Part shown: piece by piece, positions 1 to 44,007 of the stretch | How positions within the stretch are numbered: position 1 is the first letter of the stretch | Layout of the letters: each line of letters starts with the position of its first letter | Origin: a phage | Direction: 5' to 3' (one strand) | Length of the DNA: 44,007 nucleotides | Sequence record: PX907401.1 | Translations under genes and position numbers: made by a program | Notes under the pieces: model-generated | What the model saw: only the letters and a program-made list of their open reading frames with translations | Databases searched by the model: none | Told to the model about the DNA's origin: nothing

Positions 1-70
1 ATTACGGCATCGTTGCCGTGTCCAATGCCTTTTTTCGACAGGCGGGCTTTCCGCATATAAACATTGCGTA
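1..70. repeat. Terminal direct repeat, identical to 43938-44007 (circular closure overlap or terminal redundancy)
   Basis: 70/70 identity between the two window ends, read directly from the sequence. Confidence 0.9.
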
Positions 71-168
71 GGGCAATACCGTATTTCTTCGCAATATCTT
101 TAACCGTAGTCCCTGCCTGAATTTCTGCGATCAATTGCTCATCGGTAATTTTAGTTTGCGGGTGCATA
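1..168 (-). CDS. N-terminal segment (HTH-like) of the wrap-around metallophosphoesterase gene; continues at 42962-44007 on the circular map
   Basis: ATG at 168 in frame with the M at 43993 (= position 56); translation MHPQTKITDEQLIAEIQAGTTVKDIAKKYGIALRNVYMRKARL...; AGGA about 10 nt upstream. Confidence 0.5.
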
Positions 169-188
169 TTTAATTAATTCCTGATTAG

Positions 189-214
189 TGGACCGTGGAC
201 AATATACCACGGTC
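189..214. promoter_or_regulatory. Perfect 9-bp inverted repeat GGACCGTGG-N8-CCACGGTCC (candidate operator or hairpin) upstream of the phosphoesterase gene
   Basis: Palindrome arms read directly; spacer acaatata. Confidence 0.3.
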
Positions 215-296
215 CGTATGGCGGCGGGCGATATCAATTCGCAAATATCTTTACGTGCCATCTTGATTACTCCTCCAGTTGATTGGTTGCGAGTCA

Positions 297-326
297 AGCA
301 ATAAAAAGCCCGGAATTAACCGGGCT
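297..326 (-). terminator. Rho-independent terminator closing the minus-strand lysis operon
   Basis: Minus-strand hairpin AGCCCGG-TTAATT-CCGGGCT followed by TTTTATTGCT, 8 nt after the stop of ORF 334-507. Confidence 0.6.
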
Positions 327-333
327 TGATTGT

Positions 334-507
334 TTACGTCACTGGGTCAGATTCCTCCTGCGGTGGTGGTGGTGGGCTTGGCAGCTTCGCATCGAAGACC
401 CCGGCGTGGTTGATAGAGTCCGCGATGATAGCGCGTGCGCCTGGGTCTTCGGTTTTAGCCAGTGCGGCAAGCGCGTCCGCATTATGATCAAGAATGCTTT
501 TTAACAT
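334..507 (-). CDS. Small hypothetical protein (57 aa), not in the ORF track
   Basis: ATG at 507 preceded by GAGG at about 8 nt; MLKSILDHNADALAALAKTEDPGARAIIADSINHAGVFDAKLPSPPPPQEESDPVT; lies between endolysin and terminator. Confidence 0.35.
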   Translation of the reverse strand: MLKSILDHNADALAALAKTEDPGARAIIADSINHAGVFDAKLPSPPPPPQEESDPVT

Positions 508-523
508 ACTGTGTTACCTCGTA

Positions 524-1015
524 TTATGCTGCGTTACGTCCGATCTTCTCGGCAACGTCCCACTGCTTACCATCGAATAGTGCCTGCCTGCCGATTGCAC
601 GACGGACAAGCCCCTTGAGCACTACCCCACCTTGCTTGCGGAATTGTGGCAGTGTTGCTCGCACCTTCGCCCAGTCACCCAGGCGGATCGCATCGTCGAA
701 GTCACCGGCGACGTCGTCCGGCATGATCGGACCAGGACCGGCATTGATAACCAGGTCCACCAGCGCGTCGAATTGCGCCTGGTTAATGCTCGGATGTGCG
801 TATTTGTTCACCCGGTCCTCAGCATACGCCACATCGCGCTTAAGTAGCTCCAGCGCTTCCGCGCGGGTAATGCTTCGAGGCGGGTTAGTGCCGGTGTGAC
901 CATAACCCCAGGTGTACAGGCCGCGGGCCTGCTCTTTCTTGGTCGCGAAATACGGCACCGGGCTGAACGCCTCCCATGCTGCCGTAAATCGGAGACCGTT
1001 ATCACTGAATCGCAT
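524..1015 (-). CDS. Endolysin, phage lysozyme (glycoside hydrolase family 24-like)
   Basis: 163 aa; GLYTWGYGHTG motif typical of T4/lambda-type lysozymes; directly downstream of two holin-like genes. Confidence 0.8.
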   Translation of the reverse strand: MRFSDNGLRFTAAWEAFSPVPYFATKKEQARGLYTWGYGHTGTNPPRSITRAEALELLKRDVAYAEDRVNKYAHPSINQAQFDALVDLVINAGPGPIMPDDVAGDFDDAIRLGDWAKVRATLPQFRKQGGVVLKGLVRRAIGRQALFDGKQWDVAEKIGRNAA

Positions 1016-1247
1016 GTTTTACCCCATTCAAAACAGCATTACGCAGTGTGCGCAATGCAAACAGCCATATTAACGCGGTCCAGGTGGTATCAGATACGTC
1101 TCCTGTTTGCAACAATCCGATAATACAGACCATTGCCGTTAACAGATACAGCACCCGACCGAAAATGCCATCCTGTACGGACGGCGCATACACGTTAAAC
1201 AGGGACGAAGCCCCGATGATAACAAACAACAGGACGGAGATAATCAT
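1002..1247 (-). CDS. Small membrane protein, second holin or antiholin candidate
   Basis: 81 aa, two or three hydrophobic helices (LLFVIIGASSLF, VLYLLTAMVCIIGLL, ALIWLFAL); overlaps neighbours by a few codons. Confidence 0.55.
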   Translation of the reverse strand: MIISVLLFVIIGASSLFNVYAPSVQDGIFGRVLYLLTAMVCIIGLLQTGDVSDTTWTALIWLFALRTLRNAVLNGVKHAIQ

Positions 1248-1534
1248 TTTGCACCCCCCGGAAGTCGGAACGACGCAATAGTCTCCCTGATCCGGTCGGC
1301 GATTGGCATCCAGAAGATCGCAGTTACGAAGCCCAAACCGGCGACAGTGCGCTCACCCGACAAACCAGCCCACTCAGCGATAGCCGGTGCGCCAAATATG
1401 GCACACAGGAAGCCAACTACAACATACAAAACGAAGTTTAGCGGCCCCTTCGTAGCATCGCCATGAATGCGTGCGCCTACGAAGCCACCCGCCAGACATG
1501 CCAGGGCGAATAGCCACTCGTTTAGCTTATTCAT
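1244..1534 (-). CDS. Holin-like protein (three predicted TM segments)
   Basis: 96 aa; hydrophobic stretches WLFALACLAGGFVGA, FVLYVVVGFLCAIFGAPAIA, GLGFVTAIFWMPIA; adjacent to endolysin. Confidence 0.6.
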   Translation of the reverse strand: MNKLNEWLFALACLAGGFVGARIHGDATKGPLNFVLYVVVGFLCAIFGAPAIAEWAGLSGERTVAGLGFVTAIFWMPIADRIRETIASFRLPGGAK

Positions 1535-1586
1535 AAAAAAGTCCCAGTAAGTTTTAGCTCACTGGGACTATATCACGCTTGCATAA

Positions 1587-1874
1587 TTAATCGAAAACGG
1601 ACCACTTGCCGACGCCTTTCCACTCCCACCCTTCCGATCGGACGGCCTCGAACATCCTGCCCCCTATCATATCCCGATACCATAGCAACCATATCCGAAG
1701 CCTGGTCGGGTGCTCCGTGATTCCACGGCGCTTGTATATCTGGAACGTCATGCGGGTAATGCTGGCGGCCTCCACCGCGGGCCAAATCAGGAACACCCAT
1801 ACCAACAGCGCCAGCACCGTGGCAAAGAGTGTCGCGCACCCCAATCCAAACCAATATATCAAATCGTGTAGCAT
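1587..1874 (-). CDS. Hypothetical membrane protein
   Basis: 95 aa with N-terminal hydrophobic helices; preferred over the overlapping 1573-1959 frame, whose translation is R/G-rich and unprotein-like. Confidence 0.45.
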   Translation of the reverse strand: MLHDLIYWFGLGCATLFATVLALLVWVFLIWPAVEAASITRMTFQIYKRRGITEHPTRLRIWLLWYRDMIGGRMFEAVRSEGWEWKGVGKWSVFD

Positions 1875-1995
1875 CGTATTGCCCCCTCTGGTTTGCCAAT
1901 ATGGCGCGCCCAGGCACGCGCCACGAAGTAATTGCGAAACACCCGACCGCCAATCTCAAAGCGGTTATGCATTAGCACATCACGAATCACGGCGC

Positions 1996-2538
1996 TCATT
2001 TCAGAATGACCCCGCGCGGATCGGTAGACTTCATGCTGCCGTCGGGGTAGACCAGAAGAACACCAATCCCAAATCGTTTGGCATCGTTGCCAGCCTGTGC
2101 TCTGGCGTTGTCGATATGCTGGCGCACCTTGTTCTCGTCGTATTTGGTATAGGCTGGCTGCGACTTGCGGAACTCAACTCGATCATGAGGCTGGCGGTTG
2201 CGCAGGCAGTATTTGCGACCCACGCGCTCGTAGTGGATTAGCCCGAAGTACGTCATACTCCTAATCATGTTGCCCGATACGCCACCCATGCGTGTCTGTA
2301 TACGAAGGTTATTAAATCCCGCACACTCCACGACCCACAATTGCCCATCGCGAATATCCCGCGGCACATCTCCGCTCGCGATATCATGTGTGAGTACGTC
2401 AAAGTTTGCCGGTAGGTTGGCCGTATCTGCCAGGCACTCAAGGCCGCTGTGTACATGGCGCAAGCGCACGCATGTAGCAAGGGTCTGGGTCGGCCTCATG
2501 AGGTAGCCATCGGCTTTACGGCGGAATAGTAATTTCAT
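1996..2538 (-). CDS. Hypothetical protein (180 aa)
   Basis: ORF with GAGGAG 8 nt upstream of the ATG at 2538. Confidence 0.6.
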   Translation of the reverse strand: MKLLFRRKADGYLMRPTQTLATCVRLRHVHSGLECLADTANLPANFDVLTHDIASGDVPRDIRDGQLWVVECAGFNNLRIQTRMGGVSGNMIRSMTYFGLIHYERVGRKYCLRNRQPHDRVEFRKSQPAYTKYDENKVRQHIDNARAQAGNDAKRFGIGVLLVYPDGSMKSTDPRGVILK

Positions 2539-2645
2539 AGTTCAGTCTCCTCGATAGTCTTCGTGTCGCCATCGCACACCGTAGCGATGCCGTTTTGTTC
2601 GGCACATATGCAGGTAGATATACTCCTGCGAGAATCCGCCTATCA

Positions 2646-2915
2646 TCATCTGCTCAGTCTCCAGTGTTTGCCTACCCGCTCAATGGCGGGCTTCCGGCGT
2701 AATGTAATACGGATCCCCATTGGTTGCAAGGAAGTCCGCACCCTGAAATCGTGTTGTGCTGCGAACTGGTGCAGGTAGCGAGTCTGCGTCAACGGCTTAA
2801 CGTCATCGCGATAACACCAGAATACAGAATCCCCCGCATTCGCATTCTCAGCCCATATTCGTATGCAATGCAGGGGGATATGCCACGAAAGCTGTTTTGC
2901 TCGTCTACGGCCCAT
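2646..2915 (-). CDS. Hypothetical protein (89 aa)
   Basis: ORF packed 10 nt after the upstream gene; no recognisable motif. Confidence 0.4.
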   Translation of the reverse strand: MGRRRAKQLSWHIPLHCIRIWAENANAGDSVFWCYRDDVKPLTQTRYLHQFAAQHDFRVRTSLQPMGIRITLRRKPAIERVGKHWRLSR

Positions 2916-2924
2916 TTTGGCCCC

Positions 2925-3251
2925 TTATTTCGCAAGCTGGGCGAATAGTTCGCGCTGGGCTTTAATCCGGGCGACGTTTGTCACTGCCGTCTCGCCGATA
3001 CCGAAGCGATACGCCAGGCGCTCACGGGCAAATGCGAGCGCGTAGTCCTGGATAGCGTTTGCGAGTGGCTGGATCTCCGCCATCGTGTCGAATCGGTCCT
3101 CCAGCATACAGGCGATGGCCTGCTGCGTGACGCGGACAACGGACCACGCTGCCGATAGTCTTTCGACCGCTTCCGCTCCTTCACTGGCGAACTCCGCCGC
3201 TTCTTGCGCCGCCGCCATAGCCATTGCGTAATTCCAGATTAATGCTCTCAT
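2925..3251 (-). CDS. Hypothetical alpha-helical protein (108 aa), first gene of the minus-strand operon
   Basis: ATG at 3251 with GAGGA upstream; promoter-like element just upstream. Confidence 0.55.
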   Translation of the reverse strand: MRALIWNYAMAMAAAQEAAEFASEGAEAVERLSAAWSVVRVTQQAIACMLEDRFDTMAEIQPLANAIQDYALAFARERLAYRFGIGETAVTNVARIKAQRELFAQLAK

Positions 3252-3279
3252 CGTTCAGTCCTCATGTTGGTGTGCGACC

Positions 3280-3308
3280 AATATAGCCGGGTGCTGGGCT
3301 GAATGCAA
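3280..3308 (-). promoter_or_regulatory. Sigma70-like promoter on the minus strand (-35 TTGCAT, 17-bp spacer, -10 TATATT) carrying the ATTGGTTGCAT motif
   Basis: Minus-strand reading ATTGGTTGCATtcagcccagcacccggcTATATT; about 25 nt upstream of the ATG at 3251. Confidence 0.5.
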
Positions 3309-3449
3309 CCAATATTAATCACGCGCATGAAAAAGTTGATCGCTATCAGCTGTGACTGCATTTTTCACTACGCATAATGCATTGGTTGCCGAGTTCATCC
3401 GCGACCGCACTTCGCATCATGCTGCCGTGTATTTTGCGATCCACGGATT

Positions 3450-3623
3450 TTATTCAGTCTCAGACGAGGGGGGCCGTTGACCCCCGTCTAGTCTGAAAGA
3501 CTGGGGTTTGTCCCGCCTGTCCCGCTCCTCTGGAAGCCGCGCCATCCGGGGCGGGACGGGGGTGCTGTCCCGCTTTGTCCCGCCCCTTGTTTGTCCCGCT
3601 TTCTGTCCCGCTTACTTTATGCA
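3450..3623. repeat. Dispersed repeat element, copy A (about 174 bp; second copy at 31279-31452)
   Basis: Near-identical 5' 75 bp and 3' 48 bp shared with copy B; contains six direct TGTCCCGC heptamers plus one inverted, and hairpin-capable segments. Confidence 0.85.
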
Positions 3624-3696
3624 GTTTTATTGCATAACTATTCATTACAGCTACACGACACGGCAACCAATACGACCAGTTAAAAACGCCCAAAAT

Positions 3697-3836
3697 GGCA
3701 ACCAATGCGCGCAAAATTTAACCTTTTAGCGATATGGGAATTCCCATATCGGCAACCAATGCGCGCAAAATTTAACCTTTTAGCGATATGGGAATTCCCA
3801 TATTGGCAACCAATGCGCGCAAAATTTAATCTTTTA
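3697..3836. repeat. Tandem direct repeat, 54-bp unit x about 2.6, each unit with a perfect 18-bp palindrome ATATGGGAATTCCCATAT and a GCAACCAAT motif
   Basis: Units at 3697-3750, 3751-3804 and partial 3805-3836; palindromes at 3732-3749 and 3786-3803; overlaps the primase stop codon (3826-3828). Confidence 0.9.
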
Positions 3837-6090
3837 AATCATCATCGGTCGCTGAAAGCGTGATGGGTATGTTCGTTTTGATGACGATATTAGACGACCC
3901 ATAGATGGCCCCGGTGTGTGGGTCTGTGTAAAACCCAAGCACGCCGCGCTCGACCATATCGTCTATTGCCTTCGTCGATGTGCCACCTTTTGCCAATCCC
4001 GCCTGGCGGACGATTGCCGATTTACTGAATCCGGTATGGTCCGGGTTATCTTCCATCAGTTTTTCCAGTGCCGCATAAAGCACTTTCTCTTTTTCGTTGC
4101 GCGGTCCGGCGGCATTCTCTTCCTTAACTGCGGCTTTGCCAGCGGCCTTTGCTTGCTCAATGGCGAACGGTGCCAGGGCGACCGGTACGAGATAAAGAGT
4201 CTCGTCGCGTGGCGTGGATGCAATTGGCTTGACGTCCCAACCGGCAACCACGTCGCCGAAGTCAGGCCCGGTGCTGGTGGACTGGTGTGATTCGAACGCT
4301 TCGGACTTGCGGAGATCCACCTTAACCTTGCACTTGAGCAGGACGAAGCCGCGCGGCGCTTGCTTGATGCCGTTACGTGCCTTTTCGTGATACAGGTTCA
4401 ATTGGCCCGGCTGATTGTCGTCCGGTTGCTCCAGGAAGAACGCAGAATCGACAGCGCCATGCAGCGCGCCGGACCCACGGGGAGATCTGCTGCCGTTTGC
4501 ACCCTTCGCCGGGTGGTGGATGACGCCCGCACTGCCGCCTGTATTTTCCGCAATGGCCTTCAGCGCTTTGACCACTTCACCCATATCGCTGGCGTTGTTC
4601 TCGTCGAACGGTTTTGCATTGGCGGACCGCAGCGCAACAGTCTGGTTGAGTGAGTCGAACGCCACCAGGCCAACCGGTTCGCCGTTAGCGGTGCGGTTGA
4701 TGAAGCTGATAACTTCGCGCAAGCCGGACTTGTTGGTGATATCCCAGCCGCGTGACTGCAGATCGATAATGTGCAGCTTGTCGAGGTCGTGCTCATATTT
4801 AATCTGCAATGCTTCTTTGCGCTGGTTAGAGGCTTCACCACCTTCCGCATCGAAATAGAAGCAATGAGACTGGACGACCTTCGCACCGCCGAACGGAATA
4901 CCGGCGGCAACCGCGCCCATCTGCCCCAGCACATAGAAAGACTTACCAATGTTCGACTCGCCCGCCATATACCAGGTCGATTTGAAGTTAATCAACCCCT
5001 CGATAATCGGGTCGTGCTTACTGAACAGCGCAACCGGCTCGTTATCCAGATCCGCATCAGTACACACGCCGTACTCGTCGCCGTCTCCGACCGCATCAAC
5101 GATATGTTCATAGCACGATTCCACTTCCTCATCGTCCAGTCCCGGAAGGATGGCGGCGATTTGCTTACGTGACATGTTGTGCGGCTCGACGTTCAGGTGG
5201 TCCGGGATCCCGATAAGACGTAGCGCCAGGTGCTGGTGTCTGTTCAGTTCCGAGCAACACTCGTTGCCGGTGTGCATACACTTGAAACGGATCTCGCCAT
5301 CCTTAACCATGATAGCGGTTGACCCTTCGCCACTATGCAGATGTTCGTTCGGGCATGGCACTTCATAACCCCGACCGGACGACAGCGGTTCGAATCCTGC
5401 CTGGAAGCACCAGTCCAGAATGCCGTCCGCCACGCCGTCATCGCCCTGGGTTAGTTCGCGGCGTACTTTCTCTTTTTCCACTCCCAGCTTATCAGCCAGG
5501 CGAAGCAGACGACGGACGCGGGCACGCTTGCCGTAGTGGCACTTAATAACGGACTGCTGGTGTGGCAGGTACATCAGGCGGTTTGTATCTTTCGTGCAAT
5601 CGTCGAAGTCCACATCTGACAGACCCAGTTGGTGTAATAGTGCATACTGGACGCGGCCCAGGTCTTCAGCCGGTACAGGCTTGTCAGTGAGCACCAGGAA
5701 ACGGGCGCAACGCGTGCCGCCCTTCAGCGGGTGGCGGTCGCCGGTGGTGGTGTGAAATACGTGTTCCAGACCCGAGTCGATGAACGCCTTACGGCAGCGG
5801 CGCAGGGTGCGGGTGTCGGTGCGGTCAATATCAAAGAACAGGATCGAGCGGTCCACCGCACTGGTCTTACGACGCAATCCGTCACTGGTATACGCCACGA
5901 TGCCATCGGCCTTACGCTTGCGGCGCGCATACTCGGCTTTATCTTCCGTCTTGTTGATATGCACCGAGGAGATTTCTTTCGCATCTTTGATAAATTCGAA
6001 AAACTCATCGGTCGTCATCTGGAAGTTTTCCGCCCTGGCTTTTTCGCCTTTTTTAGCGGGTTTTGTTACAGCGAATTTAATCAAGCTCAT
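3826..6090 (-). CDS. Bifunctional DNA primase/helicase (primase-like N-terminal domain, P-loop ATPase C-terminal domain)
   Basis: 754 aa; FFDIDRTD acidic motif in the N-terminal domain; Walker A GESNIGKS and Walker B-like VAFDSL in the C-terminal domain. Confidence 0.8.
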   Translation of the reverse strand: MSLIKFAVTKPAKKGEKARAENFQMTTDEFFEFIKDAKEISSVHINKTEDKAEYARRKRKADGIVAYTSDGLRRKTSAVDRSILFFDIDRTDTRTLRRCRKAFIDSGLEHVFHTTTGDRHPLKGGTRCARFLVLTDKPVPAEDLGRVQYALLHQLGLSDVDFDDCTKDTNRLMYLPHQQSVIKCHYGKRARVRRLLRLADKLGVEKEKVRRELTQGDDGVADGILDWCFQAGFEPLSSGRGYEVPCPNEHLHSGEGSTAIMVKDGEIRFKCMHTGNECCSELNRHQHLALRLIGIPDHLNVEPHNMSRKQIAAILPGLDDEEVESCYEHIVDAVGDGDEYGVCTDADLDNEPVALFSKHDPIIEGLINFKSTWYMAGESNIGKSFYVLGQMGAVAAGIPFGGAKVVQSHCFYFDAEGGEASNQRKEALQIKYEHDLDKLHIIDLQSRGWDITNKSGLREVISFINRTANGEPVGLVAFDSLNQTVALRSANAKPFDENNASDMGEVVKALKAIAENTGGSAGVIHHPAKGANGSRSPRGSGALHGAVDSAFFLEQPDDNQPGQLNLYHEKARNGIKQAPRGFVLLKCKVKVDLRKSEAFESHQSTSTGPDFGDVVAGWDVKPIASTPRDETLYLVPVALAPFAIEQAKAAGKAAVKEENAAGPRNEKEKVLYAALEKLMEDNPDHTGFSKSAIVRQAGLAKGGTSTKAIDDMVERGVLGFYTDPHTGAIYGSSNIVIKTNIPITLSATDDDLKD

Positions 6091-6100
6091 TGTCGTGGCC

Positions 6101-6430
6101 TTACTTAGAAGTTTTATTATTGCGTACCCAGGAGCGCACTGTGCTCTGATTAATTCCGGTCAACTCGGCAATCATCGCCCAAGATTTGCCCTCGGCGCGC
6201 AAACGGATAACCTGCTTTTTGTATTCTTCCATTTCTTCATTGTGTTTTTGCAGCTTGCTTGCTGCTGTACCGTTGAGCAATTCCAGCCTGGAGCGTAATT
6301 CTTTTTCGACACTGCGCAGTCGTTCGATTTCAAATAACACCACCCCCACGGCATCGGTATAAGCCCATGACCGGCTTGTCTCACTGCAAACAGTCTTCGT
6401 TAACATTTCGATTGCGTCGTTTACATTCAT
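6101..6430 (-). CDS. Small DNA-binding protein with C-terminal helix-turn-helix (putative transcriptional regulator)
   Basis: 109 aa; coiled-coil-like N-terminus; C-terminal KSWAMIAELTGINQSTVRSWVRN resembles an HTH; GAGGG 8 nt upstream of the ATG. Confidence 0.6.
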   Translation of the reverse strand: MNVNDAIEMLTKTVCSETSRSWAYTDAVGVVLFEIERLRSVEKELRSRLELLNGTAASKLQKHNEEMEEYKKQVIRLRAEGKSWAMIAELTGINQSTVRSWVRNNKTSK

Positions 6431-6560
6431 TGCTCTGCCCTCAGTTGGTTAATGACCAACGAAACTACACCCAAAACTGCACGGTGTCAAATCCTTTTGA
6501 TATTGAAACGGGCGCGCACGCGTGTAATAATAATTCTCGTCTCATTGTCTCTTATTGGTT

Positions 6561-6593
6561 AGCGCCGTCGCATTTTGCCTCGGCGCTTTTTTT
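6561..6593 (+). terminator. Terminator-like hairpin plus T-run immediately upstream of the early promoter
   Basis: AGCGCCG-loop-CGGCGCT followed by TTTTTTTG. Confidence 0.4.
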
Positions 6594-6604
6594 GAAATTA
6601 GTTG

Positions 6605-6634
6605 TTGACACCCATCCTGCAACCAATCTATCAT
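6605..6634 (+). promoter_or_regulatory. Early promoter, sigma70-like (-35 TTGACA, 18-bp spacer, -10 TATCAT)
   Basis: Perfect TTGACA at 6605-6610; GCAACCAAT motif lies within the spacer; about 60 nt upstream of the first plus-strand gene; a second perfect TTGACA on the minus strand at 6485-6490 faces the HTH gene. Confidence 0.55.
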
Positions 6635-6694
6635 TCACTCCGTAGACAGGGCATACCGCCCTGACACCTAAACTTAACCAATCGGAGATACACC

Positions 6695-7126
6695 ATGTTT
6701 GAACAAATCGTAAACCTGATTACTCGCGGCGTAGTAGCGCTGGAAACCATCGCTAAGTATTATGAAACCGTTGGCGCTGCCGTTGGTAAGCAGGAAGACA
6801 AGAAGCCGTCTAAGGCCAAAAAAGAAGTCGTAGAAGATGACGACGATGAAGAAGCCGAAGACGAAAAACCGGCTAAAGCTAAAAAAGCACCGGCGAAAGG
6901 CAAAGGGAAGAAAGATGCCGATCCGCTGGCAGAGATGCGCGACGAGATCAAGCAGTACGCCGCGATTATCGCCGGTGGCGATGACGACGATGCTAACGAC
7001 GAATTTGACGACCTGCTGGAAGCGTTCGAGATCAAATCAATCGCTAAGCTGGAAGACGACGACGTCGAAGACTTCCACAAAGATTTAAAAGAAATCGTCG
7101 AGACTTATTTCGAACTGGAAGACTAA
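6695..7126 (+). CDS. Highly acidic early protein (143 aa) with lysine-rich insert; DNA-mimic or anti-restriction candidate
   Basis: GGAGA RBS 6 nt upstream; runs of D/E (EDDDDEEAEDE, GGDDDDANDEFDD, EDDDVEDF) flanking KAKKAPAKGKGKK. Confidence 0.75.
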   Translation: MFEQIVNLITRGVVALETIAKYYETVGAAVGKQEDKKPSKAKKEVVEDDDDEEAEDEKPAKAKKAPAKGKGKKDADPLAEMRDEIKQYAAIIAGGDDDDANDEFDDLLEAFEIKSIAKLEDDDVEDFHKDLKEIVETYFELED

Positions 7127-7130
7127 TATC

Positions 7131-7256
7131 ATGGACTATGAAATGAGAATCATGCTCGATTTCATAGCAGAAAATTGGGCGGCATTCACCGCCTTCTGCG
7201 AAGAAAGAGGCGACGACCCGGACGAGGTTTATAAACAACTCGGCGGTGAAGATTAA
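7131..7256 (+). CDS. Small hypothetical protein (41 aa), not in the ORF track
   Basis: ATG at 7131, MDYEMRIMLDFIAENWAAFTAFCEERGDDPDEVYKQLGGED; followed by a terminator. Confidence 0.35.
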   Translation: MDYEMRIMLDFIAENWAAFTAFCEERGDDPDEVYKQLGGED

Positions 7257-7264
7257 TATTATCC

Positions 7265-7291
7265 GGCCCGCATATTAGCGGGCCTCTTTTT
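7265..7291 (+). terminator. Rho-independent terminator
   Basis: GGCCCGC-ATATTA-GCGGGCC followed by TCTTTTT. Confidence 0.65.
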
Positions 7292-7304
7292 AGAGGACGA
7301 GACA

Positions 7305-7556
7305 ATGGCACGATTCACGCTAATCGAGGCGGTGGATTCCCGCGACCAGCGCCCGTACTATTGGCTATTCGAACGCATCGGCAGCTTTCAATCCCGCGTT
7401 GCCGTAATAGATAAACGCCGTAACACGCCCGCGCAAATTAAGCGCACCACCTTTACTAACCCCGACTTTTATATTTGGGCGGACTCCAATCTGGAATATG
7501 TTCGCTTTGCGGTTGCATCCGAAGCAAGAACGATTGACCGCTGGGAGACGAAATAA
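7305..7556 (+). CDS. Hypothetical protein (83 aa)
   Basis: ORF with purine-rich stretch upstream. Confidence 0.55.
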   Translation: MARFTLIEAVDSRDQRPYYWLFERIGSFQSRVAVIDKRRNTPAQIKRTTFTNPDFYIWADSNLEYVRFAVASEARTIDRWETK

Positions 7557-7745
7557 ATGGCTATATTCTTTGTTTTATTTCGTTGCCGTATCACCGGCGA
7601 CGAGCAACCGGAAATTGTTATGAATCAAAACTGGAATTGCTGCTGGATGCAAGCCCGAGGACTGGCGGCTACCAAGAACAATGCCGCTAAGCGGGCCAAT
7701 GTTGAACACGATTATTACATTGCTCAGTTTACAAGGGTGGAATAA
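7557..7745 (+). CDS. Hypothetical protein (62 aa)
   Basis: Start overlaps the upstream stop (TAAATGG); tightly packed operon. Confidence 0.4.
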   Translation: MAIFFVLFRCRITGDEQPEIVMNQNWNCCWMQARGLAATKNNAAKRANVEHDYYIAQFTRVE

Positions 7746-9175
7746 TGGCGATTAAACCAAAACGTAAGACGCAATCCGGTAGCAATACCGAACACTCATT
7801 ACTCGGGCCGTCCGGTGCTAAAAAATGGATGGGTTGCCCTGCCGCTCTGGTGGTAGAAAAAGATATCCCAAACGAATCCGGGCAAGCCGCGATTAACGGT
7901 ACGAGTATGCACACCGTATCGGAGGTGGTGCTAAACCGCATTATCGCCGGTGAGAAGCTGATAACCGCGAAGACGCATAAAGGGTGCTACGTCGAGAACG
8001 AAGGCAAGGGGCCAGTAAAGGCACACCCTAAAGCACCGAAAGGCGGCGTACTGGTCAACGACGACATGGTGAAACAGTGCGACGCGTACATCGACCACTG
8101 GCGACCGCTCCTCGAAGTGGCGGAGTTTGTCCAGCTTGAGATGCGCGCCGATCTCACCCGCGTCCTACACTCTGGCTTCGAGATCGACGGCAACCGGGTT
8201 AAGACGTTCGGCACTGCGGATATGGTCATGGTCATGAAGAAGACCGACGGCACGTACATGCTGATTGTTGGCGACCTGAAGACGGGGCGGCATAAGGTCG
8301 AGGCGAAAGAAAACAAACAGCTTATGCTGTATGCGCTCGGCCTGCTGCGCAAGCTGAAAACTATGTACGACATTACGACCGTGCGCCTGGTTATCTTCCA
8401 GCCGTATTGCGGCGGGGCGTCGGAGTGGGATATTTCAGTGGAAGCCCTGGAGATATTCGCGAAGTTTGCGTCCAAGCGTGCAATCGCCGCCCTGGAAGCG
8501 TACGCACGCGGCAAAAAGGGACTCACCCGCGCCGACTTCAGACCGAGCGTTGATGCGTGCCAGTGGTGCAGATTTGCGGACCAGTGCAGCGTCCGGGCGA
8601 AGGCCGCAATCGACACGATGACACCGCCAACGGCAACCGACGAAGACCTGGGCGACGACGTGAGCGTGGCTACCGAGGAAGAATGCGCCAATCACGACCG
8701 CAATATGGCCCGCGAAGCCCGGAAGGCGGCCCGACGTGCGAAGCGTGGTAAGAAAGAAGCGGCCCCCGGCGCTATGAGCGCGGCGGAACTGCGCAAGGCT
8801 TATGAAGGCCTTGATGCGATGCGCCAGCACATCAAGGCTATCGAGTCCGCGGTATTCAAGGCCGTAATGGCTGGTGATGGCGAATCGCTGGGCCTCAAGA
8901 TGGTTGCCGGTAAGGAAGGAATCCGCAAGTGGGCGGACGAGAGCGAAGTGATTGAAATCTTCACGAAGGCCCGGATCAAGCGCGATGTGATGTACAAAGA
9001 AACATTACTCAGTCCTACGGATGCCGAGAAGGTACTGAAGGACGAGAAGCCGAAAGTGTGGGCCAAATTGTGTGATAAAATAACGCGCGCACCGGCCAAA
9101 CCGGTATTAGCACCCATTGACGACCCGCGCCCTGCGTGGTCTGAAGCTACTGACGAGGACTTAAGCAATGAATAA
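7745..9175 (+). CDS. PD-(D/E)XK-family exonuclease (Cas4/DUF2800-like) with C-terminal Cys cluster
   Basis: 476 aa; N-terminal HSLLGPSGAKKWMGCP; core VGDLKTGRHKVEAKENKQLMLYALGL (D..K and Q..Y motifs); CQWCRFADQC cysteine cluster. Confidence 0.8.
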   Translation: MAIKPKRKTQSGSNTEHSLLGPSGAKKWMGCPAALVVEKDIPNESGQAAINGTSMHTVSEVVLNRIIAGEKLITAKTHKGCYVENEGKGPVKAHPKAPKGGVLVNDDMVKQCDAYIDHWRPLLEVAEFVQLEMRADLTRVLHSGFEIDGNRVKTFGTADMVMVMKKTDGTYMLIVGDLKTGRHKVEAKENKQLMLYALGLLRKLKTMYDITTVRLVIFQPYCGGASEWDISVEALEIFAKFASKRAIAALEAYARGKKGLTRADFRPSVDACQWCRFADQCSVRAKAAIDTMTPPTATDEDLGDDVSVATEEECANHDRNMAREARKAARRAKRGKKEAAPGAMSAAELRKAYEGLDAMRQHIKAIESAVFKAVMAGDGESLGLKMVAGKEGIRKWADESEVIEIFTKARIKRDVMYKETLLSPTDAEKVLKDEKPKVWAKLCDKITRAPAKPVLAPIDDPRPAWSEATDEDLSNE

Positions 9176-9410
9176 AGTATTCGCAATCTTATTGATGTTT
9201 TTGCTCGGCGCGCTGGGCTTTATCCTGCATTGTGTGCAAGGCGTGTTAATGGTCGCCTGGATGATTCGACATCCTACCCGCTGGCTGGATGACGGCTATA
9301 ACGAAGCTGCCGTCGATTGGGTGGAAAAGAACATCAACCGCCCGCCGTTAAGCTGGATCGAGAACGCGACCAACTACGTTACCAGAAATCTTTTTAATGA
9401 AAATGCTTGA
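9168..9410 (+). CDS. Small membrane protein (80 aa)
   Basis: N-terminal hydrophobic segment FAILLMFLLGALGFILHCVQGVLMVAWMI. Confidence 0.5.
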   Translation: MNKVFAILLMFLLGALGFILHCVQGVLMVAWMIRHPTRWLDDGYNEAAVDWVEKNINRPPLSWIENATNYVTRNLFNENA

Positions 9411-9500
9411 CCGCTTAGGCGCAACCAAGTAGATTATCAACCAAGCCGGACGGGGTGGCTCACAATAACCCCGATACATGTGAAAATGAGGAATTGGAAA

Positions 9501-10223
9501 ATGACTAAAGTCAACCTGAAAAATGTGCGCGTATGTTTCCTGAAAATTTGGGAACGTGATACCCCTAAACAGGATGGACAAAAACCGGCATACCGCGCCG
9601 TGATTCTTCTTGATAAAGAAGATCCGCAGGTGGACAAAGTGGAAGCGGCAGCACGCGCAGTGCTCACCGACAAGCTGAAATCCGAGAAGAATGCCGATAA
9701 GTGGATGGACCGCCACTACGCCCAGGATTCTAAGGAATGTGCAGTTCGCGACGGCGACGAGCGCGACGAAGTGACCGAAGAATTCGAAGGCATGTTGTAC
9801 ATCAACGCCAAGTCGTTCAAACAGCCTATCATTCAAACGTCACTCGGCGAGAAGCAGACTGAACAGGGTCTGACCATCGACGGCGACGAGATTGAAGGCC
9901 AGGAGATCTACTCCGGTTGTTATTGCAACGTGTCCCTTGATATTTGGGCGTGGAACAATACCAACGGCAAGGGTCTCGGGGCGGGCTTGCTGGGCCTGCG
10001 ATTCCGTGAAGACGGCGAAGCCTTCGGCGGTGGCGGGTCTTCTTGCTCCGATGAAGACCTGGACAACGACGACGAAGACGAAGCACCGCGCAAGGCTAAG
10101 AAGTCAAAACGTCGTGATGACGATGAGGAAGATGAGAAACCTCGCAAACGTCGTAAGCCACGCGATGACGAAGATGAGGACGACGACGAAGACGAAGCAC
10201 CACGTAAACGTCGCCGCCGTTAA
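9501..10223 (+). CDS. Putative ssDNA-binding protein (DUF2815-like) with repetitive mixed-charge C-terminal tail
   Basis: GAGGA 8 nt upstream of the ATG at 9501 (ORF frame opens at GTG 9480); N-terminus MTKVNLKNVRVCF...; tail DEDEAPRKAKKSKRRDDDEEDEKPRKRRKPRDDEDEDDDEDEAPRKRRRR; sits between exonuclease and polymerase. Confidence 0.6.
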   Translation: MTKVNLKNVRVCFLKIWERDTPKQDGQKPAYRAVILLDKEDPQVDKVEAAARAVLTDKLKSEKNADKWMDRHYAQDSKECAVRDGDERDEVTEEFEGMLYINAKSFKQPIIQTSLGEKQTEQGLTIDGDEIEGQEIYSGCYCNVSLDIWAWNNTNGKGLGAGLLGLRFREDGEAFGGGGSSCSDEDLDNDDEDEAPRKAKKSKRRDDDEEDEKPRKRRKPRDDEDEDDDEDEAPRKRRRR

Positions 10224-10242
10224 GGGCAAAGCCCACTATTCA

Positions 10243-10265
10243 AGCCCGCTTAATGCGGGCTTTTT
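10243..10265 (+). terminator. Rho-independent terminator
   Basis: AGCCCGC-TTAAT-GCGGGCT followed by TTTT. Confidence 0.7.
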
Positions 10266-10281
10266 AATAGGACAATGAAAA

Positions 10282-10452
10282 ATGCGTATTAAAGCCAGCG
10301 AAGTAAAAGTCGGAATGCAAGTATGGTCCAAGCTACTGGGGGAATATTTCACAGTTGCCGAGATTCGCAACAACGGCGAAGAAATCGCCCTGTCCGACGG
10401 CATCTTCTCCATGATCGGCAGCAATGACGCCGTAGTGAGGATAAAGCAATGA
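10282..10452 (+). CDS. Small hypothetical protein (56 aa), translationally coupled to the polymerase (ATGA overlap)
   Basis: MRIKASEVKVGMQVWSKLLGEYFTVAEIRNNGEEIALSDGIFSMIGSNDAVVRIKQ; its stop overlaps the polymerase ATG at 10449. Confidence 0.5.
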   Translation: MRIKASEVKVGMQVWSKLLGEYFTVAEIRNNGEEIALSDGIFSMIGSNDAVVRIKQ

Positions 10453-13400
10453 AAGACTTCGAACGCCTGTTTCTCGACACCGAGACATTTAGCGGGGTGG
10501 ACCTGAAGAAAGTTGGGGCGTACGCCTACGCAGAGCACCCAACCACCGAGATTATGATTTGCACATACGCCATCGACGAGGGCCGCGTGCAGACATGGGA
10601 TTGCACTGAATCCCCCACAATGCCGCGTGAACTGCGCAAAGCGATCCGCCATGTATCCCGCAAGAAAGCAAAAATCGTGATGGCTAACGGCCTCCTGTTT
10701 GACCGCCTGGTTATTCGCGAGAAGTGGGGTATTGACCTGCCGGTAAGCCAGATCGAAGACACCATGATTATGGCCTTTCGCCACGCGCTGCCGGGTAGCC
10801 TCGATATGCAGTGCCAGGTGCTGGGCGTTGACGCAGAGCACGCGAAGGATAAGGCAGGCAAGGCGCTGATTAAACGATTCTGTAAGCCTACCCCTAAGAC
10901 CTACAAAATACGCCGCTACACTCGCGAGACTCACCCGGAAGAATGGGCCAAATTTCTGCGCTATGCCGCGCTGGATATTATCGCAATGCGTGAAGTCTAC
11001 TGGCGCATACCGGACTGGGGTAATACTCCGAAGGAAGATGAAATCCTACTTATCGACCAGTTGATCAACGACCGCGGCTTCTATGTGGACGTTGACCTGG
11101 CGAACGCCGCGATCAAAGCGGTGCAGGCGCATAAGGAAGAATTGAAGGAAGAAGCCTGGGAGCGATTTGGCGGTAAGCTGACCGGCAATGACTTCCTGCC
11201 AATCCTGCGTGATATCGCCCCGGCGTTCACGATCCACAACGCGCAGAAATCCACACTTAACGACCTACTGGAAGACCCGGACTTCCCGGACGAGGGCAAA
11301 GCGCTTATCGAAATGCGCCTCGGTGCGTCATCAACGGCATCTACTAAATACAATCCGCTTGTCAATGGCCTGTCCGCCGATGGTCGCCGCCGTGGTTGTC
11401 TTCAGTATGGTGGGGCAAAGCGCACGCTACGCTGGGCCGGTAAAGGCTTTCAACCTCAAAACCTGGCGCGTGGCGAGTACAGCGACGACCACGAAGGGAA
11501 GATTAAACGCCGCGAGGGTGAAAGCGACGTCTCGTTTTGGGTCCGGTCGCACATGCTCACCAACGGCATCAACTCCCTGTTACGCGGGACCGCACACTGG
11601 GCGTATGACATATCGAAGCTAACGGCCTCGACCGTTCGCGGGTGCATTATTCCGGCGAAGGGCAAGAAGTTTGTCGTAGCGGACTACTCCAACGTGGAAG
11701 GGCGTGGACTTGCCTGGATCGCTGGCGAGAAAACAGCGTTAATGGTCTTTAAGGCCGGTCGCGATATCTATTGCGAGACTGCCGGTAAGATGTTCGGCCT
11801 GGACCCGGACTACATTAAAGCCAACCGCAAGGACTTACGCCAGATCGGTAAGGCTTGCTTGCACCGCCATACCCAAGTATTGACCAATGGCGGGTTCAAG
11901 GATATTATGGCCGTAACATCAACGGATAAAGTATGGAACGGCGAAAAATGGGTGAGTACAAAAGGCGCGCACCTTATGGGGTGGAAACCAGTGATAGACG
12001 TGGACGGGGTCTTGATGACAGAAGACCACAAAATCTTGACGCATTCATGGAAGGAGGCAAGGCAACTCGTTTCAGACAGGTGCACGATGGCCCGCGCCCT
12101 GGCGAGAGGTATGGACGCCTGGTTATCCTGCGCGAATTACCAAAACGACAGGGGCACAGACAACTGCTGGCTCAATGTGATTGCGGAGCGATGCCAGGAC
12201 GCGTCGGGTATGACAACGTCCGAAGGGGTAAAACATCCCAATGCAACCTCTGCGCAATTGAAGCGACAAAGCGGTATCGTAAACAGTATTTTTGCTACGA
12301 TGACGCAATGCCAGACGATGCGCACAGAACGCGGCTGCTCAACCGGCTGTCCGCGGCAATATCACGAACGACAAACCCCCGCGCCAAAGGGTATAAAAAC
12401 TATGGCGGTCGTGGGATTGCCGTATGTGACGAATGGAAAAGAGATAAAAGGTCGTTTCTTCGCTACGTTCAAACGCTGGACGGCTGGGATAATCCAGACT
12501 TCGAAATGGACCGGGTCGATACAGACGGCAACTATGAGCCTGGAAACCTTCGGTTTGTCAGCCGTTCGGAAAACTGCCGTAACCGGCGCAGCGTGCCCGA
12601 GCTTCAGCGAAAGTGCGATGAAGCCCTTACCCGCATTGCTGAACTGGAACGGGAAGTTAACCTATTGCGAGCCGGTTTACGACCTGATTGATGTGGAAGA
12701 CGGAAACCGGTTCCTTATTGCGTCTAAGTCTGGTTTTCTGGTGGCGCATAACTGCGAGCTAGGCTTGGGCTATGGTGGCGGCGTGGCAGCGTTCTTGCAG
12801 TTCGCTAAAAACCTGGGCCTCGACCTGTACACTATGGCGGACGTGATGAAAGGCACGTTCCCGGATCACATTTGGGCGGCGGCGAAACGCGGCTATGAGT
12901 ACGCCCGCATTAACGAAGCGAAACGCCCACCGAAGCCTGGCAAGAAGGACGAGCGACCGACTTACATACTGCCGAAAAACGTATGGCTGACGTGCGACGC
13001 GATCAAACGTATGTGGCGAGAGGCCCACCCGAAGACGGTTGCCTTTTGGGCCGAGCTTGAGGACGCGGTGTTGTGTGCAATCCGCAATCCGGGCAAAGCA
13101 TACTGGGCTGGCGCGAACGTTCGCCCGGATGGCAAGAAAGCGCTCAAGATTGTTCGCACGAAGGCGAAGCACGACCCAACCTTCGACGAGGAGCGCGACG
13201 ACCCGGACGCTGCGGGGTGGTGGTTGAAAATTGAGTTGCCGTCGGGGCGCATCATGAGCTACCCCGGCATCGCGCTGTCTGTCACGACAGAGATTGACGA
13301 GGACACCGGCAAGAAGCGCACCAGCACACGCATTAAATATCAGGGCGAGAATCAGACGACGCGCCAGTGGGGGTTCCAGTACACCTACGGCGGCAAACTG

Positions 13401-13637
13401 ACGGAGAACATCGTACAGGCGTTGTGCCGTGATATTCTCGCATGGTCCATGCCGGGCGTCGAAGCCGCGGGGTATGAAATAGTCCTGTCAGTACACGATG
13501 AACTGATCACCGAAGTGCCCGACACAGACGACTACACGACAGAGGAGCTTTGCGCGCTGATGTGCGACCTGCCTGTTTGGGCGAAAGGCTTCCCACTTGC
13601 CGCCGAAGGTGATTGTATGTATCGCTACCGCAAGTAG
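10449..13637 (+). CDS. Family-A (Pol I-like) DNA polymerase with 3'-5' exonuclease domain, interrupted in motif B by an intein
   Basis: 1062-codon uninterrupted ORF; Exo I LFLDTETFS; motif A VVADYSNVEGRG; motif B RQIGKA / CELGLGYGG split by a 299-codon insert; motif C VHDE. Confidence 0.9.
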   Translation: MKDFERLFLDTETFSGVDLKKVGAYAYAEHPTTEIMICTYAIDEGRVQTWDCTESPTMPRELRKAIRHVSRKKAKIVMANGLLFDRLVIREKWGIDLPVSQIEDTMIMAFRHALPGSLDMQCQVLGVDAEHAKDKAGKALIKRFCKPTPKTYKIRRYTRETHPEEWAKFLRYAALDIIAMREVYWRIPDWGNTPKEDEILLIDQLINDRGFYVDVDLANAAIKAVQAHKEELKEEAWERFGGKLTGNDFLPILRDIAPAFTIHNAQKSTLNDLLEDPDFPDEGKALIEMRLGASSTASTKYNPLVNGLSADGRRRGCLQYGGAKRTLRWAGKGFQPQNLARGEYSDDHEGKIKRREGESDVSFWVRSHMLTNGINSLLRGTAHWAYDISKLTASTVRGCIIPAKGKKFVVADYSNVEGRGLAWIAGEKTALMVFKAGRDIYCETAGKMFGLDPDYIKANRKDLRQIGKACLHRHTQVLTNGGFKDIMAVTSTDKVWNGEKWVSTKGAHLMGWKPVIDVDGVLMTEDHKILTHSWKEARQLVSDRCTMARALARGMDAWLSCANYQNDRGTDNCWLNVIAERCQDASGMTTSEGVKHPNATSAQLKRQSGIVNSIFATMTQCQTMRTERGCSTGCPRQYHERQTPAPKGIKTMAVVGLPYVTNGKEIKGRFFATFKRWTAGIIQTSKWTGSIQTATMSLETFGLSAVRKTAVTGAACPSFSESAMKPLPALLNWNGKLTYCEPVYDLIDVEDGNRFLIASKSGFLVAHNCELGLGYGGGVAAFLQFAKNLGLDLYTMADVMKGTFPDHIWAAAKRGYEYARINEAKRPPKPGKKDERPTYILPKNVWLTCDAIKRMWREAHPKTVAFWAELEDAVLCAIRNPGKAYWAGANVRPDGKKALKIVRTKAKHDPTFDEERDDPDAAGWWLKIELPSGRIMSYPGIALSVTTEIDEDTGKKRTSTRIKYQGENQTTRQWGFQYTYGGKLTENIVQALCRDILAWSMPGVEAAGYEIVLSVHDELITEVPDTDDYTTEELCALMCDLPVWAKGFPLAAEGDCMYRYRK
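11856..12752 (+). other. Intein (protein-splicing element) within DNA polymerase motif B
   Basis: Starts with Cys (CLHRHTQVLTNGGFKDI), TxxH-like block (EDHKILTHSW), ends VYDLIDVEDGNRFLIASKSGFLVAHN followed by +1 Cys; flanks reconstitute the RxxxKxxxFGxxYG motif. Confidence 0.75.
11933..12691 (+). CDS. HNH-type (HNH_3/AP2-like) homing-endonuclease-like ORF in the -1 frame, entirely inside the intein
   Basis: 252-codon ORF; GERYGRLVIL...CDCG...QCNLC (Zn-ribbon-like) and GYKNYGGRGIAVCDEW...DRVDTDGNYEPGNLRFVSRSENCRNRR; the overlapping polymerase frame is also open throughout. Confidence 0.55.
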   Translation: MERRKMGEYKRRAPYGVETSDRRGRGLDDRRPQNLDAFMEGGKATRFRQVHDGPRPGERYGRLVILRELPKRQGHRQLLAQCDCGAMPGRVGYDNVRRGKTSQCNLCAIEATKRYRKQYFCYDDAMPDDAHRTRLLNRLSAAISRTTNPRAKGYKNYGGRGIAVCDEWKRDKRSFLRYVQTLDGWDNPDFEMDRVDTDGNYEPGNLRFVSRSENCRNRRSVPELQRKCDEALTRIAELEREVNLLRAGLRPD

Positions 13638-13668
13638 CGGAAATGTTGCGTTTAACGGAAATAAGATT

Positions 13669-13947
13669 ATGACACCCGAAGGCAAGATACAAAGTCACCT
13701 GATGAAGCTGGTTAAAGCCGTTGGGGGATTCTGCCGAAAACTGGCATGGGAGGGGCGCGCAGGTGCGCCCGACCTGATTATTATCATCAACGGCAAAATA
13801 GTGTTCGTCGAAGTGAAGCGCCAAGGCGGAAAACCGAAGCCGCACCAGGTACGAGAACATGAGCGAATGGCCCGCCGTGGTGCTGACGTTCGCGTCATCG
13901 ACAACATAGCCGACTGTGATTTATTGGTTGCTGAATTGGTCGCTTAA
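13669..13947 (+). CDS. VRR-NUC domain nuclease (PD-(D/E)XK fold)
   Basis: 92 aa from the ATG at 13669 (GGAA about 9 nt upstream); GAPDLIIIINGKIVFVEVKRQGGKPKPHQ motif. Confidence 0.7.
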   Translation: MTPEGKIQSHLMKLVKAVGGFCRKLAWEGRAGAPDLIIIINGKIVFVEVKRQGGKPKPHQVREHERMARRGADVRVIDNIADCDLLVAELVA

Positions 13948-13987
13948 CAGTATAGTGAGCAGGTTAGCTCTACCGAGGATTTTAGAA

Positions 13988-14161
13988 ATGATTGAGGAAA
14001 AACGTTGCAGTAATTGCGGTTGCGTCAAGCCGCTATCCCAGTTCCACAAATACACCGGTAAGACCGCGCGAAGCCCGGACGGGTATCGGGCCGAGTGCAA
14101 ATCGTGCCGCAATAAAAAAGAGCGCGAACGGCAGCGCCGCTACCGCGCAGAGCAAAAATAA
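13988..14161 (+). CDS. Small Zn-ribbon protein (CxxC...CxxC)
   Basis: 57 aa from the ATG at 13988 (GAGGA 8 nt upstream); CSNCGC...ECKSCRNKKERERQRR. Confidence 0.55.
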   Translation: MIEEKRCSNCGCVKPLSQFHKYTGKTARSPDGYRAECKSCRNKKERERQRRYRAEQK

Positions 14162-14168
14162 TTAATAC

Positions 14169-14191
14169 GGCGGGCTTGTCCCGCCATTTTT
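14169..14191 (+). terminator. Rho-independent terminator
   Basis: GGCGGG-CTTGT-CCCGCC followed by ATTTTTG; the stem contains the TGTCCCGC heptamer also found in the dispersed repeats. Confidence 0.55.
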
Positions 14192-14198
14192 GGGAGAC

Positions 14199-14423
14199 AT
14201 GACGATGAAAGAACATTACCGACTCACCAAGCTGGGCGAATGTAAACCGGGCGATCGCGTATGGTTTATCGCGGGCATGAATGATCCGCTGCCGTTGACG
14301 GTGTGCTGGCAAAAATTTAAGAGCTTCCGGGCTACCGGTGTGCACATCGGACACGCCACCAACTACGACGCTACAAAAAGGAACTGGAACAGTGAAACCG
14401 AAGTCTGGAAAAAGGCGGAATAA
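14199..14423 (+). CDS. Hypothetical protein (about 74 aa)
   Basis: ORF with GGGAGA upstream; start could be ATG 14199 or 14205. Confidence 0.5.
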   Translation: MTMKEHYRLTKLGECKPGDRVWFIAGMNDPLPLTVCWQKFKSFRATGVHIGHATNYDATKRNWNSETEVWKKAE

Positions 14424-14427
14424 AGAA

Positions 14428-15852
14428 ATGGCACGATTCCGACGCCGCGAATATCAGAAGTTGATAACCGCGTTCATCCTCAAGCATAAGCGATGCAATA
14501 TATGGGCGACAATGGGGTCGGGTAAAACCGGCGCGACCATGTGGGCGCTGAATAAAATGTTCCAGACCGGCATCCTGTCCAACCAGGAGGACCGCGTACT
14601 GGTGCTAGCCCCGCTGCGCGTTGCGTCCGGTACATGGCCCCCGGAACAGGAGAAATGGCGCTTCCCAGCCTTGCTGGTGGTAGACGGCACTGGGTCAGAG
14701 AAGGACCGCATCGCGGCGCTTGAGAGCGACGCTAACGTGGTTTGTGTTAACTACGATGTGGTTGAGTGGCTGGTCGACTATTACGGCGATGCGTGGCCCT
14801 TTACGGTCGTTGTTGCCGATGAATCCACTAAGCTGAAAGGCTATCGTAGCAAGCAGGGGAGCAAGCGCGCCCGCGCACTGGCAGCGATTGCACATAAACA
14901 CGTCAAGCGCTGGATTAACCTGACCGGCACACCAGCGCCAAACGGGCTGAAAGACTTATGGGGCCAGACGTGGTTTGTCGACGGTGGCGAACGACTCGGC
15001 AGTAGCTATAAGGCATTTACCGACCGCTGGTTCATTAGCAAGCCTGTTAAGCCTGGCAGCTTCACTATGCAGCACGCTCCGCTAAAGAACTCCGAGAAAG
15101 AAATACAACAACGCCTGTCTGACGTATCACTAACCGTTGACGCGGCTGAATACTTCGGGTGCGACAAGCCAATCTATACGCCGGTTGTTGTGGATCTACC
15201 GAAGAAAGCCCGCAAGATTTACGACCAGTTTGAAAGCGAGCTATTTGCCGAACTGGAAAGCGGAACAGTGGAAGCGGCTAACGCTGCGTCGAAGACCATC
15301 AAGTGCCTTCAGCTTGCTTCCGGCGCTGTGTATAAGGTGGACGAAGACGGCGAACGGACCGACGAGTGGGTGAAGATTCACGACGCCAAACTGGACGCGC
15401 TGGAAAGTATCGTGGAGGAGTTGAACGGCGCGCCGTTGCTCGTTGCGTATCAGTATAAGCATGACCTGGCACGTCTTAAGAAGAAATTTCCGCACGGCGT
15501 CGCGTTGGGTAAGGGTAAGCAGGGCAATAAGGATATGGAAGCGTGGAACAGGGGCGAGATCCCCATCATGTTTGCACACCCGGCATCGGCAGGCCACGGC
15601 CTTAACTTGCAGGACGGCGGACATCACCTGGCAATCTTCTCCGATACCTGGAACTTTGAGCATTTTTCGCAGATCGTTGAACGTATCGGGCCGGTTCGCC
15701 AGATGCAGGCCGGACACCCTCGACCGGTATTCGTCTACATTATCCAGGCGCGCGGGACACTGGACGAATTGGTCGCCGAGCGTCGCGACAGTAAGCGAGA
15801 TATACAGGACGACTTGATGGAATACATGAAAGCTAAAAAGGCGCGCAAATGA
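14428..15852 (+). CDS. SNF2-like superfamily-2 helicase/ATPase
   Basis: ATG 14428 (MARFRRREYQKL); Walker A MGSGKTGA; DExx VVADESTKLK; NLTGTPAPNGLKDLW (SNF2-type motif III). Confidence 0.8.
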   Translation: MARFRRREYQKLITAFILKHKRCNIWATMGSGKTGATMWALNKMFQTGILSNQEDRVLVLAPLRVASGTWPPEQEKWRFPALLVVDGTGSEKDRIAALESDANVVCVNYDVVEWLVDYYGDAWPFTVVVADESTKLKGYRSKQGSKRARALAAIAHKHVKRWINLTGTPAPNGLKDLWGQTWFVDGGERLGSSYKAFTDRWFISKPVKPGSFTMQHAPLKNSEKEIQQRLSDVSLTVDAAEYFGCDKPIYTPVVVDLPKKARKIYDQFESELFAELESGTVEAANAASKTIKCLQLASGAVYKVDEDGERTDEWVKIHDAKLDALESIVEELNGAPLLVAYQYKHDLARLKKKFPHGVALGKGKQGNKDMEAWNRGEIPIMFAHPASAGHGLNLQDGGHHLAIFSDTWNFEHFSQIVERIGPVRQMQAGHPRPVFVYIIQARGTLDELVAERRDSKRDIQDDLMEYMKAKKARK

Positions 15853-16544
15853 TAATCTGGTCATTGTTTGACGGCAGCGGCTTGATGATTGAGCGTGCTG
15901 CCGAGATGGGGCATAAGTGCTACTGTTTTAACTACTCCGAAGCCGATCACGGGTCGTACCTCGACTACCGGATTTATGGCCGCGGGATCCGGTATCGCAA
16001 TGAGTTTATCGATCTGGACTTCGTGGACCGCGCGATGAATGGCGATTTCGGTACGCCGGATATCATATACGCTTTCCCGCCGTGTACGGATCTAGCAGTG
16101 AGCGGCGCGCCTGCTTTCCCGCGCAAGCGTGCAAAAGACCCCGCCTTTCAGCTTAAGGCCGTGCGCACCGCGAAGATCGCCGCTTACCTGGGTGATTTCT
16201 TTGAAGTGCCATATATGATTGAGAATCCGCGCAGTGTGCTTTCCACCCAGTGGCGCAAGCCTGATCACTCGTTCGACCCGTGGGAGTATGGGGGATATCT
16301 GCCGGAGGATGACGTACACCCGCTCTTCCCGGAATACATCAACGCCCGCGATTCATATCCGAAGCTGACCTGCTTATGGACCGGCAACGGCTTCCGTATG
16401 CCAGAGAAGAAACCCGTTTTCGTTGAAAAAGGGTACTCGAAGCAGTATAGCCGCCTCGGTGGTAAATCCGCTCGTACAAAATTAATCCGCTCACTAACTC
16501 CACGCGGCTTCGCGATAGCGGTTAACGAGGAAAATTTAAAATGA
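15849..16544 (+). CDS. Putative DNA cytosine-C5 methyltransferase (compact, 231 aa)
   Basis: Motif I-like SLFDGSG, motif IV-like FPPCTDLAVSG, motif VI-like ENPRS; ATGA overlap with the upstream helicase. Confidence 0.55.
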   Translation: MIIWSLFDGSGLMIERAAEMGHKCYCFNYSEADHGSYLDYRIYGRGIRYRNEFIDLDFVDRAMNGDFGTPDIIYAFPPCTDLAVSGAPAFPRKRAKDPAFQLKAVRTAKIAAYLGDFFEVPYMIENPRSVLSTQWRKPDHSFDPWEYGGYLPEDDVHPLFPEYINARDSYPKLTCLWTGNGFRMPEKKPVFVEKGYSKQYSRLGGKSARTKLIRSLTPRGFAIAVNEENLK

Positions 16545-16864
16545 ACGCTACATACGAAACCTTAGACTTTTCGGTTGCAATGACTAACCAGTTATTCTCC
16601 TACGACAGCAAAACCGGCGTCATTCGTCTGAAGTCCACCGGCTGCAAAATTGGCAACATCAATACTGCCGATGGTGGCACACGTATCGAATGCAACGGCA
16701 AAACTCTATCGGGGGCGCGCGTGGCGTGGATTATTGAGACTGGCAATACAATCCCTCCAGGCTATGCCGTAGTGTGCCGTCAGCGCACACCAGGCCACTA
16801 CGGCAACCGAATCAGCAATCTGTATCTGGTAGACGTAGCGCGCGACCCAAATTTTTATGCGTAA
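16541..16864 (+). CDS. Small HNH_3/AP2-family-like protein, possibly catalytically degenerate
   Basis: 107 aa; YDSKTGVIRLKSTG...GGTRIECNGKTLSGARVAWIIETG resembles the N-terminal region of phage HNH endonucleases; no clear HNH catalytic motif. Confidence 0.4.
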   Translation: MNATYETLDFSVAMTNQLFSYDSKTGVIRLKSTGCKIGNINTADGGTRIECNGKTLSGARVAWIIETGNTIPPGYAVVCRQRTPGHYGNRISNLYLVDVARDPNFYA

Positions 16865-16898
16865 ATTGGTTGCATAAGCATATTGGTTGCATTATATT
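16865..16898 (+). promoter_or_regulatory. Promoter with tandem ATTGGTTGCAT motifs (-35 TTGCAT, 17-bp spacer, -10 TATATT)
   Basis: ATTGGTTGCATaagcatATTGGTTGCATTATATT read directly. Confidence 0.5.
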
Positions 16899-16944
16899 GA
16901 GGGTGTCCGGTTGGACGCCCTTTTTAATACCTGGAGACAACACG

Positions 16945-17409
16945 ATGAAAATTTTACAAGAAGAAAAAGCATACTGGGCCGCGCAATGCCTCGAAGCCCG
17001 CGAACAGGCCGAACGTGCGAACGCGTTGGCAGACACTAACCAGGCGCTATATGAAGGCGAGGAGAAGGCGCGCAAGGAATTAGTGGAGCGCTTCGAACTG
17101 CTGTATGAGTTGATGGGTATTATGCAGCGCACCGGGTACACAACCACCGTCGCGCTAAACCGCATCACTGCCGATGGTTTGCGTGAGCATTGCAAACTAG
17201 CGGAAGAGTACGTGCGCCCCAAAGGTCGCCAGTCTAAGATCGACCGGAAAGACCTGGTGCTTATGGCGTGGCGCAACCCCACAAACGGCAACTTCTACCC
17301 GGACGCGCGCCCTTTAGGTGTGTCGGAGACGCAGCGATTGCAGCGAATCCTGAAAAAAGGTGACAAGATTGCCCTGTATGCGATAGACCCCGACCATGCA
17401 GAAGAGTGA
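16945..17409 (+). CDS. Hypothetical protein (154 aa)
   Basis: ATG at 16945 with GGAGA RBS; the track ORF starts earlier at 16774 without an RBS. Confidence 0.55.
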   Translation: MKILQEEKAYWAAQCLEAREQAERANALADTNQALYEGEEKARKELVERFELLYELMGIMQRTGYTTTVALNRITADGLREHCKLAEEYVRPKGRQSKIDRKDLVLMAWRNPTNGNFYPDARPLGVSETQRLQRILKKGDKIALYAIDPDHAEE

Positions 17410-17881
17410 GCAAAAAGATAGCTGGCGCACGCCGCTAGCTTTATTTAAACCGCTGCGCCGTAAGTTCCGATTCCGTTACGATATGGCGGCAAGCGACGCC
17501 AATCATCTGCTACCGCGTTACTTCACGGCAGAGCACAGCGCGCTTGATGTGGACTGGGCAGAGTTGAAAGGGTGGAAGTGGTGCAATCCGCCGTATTCCG
17601 ATCCGCTGCCGTGGGTTGAGTGCGCTGCGCACGGACGACGGACTGTCATGCTGCTGAATCAGGACACGTCGACGAAGTGGGCGAAGTTGGCCCGGAAGAC
17701 TGCAAACCTGATAATTCTTCTGGACTGGCGGGTGAGATTTATACACGCCGTCACCGGCGAAGTCGGGCCGAGCAATAACAAGTGCCAGCAATTGATAATC
17801 TTTGACGAAGCGCCACCCATCGGCAGCGCAAAAATTGAAATAATGAGCGAAGGAGAACTCCTTGAATATCTTAATCGTTGA
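17396..17881 (+). CDS. Phage-type DNA N6-adenine methyltransferase (Dam-like)
   Basis: 161 aa; WRTPLALFKPL N-terminal motif and NPPYS catalytic motif. Confidence 0.75.
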   Translation: MQKSEQKDSWRTPLALFKPLRRKFRFRYDMAASDANHLLPRYFTAEHSALDVDWAELKGWKWCNPPYSDPLPWVECAAHGRRTVMLLNQDTSTKWAKLARKTANLIILLDWRVRFIHAVTGEVGPSNNKCQQLIIFDEAPPIGSAKIEIMSEGELLEYLNR

Positions 17882-18086
17882 CCGCGACCCAGCGGTCGTA
17901 GACCAAATGCAAAGAGACTATAACATCAACCCACGCCGCGATTGTGTGCGTCGCGTGTCACGGCCTGAATACCTTCTGGGCCTGGATCTTACCGGCTGGC
18001 TTGTCATAACCAAGCGTTGCCATTTCGTGTGCAACTCCTTCACCGCGCGCAGCGCCCGATACACCCTTATTGAGAGCTTAAAATGA
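17862..18086 (+). CDS. Hypothetical protein (74 aa)
   Basis: ORF overlapping both neighbours by a few codons. Confidence 0.4.
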   Translation: MNILIVDRDPAVVDQMQRDYNINPRRDCVRRVSRPEYLLGLDLTGWLVITKRCHFVCNSFTARSARYTLIESLK

Positions 18087-18553
18087 AACTACTGATTTGT
18101 GATCTTGATGGCGTTATTAATGGTTCGAGTGATGCACGCGCCGACCTGGTGCCGGGTATAAAAACCAAATCAACATTTTGGGCAAAGTGGCACAAAGCGC
18201 ATGCACGCGAAGACCTGAACATGGATATGCTGCCGCTGTTGCGCATGTACAAAGAGCAAGGCTTCGAGATCGCGTATCTGACAAACCGGCAGCGCGAATG
18301 TTGGGACACGACCGCCGAACAACTGGAGGTCTTCCCCGCAGGCCGGTTGTTTATGCGCCACATGCTGGACGACACCCCGCCGCCAGAGTTTAAGGCGTGC
18401 GCCGTGTTCAAAATGGTCTGCTATGCGGACGTATCGGAACTGGTCGTCATTGAAGACTGTCCGAAGAACATCGCGGCAATTCGTCGGGCGTGCAGCGATC
18501 TGGTCCCGAAAATTTATGCGATAAACGTTGAAAAATTCACTTGCAACCAATAG
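18083..18553 (+). CDS. HAD-superfamily phosphatase-like protein
   Basis: 156 aa; N-terminal LICDLDGVI (HAD motif I DxDG). Confidence 0.55.
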   Translation: MKLLICDLDGVINGSSDARADLVPGIKTKSTFWAKWHKAHAREDLNMDMLPLLRMYKEQGFEIAYLTNRQRECWDTTAEQLEVFPAGRLFMRHMLDDTPPPEFKACAVFKMVCYADVSELVVIEDCPKNIAAIRRACSDLVPKIYAINVEKFTCNQ

Positions 18554-18570
18554 GTTGGTTGCACTATAGT
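18541..18570 (+). promoter_or_regulatory. Promoter (-35 TTGCAA, 18-bp spacer, -10 TATAGT) with inverted GCAACCAAT / TTGGTTGC motifs
   Basis: TTGCAACCAATAGGTTGGTTGCACTATAGT read directly; overlaps the 3' end of the upstream gene. Confidence 0.45.
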
Positions 18571-18615
18571 TAACGCGTCGGGGCAATATGGCCCCACGCT
18601 AAAAAGGACCACATA

Positions 18616-19170
18616 ATGAAAGCATACGAATACTGCAAAAACGCCGCCACCACTATGGAACAGCGCGGGAAAGAAAATGGCTATGACAACGCGAAAGAAG
18701 AACGCAGCGCGAAACAGATCGCTGCCGTGTTTAACGCGCTTACCGGGCGCGACCTTACCGAGCAAGAAGCCTGGACATTCCTGATCTGCCTGAAGCTGGT
18801 GCGCCAGCACCGTAAGCACCAGGAAGATAACATCGTGGATCTGGTGGCGTATGCCGCCCTGCTGGGCGAGTCTTACATGACCGTGCATGATGAGATTCAG
18901 ATCGACACAACGGCAGCACAATTCGAAAGCCTAAAAGATCTGTCCGGGCGTCTTGACGGCGAGATTAATGCGTATAACAGTGCAATGCGCGTTACCGGGG
19001 ATATGGTGGCCTCGTTCGGGAAGACCGTTAAAGCTGCCAATTTCGGCATTGCTGCCCAAGAAGTCCAGCCTATGGTCGTGCTCACCGGCGAAGACGGGTC
19101 TAAAATCCTCATGACGCCGGAAGACTTCCGCAACATGGAAAAAACACTGGTACGTAGCGCGCTGAAATAA
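18616..19170 (+). CDS. Hypothetical protein (184 aa)
   Basis: AAGGA RBS upstream of the ATG. Confidence 0.55.
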   Translation: MKAYEYCKNAATTMEQRGKENGYDNAKEERSAKQIAAVFNALTGRDLTEQEAWTFLICLKLVRQHRKHQEDNIVDLVAYAALLGESYMTVHDEIQIDTTAAQFESLKDLSGRLDGEINAYNSAMRVTGDMVASFGKTVKAANFGIAAQEVQPMVVLTGEDGSKILMTPEDFRNMEKTLVRSALK

Positions 19171-19212
19171 AACTAATCGCGGGCTTCGGCCCGCGGCAAT
19201 GAGGACCACACA

Positions 19213-19788
19213 ATGTACGGCGAATATGAAATATCCGGTAAACAATTCCACCTGGCGGCAATGATAGCAAGCATCGAGTTTGATCAGTGGCGCTTAAAGT
19301 CTGACGCGTGCAAGCAAAGCCGACTGGTCGGTGTGCTGGGCGAAATGTTTGCAGGCATGTACCTTGAAGGGCAGGCGGGCGGGCGTAGTTGCATCCCGCA
19401 AGGTTTGCTTATGCGTACCGGCCTGTTTAGCGCCAATACCATTGACCGCGGCGATATTATCATGGTCGGCAAGCGCAAGGTAAAGTCCGGCCACGACTTC
19501 CGCGAGCATGTGGTCGATGCCGTATGGACCTACGAAGTTAAGGCCACCAGCGGCATCCGTCGCGGACTGGTAGAGGCGCGTTGCGCTCGCGAGTATCTTA
19601 CCCGTCGCGTTGCCGGTGTTATCCTGGTGGGTGTGTCGTTAGGGCCACAAAGCGCGCACGGCGTTATTGAAGATATCGCGGAGCCGTACGTGATTGTTAA
19701 TGACTGGCCCTTAGTGGAAGTTGAGGGCAAGGAATACTACGAAAGCCCACTGGTGCGGCGCAAAATGGACTGGGAAAACTCAAACTAA
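19213..19788 (+). CDS. Hypothetical protein (191 aa), last gene of the plus-strand block
   Basis: ORF followed by a bidirectional terminator. Confidence 0.55.
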   Translation: MYGEYEISGKQFHLAAMIASIEFDQWRLKSDACKQSRLVGVLGEMFAGMYLEGQAGGRSCIPQGLLMRTGLFSANTIDRGDIIMVGKRKVKSGHDFREHVVDAVWTYEVKATSGIRRGLVEARCAREYLTRRVAGVILVGVSLGPQSAHGVIEDIAEPYVIVNDWPLVEVEGKEYYESPLVRRKMDWENSN

Positions 19789-19815
19789 AAAAAAGGGCCG
19801 TATGGCCCTTCTCTT
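19787..19815. terminator. Bidirectional rho-independent terminator between converging transcription units
   Basis: AAAAAAAA-GGGCCGTATGGCCC-TTCTCTT; the hairpin is flanked by an A-run on one side and a T-rich run on the other. Confidence 0.7.
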
Positions 19816-19937
19816 ATCTCTTATATTAGCTGCCATCCGTGCTCGGGGGCATTACCGTAGATAGCGTTTCGTCTTCCATGATTTCGCTAGGGTCCCCGAT
19901 CGCCCTCCAACTACCATCCTCTTTAATCGCGTAATAT

Positions 19938-21059
19938 TCACCGGTCATATTTATACCCCGCAACATCTATGAAAAAACCACCATCATCTTGCGGAGCGGA
20001 GGTATACTTGTACGCAACAAGGCCGCCACCAGCAATAGAAGGAGGTAGATCTATTAAAAACCTACAGTAATAAGGCTGAACGTTAGTTACGTATTCAAAA
20101 CCAACGGATGTGACGTTGGCGGATGCAAGTGTGGTTGTAGTGTTAGTCACTACCAATTTAACACTAGTAAATGCTGCCAAAGGTACAAACTTTTCATAAT
20201 TTACAGGTGCATCAGTAGTGGCGGTCCCTTTATTTAGTACGCGCCCTATTCCACCCCATGCAAATAAATGAATACACTCGCCGTCAATCAATCTGCAAAT
20301 CGCAACCTCGGATCCTCCAGTGAAATAAAACATCCCAATGAAGCGTCGACTTGTGTCGTCTTTTTTAGTGCTGGCCTTGTATCCGTATTTGACATTTTCG
20401 GTTGTTGATACTTCGATACCCAACGATCCGTTATCATTGTAGGCGTAAATATAATACTTCGTTGCCGCTGTTAAGCCACTGTGCGCGATAGTCTTCGGCG
20501 TCTCCAGGCGCAATATCTTATCTTCAGATGGAAGATAGCATTCCCCGGGATACACTTTTATATTTGTACTTGTCACGTCAACATTAAGGCCTGCAATGTG
20601 CTCGTCCATTCTGGTGTTAAGGGCAACCCAGCGCATTTCAACTGGGGCTACTTTCTTCAGCAAGGACGACAAATAACCCCACGACATACCCTGCATTACT
20701 TGACCGTTCGGCAGCGTTACCGAGATTTCTTCTTCGTTACCGAAGATTGCGCGCCAGTTGTTTTCATCTGCGATCATCAAGCGCAACGCTTTCTGCGCCT
20801 GGACGGTTACGCCCATCGTTGCCAGCGACATGGTGTCGCGCTTAACGCCATCCCACGCGAGGTCGGTTGCCGTGGGGCCGTCGAACGGCAGCACCAGCGT
20901 AAGCGCGGTGTCGCTTTCGACTGACGCGATAGCAACAGTGTAAGGGACTTGCCCTACTACCAGCGTTAAGAAGTCGCCAGCTTTAAACGCGGTGAACGTC
21001 GTGCCTACCCCGGCAACCGCCTTGCTGTTATTCGTTACGGATAGTGTACCCGCTGCCAT
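19938..21059 (-). CDS. Putative tail fiber / receptor-binding protein
   Basis: 373 aa from the ATG at 21059 (GAGGA 7 nt upstream; the track ORF starts at TTG 21086); last gene of the tail module; divergent from a Cor-like lipoprotein gene. Confidence 0.5.
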   Translation of the reverse strand: MAAGTLSVTNNSKAVAGVGTTFTAFKAGDFLTLVVGQVPYTVAIASVESDTALTLVLPFDGPTATDLAWDGVKRDTMSLATMGVTVQAQKALRLMIADENNWRAIFGNEEEISVTLPNGQVMQGMSWGYLSSLLKKVAPVEMRWVALNTRMDEHIAGLNVDVTSTNIKVYPGECYLPSEDKILRLETPKTIAHSGLTAATKYYIYAYNDNGSLGIEVSTTENVKYGYKASTKKDDTSRRFIGMFYFTGGSEVAICRLIDGECIHLFAWGGIGRVLNKGTATTDAPVNYEKFVPLAAFTSVKLVVTNTTTTLASANVTSVGFEYVTNVQPYYCRFLIDLPPSIAGGGLVAYKYTSAPQDDGGFFIDVAGYKYDR

Positions 21060-21139
21060 AGCTGAATCCTCATAAATTGGTTGCAATCCTGGTTGAGCGG
21101 TGTAATACTAAAACTCAACCAAATACAGGAGATGATACC

Positions 21140-21361
21140 ATGAAAACTTTACTTTTAGCCTGTGTAGTTGCGGTGCTGGTCGGATGCTCCGCGATGCCTG
21201 GCAAGATCTGCGAAGCGACATACCACACTGGCGGCATGGATTATGCGGTCCCTGTGTATGGTGTTGCGGACTTCTCCGGGCATAAAATGCTAAGGGCGGG
21301 TTATCCGTTTAGCTTCCGGTACGTGTCTGTAGACCATTTCAAAAACACCACCTGCGAATAA
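21140..21361 (+). CDS. Small lipoprotein (73 aa), candidate Cor/Llp-like superinfection-exclusion protein
   Basis: Signal peptide with lipobox MKTLLLACVVAVLVGC; AGGAG RBS 9 nt upstream; own promoter-like motif and terminator; embedded opposite to the tail genes. Confidence 0.6.
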   Translation: MKTLLLACVVAVLVGCSAMPGKICEATYHTGGMDYAVPVYGVADFSGHKMLRAGYPFSFRYVSVDHFKNTTCE

Positions 21362-21383
21362 TCCCCGAAAGGGGATTTTCTTC
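21361..21383 (+). terminator. Rho-independent terminator after the lipoprotein gene
   Basis: ATCCCC-GAAA-GGGGAT followed by TTTCTT. Confidence 0.65.
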
Positions 21384-22056
21384 AGTCGTAGTTGGCAGTG
21401 TTAATCGCCATGATTGCGTTGCCGTTATTCGTATACCCCACCACACCCCCCGTGGCGTTCCCAGCCGACGCTGCGGATATACGCGTTCGTGACCCATCAA
21501 ATCTGGCCCCCGTGTACGCCGTTATCGATATTACCTGCGGCTGGCCCTGCACAAAAAACCGGATCAGCGTAGACCCCAATATGCCCGGAGCGACGGCGTA
21601 GCTGCCGTTTAGCGTCTGGTCAATGTTAATCCCCCCGTTAGCGCCTGGCGATCCGACGGTAACTAAATCGCTTAGTACCCTGCTCTCGTTCGTCAGCACT
21701 AGCCTCCCCGTCTTATCCCAAATAGCGAAGCCCCACCGCGGAAGGGTCTGCGGGAATATGGCAAAGATGTATGCCGTCAACGTGAATCCTTGCCCAAATG
21801 GATTGCTGGCGCTCACCTTCACCACATTACCAACGCGAGAAGACCCTACGACGGTCGGCCGGGCGGTGTGCGTAGTTTTCACAAACGCTATTGCAGGGTA
21901 GTCACCTCCCAAATCAATATCGGCAGCCGCCATTTGCATCGTGCCGTTAGTCCAGGACCCGACATCCACCCGCCGGAATAGACAAAACGGCGTCGATTCT
22001 GGCGTGATAAACGGGTTGCCGTTTGGTAAGTCAATCAACGCGCCGTAATTAGCCAT
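21382..22056 (-). CDS. Hypothetical tail-associated protein (224 aa)
   Basis: ORF between the J-like gene and the fiber gene; Gly/Asn/Thr-rich. Confidence 0.5.
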   Translation of the reverse strand: MANYGALIDLPNGNPFITPESTPFCLFRRVDVGSWTNGTMQMAAADIDLGGDYPAIAFVKTTHTARPTVVGSSRVGNVVKVSASNPFGQGFTLTAYIFAIFPQTLPRWGFAIWDKTGRLVLTNESRVLSDLVTVGSPGANGGINIDQTLNGSYAVAPGILGSTLIRFFVQGQPQVISITAYTGARFDGSRTRISAASAGNATGGVVGYTNNGNAIMAINTANYD

Positions 22057-22358
22057 TATGCTCGCTCCACAAAAACAATAACGTCACATTCAGATGCGGA
22101 GTAAACCCCGCCACCTACCGCACTTGCCGCGGAAACCGTGATAGTGTTCCCGCTGGCGGTTATTCTGCGTCCTGGCCCGACCGCGCCTTCATCCAGTGCG
22201 ACCACGTATCCGACCTTCATCCCCGCCGGTACAGGGAATGACCATGCGCCTGATTTTTGTCCTTCCGCAAGATGAATCCTTCCGATCACGCTTACCGGTT
22301 TAATGCCGTAGTTGTTTGGGCGTCCTTGCGCGTCCCACGTTGCTATACCGAATGCCAT
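22056..22358 (-). CDS. Hypothetical protein (100 aa)
   Basis: ORF directly downstream of the J-like gene. Confidence 0.45.
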   Translation of the reverse strand: MAFGIATWDAQGRPNNYGIKPVSVIGRIHLAEGQKSGAWSFPVPAGMKVGYVVALDEGAVGPGRRITASGNTITVSAASAVGGGVYSASECDVIVFVERA

Positions 22359-22394
22359 AAATAACCTCGTTAAAAAGGGGCCGAAGCCCCTATA

Positions 22395-25300
22395 CTACCA
22401 GCGACCAGTAAGCTCGCCAATTTGCACGCGTAAAACACCGTTCTCGTCTTTAACGCTGTAGTTTGTGTTGGTCTGCTTTGTACCACCACCGCTTCCAGTC
22501 CCCAGGTTGATAAACGTTCCATCTTTCCCCAAGCGCCAGCCTCGCGTGCTGCCGTCGTAGTTATTCGACTGCAGCGTGTCTGTGATCTGCGCAAAGTTAA
22601 TGGACGCATTCTTGATGCGTGCGGTGTCAATGTACACCTGCCCGCCGTCAACAATAAACGCGGACGAAAGCGACCCATTCGACGGGTGCATGATGTAGAA
22701 CTGGTCTGCCTTGAACGCGATGCGTGATTTAACCGCGCCCCCTTCCACCACAACTGAAAGCTGCATACCGGCGTCATAGTAAGTCCCTTTATACGTCACG
22801 CCAGCCTTAAGGCTGTAAGTCGCGCTACCACCAGCGTGGTTAAACGAAGACGTCATCTTCTGCTCGATAGCTGCGGACTGCTGACCGAACTGCGCCGCGA
22901 CCTGGGTCTTATACTCCGCCAGTGCGCCCGCTACGTCTGCCGTTGCCGTTTGTACCTGCTGGATGGCGGCTTCCTGTTCCCCGAACTTAGCGGCAACAGT
23001 TTGCTGATACTGGGCGAATGCTTGCTCGTGAGTGCTTTGCGCTGTCTGCAACGTGTGGATTGCCGCTTCCGCATCGTCAAGGCGAGTGCCGATCAACGTT
23101 TCCAGTTGCGAGACTGCCTTGTGGGCGTCTGCCGCCACGTTATATGCGACCTTGATTTCTGCGTAAATCCCTTTGTACTCAGCACGGGCGTTAAACAACT
23201 GCTGTGCGTCAGTGAGCATCGCCTCGTAAATACCCTGCGGGATCGTGTCGATTGCGTCCTGGAAGTGTTTACCATCCTCGGAAGTCAAGAACTCGTCATC
23301 AAGCCCCTTCATGTATTCGTCGACTTTGTCACTCACCTGGCCTTCAAACGGATCTGACCAGTCCGACAGGTTTCCGATTTTATCCGCTACACGGGCGCGC
23401 AACTGCTGGTAGATGCCGAACTCCAGCGACGTTTGCGCATACTCCGCCCCCGGATATGGGACGTTGGTTAGGAACTTCCATTCCGTTTCACCAGTCTTAC
23501 GCACTTCAAGCTCGGTGTACGAAATATCCGTCGCGGCGTTGTTGTGGTTCCACTTCCACAAAATTTGGTGTAAGCCAGAAATTGCGTTGGTGATGATTGG
23601 CGCGTTAAGCCCGCCGAGACGACCATCCACCGGCGTGATAGCTGACGACACCCACGGGGACGAAATCTCGCCCATACCGATCGCGCGGACGCGTGCCTGG
23701 TAGTTACCGGAGAACACGTTAGGGATGTGCGCGCCGTTCGATGCAGTGCGTGGGATGTTCACCCAGTCGTTACCCCACTGGATCGCCATATTCTGCAGGC
23801 TAGTACGCCTCCACTGGATTTCATACACCACGGCATCTTTCACCGGCGGGAAAACAATATCCACGTTGGTGATTAGCTGGCCTTGCGATGAAATCTGCGA
23901 CGGAGTTATAGTCACGGATTCCGGCCCCTTCATTACACCGTCCGGCACTTGCGTAAAGATGCCCGGGTCTAGGCGCGCGCCATTATCAACGGCATCATAT
24001 TTGCTATCGTTGTATTCAATCCCGCGCACCGAGAAAGTGCTGGTAGAGTCATCATATTCTAGGTCGGTTATGCGGAACTTCTGCAACTGGATATCATCGC
24101 CATCAACGCAAAACGGTTGATCGGGAATCGGGTCGGCGTTCAGTGCAGTTTTCAGCGTAACCTTGTTGCCGTTGACGCTGGCAATCTCACGAGTCTCCAC
24201 ATTCCCGCTATCGGTGCGCACCAGGAATTTGTCACCAGGGCGGAACGTGATTTCGCTGTCTGTGTTCAGCACAGTCCGCGTGCCTGGATCTGACAACAGG
24301 CGACCGCCGCGGATCTCGAATCCGCCAGAAATATTAGTATCTGCGATCGCGACTACGCTACCGGGAATAAAGAATAACCCCTCCATGCCAACCTTAAAAC
24401 TAACTTGCTGGTCAAGCTGGTTTGAGATTAGCGCCCAGTGCCCCCGGCGTTGTGCTTCTGATTCACGCGTACATCCGATCGCCGTAATATCAAGGCGGTT
24501 GATTTTATGGCGGCGCACCAGTTCGACACGCTGGCCCGTTGCGATGGCGTCTTCGTAATGGTTCTTCGGGTTGCCGTATGCTACCGCGAACGTGGAATAG
24601 CGAGTTTTCTGGCTACCCGATGCGTAGTCGAATCGGCCATCAATAACCGAGGCGTTGGTGATAGTGTGCGATACCGCTGCGACCGGCTGGTCGCTTACGA
24701 TATTCAACATCTGGTTGCCCCACCATGTCATACCCGCAAAGATAGCTGCTAAATCCTTAAGCACGGTCCAGGCGTCTGTCTGCGACTGGATGTACATATC
24801 ATTCTTAAAGCGGATTTCCTGTCCGCCGTTGCCGTCGCTGACCAGTTGATCGCAGCGCTTCGCAATCTGGTAGAGCGCATACCGGTTTAACATTTGCGGT
24901 TTGATACGCCGACCGAGGCCGAAGCGCTCAGTAATACAAATATCGTACCAGTGCCACGCGGGGTTATCCGTCCATGCGCGTTTAAACGTGCCGTCCCAGT
25001 CACCGGAATAGGTATGATTAATCGGGTCGTAGTTGTTAGGTATTAGAACTTTGCGGCCTTTGCACTTGATGGACACGCGCGGGATGTTCTGGAACGCTTT
25101 AGCGTCGAACTCCACGAACAACAGCGCAGTTAGCGGGTAGCGAAGACGGGCGTCGATAATCTCAGTAATAGATTGCACCCGGATATCGTTAACCACTTTT
25201 GCCGATGTGGAGTCTGCCGTTATGCGGTGCACCTCCACGCGCCAGCCTGTGTTAACGTTCGGCGGTAGCTCGATGCGGTGATCGCGCTCGTATAGAGACA

Positions 25301-25814
25301 TTGTTTTACCAACGGCGGCGAAGGTAAACTCACGCGGGTCGGCATTATCCGTATACACAACGATCTTATAGTCGATGCGCCCACCCACCAGGTCGCCATT
25401 ATCTTCGCTAGTGTACAGGGCAGGAATGCCGATGCGAACACGCACGGCGTCAAGACTGGTGTCGGTGATCTGGCGCACCCACGGCGTACCGTTTTCCAGT
25501 TTTACACCGACGGATTGCTCACTTTCCACCGCTGAAAATCCGTGGATCACATCCTGGTGCTGTGTGCCGGGGCGGAACTCCACGCGCGCTCCGGGGAAGT
25601 TTTCGGACAGGTCTGCGTTCTGGATCGGTGTTCCGTCCAGATATACGCGCTGCCGTAATTCGCTGGCGCTCGTAATGCCTTCGAATTCCCCTTCCCCCAG
25701 CGCAAGCAAGATGCGGATTTTAGCCAGCGAATGCAGGCTATCTGGCGTCTCCTGTGGGGTGTGCTGTTTGCCTCCGCCGCCTTTATGGCCTGTGACGTCG
25801 TATACAATCGTCAT
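22395..25814 (-). CDS. Central tail fiber / host specificity protein (lambda J-like)
   Basis: 1139 aa; position after the I-like gene; N-terminal region typical of J-family proteins. Confidence 0.8.
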   Translation of the reverse strand: MTIVYDVTGHKGGGGKQHTPQETPDSLHSLAKIRILLALGEGEFEGITSASELRQRVYLDGTPIQNADLSENFPGARVEFRPGTQHQDVIHGFSAVESEQSVGVKLENGTPWVRQITDTSLDAVRVRIGIPALYTSEDNGDLVGGRIDYKIVVYTDNADPREFTFAAVGKTMSLYERDHRIELPPNVNTGWRVEVHRITADSTSAKVVNDIRVQSITEIIDARLRYPLTALLFVEFDAKAFQNIPRVSIKCKGRKVLIPNNYDPINHTYSGDWDGTFKRAWTDNPAWHWYDICITERFGLGRRIKPQMLNRYALYQIAKRCDQLVSDGNGGQEIRFKNDMYIQSQTDAWTVLKDLAAIFAGMTWWGNQMLNIVSDQPVAAVSHTITNASVIDGRFDYASGSQKTRYSTFAVAYGNPKNHYEDAIATGQRVELVRRHKINRLDITAIGCTRESEAQRRGHWALISNQLDQQVSFKVGMEGLFFIPGSVVAIADTNISGGFEIRGGRLLSDPGTRTVLNTDSEITFRPGDKFLVRTDSGNVETREIASVNGNKVTLKTALNADPIPDQPFCVDGDDIQLQKFRITDLEYDDSTSTFSVRGIEYNDSKYDAVDNGARLDPGIFTQVPDGVMKGPESVTITPSQISSQGQLITNVDIVFPPVKDAVVYEIQWRRTSLQNMAIQWGNDWVNIPRTASNGAHIPNVFSGNYQARVRAIGMGEISSPWVSSAITPVDGRLGGLNAPIITNAISGLHQILWKWNHNNAATDISYTELEVRKTGETEWKFLTNVPYPGAEYAQTSLEFGIYQQLRARVADKIGNLSDWSDPFEGQVSDKVDEYMKGLDDEFLTSEDGKHFQDAIDTIPQGIYEAMLTDAQQLFNARAEYKGIYAEIKVAYNVAADAHKAVSQLETLIGTRLDDAEAAIHTLQTAQSTHEQAFAQYQQTVAAKFGEQEAAIQQVQTATADVAGALAEYKTQVAAQFGQQSAAIEQKMTSSFNHAGGSATYSLKAGVTYKGTYYDAGMQLSVVVEGGAVKSRIAFKADQFYIMHPSNGSLSSAFIVDGGQVYIDTARIKNASINFAQITDTLQSNNYDGSTRGWRLGKDGTFINLGTGSGGGTKQTNTNYSVKDENGVLRVQIGELTGRW

Positions 25815-26428
25815 TCGTTCAAGTCCTCGGTTACGATTCCGGCTGAAATAATAGCGCCGCCGATCTCACGCTCGCCCCATAATACACCAAGTGCCGTACC
25901 TTGTGCGGTCGTGTTTACCGGTCCGCCGAACGCATACGACGCTTTGTTATCCACGTCCTGCCGGGTCTGCAATCCTTTCGGCTGTGGGGACAGCAATTGC
26001 ATAGCACCGCCCAGCGCAAGCGACATGCCGAACGAAAATGTAGCCGTACCGATAGCGGCAGCGGTTGCAGCCGAAGCCCCGAAAGCGGCAGTAGCAAGTC
26101 CGCCAGTATAGAACGACGCCACTACAATCGCGACACCCGCCAGCAATTGGCCCAATCCTCTTTTTGCGCCAGTCATAACCGGCGCGATGGTAACGACGCG
26201 GTCGCCGTGGAACTCGCCTAGCTCATCGTAGCCGGTCATGGTGTGATTGCCCTTGCGCACTTTGAACATCATGTTGTCCAGGTGGGCCGACATTAGAAAG
26301 TCCTGTAAGCCGGGTAACTTCACACACAGGCCGGTGATGCCTTCGCCTGGTGTGAAACAGTCCAGCTTATGCACTTTACCAAAACGACGTCCTAAGACGC
26401 CGTACAATTTAAATGTGGTCATTGCCAT
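25811..26428 (-). CDS. Tail assembly protein (lambda I-like)
   Basis: 205 aa; conserved position between the K-like and J-like genes; Gly/Ala-rich C-terminal half. Confidence 0.7.
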   Translation of the reverse strand: MAMTTFKLYGVLGRRFGKVHKLDCFTPGEGITGLCVKLPGLQDFLMSAHLDNMMFKVRKGNHTMTGYDELGEFHGDRVVTIAPVMTGAKRGLGQLLAGVAIVVASFYTGGLATAAFGASAATAAAIGTATFSFGMSLALGGAMQLLSPQPKGLQTRQDVDNKASYAFGGPVNTTAQGTALGVLWGEREIGGAIISAGIVTEDLNE

Positions 26429-27159
26429 TCTGTGATATTCCCCGGTAGGTCTTTATGACGTACCCATTTAACCACATTGTCGCGGAAAAATCCTGCCCGG
26501 AAGGGGACGACGCTAGACAGGCTGCCGTAGATATGGTGAAGTAGTTGGTTGCCTGGGAGGAAGATTCCAGCGTGGTTTGGCACTGGTGCGCTGATCTGCA
26601 TGATGACCATCGCCCCCGGCGTATTCTCCTCACACTCCCGGAAGCCCGCGCCATACCAATTGTCCATATACAGGTTTTCGCCTGTCTCCCACCAGTTGTA
26701 CGGTACACGGAAGTCTGGCAGGTTTACGCCCTGCTTTTTATGCCAGTCCATAACGAGGCCGTAACAGTCCGTAATTCCGAGAACAAATCGGCGACCCACC
26801 AGCGGCGGGTCTTCCGGGTCGATCTCGATAAAGTCGCCATACTCATTAGTAATTGTCCAGACGACGCCGCTGCCGTTGCATCCGTTAACGTCGCCCAATG
26901 ACGGGGTTAGCTCGCGCTGACCTGGGTGCGAGTGGACTACGCGCACGACGTCGCCCATATCCTCGGCATCCATCCAGGCCATATCGCTAATTGTAAACGC
27001 GTCTTTGCGCGAGCGCACGCCGGTCGGGTCTTCGAAGACGTTCAGGCACGGGACGAATACTTGCTTACGACCCACCATGACAACCAGGCCGCAGGCTTCT
27101 TCCGGCAGACATGCCGCAACGTGTGCGGCGATATCGCTTTTAACCTTTTTTGTTAGCAT
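26419..27159 (-). CDS. Tail tip assembly protein (lambda K-like; MPN/JAB plus NlpC/P60 domains)
   Basis: 246 aa; EACGLV...HSHP (JAB/MPN-like) and DCYGLV...H (NlpC/P60-like Cys-His). Confidence 0.8.
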   Translation of the reverse strand: MLTKKVKSDIAAHVAACLPEEACGLVVMVGRKQVFVPCLNVFEDPTGVRSRKDAFTISDMAWMDAEDMGDVVRVVHSHPGQRELTPSLGDVNGCNGSGVVWTITNEYGDFIEIDPEDPPLVGRRFVLGITDCYGLVMDWHKKQGVNLPDFRVPYNWWETGENLYMDNWYGAGFRECEENTPGAMVIMQISAPVPNHAGIFLPGNQLLHHIYGSLSSVVPFRAGFFRDNVVKWVRHKDLPGNITEWQ

Positions 27160-27161
27160 GG

Positions 27162-27950
27162 CTACCCCTTAATTAATTTGGACCCAGGAAAACCGCCGAA
27201 GTCCAACACTGCGGCTTTGGGGTCCGCAAGACCTTGACCAAAACGAAGATAGCAGTCCGACAAGCATCCGCCGCATCGGTCCATATTCATCGAGATGACT
27301 TCGTTTCCGCGCTCGTCGTAGTATTTTATGCCAGGCTTCGCAAGGTTCCACGTGCAGCCGTCCCCGCTGGCGTACTTCCCATTTAACGCCCATTCGCACA
27401 TGTTCATGATCTGGCGGCGGGGAACTACTTGCCCCTCCATATCCGCAGGTGAGGATAGCGCAAAGGTGATCTGCTTGCCCGGATTGCGACCGACCTGTGA
27501 GTCGATGTAATACTCCTGGACACGTTTTTGCGTCGGGTCTGGATCCGGCCCATCGTCCAGGAACTTCGCGAACGTATCAATGATCTCAACCTTCGCGCCC
27601 AGTAGCTGGTCGTGATTCAGCGACAACCGGGTGATGATTCCGCCAATATCAACGATGGTCAGCTGTGGTTCTGCTGCCGTTGATGTGGAGAAGTTGAGGC
27701 CGGACAAATCGAAGGGCCAGAATTCGAATTCCTGCCCGCCGAAGAAGATGGATTTAGGTTTTAGCTTGTCCTCGTCACCACCCGCCGCGGCAATATCCTC
27801 GGCAGTGTGCGGAATAAAGCAATAGTGAAAATAGTGATGACCCGCGCCGATAGCGCCGTCTCCCGGCTCCACGTCCTGCGCATCAATGTGAATCAGGCGA
27901 ACGCGTCCAGATGGGACAAAGCGCGTCGCCTCTCGGTATAGTTTATTCAT
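27162..27950 (-). CDS. Minor tail protein (lambda L-like)
   Basis: 262 aa; C-terminal cysteine cluster DRCGGCLSDC typical of L-family tail tip proteins. Confidence 0.75.
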   Translation of the reverse strand: MNKLYREATRFVPSGRVRLIHIDAQDVEPGDGAIGAGHHYFHYCFIPHTAEDIAAAGGDEDKLKPKSIFFGGQEFEFWPFDLSGLNFSTSTAAEPQLTIVDIGGIITRLSLNHDQLLGAKVEIIDTFAKFLDDGPDPDPTQKRVQEYYIDSQVGRNPGKQITFALSSPADMEGQVVPRRQIMNMCEWALNGKYASGDGCTWNLAKPGIKYYDERGNEVISMNMDRCGGCLSDCYLRFGQGLADPKAAVLDFGGFPGSKLIKG

Positions 27951-28585
27951 CTTACGAATCCAATAGCTGTTTTAAGGGTGGCGGACACCGTTGCCGTGTT
28001 ATGCCCGTTGTCGGTGTACGACAAGCTCGAACGCTCGACCACGAATAAACCTGTTTCGCCATCCGGCGCGGTGACGACAAACGGCTTGACGAAGTGCCCG
28101 CGAAGGAAGTTGTAAACCAGTTTGGGGTTGCACCACTTGTCAGTAGTCAGCCCGATGAATTGCACGGGGAACTGTTTCGTTTCGGCGTTCGGGCCGTCCG
28201 CGATGTTCTGACCGTAACCGTTACCGAATTGCAATTCCTCGGACCGGAAAGCCAACTGCACGTCTCCGCCGCCTTGCAATTGCATGTGCCAGTAATAAGG
28301 CCATTCGTTTGACCGCGGGTCGTGCGCTTCGATTAGCTCATAAGCCGCACCGGCTTTTGTCGGTCCTGCCCAGTTATCAGCCAGGGTGATGACGGTGTTA
28401 GAGTTGAATGCCGCAATTTTTCCGGTGTAGTCGTTGCCGTCGATGCGGGTAAATACGCGGACCTTCCCGATCTCGCTCAGGAACGCCGTTCCCGCGCCCG
28501 TGACGGTCTTACTTCCCTTAGTTAGTGTGATTGTACCTTGTGCCATAAAAAAGCCCCCACGTTGTAGTGAGGGCCATTTTATCAT
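27947..28585 (-). CDS. Minor tail protein (lambda M-like position)
   Basis: ATGA overlap with the tape-measure stop; alternative internal start at 28546 (MAQGTITL). Confidence 0.5.
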   Translation of the reverse strand: MIKWPSLQRGGFFMAQGTITLTKGSKTVTGAGTAFLSEIGKVRVFTRIDGNDYTGKIAAFNSNTVITLADNWAGPTKAGAAYELIEAHDPRSNEWPYYWHMQLQGGGDVQLAFRSEELQFGNGYGQNIADGPNAETKQFPVQFIGLTTDKWCNPKLVYNFLRGHFVKPFVVTAPDGETGLFVVERSSLSYTDNGHNTATVSATLKTAIGFVR

Positions 28586-31215
28586 CGTTTGTAAAGTACA
28601 CCACCCGGTTTCGTCGCCTTCACGATCTCGGCCTTGACCGACTCAGTGATTTGCTTTCCGAACGCCTGCGCGGTGCGCGGGTCTGGTCCGCTAACACTGG
28701 TATCCGTCTTACCGGTCCCCATGTTAACGTTGGTCGTTACAATCATTCCCCCTACACCACCGGCAGCGGCAACTCCCAGTTTGCCGTCCGGGCCGCGCTT
28801 CAGTGGCATGATGGCTTCGGGGCCTGCCTCCCCCATCAATCCTGCGCCCTTAGCGAACGCCTGGACGCCATAACTGAAAAAGGTTGGCTGGCTTACCACT
28901 TGCCCCGAATAGGCTGCGAGATTGCCTCCTGCGTACGCTCCGCCGTCCGCATTCTTAGTGAGGCCGGAGAAGATAGCGCCGAACAATCCGTTTTTGCCGC
29001 CGAAAGCGCTAACGATGGACTTGAACGCCTGCGATGTAGCCAGCTTGATTAATTCGCTCAGGATGGACTTTACCATTTCCTTTGCGTTCAGCTTGCCAGT
29101 CTCGAAAAACTCGTCCATCGTGTCCTGCATAGCGCCGAACGTGAATTTTGTGAGTGACGACATCTGCATATAGCCGTTACCCATTTCATCAACACTATCG
29201 CGAAGCCCGCGACTAAATCCATCCCATAATGAGGCGTTAGCACCGGTCTGTGCTTCCTGCACTTCCCGCAGCGTAGACACCGCCTTGTCGATAGCGGTAT
29301 CACTAGCGCCGACACGCTGCAAGCGGTCTATTAGCTGCAATTCTTCGCGCAGGTTAGCCGCTTCGCGCGTAGACAGTGCGTAGCCCGCAGCGGTGGCCTT
29401 TAGCTCGGCGTTCTGATTCTTGAGGAACGCGTCGACCTGGGACTGGGCTTTGATCTGCTTCTCTTTCGCATCCAGTAATTTGGCTTCTTCGACAATCTGC
29501 TCGCGCACTTCCTTCACGCGCCCAAACTCCGCCATCTGCTGCTTTTCCGCTGCCGTTAGTACCCTTTCTTTGCTTGCAGCGATTAACTGCTCATTATCCG
29601 CGATCAGCTTGTTTAGTGCCGCTTGCGCGCGTTGCGTGCGGGTCTGCGTCGATGCGTTGGCTTCGATCTGCTTTCCAGACTCACGAAGCTGGGCTAATTC
29701 GCTTCGCGCGACTTCCAGCATTTTCAGCCCGGCATCGACTCGAACTGCCGCCGCTTTTTTTGGTGCGGGGTCTTTGTAACGCTCGTTGACCTGCTTCACC
29801 GCCTCAGCAAGCTCTTTCTCGTCAATCACGCCGCGCTTATTCAGCAAATTTAGGCGGGCGATCTCGTCTGCTCGCCGCTTCGCGTTGGTTGCGTACTCCT
29901 TCTCAAACGCGGCGCGGTCGCGGGCGGTGCGGTTTGCCTCTTCGTTCGCCTTTGCTGCTTCGTCAGCGGCACTTGCGTTGTCTCGCTCTGCACGGTTGCG
30001 CAGGGTGAGCGACGCCACTACTTTTTCCTGGGCTACCAGTTCGCTGTAAAGCATGTTAATACGCGCTTTCTGCGCTTCGGTCATCACCCCACCGGCAGCG
30101 TTTACCGCTTTCATCTCGGCATAGTAAGCCGTGGTCAGTCGCTGCAATGATTCACGCGCTTTCATCTCTGACTCATTCGAGGACTGCGCGCGCCCGACAT
30201 CCAGGATGGCATCCCACATAGATTTAGCTGCCGATGTAACGACGTTCATCGACCGCTCAAGCGTACCCATGTTGGACTTGATCTCATTGGTCATAGTGGT
30301 AAACGACGCTGCGGCTGTTTTGTTAGCCAGCGCCACCGCTTCGGTTTCGCGACCAGCCGTCACTAGTGACTGCACCTGCTGGATCTGCGCTTCGTTTACG
30401 ACGTGATACTTATCCGCCAGCGCACGCAGTCCGCCAACGGGGTCGGTTGACAGCTTCGCCACCGCCGCCACCACATCCTCGATCGGCTGGCTGGACACCT
30501 TCGCAAAGTCATTAACTACCTTAGCCAATGCGCCGAAGTCACCACCCGCTTTCACACCCGCCGCCGCCAGCGCCTGGATTGTGTCACGCGTCTTGCGGAA
30601 TGATCCGCCCATTCGCTCGGCGTTCTCGGATAACACCAGGATCTGGTTTGCAGTGAGGCCGGAAATGTTGCCGGAAAGCGCCAGCGTCTTGTTAAGCGCG
30701 GCGACCTGGTTCTCTGCGCGGGACGTAATTGCCACGCCCACGCCTAACGTTGCCGTTACGGCGGCAAGGCCGATCCCTACTGGGCCGAGGAATCCCGCAA
30801 CATAACGCAGCGTGTTACCCAGTCCGCCGAACGCCCCAGTTAACTGCGGTAACTGCTGAAGCATAACGCGGTGTACTGGCATCCCCATCTCAAGCGTAAC
30901 TGCGATATCCTGTAACTGGAATGCGGCGTTACGCGAGGCAAAGCCCAGGTTTTTGGTCGACATGCCTAACCTGTTGGCGAGTCGTTCCTGTTTCGTCATG
31001 CCATCGGCGGCGCGCTGCGATTCGTTTGCCAGCTTTTCCATTCCGCCCGCGGCGTCACTCGTCACCTTTTTGGATTTGCCGAGGGTGTCGTTTAATTTCT
31101 TAACCTTGTTTTCTGTGTTCTCGGATTTCTGTGCGAAGGAGTCCAGCACAGTATTTGCCGTTCTGATTTGTGCAACATCAGCCTTCAGCGTGATGCCTGC
31201 TGCTTGATCTGCCAT
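28582..31215 (-). CDS. Tail tape measure protein
   Basis: 877 aa, largely alpha-helical with coiled-coil character; hydrophobic Gly-rich C-terminal region; follows the G/GT chaperone. Confidence 0.85.
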   Translation of the reverse strand: MADQAAGITLKADVAQIRTANTVLDSFAQKSENTENKVKKLNDTLGKSKKVTSDAAGGMEKLANESQRAADGMTKQERLANRLGMSTKNLGFASRNAAFQLQDIAVTLEMGMPVHRVMLQQLPQLTGAFGGLGNTLRYVAGFLGPVGIGLAAVTATLGVGVAITSRAENQVAALNKTLALSGNISGLTANQILVLSENAERMGGSFRKTRDTIQALAAAGVKAGGDFGALAKVVNDFAKVSSQPIEDVVAAVAKLSTDPVGGLRALADKYHVVNEAQIQQVQSLVTAGRETEAVALANKTAAASFTTMTNEIKSNMGTLERSMNVVTSAAKSMWDAILDVGRAQSSNESEMKARESLQRLTTAYYAEMKAVNAAGGVMTEAQKARINMLYSELVAQEKVVASLTLRNRAERDNASAADEAAKANEEANRTARDRAAFEKEYATNAKRRADEIARLNLLNKRGVIDEKELAEAVKQVNERYKDPAPKKAAAVRVDAGLKMLEVARSELAQLRESGKQIEANASTQTRTQRAQAALNKLIADNEQLIAASKERVLTAAEKQQMAEFGRVKEVREQIVEEAKLLDAKEKQIKAQSQVDAFLKNQNAELKATAAGYALSTREAANLREELQLIDRLQRVGASDTAIDKAVSTLREVQEAQTGANASLWDGFSRGLRDSVDEMGNGYMQMSSLTKFTFGAMQDTMDEFFETGKLNAKEMVKSILSELIKLATSQAFKSIVSAFGGKNGLFGAIFSGLTKNADGGAYAGGNLAAYSGQVVSQPTFFSYGVQAFAKGAGLMGEAGPEAIMPLKRGPDGKLGVAAAGGVGGMIVTTNVNMGTGKTDTSVSGPDPRTAQAFGKQITESVKAEIVKATKPGGVLYKR

Positions 31216-31278
31216 TGTGCAGTCCCCTTTTTTATGCAGTTGCCGACTGTCATTGTATCAGCGAATTTCAAACAAACC

Positions 31279-31452
31279 TTATTCAGTCTCAGACGAGGGG
31301 GGCCGTTGACCCCCGTCTAGTCTGAAAGACTGGGCTTTGTCCCGCTTGTCCCGATCGGCTGAAAACCGCGGCAGCACTGGCGGGGATGGGGTGCTGTCCC
31401 GCTTTGTCCCGCCCCCTGTTTGTCCCGCTTTCTGTCCCGTTTGGTTTATGCA
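31279..31452. repeat. Dispersed repeat element, copy B (see 3450-3623)
   Basis: Same orientation as copy A; lies in the intergenic gap between the GT stop (31512) and the tape-measure start (31215). Confidence 0.85.
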
Positions 31453-31511
31453 CGAAATTCGAATAGGTATGCACATTTCATGGGTGGGACAAAACGGGAC
31501 GTCCCGCTTCA

Positions 31512-32203
31512 TTATGCGGGGTTCTGCTGCGCCATCTCATCAAGCGCTATTCGTTCCATTAGCTTGATATCTTTAAACGCGCGCTGTTCGTTTTCGATAC
31601 CGTGCATCTTAAATAACCACTCCAGCACGCCGTAGTCGATGCCGTATGCGCCACCAAATCCGGTGCGCCATTGCGTGGAGCAATCTGTGAAGACTGCGAC
31701 TACCTTCGCGTTGTCGGGCCACAGCGCAACAGGTGGACAAACATCTTCGGGGGCCGCGCCCCATAAACTTGCGGCTAAATCTTCGGAGGGTGGCGGCGGG
31801 CCATAAAAGCGTCGCGCCGCCTCAATTAGTTTTTTTCACGCAACCCCATCAGTTCGAGATAGTACGACGTGTGGAACACACCGAACGCGCGTGGATAGTT
31901 GACCACCAGGCGGCGGACGTTCTCCGCGTTAAATTCGTCCGGCAGATTCCAGCCTTCTGCGACGTGCATGATGGCCTCGACCATAACGTTAAAGCCGTCC
32001 GGGTCATTGTCGTCATATTCCGACAGCTTGCGTTCGGTGTCCTGCATGGTCTGCGAAAACTCGTCGATCGGGCGGTGGCGTACGGTAAACGTCATCTTGC
32101 CTGGTTCGATCTCACCAGGGCGCGGGATCTCAATCGGCAGCTTAAAGGTTGGCTTAGGGTCAAGTGTGAAGAGTGGTGCTTTAGCCATTGTAGTATTCTC
32201 CAA
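31512..32203 (-). CDS. Tail assembly chaperone GT-like fusion made by programmed -1 ribosomal frameshift
   Basis: Hand translation of the -1 frame after the slip gives a stop-free 105-codon extension (LIEAARRFYGPPPP...EMAQQNPA) ending at 31512. Confidence 0.65.
31826..32203 (-). CDS. Tail assembly chaperone (lambda G-like)
   Basis: 125 aa between the major tail and tape-measure genes; ends ...MGLREKN with slippery heptamer A AAA AAC just before the stop. Confidence 0.75.
   Translation of the reverse strand: MENTTMAKAPLFTLDPKPTFKLPIEIPRPGEIEPGKMTFTVRHRPIDEFSQTMQDTERKLSEYDDNDPDGFNVMVEAIMHVAEGWNLPDEFNAENVRRLVVNYPRAFGVFHTSYYLELMGLREKN
31829..31835 (-). other. Slippery heptamer A AAA AAC for -1 frameshifting (G to GT)
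   Basis: mRNA reads CGU GAA AAA AAC UAA; X XXY YYZ aligned to the zero frame. Confidence 0.65.
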
Positions 32204-32257
32204 TAAAAAAGGGGCCGTGCTGGCCCCATATTATCACTCGCTATTTAAGCGACCAAA

Positions 32258-32983
32258 TCAAGACAATGCCTCGACCAGATCCTTACGGTAGATAACCATA
32301 TCAGACTGCATGGTCAGAGTGGATTGTACCGTTTCCACGTTGTTTACTTCAGCGGACGGAATCTTCTGGAAAGATACCTTAGCTGGGTAAATACGAATCT
32401 CACCTTTGCCGCTTGCTGCAGCTGGGTTAGTGAACTTAATCACAGTGGTTTTCTGTGTGTCGTCCAGGTCTTCCAGGATTGGGCGGATCGGGTCTTCTTC
32501 GTCGTGGGTGAAGGTGTAAGTCTGTACCAACGGGTTTTTCGTGGTGTTCAGACTGATCGCGGTATTCACCTGTAACGGCTGGAAGGTAGTCGTCTGCTGG
32601 TCGCCACCAGACACGGCAACGTTAGTAATGTAAGGGAAGTCGATAAAGCCCGACACCTTCACCACTTCGCCCGGAGTGCCTACGCTGAAAGCGCCGGTCG
32701 GGTATTTTGTGACGTCTTTGGTGTCGAAGCGCGCCAGCGTAACGTCGTTGATGTCCACTTTACCCACGATGAATGCGCGGTTAAGCGCTCGGACCCACGG
32801 GGTTTTAGTGAACATAACAACGTCGCCAACAACCAGACCATGCGAAGCCGCGCAGGTAATTACGCAACCTTGCGTAAGGTCGGAGATCGACGCGGCGGCG
32901 TTGGTAGCTGCCGTAACCGCGATGCCGCTGCCTAATACGGACCCGATCTGGACGCTGGACCCGTTGGGAAGTTGATAACCCAT
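32258..32983 (-). CDS. Major tail protein
   Basis: 241 aa; located directly upstream of the G/GT chaperone pair. Confidence 0.7.
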   Translation of the reverse strand: MGYQLPNGSSVQIGSVLGSGIAVTAATNAAASISDLTQGCVITCAASHGLVVGDVVMFTKTPWVRALNRAFIVGKVDINDVTLARFDTKDVTKYPTGAFSVGTPGEVVKVSGFIDFPYITNVAVSGGDQQTTTFQPLQVNTAISLNTTKNPLVQTYTFTHDEEDPIRPILEDLDDTQKTTVIKFTNPAAASGKGEIRIYPAKVSFQKIPSAEVNNVETVQSTLTMQSDMVIYRKDLVEALS

Positions 32984-33043
32984 AATAAAGCTCCTGTTTA
33001 GATATACGGTTTAATGATACAGCACGCGCAGAATTGCGCCAAA

Positions 33044-33466
33044 TCAGGCGCAACAGGTGTAGGGTACTGTAACCACGATGCGGGCGCGATCAACATCCTC
33101 AATCACCGAACTGGTGTATGGCGCGTCTTGAAGCTGGAACGCAGCGCCGGTAAGCCTTACGGCCTGCCACTTGTCAGACGTCGCGATGGCGTCCGCCAGT
33201 TCGCTCGCATACTGTGTGCCAGTGCCCGCAGGAAATACCACGGCGACCTGATACACGCCTGCATAGATCCGGCCCTTCTGCTGGAAGCCAACAAACTGGG
33301 TCGGGGCCGGAAGCAGATATGGTTCCAGGTAGACACCGCTGCCGTTTGCGTGGTCGCCGCTCACGTTCTCCCAGTTAACCTTTATCGGGCGCGTGCTAGT
33401 GCTCAGGCTTACCGATAACTCTTCTACTACGCTGTTAAGCGCCTTGCGGATTAGAGTATTGCTCAT
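33044..33466 (-). CDS. Tail terminator-like protein (lambda U position)
   Basis: 140 aa; gene order. Confidence 0.45.
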   Translation of the reverse strand: MSNTLIRKALNSVVEELSVSLSTSTRPIKVNWENVSGDHANGSGVYLEPYLLPAPTQFVGFQQKGRIYAGVYQVAVVFPAGTGTQYASELADAIATSDKWQAVRLTGAAFQLQDAPYTSSVIEDVDRARIVVTVPYTCCA

Positions 33467-34059
33467 TATTTCACCTTCGAATTGATTTCTGCCGCTACGA
33501 CGCGAACAATCCCCGCGGGCGCTTGTTTACTCCAGCCATACTCTAGGCGCTGCGCGTATGGCACGTTGTTAGTAAACCAGATCGACCCGTATTCACTCGA
33601 ATCGTAATGTGCCAGCACTTCACGCCCAGCGGCTAATGTTGCCGTTCCGGCCTTGTCCACGCGGTCAATAGCGCCCACAGCCGGGCGGTCGAACGTCACT
33701 TGCCAGTTCCCCCGGAAGCGCCCCCCGGTGTAATTCTTCGCGGCCCAGCCGCGCTGGCGGAACGTGACGTTGCCGTTTTTAGTTTTGAATGACACCAGCA
33801 CACTGGCGTGCTTCTTCTGACCGCGCTTCAGTTTGCCGCCATTCTTGCGACGCTGTGCGGCGTTCACCTTGTTTGCGTGCTGGCGGGCGAGCGCGTAAGC
33901 CCTGTTAATTTTCCATCGGCGCGGGTCGCCCACTGGTGAGATCTCGATCAGGCGTCCGAGTATTTGCATACCGTACGCCCGCACCGCCTTGTCGTTGTTC
34001 TCCTTCGTCTTATCCACCCACGTAGCAATAGTGGCGGCGAACGAGTAGACTTCAGCCAC
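33466..34059 (-). CDS. Tail completion / neck protein (HK97 gp10-like position)
   Basis: 197 aa; gene order. Confidence 0.45.
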   Translation of the reverse strand: MAEVYSFAATIATWVDKTKENNDKAVRAYGMQILGRLIEISPVGDPRRWKINRAYALARQHANKVNAAQRRKNGGKLKRGQKKHASVLVSFKTKNGNVTFRQRGWAAKNYTGGRFRGNWQVTFDRPAVGAIDRVDKAGTATLAAGREVLAHYDSSEYGSIWFTNNVPYAQRLEYGWSKQAPAGIVRVVAAEINSKVK

Positions 34060-34060
34060 G

Positions 34061-34423
34061 TTAGCCCCTTAGCTGTAGTTGAAACAGCATGGTCTGGCCC
34101 GCCGGTTGCAGGGGGTTGGGATTGATAACCCGGTAGTCTGTATTGTTCAGGCTAACCAAATCCCCGACCTTTACCTGCTTGACGGCCTGACACAAAAACT
34201 TCACATCACCGGCAACGATACGCGTCCCGTCGATCTCGCTCGGCTTGTACTCCTCTCGAAGACCGATGACGTCGAACGACGTTGGCGGGATTATCACTTC
34301 GTCGCCGTCTACGCGGTCAACCGACCCCGGACGCGTCACCGTAGCCATCATGCCGAATTTTTTAATCAGCGGATTCACTTTCCGCTTTAATCCTGCGTAA
34401 TTAAAGCCCGCCATCTTCTTCAC
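34061..34423 (-). CDS. Head-tail joining protein
   Basis: 120 aa; GTG start at 34423; gene order. Confidence 0.45.
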   Translation of the reverse strand: MKKMAGFNYAGLKRKVNPLIKKFGMMATVTRPGSVDRVDGDEVIIPPTSFDVIGLREEYKPSEIDGTRIVAGDVKFLCQAVKQVKVGDLVSLNNTDYRVINPNPLQPAGQTMLFQLQLRG

Positions 34424-34518
34424 TCTCCTGTGCCTGTGGTACTGGTTCTGGCTCCGGTTGTTCTGGTTGCCGTTTAGCGTTGGCGGCGATAATCGCCGCG
34501 AGTGATGCAGGATTCATA

Positions 34519-35019
34519 TTACCCCCTGAATACGTCGAAATTGCCTGCGGCGTTGCCGCCAGAATCAACCCAGTGCCCTAACAAGCCATCCCACCACGGG
34601 AACGACACCCCGCTACCAATCGACGCCGGGTCATATTCCATCGTGATCGGGCCGACCGTTTCGCGAATAGTCTCTTTACCATCGCCGACAGGAGAAATAT
34701 CGATCTCGTCGGCCACTAACAACGCCAGCCGGTAAACAGCTTGCTCAACGGCAACGGGGATTGATGCAAAGTCTACGATTTGCCCGACAGGCACTACCGC
34801 CACGACTTCAGTGAGCGTGTCCCGCACCGGCTTACCGTCTGACGGGTAATTAATGCGGGGCCATGCGTCGATTCCGGTCTGGTCTGCTTGTTCGCCGATC
34901 CAGTTGATGCCGTTAAGGAAGTCGTTAACGATGGTAAGGTGTCGCGTTGCATCGCCTGGCGTAATTTCAACGCCTCGCGCAGCGGCATAATCGACAAATG
35001 TTTGCGGGTCGCCATACAT
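34519..35019 (-). CDS. Head-tail connector / head completion protein
   Basis: 166 aa from the ATG at 35019 (GGAG 8 nt upstream); the track ORF extends to 35049 through the upstream terminator hairpin. Confidence 0.5.
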   Translation of the reverse strand: MYGDPQTFVDYAAARGVEITPGDATRHLTIVNDFLNGINWIGEQADQTGIDAWPRINYPSDGKPVRDTLTEVVAVVPVGQIVDFASIPVAVEQAVYRLALLVADEIDISPVGDGKETIRETVGPITMEYDPASIGSGVSFPWWDGLLGHWVDSGGNAAGNFDVFRG

Positions 35020-35032
35020 TGTATTCACTCCT

Positions 35033-35058
35033 ATAAAAAAGGCGGGCATAAGCCCGCC
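35033..35058 (-). terminator. Rho-independent terminator after the major capsid gene
   Basis: Minus-strand hairpin GGCGGGC-TTAT-GCCCGCC followed by TTTTTT. Confidence 0.65.
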
Positions 35059-35077
35059 CCTTTGGGATGTGCGCCCG

Positions 35078-36178
35078 TTAAGACGCGGTAGTCGCAGTCA
35101 GCGTAACCAGTACGCCAGCGGTTTCCTTGATGTGACGGGTAGGCACTGCCTGTGCGGCCTGGGTCTTACGACGGCCTTTAGTATCGCCATCACCCACATC
35201 GCCAACGTCCTGCACGGTTGCCGGTGCGTTGTCTACCTGGCCCTGGTCCAGTTCCCAGTTATCGGAAGTGGTGATATCCGACAGCTTGAACGAGCGGACG
35301 CCTTCGATCTGTGTACGAGCGGACGCCTTCAGACGGTAGCCTTTAACAGCCACGTTGAAGTCGAACTCGCCCTGCCACCAGCGTTCGATGTTCTCGTTAC
35401 CGCCTTTCTCCTGCGCCAGCATATCGAGGCCGTTGGTGGTAACGGCAACCGCGCCAGGGACCAGACCCAGCATGTTACCCGTGCCCATAGCATCGGCAGC
35501 GGCATCGGAGATAATGAAACGACGGCCCAGGCCATCACCCATTACCTGAAGATCGCCAATTGCGAATACCTGTTCAGCGGAAGGGAGCGCCTGGTATGCG
35601 ATGAAGTTTGCCCAGGTAACACCGTCCATAAACCAGGACTTAATCAAAGACGCCTGATCGCCGAACTTAGACGCAGCCAGCGGGAAGTCTGCCAGGGTCG
35701 GGAAGGTACGACCACCAACGCCATCAACGCGCGCAGGTTGGATGTATTTTGCCGCTGCGTTGCTTTCGATCGCCGCTTTACTTGCGCCGATACCCGCTTT
35801 CAGGTAATGCAGCATAATCGCTTGAGTGGCCTGCGCCGCAATCTCAGCCGCAACGCTGTTAACGTTGGTTTCGATCTTAGCCATCATAGCCTTCGTGATT
35901 GCTACCGGGCCCACTTTCGCGGATAGGTTAACGGAGTTGGTCAGCATACGCGCCAGCACTTTAGCGGTTGCCGGAGTGCCGACAGGGGCGTAGGCGTTAC
36001 GGTCGGTAACAAGGTTGGCGATCAAGCCTACGGACATTTTTTCTACAACATCCTTCAGCACTTCACCAGTACCGAGAACAACAGCGCCATTGGCGGCAGC
36101 GTTGAATACGTTCAGGTTGTCGGGGATCATTTGCGTAACCGCGGTAACGAGTTTACGCTGGAACACTGTTAAAGACAT
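35078..36178 (-). CDS. Major capsid protein
   Basis: 366 aa; position after scaffold and before the terminator; AAGGA RBS. Confidence 0.8.
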   Translation of the reverse strand: MSLTVFQRKLVTAVTQMIPDNLNVFNAAANGAVVLGTGEVLKDVVEKMSVGLIANLVTDRNAYAPVGTPATAKVLARMLTNSVNLSAKVGPVAITKAMMAKIETNVNSVAAEIAAQATQAIMLHYLKAGIGASKAAIESNAAAKYIQPARVDGVGGRTFPTLADFPLAASKFGDQASLIKSWFMDGVTWANFIAYQALPSAEQVFAIGDLQVMGDGLGRRFIISDAAADAMGTGNMLGLVPGAVAVTTNGLDMLAQEKGGNENIERWWQGEFDFNVAVKGYRLKASARTQIEGVRSFKLSDITTSDNWELDQGQVDNAPATVQDVGDVGDGDTKGRRKTQAAQAVPTRHIKETAGVLVTLTATTAS

Positions 36179-36275
36179 ATCGAAATCCTTTGAGTTGTGA
36201 GCATTCGCCCAGTGGCATTAATGTTACCTTAGTTTTACGCGCTCGCAAAATTGCTCGCTTTCGCGGGCAATCTGC

Positions 36276-36977
36276 TTACTCGTCACCCATTTTAGCGATG
36301 ATTTCACCGGCCTGTTTGGTGAGATCGGTGATACCGAAGCTATGGCCCATCGTAATTTTAGACTTCACATCTTCGACAACCTGCGTCGGTTTGCTAGGCG
36401 CGCCACCGGCTGGCGTGCCAGCCAGGACTGATGCAAAATCGGCGTTATTACGGAACTCTTTTTCAAGCTCTTCCATAGTCAGCGCGGACGGTTTGCCATC
36501 CTGCAAGACACGCACTTTCAAGCTGCCGTCTTCGCCGTCTTCCAGCGTCAGGCGGTCCATTACGTGGCGTTGCATGATGCCCGCATTCTTACCGAATAGC
36601 TTCGATGCCAGGTCTTTGGCAGCGCTGCCGATGGTTAGATCGTGGATCTGCTTGCGGTAGGCTTCGATTTTTCCCGCTGTGTCTGCTTCGTGTTTCGCAA
36701 ACTTATCTTTCCAGGACTTGTCGATCGCTTCGAGGTCGCCATTTTTGCGCGCTGCGGCTTCCTCTTTCTCTTTCGCAAGGCGCTCGGCTTCGGCGCGACG
36801 TTCAGCTTCTGCTTTCTTCTCGCTCACCAGCTTCGCGTTGTTGTCTTTCAGACCCTTGATCTCCGCCTGTACTTCTTCTGCGGTCATGAACGTTGATTTA
36901 TACCCGTCGCCATCGGCAACAAAAAGCGCCTTCATGCCTTCCGGCAACGCGTCATATTCTGCTTTAGTAAGTTTCAT
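36276..36977 (-). CDS. Scaffolding protein
   Basis: 233 aa from the ATG at 36977 (GGGGGA RBS); charged coiled-coil stretch with repeated AEAERRAEAERLAKEKEEAAARK; immediately upstream of the capsid gene. Confidence 0.65.
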   Translation of the reverse strand: MKLTKAEYDALPEGMKALFVADGDGYKSTFMTAEEVQAEIKGLKDNNAKLVSEKKAEAERRAEAERLAKEKEEAAARKNGDLEAIDKSWKDKFAKHEADTAGKIEAYRKQIHDLTIGSAAKDLASKLFGKNAGIMQRHVMDRLTLEDGEDGSLKVRVLQDGKPSALTMEELEKEFRNNADFASVLAGTPAGGAPSKPTQVVEDVKSKITMGHSFGITDLTKQAGEIIAKMGDE

Positions 36978-37066
36978 GCTATCCCCCTGGGATTGTGGCA
37001 AAGCGGGCCACCCGCTTGACTTCACGCCTTAATATTATCAGCGATAAAAATAATCGCAAAATTCGC

Positions 37067-37096
37067 TTGCAATCCGCGTATTGGTTGCACTATATT
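37067..37096 (+). promoter_or_regulatory. Promoter for the clamp-like gene (-35 TTGCAA, 18-bp spacer, -10 TATATT) with tandem ATTGGTTGCAC motifs
   Basis: TTGCAAtccgcgtATTGGTTGCACTATATTGGTTGCAC read directly. Confidence 0.5.
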
Positions 37097-37125
37097 GGTT
37101 GCACACCAACAACGAGGATATGACA

Positions 37126-37638
37126 ATGATTAAAGTTAACTATGCCGATCTTAAAGCCGCTATGATGTGCGCCGCAACTAATGACGTGCGATACTATCTG
37201 AACGGTGTATTTTTCGACGAGAAAGGATTCATCGTAGCCACCGACGGTCATCGCTTGTTCTGCGGGTCCGCGGTTGTTCCCGAAGGTGAAAGTAAAATAG
37301 TAGCAATTAAAGGCCGCTTACCTACTAAATTCGAATACTGCAACATAGACGGCACCTCCGCTGCGTTCTTTGATAGTAAAGACGTATTAATCGGTACCAT
37401 ACCCGTAGAGATCGTAGACGGCCGATTCCCAGACTGGCGTAGAGTTACGTCTTTCGATAGCGCTAAGGTGGAAGCTATAGGGTTTGCCGGGGGCTACCTG
37501 TCCGACGCCTGCAAAATTGCTAAATTGTTCGACCGTAAGTTTGATAGCTTAAAACTGGAATTTCAGGGAGTAGACAAGGCGACACGTGTGCTTTTCAAAG
37601 GTGGTGCATTCCTTGTTATCATGCCGATGCGTTTGTAG
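37126..37638 (+). CDS. Truncated beta sliding-clamp (DnaN) homolog: domain II plus the C-terminal end of domain III only
   Basis: 170 aa from the ATG at 37126 (GAGGA 7 nt upstream); NDVRYYLNG, VATDGHRL, VDGRFPDWRRV and C-terminal VIMPMRL match E. coli DnaN QDVRYYLNG, VATDGHRLA, VDGRFPDYRRV, VVMPMRL (from memory). Confidence 0.7.
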   Translation: MIKVNYADLKAAMMCAATNDVRYYLNGVFFDEKGFIVATDGHRLFCGSAVVPEGESKIVAIKGRLPTKFEYCNIDGTSAAFFDSKDVLIGTIPVEIVDGRFPDWRRVTSFDSAKVEAIGFAGGYLSDACKIAKLFDRKFDSLKLEFQGVDKATRVLFKGGAFLVIMPMRL

Positions 37639-37641
37639 CTA

Positions 37642-37672
37642 ACAAAAAAGGGGGGCCATCACGGCCCTCGAA
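37642..37672. terminator. Bidirectional terminator between the clamp-like gene and the spanin genes
   Basis: Hairpin GGGCC-ATCAC-GGCCC; minus strand followed by CCCTTTTTTGTT. Confidence 0.5.
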
Positions 37673-37889
37673 TTATTTTCTGCAACTCCAGCACTTGCGC
37701 CCTTAGCTTAGCCCCGCATTCCATATTTTTAACATCAACCAGCAAGTCTTCGTCTGGATCTGCCGAGGCATTCTCAAAGGTGCAAGGAGGTCTATAGACC
37801 GACTCGGTTAGCGGCATCAATGGCGCTTTGCTTGATCCGCACGCGCTCAGCATCAAAACTGCAATCAGGACGGTTAGGACGCGTAACAT
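37659..37889 (-). CDS. Outer-membrane spanin (Rz1-like lipoprotein)
   Basis: 76 aa; lipobox MLRVLTVLIAVLMLSAC; Pro-rich mature part with Cys residues; GAGG RBS; overlaps the 3' end of the Rz-like gene in another frame. Confidence 0.6.
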   Translation of the reverse strand: MLRVLTVLIAVLMLSACGSSKAPLMPLTESVYRPPCTFENASADPDEDLLVDVKNMECGAKLRAQVLELQKIIRGP

Positions 37890-38100
37890 ATTTTACAACC
37901 TCTTTCGTGATGGTCCTGTATTCCACATCGCGGGCCTGTTCTGCCTGCACGGCCCCCTCGACAACCTTAGTTTGCTGCCGTTGGGCTTTCGCTTGCGCTT
38001 CTTGCGCCGCTCTCGTCTCAACGCCAGTGCGGTAGGAATCACCCTGCCAGAATCCAACCGCCAGGCCAATTACCAGCCCAATCGCTGCATACTTAATCAC
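37792..38100 (-). CDS. Inner-membrane spanin (Rz-like)
   Basis: No ATG; likely GTG start at 38100 (track ORF begins TTG 38130); N-terminal TM AAIGLVIGLAVGFW then coiled-coil RAAQEAQAKAQRQQ. Confidence 0.55.
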   Translation of the reverse strand: MIKYAAIGLVIGLAVGFWQGDSYRTGVETRAAQEAQAKAQRQQTKVVEGAVQAEQARDVEYRTITKEVVKYVTRPNRPDCSFDAERVRIKQSAIDAANRVGL

Positions 38101-39196
38101 GCCATAACCCCCGGTTTTTAAGCTGCGCAATAGTCATTAGTTCGCCCGTATCGGTGAACATCTTCGGCACTTTCACGCCTCGCATAATCTGGTCGGCGCG
38201 CTGCACTCCATATAATTCCTCCAGAATATGGCGCGGCTGGCGCTGCACCCATGAGAAGAAATCAGTCTGCGCGTCGACCTGCTCACTCAGCAATCTGCCC
38301 GCTTCAGCCTTCAGTGCCGGACGCTTACCACTGGGCCAATCTTCCATGCCCTTAACTTTCCACGTCTCCGTCGAACGGCAGCAATAATGCAGCTTGCCCG
38401 GACCAGCGCCATATTGTGATCCCGCCACCACTTTCCCGCCGCGTTTTCCTTTGGTGTCGGGAGTGACGTCAACAGGATAAAACAGGCGATCGCGTAGCTG
38501 GCACATAGGGGAAGTATGCGTGTCCAATGTAGCCAACCATTGGCGACCTTCGAGAATATCGTCATTAGCTTTTACCATTAATTCGCGGGCGGTTGCCGCA
38601 TAGTGGTTGACCGCGGACTTAACAACGCTTGAGATTGCTTGCGCACTACGACCGCCTAGCGCGCGCCTCACGTCCGCAATAATTTCCATAGTCGGCTTGC
38701 CCTGAATGAATCCAGCGCGCACCTGATTCCCGATCTGCGTCCGGGTCCACTCCGAAAGTGAATCGGGCCACTGTATCATGGTGTTACCCTGGAACGGGTT
38801 TTTCATTGCAGTCGCTGCAATCTGCGCGCCGGTAACAACGCCAACTACTTCAACAGCGGGTACGGCGACAGCGGGCTGGATCGCTGCCGTTAATGTGTCG
38901 GCGAGATAATCAGCCTCGGTGTCGGCGAACTCCTGAAGGCTTTCAGCCAGCGCCTTAAACTCGGCGCGCAGTTCCGTTTTGACGGTCTTGTCTAGTTGCG
39001 TTAATAGAGTGGTAAGTGCCTTGTTGTTCATGGACTTTTTGCCATCAAGTAACTCGGTCAGCTTACCAAGTAAAGTGGGCCGGAACTTCTCCCACATAGC
39101 CAGCACCCTCCGCGCCTGATCATTGCTCAGGCGCTGGGTGAAGATGTGACGGCGAATCATTCGATCCGCCAAATGTTGATTAATTGTCTTCGCCAT
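38093..39196 (-). CDS. Head morphogenesis protein (Mu F-like minor capsid protein)
   Basis: 367 aa; LATLDTHTSPMCQLRDRLFY motif typical of Mu-F/SPP1 gp7-like proteins; directly downstream of the portal gene. Confidence 0.75.
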   Translation of the reverse strand: MAKTINQHLADRMIRRHIFTQRLSNDQARRVLAMWEKFRPTLLGKLTELLDGKKSMNNKALTTLLTQLDKTVKTELRAEFKALAESLQEFADTEADYLADTLTAAIQPAVAVPAVEVVGVVTGAQIAATAMKNPFQGNTMIQWPDSLSEWTRTQIGNQVRAGFIQGKPTMEIIADVRRALGGRSAQAISSVVKSAVNHYAATARELMVKANDDILEGRQWLATLDTHTSPMCQLRDRLFYPVDVTPDTKGKRGGKVVAGSQYGAGPGKLHYCCRSTETWKVKGMEDWPSGKRPALKAEAGRLLSEQVDAQTDFFSWVQRQPRHILEELYGVQRADQIMRGVKVPKMFTDTGELMTIAQLKNRGLWRD

Positions 39197-40700
39197 TGTC
39201 CGCTACCTTGTCCGGGTCTTCTTCGGTAGATTCTACCGCATCAGGGGACATTTGAGGCAATGGATTCTGATTTCGCAATTCGTCTTCCACCTGCTCGACG
39301 GTTTGCGAGTCGTCGATGACGCCCTGCGCCATCATCCACTTGATGAAATCCGCTAGGCGGACCGTGCCAGTCTGCACACCCGACATCATCGCGGTCATAA
39401 GCTGCGCATCAACCGTGATTTCAGTGTAGAACTTGTTCAGCGTCACACGCTGGTCGGCGGTGTCGCCCGTGAATAGCTGGACGATTTGCAGCGCACGGTT
39501 GAAAGCCTTCTCAACGTTACCGGCAATAAGCGACAGGATACTGTTATCAGTCTGCGCATCGTAGGCCGCCTCGGTTGCCGTCTTAGGTGCGGTCCCCTTC
39601 TCGACCAGGGCCGCGCCCAGTTTAGCCATTTGCAATTCGCGTCGCTCACACAGTGCAACAGACAAGTTGCGCTCCTCGGCCTGAATCAGTTTAGCGTCCA
39701 TGTTCTGACCCAGGATGACGCCCTTAGTCGCGCCGAGAGCAATGCCGCCCTTTAGGTTTTTGTCCGCCCATGATTGCGTCAAGCCCGTCGCAACCAGGGT
39801 AGGTTGACCAACGATGTGCGCAATCTCGGCGACGTCCGCTTCGGCGTTGTAGTGCTTAATGTTGATGGATGCGATATCAGCCAGCGGGGCGGCGTCAGGC
39901 GTCGCGTTGTTATCCACCGCCCCACACCAGCAAAACGGAAGTTGAGTCAGTGCATTACCGTCGGCATCCACCAGCGGCACAAGGTCGGTGCGGGTAAATC
40001 CACGCGGCAAGTCCATTTGCACCTCGGACGTGTCGGCGTTGTAGTACCAGCGGCGGGCGTGTGCTGCACCGTTAATCATGCGAAGCTCGGTCCAGATTGT
40101 TACTTCGTGGTTTGCGAAGTCGTCCGGGTCTTCAGTGCTGATTTCGTCCGTTTCCTTCAGCACAATCAGCGTATCGACGCCGTGGGTCTGCCGCCAGTTG
40201 ATGATCTGTTCTGCCGAGTACAGGCGGATAAGCGGGCGGTGTGACGCCATCTCGGCTGCGGTCTGCGGCACTACATTACCCCGTTCATCAAAATGCGCCT
40301 GGCGGTCGTAGTCGACCATAAAGCCTGCACGGCCTGATTGCAGAACTTCAGACATAGCACCGCGCAGGAGTTGCGGAAGCGGCATTCCGCTGCCGTCTAC
40401 GTCGTCAATCAGGTCAGCCATCGCCCCGGAAAGGTCGAGACTTACCGGTTTAGCAAAGGCAACGCCTAACAGCGCGTTAAGTGTGCGGGCGGTGGCGTTC
40501 AGGAATACAGCGCGTTGCTTGTACGCCTTATACCGCGCCCGTGATTTCGGGTCCGTATTGTCGCCACTGGCGGGATGAGGCAGGTACAAGGGGCCGCACG
40601 CCTTCACGGCGCGCTCCCCTGCTACGCAATCACGGATCATTTTCCACTCTGGCGCGATGCGCGCATATAGAGGGTGCTGGTTATCAACGTTAACGGTCAT
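39180..40700 (-). CDS. Portal protein
   Basis: 506 aa; immediately downstream of terL; acidic C-terminus. Confidence 0.75.
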   Translation of the reverse strand: MTVNVDNQHPLYARIAPEWKMIRDCVAGERAVKACGPLYLPHPASGDNTDPKSRARYKAYKQRAVFLNATARTLNALLGVAFAKPVSLDLSGAMADLIDDVDGSGMPLPQLLRGAMSEVLQSGRAGFMVDYDRQAHFDERGNVVPQTAAEMASHRPLIRLYSAEQIINWRQTHGVDTLIVLKETDEISTEDPDDFANHEVTIWTELRMINGAAHARRWYYNADTSEVQMDLPRGFTRTDLVPLVDADGNALTQLPFCWCGAVDNNATPDAAPLADIASINIKHYNAEADVAEIAHIVGQPTLVATGLTQSWADKNLKGGIALGATKGVILGQNMDAKLIQAEERNLSVALCERRELQMAKLGAALVEKGTAPKTATEAAYDAQTDNSILSLIAGNVEKAFNRALQIVQLFTGDTADQRVTLNKFYTEITVDAQLMTAMMSGVQTGTVRLADFIKWMMAQGVIDDSQTVEQVEDELRNQNPLPQMSPDAVESTEEDPDKVADNGEDN

Positions 40701-40710
40701 GGTCGTTTCC

Positions 40711-42096
40711 TTAGTAGAAGTCTACAGTTGGAACAACGGCGATCGGACGAATCACTGGGAACAGGTGCGCAATTGGATAGCCCGCGGCATCGTTCATGTG
40801 GTCCACACCGGCGGTTTTATCCGGCTCGCCTTTCTTCAGGTCGTAAACCTGCTGTTCCAGACATTTCGCTAGTGTAGGGCATTTATCCAGGTTGACAAAA
40901 TACTGGCGCACGCCCTTCGAGTTGCACATCATCGTATTCATCGCGATCAATCGGTCTTTCACAGGTGGGTTAACACTGTCGTATTCTACCTCGAAGCCTG
41001 CGTCTTCCAGTTGCGCTATATCGGACGACGATGCGTTGACAGTCTTGCGAGACTTGCCGCTGCTATCCGGGTAAACGACTACCCGACCGGCAGCACAATG
41101 ATCGGGGTAGCGCTCCTCGATCGCCTCAATCATAGCCGGGGTATCAAACAGGTCTACGAATTCATCCACTGCGTGAATCTCGTCGCGGAACTCCTTGTTT
41201 TCGGTGATGCGCTGCCGTCTGACGTACACGACCGCCGCCATCTTCGTGACGTTAAAGTCCATACCGATAATCAGCGTGTCGTCCGGTTGCACTTCTTCGG
41301 TGCTGGCGTTCTCCTCGCGGTTGAACATCTTGTACACCGCGCCCGACGTAAGGTTGACAAACAAGCCGTTCAAGTACGCATCAATCAGGTTAGCCGGGTA
41401 CTGACTGCGCAGCGTGTCGATAAAGTCCGCCGGTAAATGGTGGTTGTCCGTGGTCTTCGCCCGGATCAAGCGTTTCTGGTTGTCTTTCTCCACCTCGAAA
41501 ATTTGGTACATCGCCCGGTAGCCTTCAGGCGTTGACACGATGACGAACTGGCGGACGAAGCCAGCACGCAGACGACCGAGCAATTTGTGATATGCCGCCA
41601 GCGCGACGTCTTGTTTCGTGGTGTCGAACTCGTCGGCAACAATCCACGCGGCGTTGATACCGATCAGGCGGGTATAGTTCTCCATTGACTCACAGATAAC
41701 GCGAGTCCATTTGCCTTTCACCAGCACGTTGTAAATCTTGTCCTGCTTATTGAACTTCCACCGGAAGCCAGCCTCGTCGAATGCCTTCTCCAGTTCCGGA
41801 TACATGATTTTAACCAGGAGTGGAATAGTCGGTTCGGTCACGATGCCGTCATAACCAGGGTTAAGTGTCAGAAGCTGGATGACCTTACGTGCGGCAACCC
41901 ATGACTTGCCACCGCCGAAGCCGGAACACAGGCCGAGGATTTTAGTCTTCGTGTCGCGCAGTAGTTCAACCTGGTGCGGCAAGCAATCTGGCTGGTAAAG
42001 ACGCACAGCCTGCGCAACGCGGGTCGGGCGTGGCGGTCGGTTACGCTTTGCGATCGCTCGTTCAAGGGCGCGGTGTTCTGCCGCATAGTTACGCAT
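40711..42096 (-). CDS. terL: Terminase large subunit
   Basis: 461 aa; Walker A GLCSGFGGGKS, Walker B WIVADEFD, C-terminal nuclease-like acidic motifs. Confidence 0.85.
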   Translation of the reverse strand: MRNYAAEHRALERAIAKRNRPPRPTRVAQAVRLYQPDCLPHQVELLRDTKTKILGLCSGFGGGKSWVAARKVIQLLTLNPGYDGIVTEPTIPLLVKIMYPELEKAFDEAGFRWKFNKQDKIYNVLVKGKWTRVICESMENYTRLIGINAAWIVADEFDTTKQDVALAAYHKLLGRLRAGFVRQFVIVSTPEGYRAMYQIFEVEKDNQKRLIRAKTTDNHHLPADFIDTLRSQYPANLIDAYLNGLFVNLTSGAVYKMFNREENASTEEVQPDDTLIIGMDFNVTKMAAVVYVRRQRITENKEFRDEIHAVDEFVDLFDTPAMIEAIEERYPDHCAAGRVVVYPDSSGKSRKTVNASSSDIAQLEDAGFEVEYDSVNPPVKDRLIAMNTMMCNSKGVRQYFVNLDKCPTLAKCLEQQVYDLKKGEPDKTAGVDHMNDAAGYPIAHLFPVIRPIAVVPTVDFY

Positions 42097-42668
42097 TATT
42101 CACCCTGGCCTTTGCCGGTAGGCTCCACAACGACGTCGCCGTTATCATCTTCGTCGTCATCCAGCGGCACATCGTCGCGGACGCCGTGGTTTGCTTTAAG
42201 CAGGAATGTAGCGAAGCCCGCAGCGATGGTTACGCCGCCAGCTTCCATCAGGAATGTTTTCTGTAGCTCCATAGCGTCAGCCATAGCCTCGGCGAACTCC
42301 TCATGTGCGCGCGCCCAGCGATACAGGCAAGCTACGCCCACGCCGATTTCCGCGGCAAATCGACCGAAGGTTGGCATTTTGTTGCGGGGGATTACTTGCG
42401 CAGCGCCTTTATCGGAGTAGTTTACCTGCCAGGCGTCGGCGTCGGCAAAATAGCGGCGAAGCTGGTCGCAGTAAACGGATCGGTAGTCAGTAGGTCGTCC
42501 ACATTTGCCGCCTTTACGGCGCTTTCCGTACTTGATTTCAGGTCCGAGATTGGTATGCTCGGTTTGCTCGCCTGGTTTACGGCGCGGGGTTACCGCTACT
42601 CGTCCGTCCAGTTTGGCGCGTCGGCCCTTAACTTTGATTTCTGCCATGATATAAGCCCTTTTGTGCAT
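42096..42668 (-). CDS. terS: Terminase small subunit
   Basis: 190 aa; HTH-like FGRFAAEIGVGVACLYRWA; acidic C-terminus; stop overlaps the terL start. Confidence 0.65.
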   Translation of the reverse strand: MHKRAYIMAEIKVKGRRAKLDGRVAVTPRRKPGEQTEHTNLGPEIKYGKRRKGGKCGRPTDYRSVYCDQLRRYFADADAWQVNYSDKGAAQVIPRNKMPTFGRFAAEIGVGVACLYRWARAHEEFAEAMADAMELQKTFLMEAGGVTIAAGFATFLLKANHGVRDDVPLDDDEDDNGDVVVEPTGKGQGE

Positions 42669-42716
42669 ATGCGCCGACCATCGGCAACATAAGAGACGGC
42701 CCAGCCATCTAAGGGG

Positions 42717-42725
42717 ATTATAACA
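42717..42725 (-). promoter_or_regulatory. Candidate extended -10 element (TGTTATAAT) upstream of terS
   Basis: Minus strand reads tgcctGTTATAATcccc about 45 nt upstream of the terS ATG; no good -35. Confidence 0.3.
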
Positions 42726-42730
42726 GGCAC

Positions 42731-42756
42731 AAAAAAGCCCACCAAATCGGCGGGCT
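42731..42756 (-). terminator. Rho-independent terminator between the phosphoesterase operon and terS
   Basis: Minus-strand hairpin AGCCCGCC-GATTT-GGTGGGCT (one G-U pair) followed by TTTTTT. Confidence 0.55.
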
Positions 42757-42763
42757 GTGCGGT

Positions 42764-42871
42764 TTAAACGGCGCGCCCGTAGTATCGGGTTAACATGCTT
42801 TCTACTTCGCTTATTGCGCCTTCTGTGTAGCGTATTTGCGACAGTATCTCGATCCGCTCACTAATAGACAT
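42764..42871 (-). CDS. Possible small ORF (35 aa from ATG; frame open for 60 codons)
   Basis: MSISERIEILSQIRYTEGAISEVESMLTRYYGRAV; no clear RBS. Confidence 0.25.
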   Translation of the reverse strand: MSISERIEILSQIRYTEGAISEVESMLTRYYGRAV

Positions 42872-42961
42872 GCCGATTGCCGCTGCCGTTCGTTCGAATC
42901 GGCGCAATCCTTCCAGTTGTTTGCGTAGTTCTTTCAGGCGTGCTCATGAATACTTGTCTGA

Positions 42962-44007
42962 TCATTTCAACATTTCCGGGCTAATGGTTAAGCGCGCTAC
43001 TTCGCCGTAGTTGGCGCTATAGGTGATGACGTTTGCGCTGCGACCTGACATCCAACCGCCACGACTGGCGTAGGCGTCTTTCGCTGCGAGCGTCCTGTGC
43101 TGTTCAACAATCATGTTGCGGGATTCAACAATCTTCTGGTGGTGCAAATGGCCTACGTGCGCGTAGCTGTATTCGCTCGACCCGAAAGCCTGTCTGAATT
43201 TAGCGATCATAACCTGCTCGATAACATCGAATCGCGCTTTGTGCCCGTGGTGGAAAAATAGTGTGGTCTTACCGTGCTGCACCATTTTGTAGACGTCCGG
43301 GGACGTATCCACATCGACGCGCGGCTCGTTCTCGTACAGCGTGTTGAACATCTCAGCAAGCCAAATCATGCCCGACTCGTCATGATTCCCCTGGACGATT
43401 AGCAGTTTGACTTTGTGGTGTTTTTGCAGCGCCAGTTCGACGACGTTGCGCACCATGCGAATCATGTAGCGGACCAACTTCTGGTATCGGGTGTCGGCGT
43501 CCAGTATGTGACCACTTGCCGGAGTGACAGCATCGAGGCTATCAAAGTGGGCCATATCACCGAGGATATTAATTACGGCAGTGCCTGCGTCCGGGGCGCG
43601 GGCGAAGGCTTCGACAAACCAGCGGTAAAACAGGTCTTCGGCAATCGCCATATCCCAGTCTTCGCCAGTCTCCTCGCCCCAGGCCAACATGCCCAGGTGG
43701 AAGTCTGACACAGTGTACAGGTTGAGTAGGTCGAGCGCCTGGATCGGGACTGGCGGGGCGCTTACTGGTGCTGCCGGTGTGATTTCGCTGTTCATGCCCT
43801 CGACAACAGCGCGCATGGCTTCAAGCTGGCGCTCCTTGTCCTGCTCAGTGATAACCCACGACATGACCTCTTCGCCATTTCCGCGCACCAGGGCCGATAC
43901 GCGCTTAACCCCAAACCCATCGGCAACGCGCTTGCGTATTACGGCATCGTTGCCGTGTCCAATGCCTTTTTTCGACAGGCGGGCTTTCCGCATATAAACA
44001 TTGCGTA
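42962..44007 (-). CDS. Calcineurin-like metallophosphoesterase, truncated by the window edge (N-terminal HTH segment is at 1-168)
   Basis: Motifs SDFHLG, GDMAHFD, GNHDE, GHLHH read in the translation; the ORF runs into the terminal repeat. Confidence 0.75.
   Translation of the reverse strand, partial: RNVYMRKARLSKKGIGHGNDAVIRKRVADGFGVKRVSALVRGNGEEVMSWVITEQDKERQLEAMRAVVEGMNSEITPAAPVSAPPVPIQALDLLNLYTVSDFHLGMLAWGEETGEDWDMAIAEDLFYRWFVEAFARAPDAGTAVINILGDMAHFDSLDAVTPASGHILDADTRYQKLVRYMIRMVRNVVELALQKHHKVKLLIVQGNHDESGMIWLAEMFNTLYENEPRVDVDTSPDVYKMVQHGKTTLFFHHGHKARFDVIEQVMIAKFRQAFGSSEYSYAHVGHLHHQKIVESRNMIVEQHRTLAAKDAYASRGGWMSGRSANVITYSANYGEVARLTISPEMLK
43938..44007. repeat. Terminal direct repeat, identical to 1-70
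   Basis: Same 70-nt string as the window start. Confidence 0.9.

Follow-up and report, generated by a model that had tools for sequence, protein, structure and literature searches.

In the Jersey family of overlapped spanins, a membrane-anchored i-spanin is paired with an o-spanin that carries a lipobox, the o-spanin gene begins inside the i-spanin gene and extends beyond its end, and both periplasmic domains contain cysteines (PMC6139136). The spanin pair predicted here resembles these spanins in each respect. Homologues from phages SO-1, EP23, HK578 and JL1 were named as members of this family by Kongari et al. 2018 (PMC6139136), who predicted two helices for the i-spanins of the EP23-to-SO-1 subfamily; we found no genetic test of any spanin of that subfamily in the literature. 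The Rz/Rz1 spanins of phage lambda differ in having an embedded architecture and in belonging to a contiguous S-R-Rz/Rz1 cassette. Unlike in lambda, the pair in the DNA analysed here (a 44,007-nucleotide stretch of phage DNA, PX907401.1; hereafter the window) is separated by ~6.4 kb from the endolysin and holins and has a start overlapping the stop of a head gene. The pseT.3/pseT.2 spanins of phage T4 likewise belong to a split lysis system, a precedent that makes split lysis an established arrangement. However, the T4 pair has a separated architecture, is located among early/middle genes rather than in the head module and bears no sequence relationship to the pair in the window.

The morons of lambdoid phages, such as HK97 gp15, are single ORFs between late structural genes, with promoter- and terminator-like signals and an atypical composition, and are present in some close relatives only (Cumby et al. 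2012, PMC3594210). A plus-strand ORF next to the spanins in the window is moron-like in all of these traits. Unlike those of morons, the predicted promoter, leader and terminator of the slot that holds this ORF are resident and stay in place as the ORF changes, and the slot promoter bears a motif that is repeated over the phage's own genome. Since the window phage is virulent, there is also no lysogen to benefit, unlike in moron carriers. The same slot is the nmad5 locus of Dhillonvirus (PMC11846954): Nmad5 of phage SM_A8 lies at 5050-5811, approximately where phage TheodorHerzl has the counterpart of our plus-strand gene (5007-5525). The nmad5 gene is non-essential, as it could be deleted, and point mutations in Nmad5 permit escape from Tmn (PMC11846954). 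Nmad5 (PF18757) is unrelated to the protein encoded by the plus-strand gene and is absent from the window.

That protein, which we call the mini-clamp, is like the E. coli beta clamp (DnaN) in its domain II, its C-terminal strand with the MPMRL tail and 16 of 17 pocket residues. Unlike DnaN, it has 170 residues instead of 366, lacks domain I and misses ~60 residues of domain III, Ile272/Leu273 among them. Herpesviruses also have clamp-fold proteins, UL42 and UL44, which do not close into a loader-dependent ring; they follow the two-domain plan of PCNA, and the viral polymerase requires them as partners. The mini-clamp differs in that it has no sequence relationship to UL42/UL44 and its gene is accessory.

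Layout of the interval

The window is the genome of a Dhillonvirus coliphage of the HK578 / SO-1 / EP23 group. Positions 36000-39500 were matched by 159 phage records at 80-99% identity, 155 of these at 90% or more, and nearly all of the 159 are named as Escherichia, Shigella or Dhillonvirus phages. Gene order is common to the window, SO-1, TheodorHerzl, SECphi18 and EP23. A sequence-only reading of the window had described a clamp-like plus-strand gene and an overlapping spanin pair between a MuF-like head gene and the scaffold gene. We find both close to where that reading placed them, with a terminator-like hairpin between them (Table 1). The spanin genes are co-directional with the head genes, and only the clamp-like gene is inverted.

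Table 1. Features of the MuF-scaffold interval and of the distant lysis genes, in window coordinates.
Feature	Coordinates	Strand	Remarks
Distant lysis genes	524..1534	-	endolysin 524-1015; holins 1002-1247 and 1244-1534
Head scaffolding gene	36276..36977	-	downstream boundary; PHROG 206 'head scaffolding protein', E = 8e-51
Predicted sigma-70-like promoter of the slot	37067..37096	+	TTGCAA, 18 nt, TATATT; 9/12 consensus matches
Two copies of the genome-wide motif	37080..37103	+	overlap the promoter spacer and -10 region
Common leader and ribosome-binding stretch	37107..37118	+	5' junction of the cassette
Mini-clamp gene (170 aa)	37126..37638	+	listed ORF 37081-37638; slot cargo
Terminator-like GC hairpin	37651..37669	.	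U-run on both strands; at the convergence of the spanin and clamp-like genes
Predicted o-spanin (Rz1-like), 76 aa	37659..37889	-	predicted outer-membrane lipoprotein precursor; lipobox LSAC, Cys17
Predicted i-spanin (Rz-like), 102 aa	37792..38100	-	begins at a GTG that overlaps the MuF stop (cGTGATTAA)
MuF-like head morphogenesis gene	38093..39196	-	upstream boundary; PHROG 241 'head morphogenesis', E = 1e-116

Both boundary genes were assigned to head functions. The MuF-like product matched Pfam Phage_Mu_F weakly (E = 0.16), and the records of relatives label its gene as head morphogenesis or minor capsid protein. For the scaffold gene, the most likely start is 36977 (MKLTKAEY...) and not 37025, judging from the GGGGGA Shine-Dalgarno sequence before the former and from the annotation in relatives. 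We conclude that the MuF-scaffold interval is a boundary within the head module, occupied by two elements with no relation to each other, a spanin pair and a backward-facing slot. Split lysis genes and an inverted gene in the head cluster are fixed and already annotated in Dhillonvirus and in its Jersey-like relative Kagunavirus, and the resident spanins can now be told apart from the single truly mobile ORF. Taken as a whole, the interval is best explained, with good though not full confidence, by resident spanins beside an exchangeable backward slot whose truncated clamp would hold a partner with a clamp-binding motif.

A backward-facing slot with exchangeable cargo

The promoter-like site of the slot is kept in SECphi18 and EP23 despite different slot cargo. 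The motif that overlaps it, ATTGGTTGCA, has 18 sites in the window compared with 3.4 expected, and a count of 18 was reached by 0 of 100 shuffles. When their coordinates are read against the ORF maps, these sites are mostly intergenic and lie in or near the part of the genome that carries the replication genes. The leader with its ribosome-binding stretch, CAACAACGAGGA, occurs once in the window. It stands before the clamp ORF in the window, before the Nmad5 ORF in SECphi18 and before both ORFs in EP23. The hairpin, which is also kept in SECphi18 and EP23, folds as plus-strand RNA at -14.5 kcal/mol (z = -2.7); the minus-strand RNA folds less stably (-11.1 kcal/mol, z = -1.1) and is followed by UUUUUU. 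The slot promoter and terminator are predicted elements, identified as consensus matches, and the region as a whole showed no excess of promoter- or terminator-like matches over shuffled sequence.

What lies between these signals differs from phage to phage. The window and SECphi18 are homologous over 36900-37129 and 37638-37800 and not in between, so that the homology breaks exactly at the borders of the ORF. The occupant of the slot in SECphi18 is Nmad5 (Pfam PF18757, E = 1e-57), and EP23 carries the clamp gene and then Nmad5 in tandem. About 150 related records have Nmad5 at 60% identity or more, and 16 of about 159 have the clamp gene at 90% or more, the counts of 16 and about 159 coming from separate searches. 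The clamp ORF has a GC content of 0.47, compared with 0.543 for the genome, which places it in the lowest 3.3% of windows. The GenBank record of SO-1 annotates the clamp-like gene as a 'possible moron gene product'.

These data support the view that the plus-strand clamp ORF, and it alone, behaves as a moron-type cassette. Presence and absence among close relatives and atypical base composition are both seen for the clamp ORF, and neither is seen for the spanins. The earlier suggestion of a moron-type acquisition therefore holds for the clamp ORF, on its GC content, its patchy occurrence and its promoter- and terminator-like sites, but not for the spanins. The comparison of synteny with relatives that the same reading had proposed divides in the same way: the clamp ORF is exchanged, and the spanins stay constant after the MuF-like gene.

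We propose that the motif-carrying promoter, the common leader with its ribosome-binding site and the terminator-like hairpin make up a fixed, backward expression slot, within which accessory DNA-metabolism ORFs would be swapped ORF for ORF. Its cargo is Nmad5 in most relatives, the clamp together with Nmad5 in some and the clamp alone here. Constant slot signals, varied cargo and a deletable Nmad5 (PMC11846954) suggest that the slot is a natural site for inserting payloads into these therapeutic-type coliphages.

The mini-clamp is a truncated beta clamp

The mini-clamp gene likely starts at the ATG at 37126, 7 nt past a GAGGA; an alternative ATG at 37120 would give 172 aa. Comparing the protein to the PDB with phmmer gave beta-clamp matches at E = 7e-9 to 3e-8, and the family profile matched E. 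coli beta at E = 4e-20. The alignment to E. coli beta covers residues 137-290 or 313-366, the C-terminal 60 residues of the mini-clamp aligning with either half of domain III. An AF2 model (mean pLDDT 93.3, pTM 0.89) matched E. coli beta in Foldseek at E = 1.5e-8 with a TM of 0.66, and the best 50 Foldseek matches listed were all beta clamps. By these sequence and fold comparisons, the mini-clamp is a genuine beta-clamp homologue, made up of domain II and half of domain III with the native MPMRL tail at its end.

We rejected the possibility that it is a full DnaN. Besides its length of 170 aa and the missing parts, its TIGR00663 score is 26.7 bits, under the cut-off of 137.65. Because it has neither domain I nor the stretch with the Ile272/Leu273 dimer interface, the mini-clamp cannot form a normal ring. 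The published partner-binding pocket has fared differently: its residues are identical in the mini-clamp with one exception (N320 -> A), and the invariant columns of a 35-member alignment fall on published pocket residues. The dN/dS of the mini-clamp is 0.07-0.39. These data suggest that the cleft for clamp-binding motifs between domains II and III is retained. The pocket is the most conserved part of real clamps too, so its retention shows that the cleft is constrained and does not show which ligand it binds.

Both PHROG 3007 and RefSeq label such proteins as RusA Holliday junction resolvases. Sequence, profile and fold searches gave beta clamps only, and no RusA family match to the mini-clamp was found in Pfam at E up to 1. 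The label 'RusA-like Holliday junction resolvase' is an annotation error, and it is being propagated.

At 50% identity the mini-clamp family falls into 2,509 clusters; of the best 150, nearly all are 165-230 aa long. In lambdoid prophages, the mini-clamp gene follows cII and precedes the initiator and DnaB helicase genes. It lies directly 3' of the DNA polymerase gene in PEi21 and BcepC6B, after a primase-polymerase in Opt-169 and between methyltransferase genes in Sortsne and Lumpael. We conclude that elsewhere the family sits in replication modules. A search of the full-text literature yielded no study on the function of truncated clamps of this kind. As a large and widespread family, mini-clamps offer a cheap target for learning how phages manipulate the clamp interaction hub.

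Possible functions of the mini-clamp

With its cleft retained, the mini-clamp probably binds a partner that carries a clamp-binding motif. Its orientation, the sharing of the motif and its neighbours in other phages suggest that it would be made together with the replication genes. There it would keep such a partner, of host or phage origin, off the host clamp, as a competitor or as an adaptor. A strict scan for clamp-binding motifs in the window's own ORFs gave three Qxx[LM]F matches, about the number estimated by chance. Tentatively, and against our own expectation, mini-clamps in general could be clamps that discarded the ring and kept the cleft, acting as soluble modules that capture or re-route clamp-binding proteins or assembling into a four-subunit ring. 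The proteins so captured might include the clamp loader, Hda, factors of repair or translesion synthesis, or a defence toxin directed at the clamp. If true, such cleft modules or four-subunit rings would represent an undescribed way for phages to interfere with the host replisome hub or to reuse it.

Another possibility, which we also regard as doubtful, is a role as a decoy in counter-defence or host takeover. The mini-clamp would then be a soluble version of the clamp's binding cleft that could mop up host clamp-binding proteins such as the clamp loader delta subunit, Hda, translesion polymerases or MutS/MutL, or could absorb a defence toxin aimed at the clamp. Conservation of the cleft alongside loss of the ring-forming parts fits this idea, as does an accessory, patchy and compositionally foreign gene. 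The slot is also the one used by Nmad5, the site of Tmn-escape mutations (PMC11846954). With a polymerase, helicases and SSB of their own, Dhillonviruses could withstand interference with the host replisome. Against a decoy, lambdoid prophages carry the family too and had no polymerase gene in the 10-kb regions examined. If these depend on host Pol III and the host clamp, as lambdoid phages generally do, blanket sequestration would harm the phage. There is no reported phenotype to speak for a decoy, and PADLOC, which holds defence and not counter-defence genes, returned zero matches.

It is unlikely, in our estimation, that the mini-clamp is instead a component of the replisome, serving as a non-canonical processivity factor for the family-A DNA polymerase of the phage. 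Such a factor could take two forms, a non-ring DNA-binding clamp fold like UL42/UL44 or a homotetrameric ring. Judging from the fold, four copies of 1.5 domains would equal the six domains of a clamp ring, and the exposed surface of the leftover half-domain should favour self-association. The protein is slightly basic (pI 8.3), and the positions of the gene beside a polymerase or primase-polymerase in PEi21, BcepC6B and Opt-169, and at the start of the lambdoid prophage replication module, also point towards replication. However, the gene is dispensable in the genus, being found in the 16 of about 159 Dhillonvirus records noted above, and the four relatives inspected share the layout. The polymerase of TheodorHerzl is 90-92% identical to that of the window, outside the insertion, and the window's polymerase has no clamp-binding motif under strict patterns. 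In the lambdoid prophages that carry a mini-clamp, the regions seen encode no polymerase that it could serve. We favour a mini-clamp that holds a motif-bearing partner away from the host clamp.

The spanin pair and the split lysis system

The two minus-strand ORFs had been read as an Rz/Rz1-type pair, and our analysis bears this out. The i-spanin has an N-terminal hydrophobic segment, MIKYAAIGLVIGLAVGFW, with a Kyte-Doolittle value of 2.05 over 15 residues, and the hydropathy calculation found no second hydrophobic stretch. Its periplasmic part, examined by composition for a helical or coiled-coil character, is 53% A/Q/E/K/R with 32% charged residues. PHROG 2536, labelled 'Rz-like spanin', is matched by the protein at E = 8e-35. 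An alternative start, a TTG at 38130, has no visible Shine-Dalgarno sequence. The mature part of the o-spanin has 60 residues, including 6 Pro and 3 Cys, and the protein matches PHROG 5672 at E = 1e-25. The two genes overlap by 98 nt in different frames of one strand. Taken together, the hydropathy calculation, the lipobox pattern and the homology indicate that the two ORFs encode a predicted two-component spanin of the overlapped type.

The spanins are directly after the MuF-like gene in 4 of the 4 Dhillonvirus relatives inspected, whatever the slot cargo. Their DNA is present in 131 related records, and their GC contents of 0.55 and 0.51 are ordinary for this genome. Kagunavirus fPoEco01, the one genome examined from a different genus, has homologous spanins between its MuF and scaffold genes (39% identity for the i-spanin and 38% for the o-spanin, E about 1e-13). 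There the o-spanin lipobox is LASC, and the pair likewise adjoins a mini-clamp gene. Because their start overlaps the MuF stop, their GC is normal and they occupy the same place across the genus, the spanins are not an acquisition. It is thus very improbable, and already largely refuted, that the whole 1.1-kb stretch is one moron-type island that carried the spanins in and split the lysis cassette, as had been suggested: interrupted head genes, genes converging on a terminator-like hairpin, the atypical GC of the clamp ORF and the wording of the SO-1 record fit a single insertion, but the spanin traits just given do not, and the homology break with SECphi18 leaves the spanins outside the variable part.

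A consensus scan of the region found no promoter-like site belonging to the spanins. The spanin genes have the late orientation, and the start/stop overlap suggests that translation of the i-spanin could be coupled to that of the MuF-like gene. On the model of lambda Rz/Rz1, the two proteins would span the periplasm and break down the outer membrane once the distant holins and endolysin have done their work.

Identification of those distant genes agrees with the earlier view that the lysis genes are split. The endolysin matches Pfam Phage_lysozyme at E = 8e-21, and the ORFs at 1002-1247 and 1244-1534 match holin PHROGs 2508 and 2359 at E = 2e-27 and 9e-32, respectively. Provided that the window is a complete circular permutation, 6,430 nt separate the endolysin stop from the i-spanin start. 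The holin and endolysin order is that of gp60-62 in TheodorHerzl, which is consistent with circular permutation and is no proof of it. Since the spanins are conserved beside the MuF gene in both Dhillonvirus and Kagunavirus fPoEco01, the split lysis cassette is an old, fixed trait of the lineage. The split arrangement itself is already known, having been catalogued by Kongari et al. 2018 (PMC6139136) and annotated in relatives.

Spanin genes are resident members of a split lysis system

Phage records matching the stretch 36000-39500 numbered 159, with identities of 80-99% (≥90% in 155). Nearly all are Escherichia/Shigella phages or named Dhillonvirus, together with Sodalis phage SO-1. Over the whole window the gene order is that of the related phage TheodorHerzl, reversed. 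The late genes, on the minus strand, run from two holins, endolysin, an exonuclease-like gene, small and large terminase, portal and the MuF-like gene to i-spanin, o-spanin, an inverted gene, scaffold, major capsid protein, and connector and tail genes. The plus strand carries the replication genes, encoding a family-A polymerase, helicases, SSB and methyltransferases. The sequence-only reading had described a MuF-like head gene and a scaffold gene flanking a spanin pair and an inverted clamp-like gene, with holins and endolysin far away; PHROG and Pfam matches and ORF checks bore this out (see table). The scaffold gene more likely starts at the ATG behind GGGGGA than at the mechanically listed upstream GTG. 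Provided that the window closes into a circle, as the gene order supports, the i-spanin start lies 6,430 nt from the holin/endolysin block.

Features of the late region and of the inverted slot (window coordinates)
Feature	Position	Strand	Evidence or remark
Endolysin	524-1015	-	Pfam Phage_lysozyme, E = 8e-21
Holin	1002-1247	-	PHROG, E = 2e-27
Holin	1244-1534	-	PHROG, E = 9e-32
Scaffold gene	36276-36977	-	PHROG 206, E = 8e-51
Promoter-like site TTGCAA-18-TATATT	37067-37096	+	Left part common to window and SECphi18
Two copies of ATTGGTTGCA	37080-37103	+	Left part common to window and SECphi18
Leader CAACAACGAGGA			Left part common to window and SECphi18, ahead of slot ORF
Mini-clamp gene	37126-37638	+	170 aa
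Hairpin with U-run on both strands	37651-37669	.	Right part common to window and SECphi18
o-spanin (Rz1-like)	37659-37889	-	PHROG spanin family, E = 1e-25
i-spanin (Rz-like)	37792-38100	-	PHROG spanin family, E = 8e-35
MuF-like gene	38093-39196	-	PHROG 241, E = 1e-116; Pfam Phage_Mu_F just E = 0.16

In cGTGATTAA, the GTG start of the i-spanin gene overlaps the stop codon of MuF; a GGGGG stretch precedes it. The i-spanin has a single hydrophobic segment, at the N-terminus (Kyte-Doolittle 2.05 over 15 residues), and its periplasmic part is rich in A, Q, E, K and R. The o-spanin ORF begins within the i-spanin ORF in a different frame and extends beyond its stop, for an overlap of 98 nt; the product has an LSAC lipobox with Cys17 and a mature part of 60 residues with six Pro and three Cys. 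The Rz-like transmembrane and Rz1-like lipoprotein signals expected from the earlier reading were found, as judged by hydropathy, lipobox pattern and homology. Neither ORF had a significant match in Pfam or NCBIfam, and the spanin identification comes solely from PHROGs and a published catalogue. That catalogue assigns the EP23, HK578, JL1 and SO-1 spanins to the overlapped family named 'Jersey' (Kongari et al. 2018, PMC6139136), and the BASEL annotation of TheodorHerzl names both genes. In T4, too, the spanins are kept apart from holin and endolysin (PMC6139136).

We compared synteny with four related Dhillonvirus genomes. The spanins directly follow the MuF-like gene in 4/4, whatever the inverted slot carries, and the slot cargo differs. 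Spanin DNA is present in 131 related records, with a GC content of 0.55 and 0.51 against 0.543 for the genome. The Kagunavirus fPoEco01 (Guernseyvirinae), from another genus, has a homologous pair, 39% and 38% identical to that of the window (E ~1e-13; o-spanin lipobox LASC), also between MuF-like and scaffold genes and on the opposite side of an inverted mini-clamp gene. Because spanin DNA is widespread, fixed in position, typical in GC, matched by Kagunavirus homologues and already catalogued, the split lysis system is an old, known trait, and the spanins are resident rather than acquired. The idea that the island is a moron-type acquisition thus holds only in part: it suits the clamp ORF, with its GC of 0.47, homology breaks exactly at the ORF borders and patchy occurrence, and fails for the spanins. 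We rejected the whole island as one moron, since the homology break against SECphi18 is confined to the clamp ORF.

The spanins would be made together with the late head proteins, and the overlapping codons suggest translation coupled to MuF. By homology and architecture, the pair would bridge the periplasm and remove the outer membrane after the action of the distantly encoded holins and endolysin.

On the plus strand, the family-A DNA polymerase ORF (10449-13637) encodes 1,062 aa; its TheodorHerzl counterpart has 763. An extra block of ~235-300 residues at roughly 11850-12650, beginning at GKA/CLHRHT and with flanks 90-92% aligned to TheodorHerzl, has the look of an intein.

The inverted slot exchanges its cargo within a constant frame

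Homology between the window and SECphi18 covers 36900-37129 and resumes at 37638, exactly the ORF borders. The SECphi18 slot ORF encodes Nmad5 (PF18757, E = 1e-57), which is absent anywhere in the window. EP23 carries the clamp gene and Nmad5 in tandem, with CAACAACGAGGA again ahead of the second gene. In separate searches, Nmad5 at ≥60% identity was found in about 150 records and the window's clamp allele in 16. The clamp stretch is likewise present in 16 of the 30 records listed among the 159 that match 36000-39500. Six of these have the clamp gene alone, like the window; the other ten, whose match falls in two pieces over a span ~0.8 kb longer, probably carry both genes, a reading modelled on EP23, the one of the ten inspected. 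The clamp ORF's GC lies in the lowest 3.3% of equal-sized windows, and the ORF is under purifying selection (dN/dS 0.07-0.39). The Dhillonvirus nmad5 has been described as sitting 'near the capsid gene', as deletable and as a site of Tmn-escape mutations (PMC11846954). In SM_A8, the phage of that study, Nmad5 lies at 5050-5811, which is the slot position.

These data suggest that the slot would be a constant promoter-leader-terminator frame where the packaging/portal/MuF block meets the scaffold/capsid block, its cargo exchanged by recombination in the conserved flanks with the head genes undisturbed. The hairpin folds at -14.5 kcal/mol on the plus strand (z = -2.7) and more weakly on the minus strand. 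A consensus scan of the region upstream of the scaffold gene (36978-37066) found no minus-strand sigma-70 promoter at threshold. Scaffold and capsid transcription may restart beyond the weak minus-strand hairpin or read through it. By eye, the best scaffold promoter candidate is TTGCGA-16-TAATAT (8/12 matches). Read on the minus strand, the scaffold leader (36978-37066) also holds a GCGAT-N7-ATCGC inverted repeat and a GCGGG-N3-CCCGC hairpin.

The slot shares a motif with the rest of the genome

Allowing ≤1 mismatch, the 10-mer ATTGGTTGCA has 18 sites in the window against 3.4 expected, a number reached in 0/100 shuffles. The sites span 282-37103, with clusters at 2719-3814, 16865-16891, 18542-18563 and 37080-37103. 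When coordinates were read against ORF maps, most sites were intergenic, in or near the replication-gene part, often paired and often next to TATATT- or TATAGT-like -10 elements. The motif may act throughout the phage genome as an operator or promoter element and, judging from sequence, the slot would come under regulation by the phage itself. Given the shared promoter region and the genome-wide motif, the slot element differs from a classic moron, which is self-contained and brings a foreign promoter.

A gene at 2925-3251 (minus strand) has a leader (3252-3290, TATTGGTCGCACACCAACATGAGGA) almost identical to the slot leader. Its 108-aa product belongs to the function-unassigned family PHROG 9839 and ends in AQRELFAQLAK, in which QRELF, probably within a helix, is a weak match to the clamp-binding motif. 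This match is of interest only because the leader resembles that of the slot.

Just upstream of the gene for a 754-aa helicase (3826-6090, minus strand), a 54-bp tandem repeat (3697-3836; 2.6 copies, 97% match) holds in each unit the motif ATTGGTTGC and the palindrome GGGAATTCCC. The repeat may serve as an origin of the iteron type or as a promoter array.

The mini-clamp is a truncated beta clamp with a conserved docking cleft

Database annotation and the spanin catalogue already document the gene arrangement. What remains of interest is the mini-clamp family, which is large and has a conserved docking cleft. The SO-1 record labels the gene 'putative DNA polymerase III beta subunit; possible moron gene product'. 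A phmmer search against PDB returned 34 beta-clamp sequences and one insignificant ribosomal-protein match (E = 0.76), and a profile of 35 family members matched E. coli beta at E = 4e-20. AlphaFold modelled the protein with high confidence (pLDDT 93.3, pTM 0.89), and the best 50 Foldseek matches listed are all beta clamps. The label 'RusA-like Holliday junction resolvase', which passed from PHROG 3007 to RefSeq, is wrong: sequence, profile and fold searches find a beta-clamp fragment and nothing RusA-like. It affects the window gene and the family members at L001 2625-3143, L004 2630-3142 and L006 3995-4531.

Residues 8-110 align with domain II, and the last 60, which finish with a native MPMRL tail, align equally well to the first or second half of domain III; the protein is thus domain II plus a single half-domain. 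Unlike E. coli beta, it lacks domain I and the part of domain III bearing the Ile272/Leu273 dimer interface. The invariant columns of the family alignment coincide with the residues that a recent review gives for the clamp-binding-motif pocket (PMC11139829). In the window protein 16/17 mapped pocket residues are identical, the exception being N320 to A. PADLOC gave no match for the mini-clamp or Nmad5.

Mini-clamp genes accompany replication genes in several phages

The family comprises 2,509 clusters at 50% identity (E up to 1e-3), and the best 150 of these are nearly all 165-230 aa long. It occurs in 289 phage records of many genera. Kagunavirus, Bcep781 and Shewanella phage 1/41 carry the gene inverted within the structural module. 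So do Skatevirus, Roufvirus and a Klebsiella phage, in which the gene stands at the end of a small inverted operon that includes a ParB-like gene. In Acinetobacter phage Cato, a weak match (28% identity over 81% of the query) is co-directional among tail and baseplate genes. In the remaining contexts examined the gene belongs to the replication module. It immediately follows a DNA polymerase gene (PEi21, BcepC6B), comes after a primase-polymerase (Opt-169) or lies between Dam and Dcm methyltransferase genes (Sortsne, Lumpael). Lambdoid/P22-like enterobacterial prophages (L018-L020 4680-7996) have it between cII and a DUF2740 gene, ahead of a replication initiator and a DnaB-type helicase, which is the head of the early-right replication module. 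Wherever replication genes are visible, the mini-clamp has their orientation.

Among the ParB-like operons, the mini-clamp is last or next-to-last in Skatevirus (L006 2559-4531), the Klebsiella phage (L007 2228-4716) and Vibrio phage pYD38-A (L010 1827-3765), all three lying between capsid and connector genes. In Skate the operon ends at an annotated bidirectional terminator.

The mini-clamp may dock a partner away from the host clamp

The mini-clamp is probably an accessory protein, and its orientation, the shared motif and its gene neighbors in other phages suggest that it is expressed alongside the replication genes. The cleft is kept and the normal ring is out of reach, so the mini-clamp should bind a partner with a clamp-binding motif away from the host clamp. 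It may serve as an adaptor that bridges to a phage protein, or may self-assemble into a non-canonical clamp. Qxx[LM]F occurs just three times among the window proteins and not at all in the polymerase, a number estimated to be at chance level. As a decoy, the mini-clamp may compete with the host clamp. Lambdoid phages generally depend on host Pol III, and the 10-kb regions of the lambdoid prophages with a mini-clamp show no polymerase gene; if these prophages share that dependence, this argues against a blanket sequestration of the host replisome. The dispensability of the gene within the genus speaks against an essential polymerase subunit.

Full-text searches of the literature yielded no functional study of phage truncated clamps. 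The closest results, useful as leads only, were T4 gp45 and Mu MuC, which recruits the host clamp for late transcription (PMC12867686).

Follow-up and report, generated by a model that had tools for sequence, protein, structure and literature searches.

In bacteria, DNA replication and repair share a central docking hub in the beta clamp, which is also a drug target, and a phage gene that encodes only part of a clamp raises the question of what such a fragment can do for a phage. The gene in question, referred to here as the mini-clamp, lies in the genome of a Dhillonvirus-type coliphage (PX907401.1), the full 44,007 nucleotides of which form the window analysed. An initial annotation, made by eye from the sequence, described its product as domain II of DnaN joined to the end of domain III, with the partner-binding pocket retained and ring formation lost.

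Locus and source genome

The mini-clamp is the sole plus-strand gene between the head-scaffold and spanin genes, with the flanking late genes lying on the opposite strand. The ~1 kb surrounding it shares 96% identity with Escherichia phage AV129 and Sodalis phage SO-1. The features of the locus are as follows.

36276-37025, minus strand: head-scaffold gene, the upstream neighbour of the mini-clamp
37067..37096, plus strand: predicted sigma-70-like promoter (-35 TTGCAA, 18-nt spacer, -10 TATATT; 9/12 consensus match)
37079-37090 and 37093-37104, plus strand: two exact 12-bp direct repeats, TATTGGTTGCAC, flanking and overlapping the -10 element
37114..37118, plus strand: putative Shine-Dalgarno element GAGGA, as read from the sequence, 7 nt before the ATG at 37126
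37126..37638, plus strand: mini-clamp coding sequence (170 aa and stop), encoding a compact 19-kDa, pocket-only beta-clamp derivative
37651..37669, no strand assigned: G+C-rich hairpin with T-runs on both strands, a predicted bidirectional terminator serving the mini-clamp (plus) and the spanin genes (minus)
37659-38130, minus strand: spanin genes, the downstream neighbours of the mini-clamp

The start deposited for relatives is the ATG at 37120, two codons upstream and only 1 nt past the GAGGA element.

Homology and domain architecture

The homology to DnaN first noticed by eye is borne out by database and profile searches, with BLASTP aligning residues 9-107 of the mini-clamp to residues 139-247 of E. 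coli beta at 36% identity (E 5e-13), and phmmer matching 34 beta-clamp sequences among those of the PDB (top E 7e-9). A profile of 73 family members aligns with DnaN in hhalign at a probability of 99.7% (E 5.7e-26), in one alignment that starts at beta 141, reaches the C-terminal residue 366, and is broken by a single gap of ~60 columns. The coding sequence divides into two regions of homology.

37126..37452, plus strand: homologue of domain II and the II-III linker; residues 1-109, equivalent to E. coli beta 131-249
37453..37635, plus strand: homologue of the second half of domain III; residues 110-170, equivalent to E. coli beta 309-366

Neither beta 1-130, which forms domain I, nor beta 250-308 has a counterpart in the mini-clamp. 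The absence of domain I thus stands as first described, whereas the description of the remainder as the C-terminal end of domain III was a slight understatement, as the whole second beta-alpha-beta-beta-beta half of that domain is kept.

Structure prediction, proposed as a check by the initial annotation, gives the same picture, with the AF2 model being a confident, self-contained monomer (pTM 0.90), the backbone of which superposes on the clamp at 2.2 Å. The model contains just two long helices, and the second DNA-facing helix of domain II therefore appears to have been lost. All sequence, profile, and structural matches of the mini-clamp are clamps, and in both sequence and fold it is a DnaN homologue. 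The sole Pfam match at E<=1 is a partial one to the DnaN central domain PF02767 (23.9 bits, under the 27-bit cut-off), and the score of 26.7 against the DnaN equivalog TIGR00663, compared with a cut-off of 137.65, falls short of that of a three-domain protomer. No family among the PADLOC defence-protein models matches the mini-clamp at E<=1.

The partner-binding pocket and the ring interface

Subsites I and II of the clamp pocket comprise 18 distinct residues as listed in a 2024 review (PMC11139829), 16 of which are identical in the mini-clamp, compared with 35 of the 142 other aligned positions (Fisher p=1.6e-7). This agrees with the earlier suggestion that the conserved segments line the partner pocket. 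The two exceptions are N320, replaced by A121, and V344, replaced by D150. The pocket residues lie in five segments.

37186..37206, plus strand: VRYYLNG, residues 21-27, equivalent to beta 151-157; includes R152 and L155
37234..37257, plus strand: VATDGHRL, residues 37-44, equivalent to beta 170-177; includes T172, G174, H175, R176, and L177
37417..37446, plus strand: DGRFPDWRRV, residues 98-107, equivalent to beta 238-247; includes P242, R246, and V247
37486..37497, plus strand: AGGY, residues 121-124, equivalent to beta 320-323; N320 replaced by A, Y323 kept
37615..37635, plus strand: VIMPMRL at the C-terminus, residues 164-170, equivalent to beta 360-366; includes V360, M362, P363, M364, and R365

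Despite a mean column identity of only ~22% across the 73 family members, the columns equivalent to beta 151-157, 170-176, 238-246, 323, 362, 363, and 365 are at least 80% conserved, and these correspond to the pocket and the residues that directly scaffold it. The same 73 members showed no other conserved surface. Residue identity and the backbone superposition together suggest that the hydrophobic peptide pocket between domains II and III is preserved.

Mutation of I272/L273 renders beta monomeric (PMC11139829), and this segment falls within the missing beta 250-308, with the domain I surface also missing. As both halves of the head-to-tail dimer interface are absent from the alignment, we infer that the mini-clamp is unable to form or join a ring, in line with the inability to form one that had been proposed at the outset.

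A large phage family of short forms

The truncated architecture is not confined to the window, with a word-indexed search retrieving 136 relatives of 170-271 aa, none of them a full-length clamp, and an exhaustive profile search of 1.84 billion representatives retrieving 1,392 at E<=1e-30, the best 150 of which are all 170-312 aa. By tblastn the family is present in 251 phage records, with hosts including Salmonella, Escherichia, Klebsiella, Proteus, Serratia, Vibrio, Burkholderia, Acinetobacter, and others, and at least 504 IMG/VR viral contigs encode a relative. Many viral models of 163-250 aa in BFVD have the same truncated shape (TM 0.8-0.87 by both normalisations), and phrog_3007 matches the mini-clamp from end to end (residues 1-170, E 2.3e-56). 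Pairwise dN/dS among four Dhillonvirus copies, those of the window and three orthologues, is 0.07-0.24. The mini-clamp is therefore under purifying selection and a member of a large phage family of short forms.

The gene itself is not new, being already known from databases and from a 2011 survey, in which Kazlauskas and Venclovas reported shorter phage polIII-beta homologs (PMC3201878). Deposited genes 91-99% identical to the mini-clamp carry the label 'DNA polymerase III beta subunit', with the further note 'possible moron gene product' in the SO-1 record of 2009, and genome papers have reused the clamp label with the truncation unremarked (e.g. PMC9825357). A limited literature search found no functional study of short phage clamp proteins.

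Many relatives are extended at the C-terminus, with 68 of 120 family members (relatives P0035-P0120) bearing tails of 6-80 residues past the MPxR motif, in which a Trp motif (LP-x-W-A-L, or AAW) recurs; the mini-clamp of the window is tailless. The tail of one such relative, P0075, is ordered in its AF2 model (pLDDT 75-87). Of the 208 members of at least 185 aa, 95 end in '-AA', an ending that is reminiscent of a ClpX-type C-terminal degron.

An accessory slot shared with Nmad5

Approximately 155 phage records match the flanks of the mini-clamp, only 16 of which hold a copy at least 90% identical. The mini-clamp is thus an accessory gene, present in about 1 in 10 Dhillonvirus-like records, which is newly noted here. 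The slot between the scaffold and spanin genes (window 37026-37658; L010:1727-2491; L016:1028-2362) is a hot spot for accessory genes, in which three payloads are seen: the mini-clamp alone, as in the window, SO-1, and TheodorHerzl; Nmad5 (PF18757) alone, as in Oekolampad; and Nmad5 followed by the mini-clamp, as in WF5505 and others. The same conserved upstream region, including the promoter, precedes all three, lying before Nmad5 in Oekolampad and before Nmad5 and the mini-clamp in WF5505, in which a homologous hairpin is also found 3' of Nmad5. This suggests that the mini-clamp and Nmad5 share a conserved expression cassette, also newly noted here. The gene's own promoter and terminator, claimed from the outset, hold up as consensus matches backed by conservation, with the promoter region conserved in relatives whatever the payload. 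The predicted promoter and terminator, the orientation opposite to the neighbouring genes, and the presence/absence variation together place the mini-clamp among phage morons or accessory cassettes.

Nmad5 in the Dhillonvirus slot is reported to be dispensable and toxic to clone, and to play a part in escape from Tmn immunity, with a K-to-E mutation in Nmad5 allowing Dhillonviruses to escape (PMC11846954). The possibility that the mini-clamp is itself an anti-Tmn gene was rejected, as the anti-Tmn gene of that study is ORF35, which encodes a helical rod protein. Nmad5 was likewise rejected as an obligate, general partner, since the window is without it and it lies near only 2 of 80 viral loci examined with 10-kb flanks, which are too short for genome-level co-occurrence statistics. 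Nmad5 is retained as a slot-mate of the mini-clamp. Separately, in a Salmonella prophage (L004-L006) an Nmad5 or SIR2 gene shares the early operon of the mini-clamp.

An early-type promoter

The repeats at the mini-clamp promoter belong to a motif, TATTGGTTGCAC or (T)ATTGGTTGCA, that occurs at 13 sites in the window compared with 3.8 expected, a number reached in 0 of 100 shuffles. These sites are at 2718, 3272, 3303, 3661, 6617, 13922, 16864, 16881, 18541, 18553, 21075, 37079, and 37093. The copies are often paired, and at several sites a TTGCA-type -35 is followed by the motif and then by a TATATT or TATAGT -10. All the sites lie in the non-structural half of the genome except that of the mini-clamp, which is in the late half, and the leader ACCAACA-GAGGA is common to the mini-clamp and the gene starting at 3251 on the minus strand. 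The motif is probably a signature of the early promoters of the phage, or an operator for some regulator, and the mini-clamp promoter accordingly appears to be of the early type, a feature newly noted here.

Temperate relatives and replication modules

In the Salmonella prophage, the mini-clamp of which is 49% identical to the window protein, a strong terminator closes the repressor gene and is followed by a promoter matching 10/12 consensus positions and then by the mini-clamp. A 22-nt operator-like repeat, ATATACAGGTTTACTTGTAATT, is present in three copies (L004 8847-8914 and 9679-9700) that lie between the repressor and cro-like genes and across the promoter of the mini-clamp, which one copy overlaps. 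The mini-clamp thus appears, from this arrangement, to lead an early operon under repressor control, as newly noted here, and in two metagenomic phages (L007 and L009) it is likewise the first early-operon gene. Expression in the lysogen was rejected for these temperate relatives, as the terminator and the operator-bearing promoter separate the repressor gene from the mini-clamp. A structured leader of ~300 nt separates promoter and gene in the Salmonella prophage. Within the 10-kb flanks of the 80 viral loci, a CI-like gene is found nearby in 14 and a ParB-like gene in 39. In Skatevirus Bas77, the mini-clamp closes an islet of genes encoding an anti-restriction protein, a ParB-like protein, and a DNA methyltransferase.

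A replication module of their own, comprising a DUF2800 nuclease, an Enc34-type SSB, PolA, an SNF2 helicase, and a primase-helicase, is found in the window and in several relatives. No annotated polymerase was found in two other carriers, T1-like Klebsiella phage ZCKP8 and Bas77, the large unnamed proteins of which are mostly of helicase or ATPase types, with two giving no Pfam match. Carriers of the mini-clamp therefore include phages that encode PolA as well as phages without a polymerase, which is newly noted here, and a universal link between the mini-clamp and PolA was rejected because of the polymerase-less carriers. A scan of the window replication proteins for clamp-binding motifs gave only two QLxL[FY]-type matches, QLMLY in the core of the DUF2800 nuclease and an internal QLNLY in the primase-helicase, neither terminal nor conserved. 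As an estimated ~5 chance matches are expected in a proteome of this size, such a scan cannot point to a ligand. A 'P-x-W' likeness between the C-termini of DUF2800 and PolA and the tails of longer mini-clamp relatives was also dropped as evidence, as these stretches of DUF2800 and PolA lie within or adjoin conserved domain sequence.

Several of these replication proteins have features of their own. The family-A DNA polymerase ORF of the window (10449-13637, plus strand) encodes 1062 aa, compared with 763 aa in TheodorHerzl, owing to a 298-aa in-frame insert at ~11856-12749 that extends from C470 ('CLHRH...') to '...LVAHN' before Cys768 ('CELGLGYGG'); the flanks of the insert are 90-92% identical to the uninterrupted gene, and the insert has the signature of a putative intein. 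The DUF2800 nuclease (7745-9175, plus strand) ends in '...PAWSEATDEDLSNE' and the primase-helicase (3826-6090, minus strand) in '...LSATDDDLKD', giving the two a common acidic 'ATD[ED]DL' tail that is not a canonical clamp-binding motif, and in the Salmonella prophage the SSB and DUF2800 nuclease both have a 'DFDD[IV]S...A..LI' tail. By analogy with the tails of T7 gp4 and gp2.5, these shared acidic tails suggest a common docking partner. The Enc34-type ssDNA-binding protein of the window (9480-10223, plus strand) ends in alternating acidic and basic repeats ('...DDEDEDDDEDEAPRKRRRR'), in contrast to the simple acidic tip of its relatives.

Proposed function and alternatives

We tentatively favour, at a little under an even chance, a role for the mini-clamp as a sponge for clamp clients early in infection, exerted by a soluble module that forms no ring and binds clamp-binding motifs. 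Unable to encircle DNA or to join the host clamp dimer, the protein would stay soluble, with its preserved pocket binding clamp-binding-motif peptides of the QL[SD]LF-like kind. Made early, it would compete with the host clamp for single-motif clients, candidates for which include the delta 'wrench', Pol II/IV/V, MutL/MutS, Hda, and RecB, and drawing these off DNA-bound clamps may serve as a host-takeover or anti-defence measure. Two published observations concern such clients, with delta binding monomeric beta ~50-fold tighter than the dimer (PMC11139829), and the QVEMEF motif of RecB binding the clamp pocket in a functional interaction that matters after DNA damage (PMC13254535). As phages of many hosts all keep a canonical pocket, unaccompanied by another conserved surface, conserved host motifs are more likely ligands than lineage-specific phage proteins. 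A monovalent, soluble pocket would be a weak competitor against the Pol III holoenzyme, which makes several contacts on DNA-loaded clamps; multivalent Pol III would thus be little affected, which would reconcile the mini-clamp with phages that need the host Pol III. A decoy that simply disables host Pol III is disfavoured, since it would harm the carriers without a DNA polymerase of their own. With greater reserve, we regard as possible the broader proposal of a phage 'hub mimic', a soluble copy of the clamp docking pocket that is made at the start of infection and draws off clamp-docking proteins such as the RecB nuclease, the clamp-loader delta, MutL, Hda, translesion polymerases, and motif-bearing defence or rival-phage proteins.

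The main rival reading is a replisome adaptor, which could also accommodate several of the observations described above, though we consider it unlikely. Here the pocket would bind a phage replication protein (PolA, the DUF2800 nuclease, the Enc34-type SSB, or the primase-helicase) or the alpha subunit of host Pol III, tethering partners inside the phage replisome or recruiting the host polymerase to it. The early operon shared with DUF2800, Enc34 SSB, PolA, and primase genes in the Salmonella prophage and the two metagenomic phages (32-49% identity), the same replication module in the window, and a promoter class in common with replication genes all speak for such a role, as does the need of polymerase-less carriers to use host Pol III, the alpha and epsilon subunits of which carry clamp-binding motifs. 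However, near-identical Dhillonviruses that share this replication module can do without the mini-clamp, the replication proteins of the window lack a conserved terminal clamp-binding motif, and there is no second conserved surface with which to tether. Furthermore, no single partner is possible for both PolA phages and polymerase-less phages, and PolA lies within 10 kb in just 4 of the 80 viral loci, a distance too short for genome-level counts. A non-ring processivity factor that binds DNA directly, in the manner of herpesvirus UL42/UL44, is improbable. Direct binding has been proposed generally for viral homologues of the clamp with a raised pI and no clamp loader, a reading to which the scattered, only mildly raised pI of this family (median 6.5, with 27% below 6) lends little support. 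Against it, one and a half domains should have four DNA-facing helices, of which the model retains only two, and the gene is accessory and also found in phages without their own polymerase.

The exposed half-domain would in principle need a partner surface, and clamp domains consist of two similar halves, so that a true sliding ring rebuilt by oligomerisation can be envisaged, for example from four copies of one and a half domains to give six. This is very improbable, with both native interface segments missing, a monomer model that is already confident and self-contained, no clamp loader found among the annotated genes of the inspected relatives, and family lengths and tails that vary widely. 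The truncation relative to DnaN, together with scores under the curated Pfam and NCBIfam cut-offs, would also fit a functionless remnant of a captured host dnaN fragment, but this reading is close to refuted by the low dN/dS, by the same architecture across at least 1,392 clusters, and by a confident fold accompanied by a predicted ribosome-binding site, promoter, and terminator of its own. Finally, phrog_3007, which matches the mini-clamp at E 2e-56, bears the name 'RusA-like Holliday junction resolvase', and this name is repeated in RefSeq records and many Pharokka annotations. No RusA family is matched in the Pfam scan at E<=1, which yields only the DnaN central domain, and the sequence, profile, and fold matches are all clamps. 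As a statement of homology the RusA assignment is refuted; the label is wrong and appears to be an annotation error spread by copying.

Comparison with known systems

Compared with E. coli DnaN (366 aa; PF00712/PF02767/PF02768; TIGR00663), the mini-clamp is under half the length and is without domain I, the first half of domain III, the dimer-interface segments and, as modelled, one DNA-facing helix of domain II. It is also phage-encoded and accessory, with an early-type promoter as predicted here, and would form no head-to-tail ring. The beta* product, which Skaliter, Paz-Elizur, and colleagues reportedly described in 1996, is said to be a UV-induced 26-kDa protein made from an internal dnaN start near residue 135, to retain domains II and III in full, and to oligomerise and stimulate Pol III. 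Both beta* and the mini-clamp are N-terminally truncated clamps with a similar start, with the mini-clamp also lacking half of domain III.

The short phage polIII-beta homologs of the 2011 survey (PMC3201878) and phrog_3007 are the same kind of object as the mini-clamp, namely DnaN homologs minus domain I. The survey described them as spanning 'the second and third domains' without proposing a particular role, to which the present analysis adds that only half of the third domain is present, that the pocket is the sole conserved surface, and that the family exceeds 1,000 clusters. The laboratory mutant beta I272A/L273A (PMC11139829) is likewise a non-dimerising protomer that offers the pocket, but retains three domains and DNA binding, whereas the phage protein has deleted the interface instead. 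The herpesvirus factors UL42, UL44, BMRF1, and PF-8 are viral proteins of the clamp fold that act without being loaded as a closed ring, with a peptide of the polymerase bound close to the cleft between domains. That phages attack the clamp by means of ligands is already known, with Twort Gp168 (PDB 7evp) and Mu MuC (PMC12867686) acting on the host clamp pocket and showing that the pocket and its motif network are targets of phage manipulation. In contrast to these proteins, which carry the ligand and bind the host clamp, the mini-clamp carries the pocket, and such a pocket-only copy would represent the inverse strategy.

Significance

The present analysis corrects the 'RusA-like resolvase' misannotation in RefSeq and in Pharokka-annotated genomes. 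The mini-clamp would offer a minimal pocket module of natural origin for binding studies and inhibitor screens, and the gene is a handle on the clamp clients that matter in infection, with BASEL phages available both with it (TheodorHerzl, Bas14) and without it (Oekolampad, Bas18). If the proposal of a hub mimic is true, these proteins would constitute a new class of host-takeover or anti-defence protein across more than 1,000 phage lineages.

Follow-up and report, generated by a model that had tools for sequence, protein, structure and literature searches.

Described systems closest to the locus

The nucleases Mre11 and SbcD, considered here together with the phage enzymes of the T4 gp47 type, have the metallophosphoesterase (MPE) fold, a capping domain and an ATPase partner of the Rad50/SbcC type. 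DP1, the small subunit of PolD, is an archaeal 3'-5' proofreading exonuclease with an OB domain and a polymerase partner, and the Pseudomonas putida MPE, PdeM (PDB code: 6nvo), is a DNA nuclease of the MPE fold that is genetically linked to an ATP-dependent ligase. Phosphatases of the PPP type are marked by the signatures GDxxDRG and GNHE, and the lambda phosphatase gene ninI sits directly upstream of the Q antiterminator. Stand-alone MPEs are encoded by cluster A mycobacteriophages (gp48 of A10ZJ24 and gp47 of Bxb1); A10ZJ24 gp48 is a DNase in vitro, destroys host DNA and is needed against host defences (PMC12287305). In Drexlerviridae an HTH-metallophosphoesterase gene has been described as persistent, and the exonuclease is most commonly followed there by genes for a polynucleotide kinase and a dNMP kinase (PMC13164509). 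The protein described below is of this HTH-metallophosphoesterase type, in the family phrog_704, for which the searched literature yielded no biochemical or genetic study. Three further papers proved to lie outside the subject: one on host-DNA degradation by T5 holds nothing on the MPE fold, one on anti-Tmn activity in Dhillonvirus deals with a different gene and one on PUA-Cal-HAD describes a host defence enzyme.

The gene across the circular junction

The DNA analysed here (PX907401.1; 44,007 nucleotides, the whole of which is called the window) comes from a Dhillonvirus, that is, an HK578-like virulent coliphage. Sequence comparison showed that positions 1-70 are exactly those of 43938-44007, a 70-bp direct terminal repeat, therefore the sequence closes into a circle, which measures 43,937 bp once the overlapping ends are merged. 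Complete assemblies of circularly permuted phage genomes usually overlap at their ends in this way, and the circular 43,937-bp assembly fits a Dhillonvirus with a circularly permuted genome and headful packaging.

The preliminary description of the sequence had the gene crossing the window ends and starting at the ATG at 168, and both statements were borne out. The reverse complement of 42962..44007 joined to 71..168 translates into a single minus-strand ORF of 380 codons with zero internal stops, in which the ATG at 166-168 is the earliest start codon past the in-frame stop. According to the ORF list and the joined translation, the 3' 1,046 nt of the gene occupy 42962..44007 (minus strand, residues ~33-380, stop codon at 42962-42964), and its 5' end occupies 1..168 (minus strand, residues 1-56), where bases 1-70 duplicate 43938-44007. 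The N-terminal extension gained across the junction (about 37 residues) belongs to the protein, since distant phages are matched by tblastn from query residue 4-6 onwards and HK578 gp59 has the same annotated length of 380 aa.

A common phage protein of the phrog_704 family

The profile of phrog_704 ('DNA repair exonuclease') matches the window protein over its full length (E 1.4e-160; residues 5-380 on profile positions 2-390 of 390), and it is also the best match of homologues from five other phage groups. The family name denotes a predicted function. Proteins of HK578, the bov phages, PEC14, SECphi4 and others are 99.2-99.5% identical to the window protein and have been labelled by their depositors as 'hypothetical protein', 'calcineurin-like phosphoesterase' or 'DNA repair exonuclease'. 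HK578 gp59 (YP_007112666), at the matching genome position, is 99.2% identical across 380 residues, and the nearest cluster representative differs from the window protein by four substitutions, with no difference of substance.

Homologues were found in 2,061 of 50,697 phage records, 1,682 of them with at least 80% query coverage. A word-index search at 90% identity matched 3,652 clusters; of the representatives of 50%-identity clusters, 4,674 reached E <= 0.001 and 1,132 of these also E <= 1e-30. Identity to the window protein is 96-99% within Dhillonvirus, ~75% in Kagunavirus, ~49% in Jerseyvirus (72-75% in some Salmonella phages) and 43-47% in the T1-like Drexlerviridae, and is lower in Rhizobium, Vibrio and Campylobacter phages and in N4-like roseophages; fold-level relatives are present also in phages of Gram-positive hosts, according to the viral predicted-structure library BFVD. 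The window gene is thus a known, annotated and very common phage gene, and the view that its arrangement is unusual has to be abandoned: an HTH-MPE protein that is already annotated occurs in all of the 2,061 records. Being 99% identical to a gene already annotated in a well-sampled coliphage genus, the window gene matters little by itself.

Domain organization and catalytic motifs

The architecture of the protein was read from an AlphaFold2 model (pLDDT 88.7, pTM 0.76) built on an alignment of 111 homologues (alignment A1) that share 29-80%, mostly 38-50%, identity with the reference. The N-terminal HTH (residues 9-44; 37-144, minus strand), located by Pfam matches, comprises helices 9-17, 22-29 and 33-44 in the model and is followed by a short connecting segment of low model confidence. 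A conserved beta-hairpin (residues 64-88) and helix (90-106), encoded by 43787..43924 (minus strand) and defined by the secondary structure of the model, include the near-invariant G63, S70, G77 and W83 of the region; they precede a Pro-rich linker (residues 107-125; 43730-43786, minus strand) and the catalytic MPE domain (residues 126-380; 42965-43729, minus strand), in which the alpha/beta sandwich of the MPE fold is present.

All five motifs of the superfamily, DxH, GDxx(D/H), GNH(D/E), H and GHxH, were found in the translation, and over the 111 homologues, down to ~40% identity, each motif residue is either invariant or conserved to at least 90%. On the minus strand, motif I is D134-F-H136 (43697-43705), with D134 and H136 invariant; motif II is G182-D-M-A-H186-F-D188 (43541-43561), with G182, D183, H186 and D188 invariant; motif III is G239-N-H-D-E243 (43376-43390), with H241 invariant and N240 and D242 at least 90% conserved; motif IV is H285-H-G-H288 (43241-43252), at least 90% conserved; and motif V is G318-H-L-H-H322 (43139-43153), with G318, H319 and H321 at least 90% conserved. 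The metal ligands are invariant in the alignment, as are H186, D188, R206, R262 and H336. The Pfam models Metallophos (22.8 bits, gathering threshold 27) and Metallophos_2 (20.3 bits, threshold 21.5) both scored below cut-off on the window protein, and the Metallophos models match only 6 of the 111 homologues at E <= 0.01; these sub-threshold scores reflect the sensitivity of the models on a divergent clade and not an absent feature.

Pfam detection of the HTH is weak for the window protein alone (GerE, HTH_7 and HTH_28, E 0.02-0.06) and clear among the homologues, where HTH_30 matches 37 and HTH_8 27 of the 111 (best E 1.5e-8), with further matches to HTH_23 (18/111) and HTH_28 (17/111). An N-terminal HTH joined to a calcineurin-like phosphoesterase with intact motifs, as first proposed from the letters of the sequence, is therefore what the five motifs, the homologues and the model agree on. 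Some members of the family, e.g. those of Campylobacter phages, are without the HTH, hence the phosphoesterase domain is the core of the protein and the HTH is accessory.

Structural relatives and their limits

A Foldseek search of the PDB returned Mre11 first (E 3e-8), interspersed with Rv0805, DP1 and GpdQ. Nuclease clades are the nearest in fold, narrowly and with sequence identities of 13-16%, and SbcD and Mre11 are supported as the nearest solved folds; generic phosphodiesterases (MJ0936, Rv0805, GpdQ, YfcE and LpxH) score almost level with the nucleases. Single-sequence and profile searches of the PDB gave no metallophosphoesterase, Mre11 or SbcD match, only spurious repeat proteins and a weak HTH of the DeoR type, and a search of NCBIfam gave nothing useful (PdeM, 10 bits against a cut-off of 150).

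The resemblance to Mre11 and SbcD (and to the T4 gp47-type phage enzymes) is confined to 13-16% identity over ~190 aligned residues. Alignment A1 compared with Escherichia coli SbcD by hhalign reached a probability of 2.4%, the GNHD strand alone being aligned, and SbcD itself falls in phrog_100, not in phrog_704. The capping domain of Mre11/SbcD is missing, there being no room for it in the 58 residues that follow motif V, and the window protein differs from these enzymes also by its N-terminal HTH. A Rad50/SbcC-type ATPase partner is not annotated in the near-identical HK578 genome, nor does a gene of this type recur among the common neighbour clusters of 85 related loci. The 'Mre11/SbcD-like' of the preliminary description is thus fair for the fold and not for the family. 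DP1 shows similarly a fold-level likeness only (~11-14% identity), and its OB domain and its relationship with a polymerase partner are absent for the window protein.

The MPEs of cluster A mycobacteriophages are likewise phage-encoded and stand-alone, but they are 255 aa long, lack the HTH module and map to phrog_221; an hhalign comparison of the family alignment with Bxb1 gp47 was not significant (probability 2.9%). Their precedent nevertheless bears on a possible role as a host-takeover or anti-defence DNase that degrades the host chromosome, supplies nucleotides and silences host defence genes; this is a specific form of the nuclease proposal (see below) that differs in the target. A10ZJ24 gp48 is such an MPE acting on host DNA (PMC12287305), the HTH would bind DNA non-specifically or bind host DNA, and the candidate promoter of the window gene (see below) is of the host sigma-70 type. 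We nevertheless consider this role rather unlikely: neither gp48 nor gp47 has significant profile similarity to the window family, the position of the gene, distal in a long rightward array and past the lysis genes, is not obviously an early one, and the sparing of the phage's own DNA would be left unexplained.

The near-equal scores of MJ0936, Rv0805, GpdQ, YfcE and LpxH would also suit a phosphodiesterase acting on small molecules or RNA ends, i.e. an enzyme that hydrolyses a nucleotide second messenger as an anti-defence measure or that heals 2',3'-cyclic phosphate or 3'-phosphate RNA ends together with PNKP-like enzymes, its HTH being purely autoregulatory. Genes for a PNKP-type phosphatase and a kinase do lie downstream in several lineages, and the -10-like element of some Dhillonviruses is overlapped by a palindrome, as would befit an operator. 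The top structural matches are nucleases, however, the module of HTH, hairpin and helix is kept in families without a conserved upstream palindrome, no PADLOC defence-system model matched the protein (no family at E <= 1) and the literature search yielded no known anti-defence phosphodiesterase of the MPE fold; we regard this explanation as unlikely.

A probable separate transcription unit beside terS

The preliminary description had placed the gene directly upstream of terS. It is upstream and on the same strand, but not directly so: a gap of 293 nt, which holds a small ORF, a terminator-like hairpin and the element TGTTATAAT, separates it from terS (42096..42668, minus strand; phrog_3064 terminase, E 3e-73). 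The small ORF (42764..42907, minus strand; 47 aa, phrog_20931) is degenerate, an 11-nt deletion at its 5' end having removed the ATG-started frame of its HK578 counterpart gp60, and it seems to be dispensable or decaying, because besides this frame-removing deletion in the window the gp60-like ORF is wholly missing in phage CS16. The hairpin detected by the scan at 42736..42756 (minus strand; AGCCCGCCGATTTGGTGGGCT followed by T6), between the phosphoesterase unit and terS, is conserved in both HK578 and CS16, with a terminator annotation in the latter. Just past it, ~50 nt upstream of terS, TGTTATAAT (42717..42725, minus strand) is a consensus extended -10 that is conserved in the window, HK578 and CS16, and thus a candidate for a separate promoter of terS and the later packaging and structural genes.

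On the other side of the gene, the scan detected a second terminator-like hairpin, AAGCCCGG-N6-CCGGGCTT with a T run (306..327, minus strand), which probably ends the preceding lysis-gene unit; this hairpin is conserved as well, and at the equivalent place a terminator is annotated in CS16. Between this hairpin and the start codon lies a palindrome, GGACCGTGG-N8-CCACGGTCC, a perfect 9-bp inverted repeat (190..215, minus strand) that occurs once in the window, and at its centre the extended -10-like element TGGTATATT (minus strand), 33-47 nt upstream of the ATG and with its hexamer at 201-206. The core CCGTG[G/A]TATATTG is kept in six Dhillonvirus loci. In a subset of the relatives the HTH of the protein might bind the palindrome as its operator; as an autoregulatory operator it was set aside and is treated here mainly as a promoter element, because its arms vary across the Dhillonviruses and the central TG-N-TATATT is conserved. 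We infer from this conservation that the TG-N-TATATT element at 201-206, which the promoter scan did not report, is a candidate promoter of the phosphoesterase gene itself. With hairpins on both flanks, an extended -10-like element upstream and TGTTATAAT ahead of terS, the gene appears to form a short transcription unit of its own.

The ORF at 151..297 (minus strand) was rejected as a leader or coupled gene, being the remnant, broken by a 48-nt deletion, of an ORF for a hydrophobic peptide of 26 aa. In HK578 (about 5830-5910 of its locus) and CS16, this unannotated ORF (MARKDIWVLAIWTTAAFIGMVICELI) stands intact upstream of the phosphoesterase gene with a strong RBS, and the T1-like phage IsaakIselin has a hydrophobic ORF of 23 aa at the equivalent position. 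Together with the Imm-like membrane protein encoded at -1 in 13 related loci (see below), they may represent a recurring small membrane-protein partner of the phosphoesterase gene, or a coincidence. The stretch from the lysis genes to terS differs among strains in other respects too: at 334-507 (minus strand) the window has a 57-aa ORF (phrog_11068) and then the terminator, where HK578 has gp58, a protein of 133 aa that follows the endolysin and is annotated as 'structural protein with Ig domain'.

Gene neighbourhood in related phages

The proximity to terS invites the idea of a terminase accessory that assists TerS/TerL in pac cleavage or trims the packaged ends, and the preliminary description had raised end processing on the ground of this position. 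In Dhillonvirus the gene is indeed 293 nt upstream of terS and on the same strand. Packaging genes occur within four genes of it, however, in 4 of the 85 related loci, all of them Dhillonvirus, and neither Drexlerviridae and Guernseyvirinae nor the Rhizobium, Vibrio, Campylobacter and N4-like phages show packaging synteny: the phosphoesterase gene precedes the holin gene in Drexlerviridae, lies in an island amid tail genes in Guernseyvirinae and follows the lysozyme gene in a Rhizobium phage. The gene is set apart from terS by a terminator-like hairpin and a promoter-like element of its own for terS, and the N-terminal region of the protein matches no terminase family. A packaging accessory, which the comparative data largely refute, is in our judgement extremely unlikely. 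The adjacency to terS is a genus-specific accident of gene order with no functional link to packaging, since packaging synteny is limited to Dhillonvirus loci and the hairpins isolate the gene.

Several other neighbours recur among the 85 loci. An Imm-like membrane protein (phrog_1039) is encoded at position -1 in 13 loci, which are Guernseyvirinae-like; in ~10 loci the phosphoesterase gene is followed by those of a PNKP-type HAD phosphatase (+1) and a P-loop kinase (+2), and in 8 by that of a Q-like antiterminator (phrog_79, +1); dATP/dGTP pyrophosphohydrolase-like proteins, FEN-like exonucleases, HNH endonucleases and holin/endolysin are found as well. In two IMG/VR contigs (L032 and L035) an ATP-dependent DNA ligase gene is located at +3, past those of the PNKP-type phosphatase and the P-loop kinase, and in the Campylobacter phage F372 (homologue at L007 3848-4801) genes for a ligase and a Holliday-junction resolvase are just upstream. 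These three cases give the family a ligase linkage like that of PdeM. The cassettes of PNKP-type phosphatase, kinase and ligase suggest an end-healing and sealing module; the window itself is without PNKP, kinase and ligase neighbours, and the association comes from its relatives.

The 8 loci in which the gene is directly upstream of the Q-like antiterminator recall the position of ninI, and the HTH could be that of a regulator. The protein might accordingly be pictured as a protein phosphatase of the lambda NinI type (lambda-PPase) or a regulator, i.e. a moron-like accessory placed before late or lysis genes, whose targets would be phosphoproteins of the host or the phage, or which would act as a transcription factor. 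Its motifs speak against this: motif II reads GDMAHFD and motif III GNHD, neither of the PPP-type/lambda Ser/Thr phosphatase signatures (GDxxDRG and GNHE) is present in the window protein and the PPP fold is not its nearest neighbour. We hold such a role to be very improbable.

Proposed function

We propose, with confidence that is evenly balanced, that the protein is a stand-alone, DNA-tethered, metal-dependent nuclease or end-processing enzyme. The three-helix HTH at the N-terminus would bind DNA and be joined, through the beta-hairpin, the helix and the Pro-rich linker, to a divergent metallophosphoesterase domain whose binuclear metal-binding site is complete. Expressed as a short unit from its own extended -10-like promoter, the enzyme would cleave phosphodiester bonds of DNA in a Mn2+/Fe-dependent manner, trimming ends or structures exo- or endonucleolytically; its role would lie in the repair, recombination or replication of phage DNA, or in helping to degrade the DNA of the host. 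The DNA substrate and the role of the HTH, like the promoter, are what we infer from the features of the locus and its relatives. A DNA nuclease is favoured because the binuclear site is intact and nuclease clades are the nearest in fold, and because a DNA-binding module on a flexible linker is combined with a repeated linkage to end-healing and sealing enzymes; the DNase activity shown for a phage MPE of another family, A10ZJ24 gp48, also speaks for it. Against it, the HTH could autoregulate the gene instead of tethering the substrate.

A narrower version of this nuclease proposal, which we find improbable, would make the protein the end-cleaning nuclease of a phage DNA break-repair pathway, of which only the nuclease remains in Dhillonvirus. 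The full cassette, as in L032 and L035, would consist of the MPE, the PNKP phosphatase, the kinase and the ATP-dependent ligase. Were this so, the pathway would let phages survive DNA cleavage by restriction, CRISPR and other host nucleases, and thousands of phages would carry a Rad50-independent, HTH-tethered branch of Mre11-like nucleases. The wider phrog_704 family is in any case a fair target for study, its linkage to PNKP, kinase and ligase genes hinting at a role in phage DNA-end repair, a subject of current interest with regard to how phages withstand DNA-cutting defences; this hint is a property of the family and not a discovery in the window. As a possible nuclease of phage DNA repair that is independent of Rad50 and tethered by its HTH, the family may deserve experiments.

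Elsewhere in the window, positions 3697-3836 contain a 54-bp tandem repeat (2.6 copies, 97% identity) with the palindrome ATATGGGAATTCCCATAT in each unit. The repeats reach into the 3' end of the helicase-primase gene (minus strand, 3826..6090) and may be an iteron- or origin-like element.
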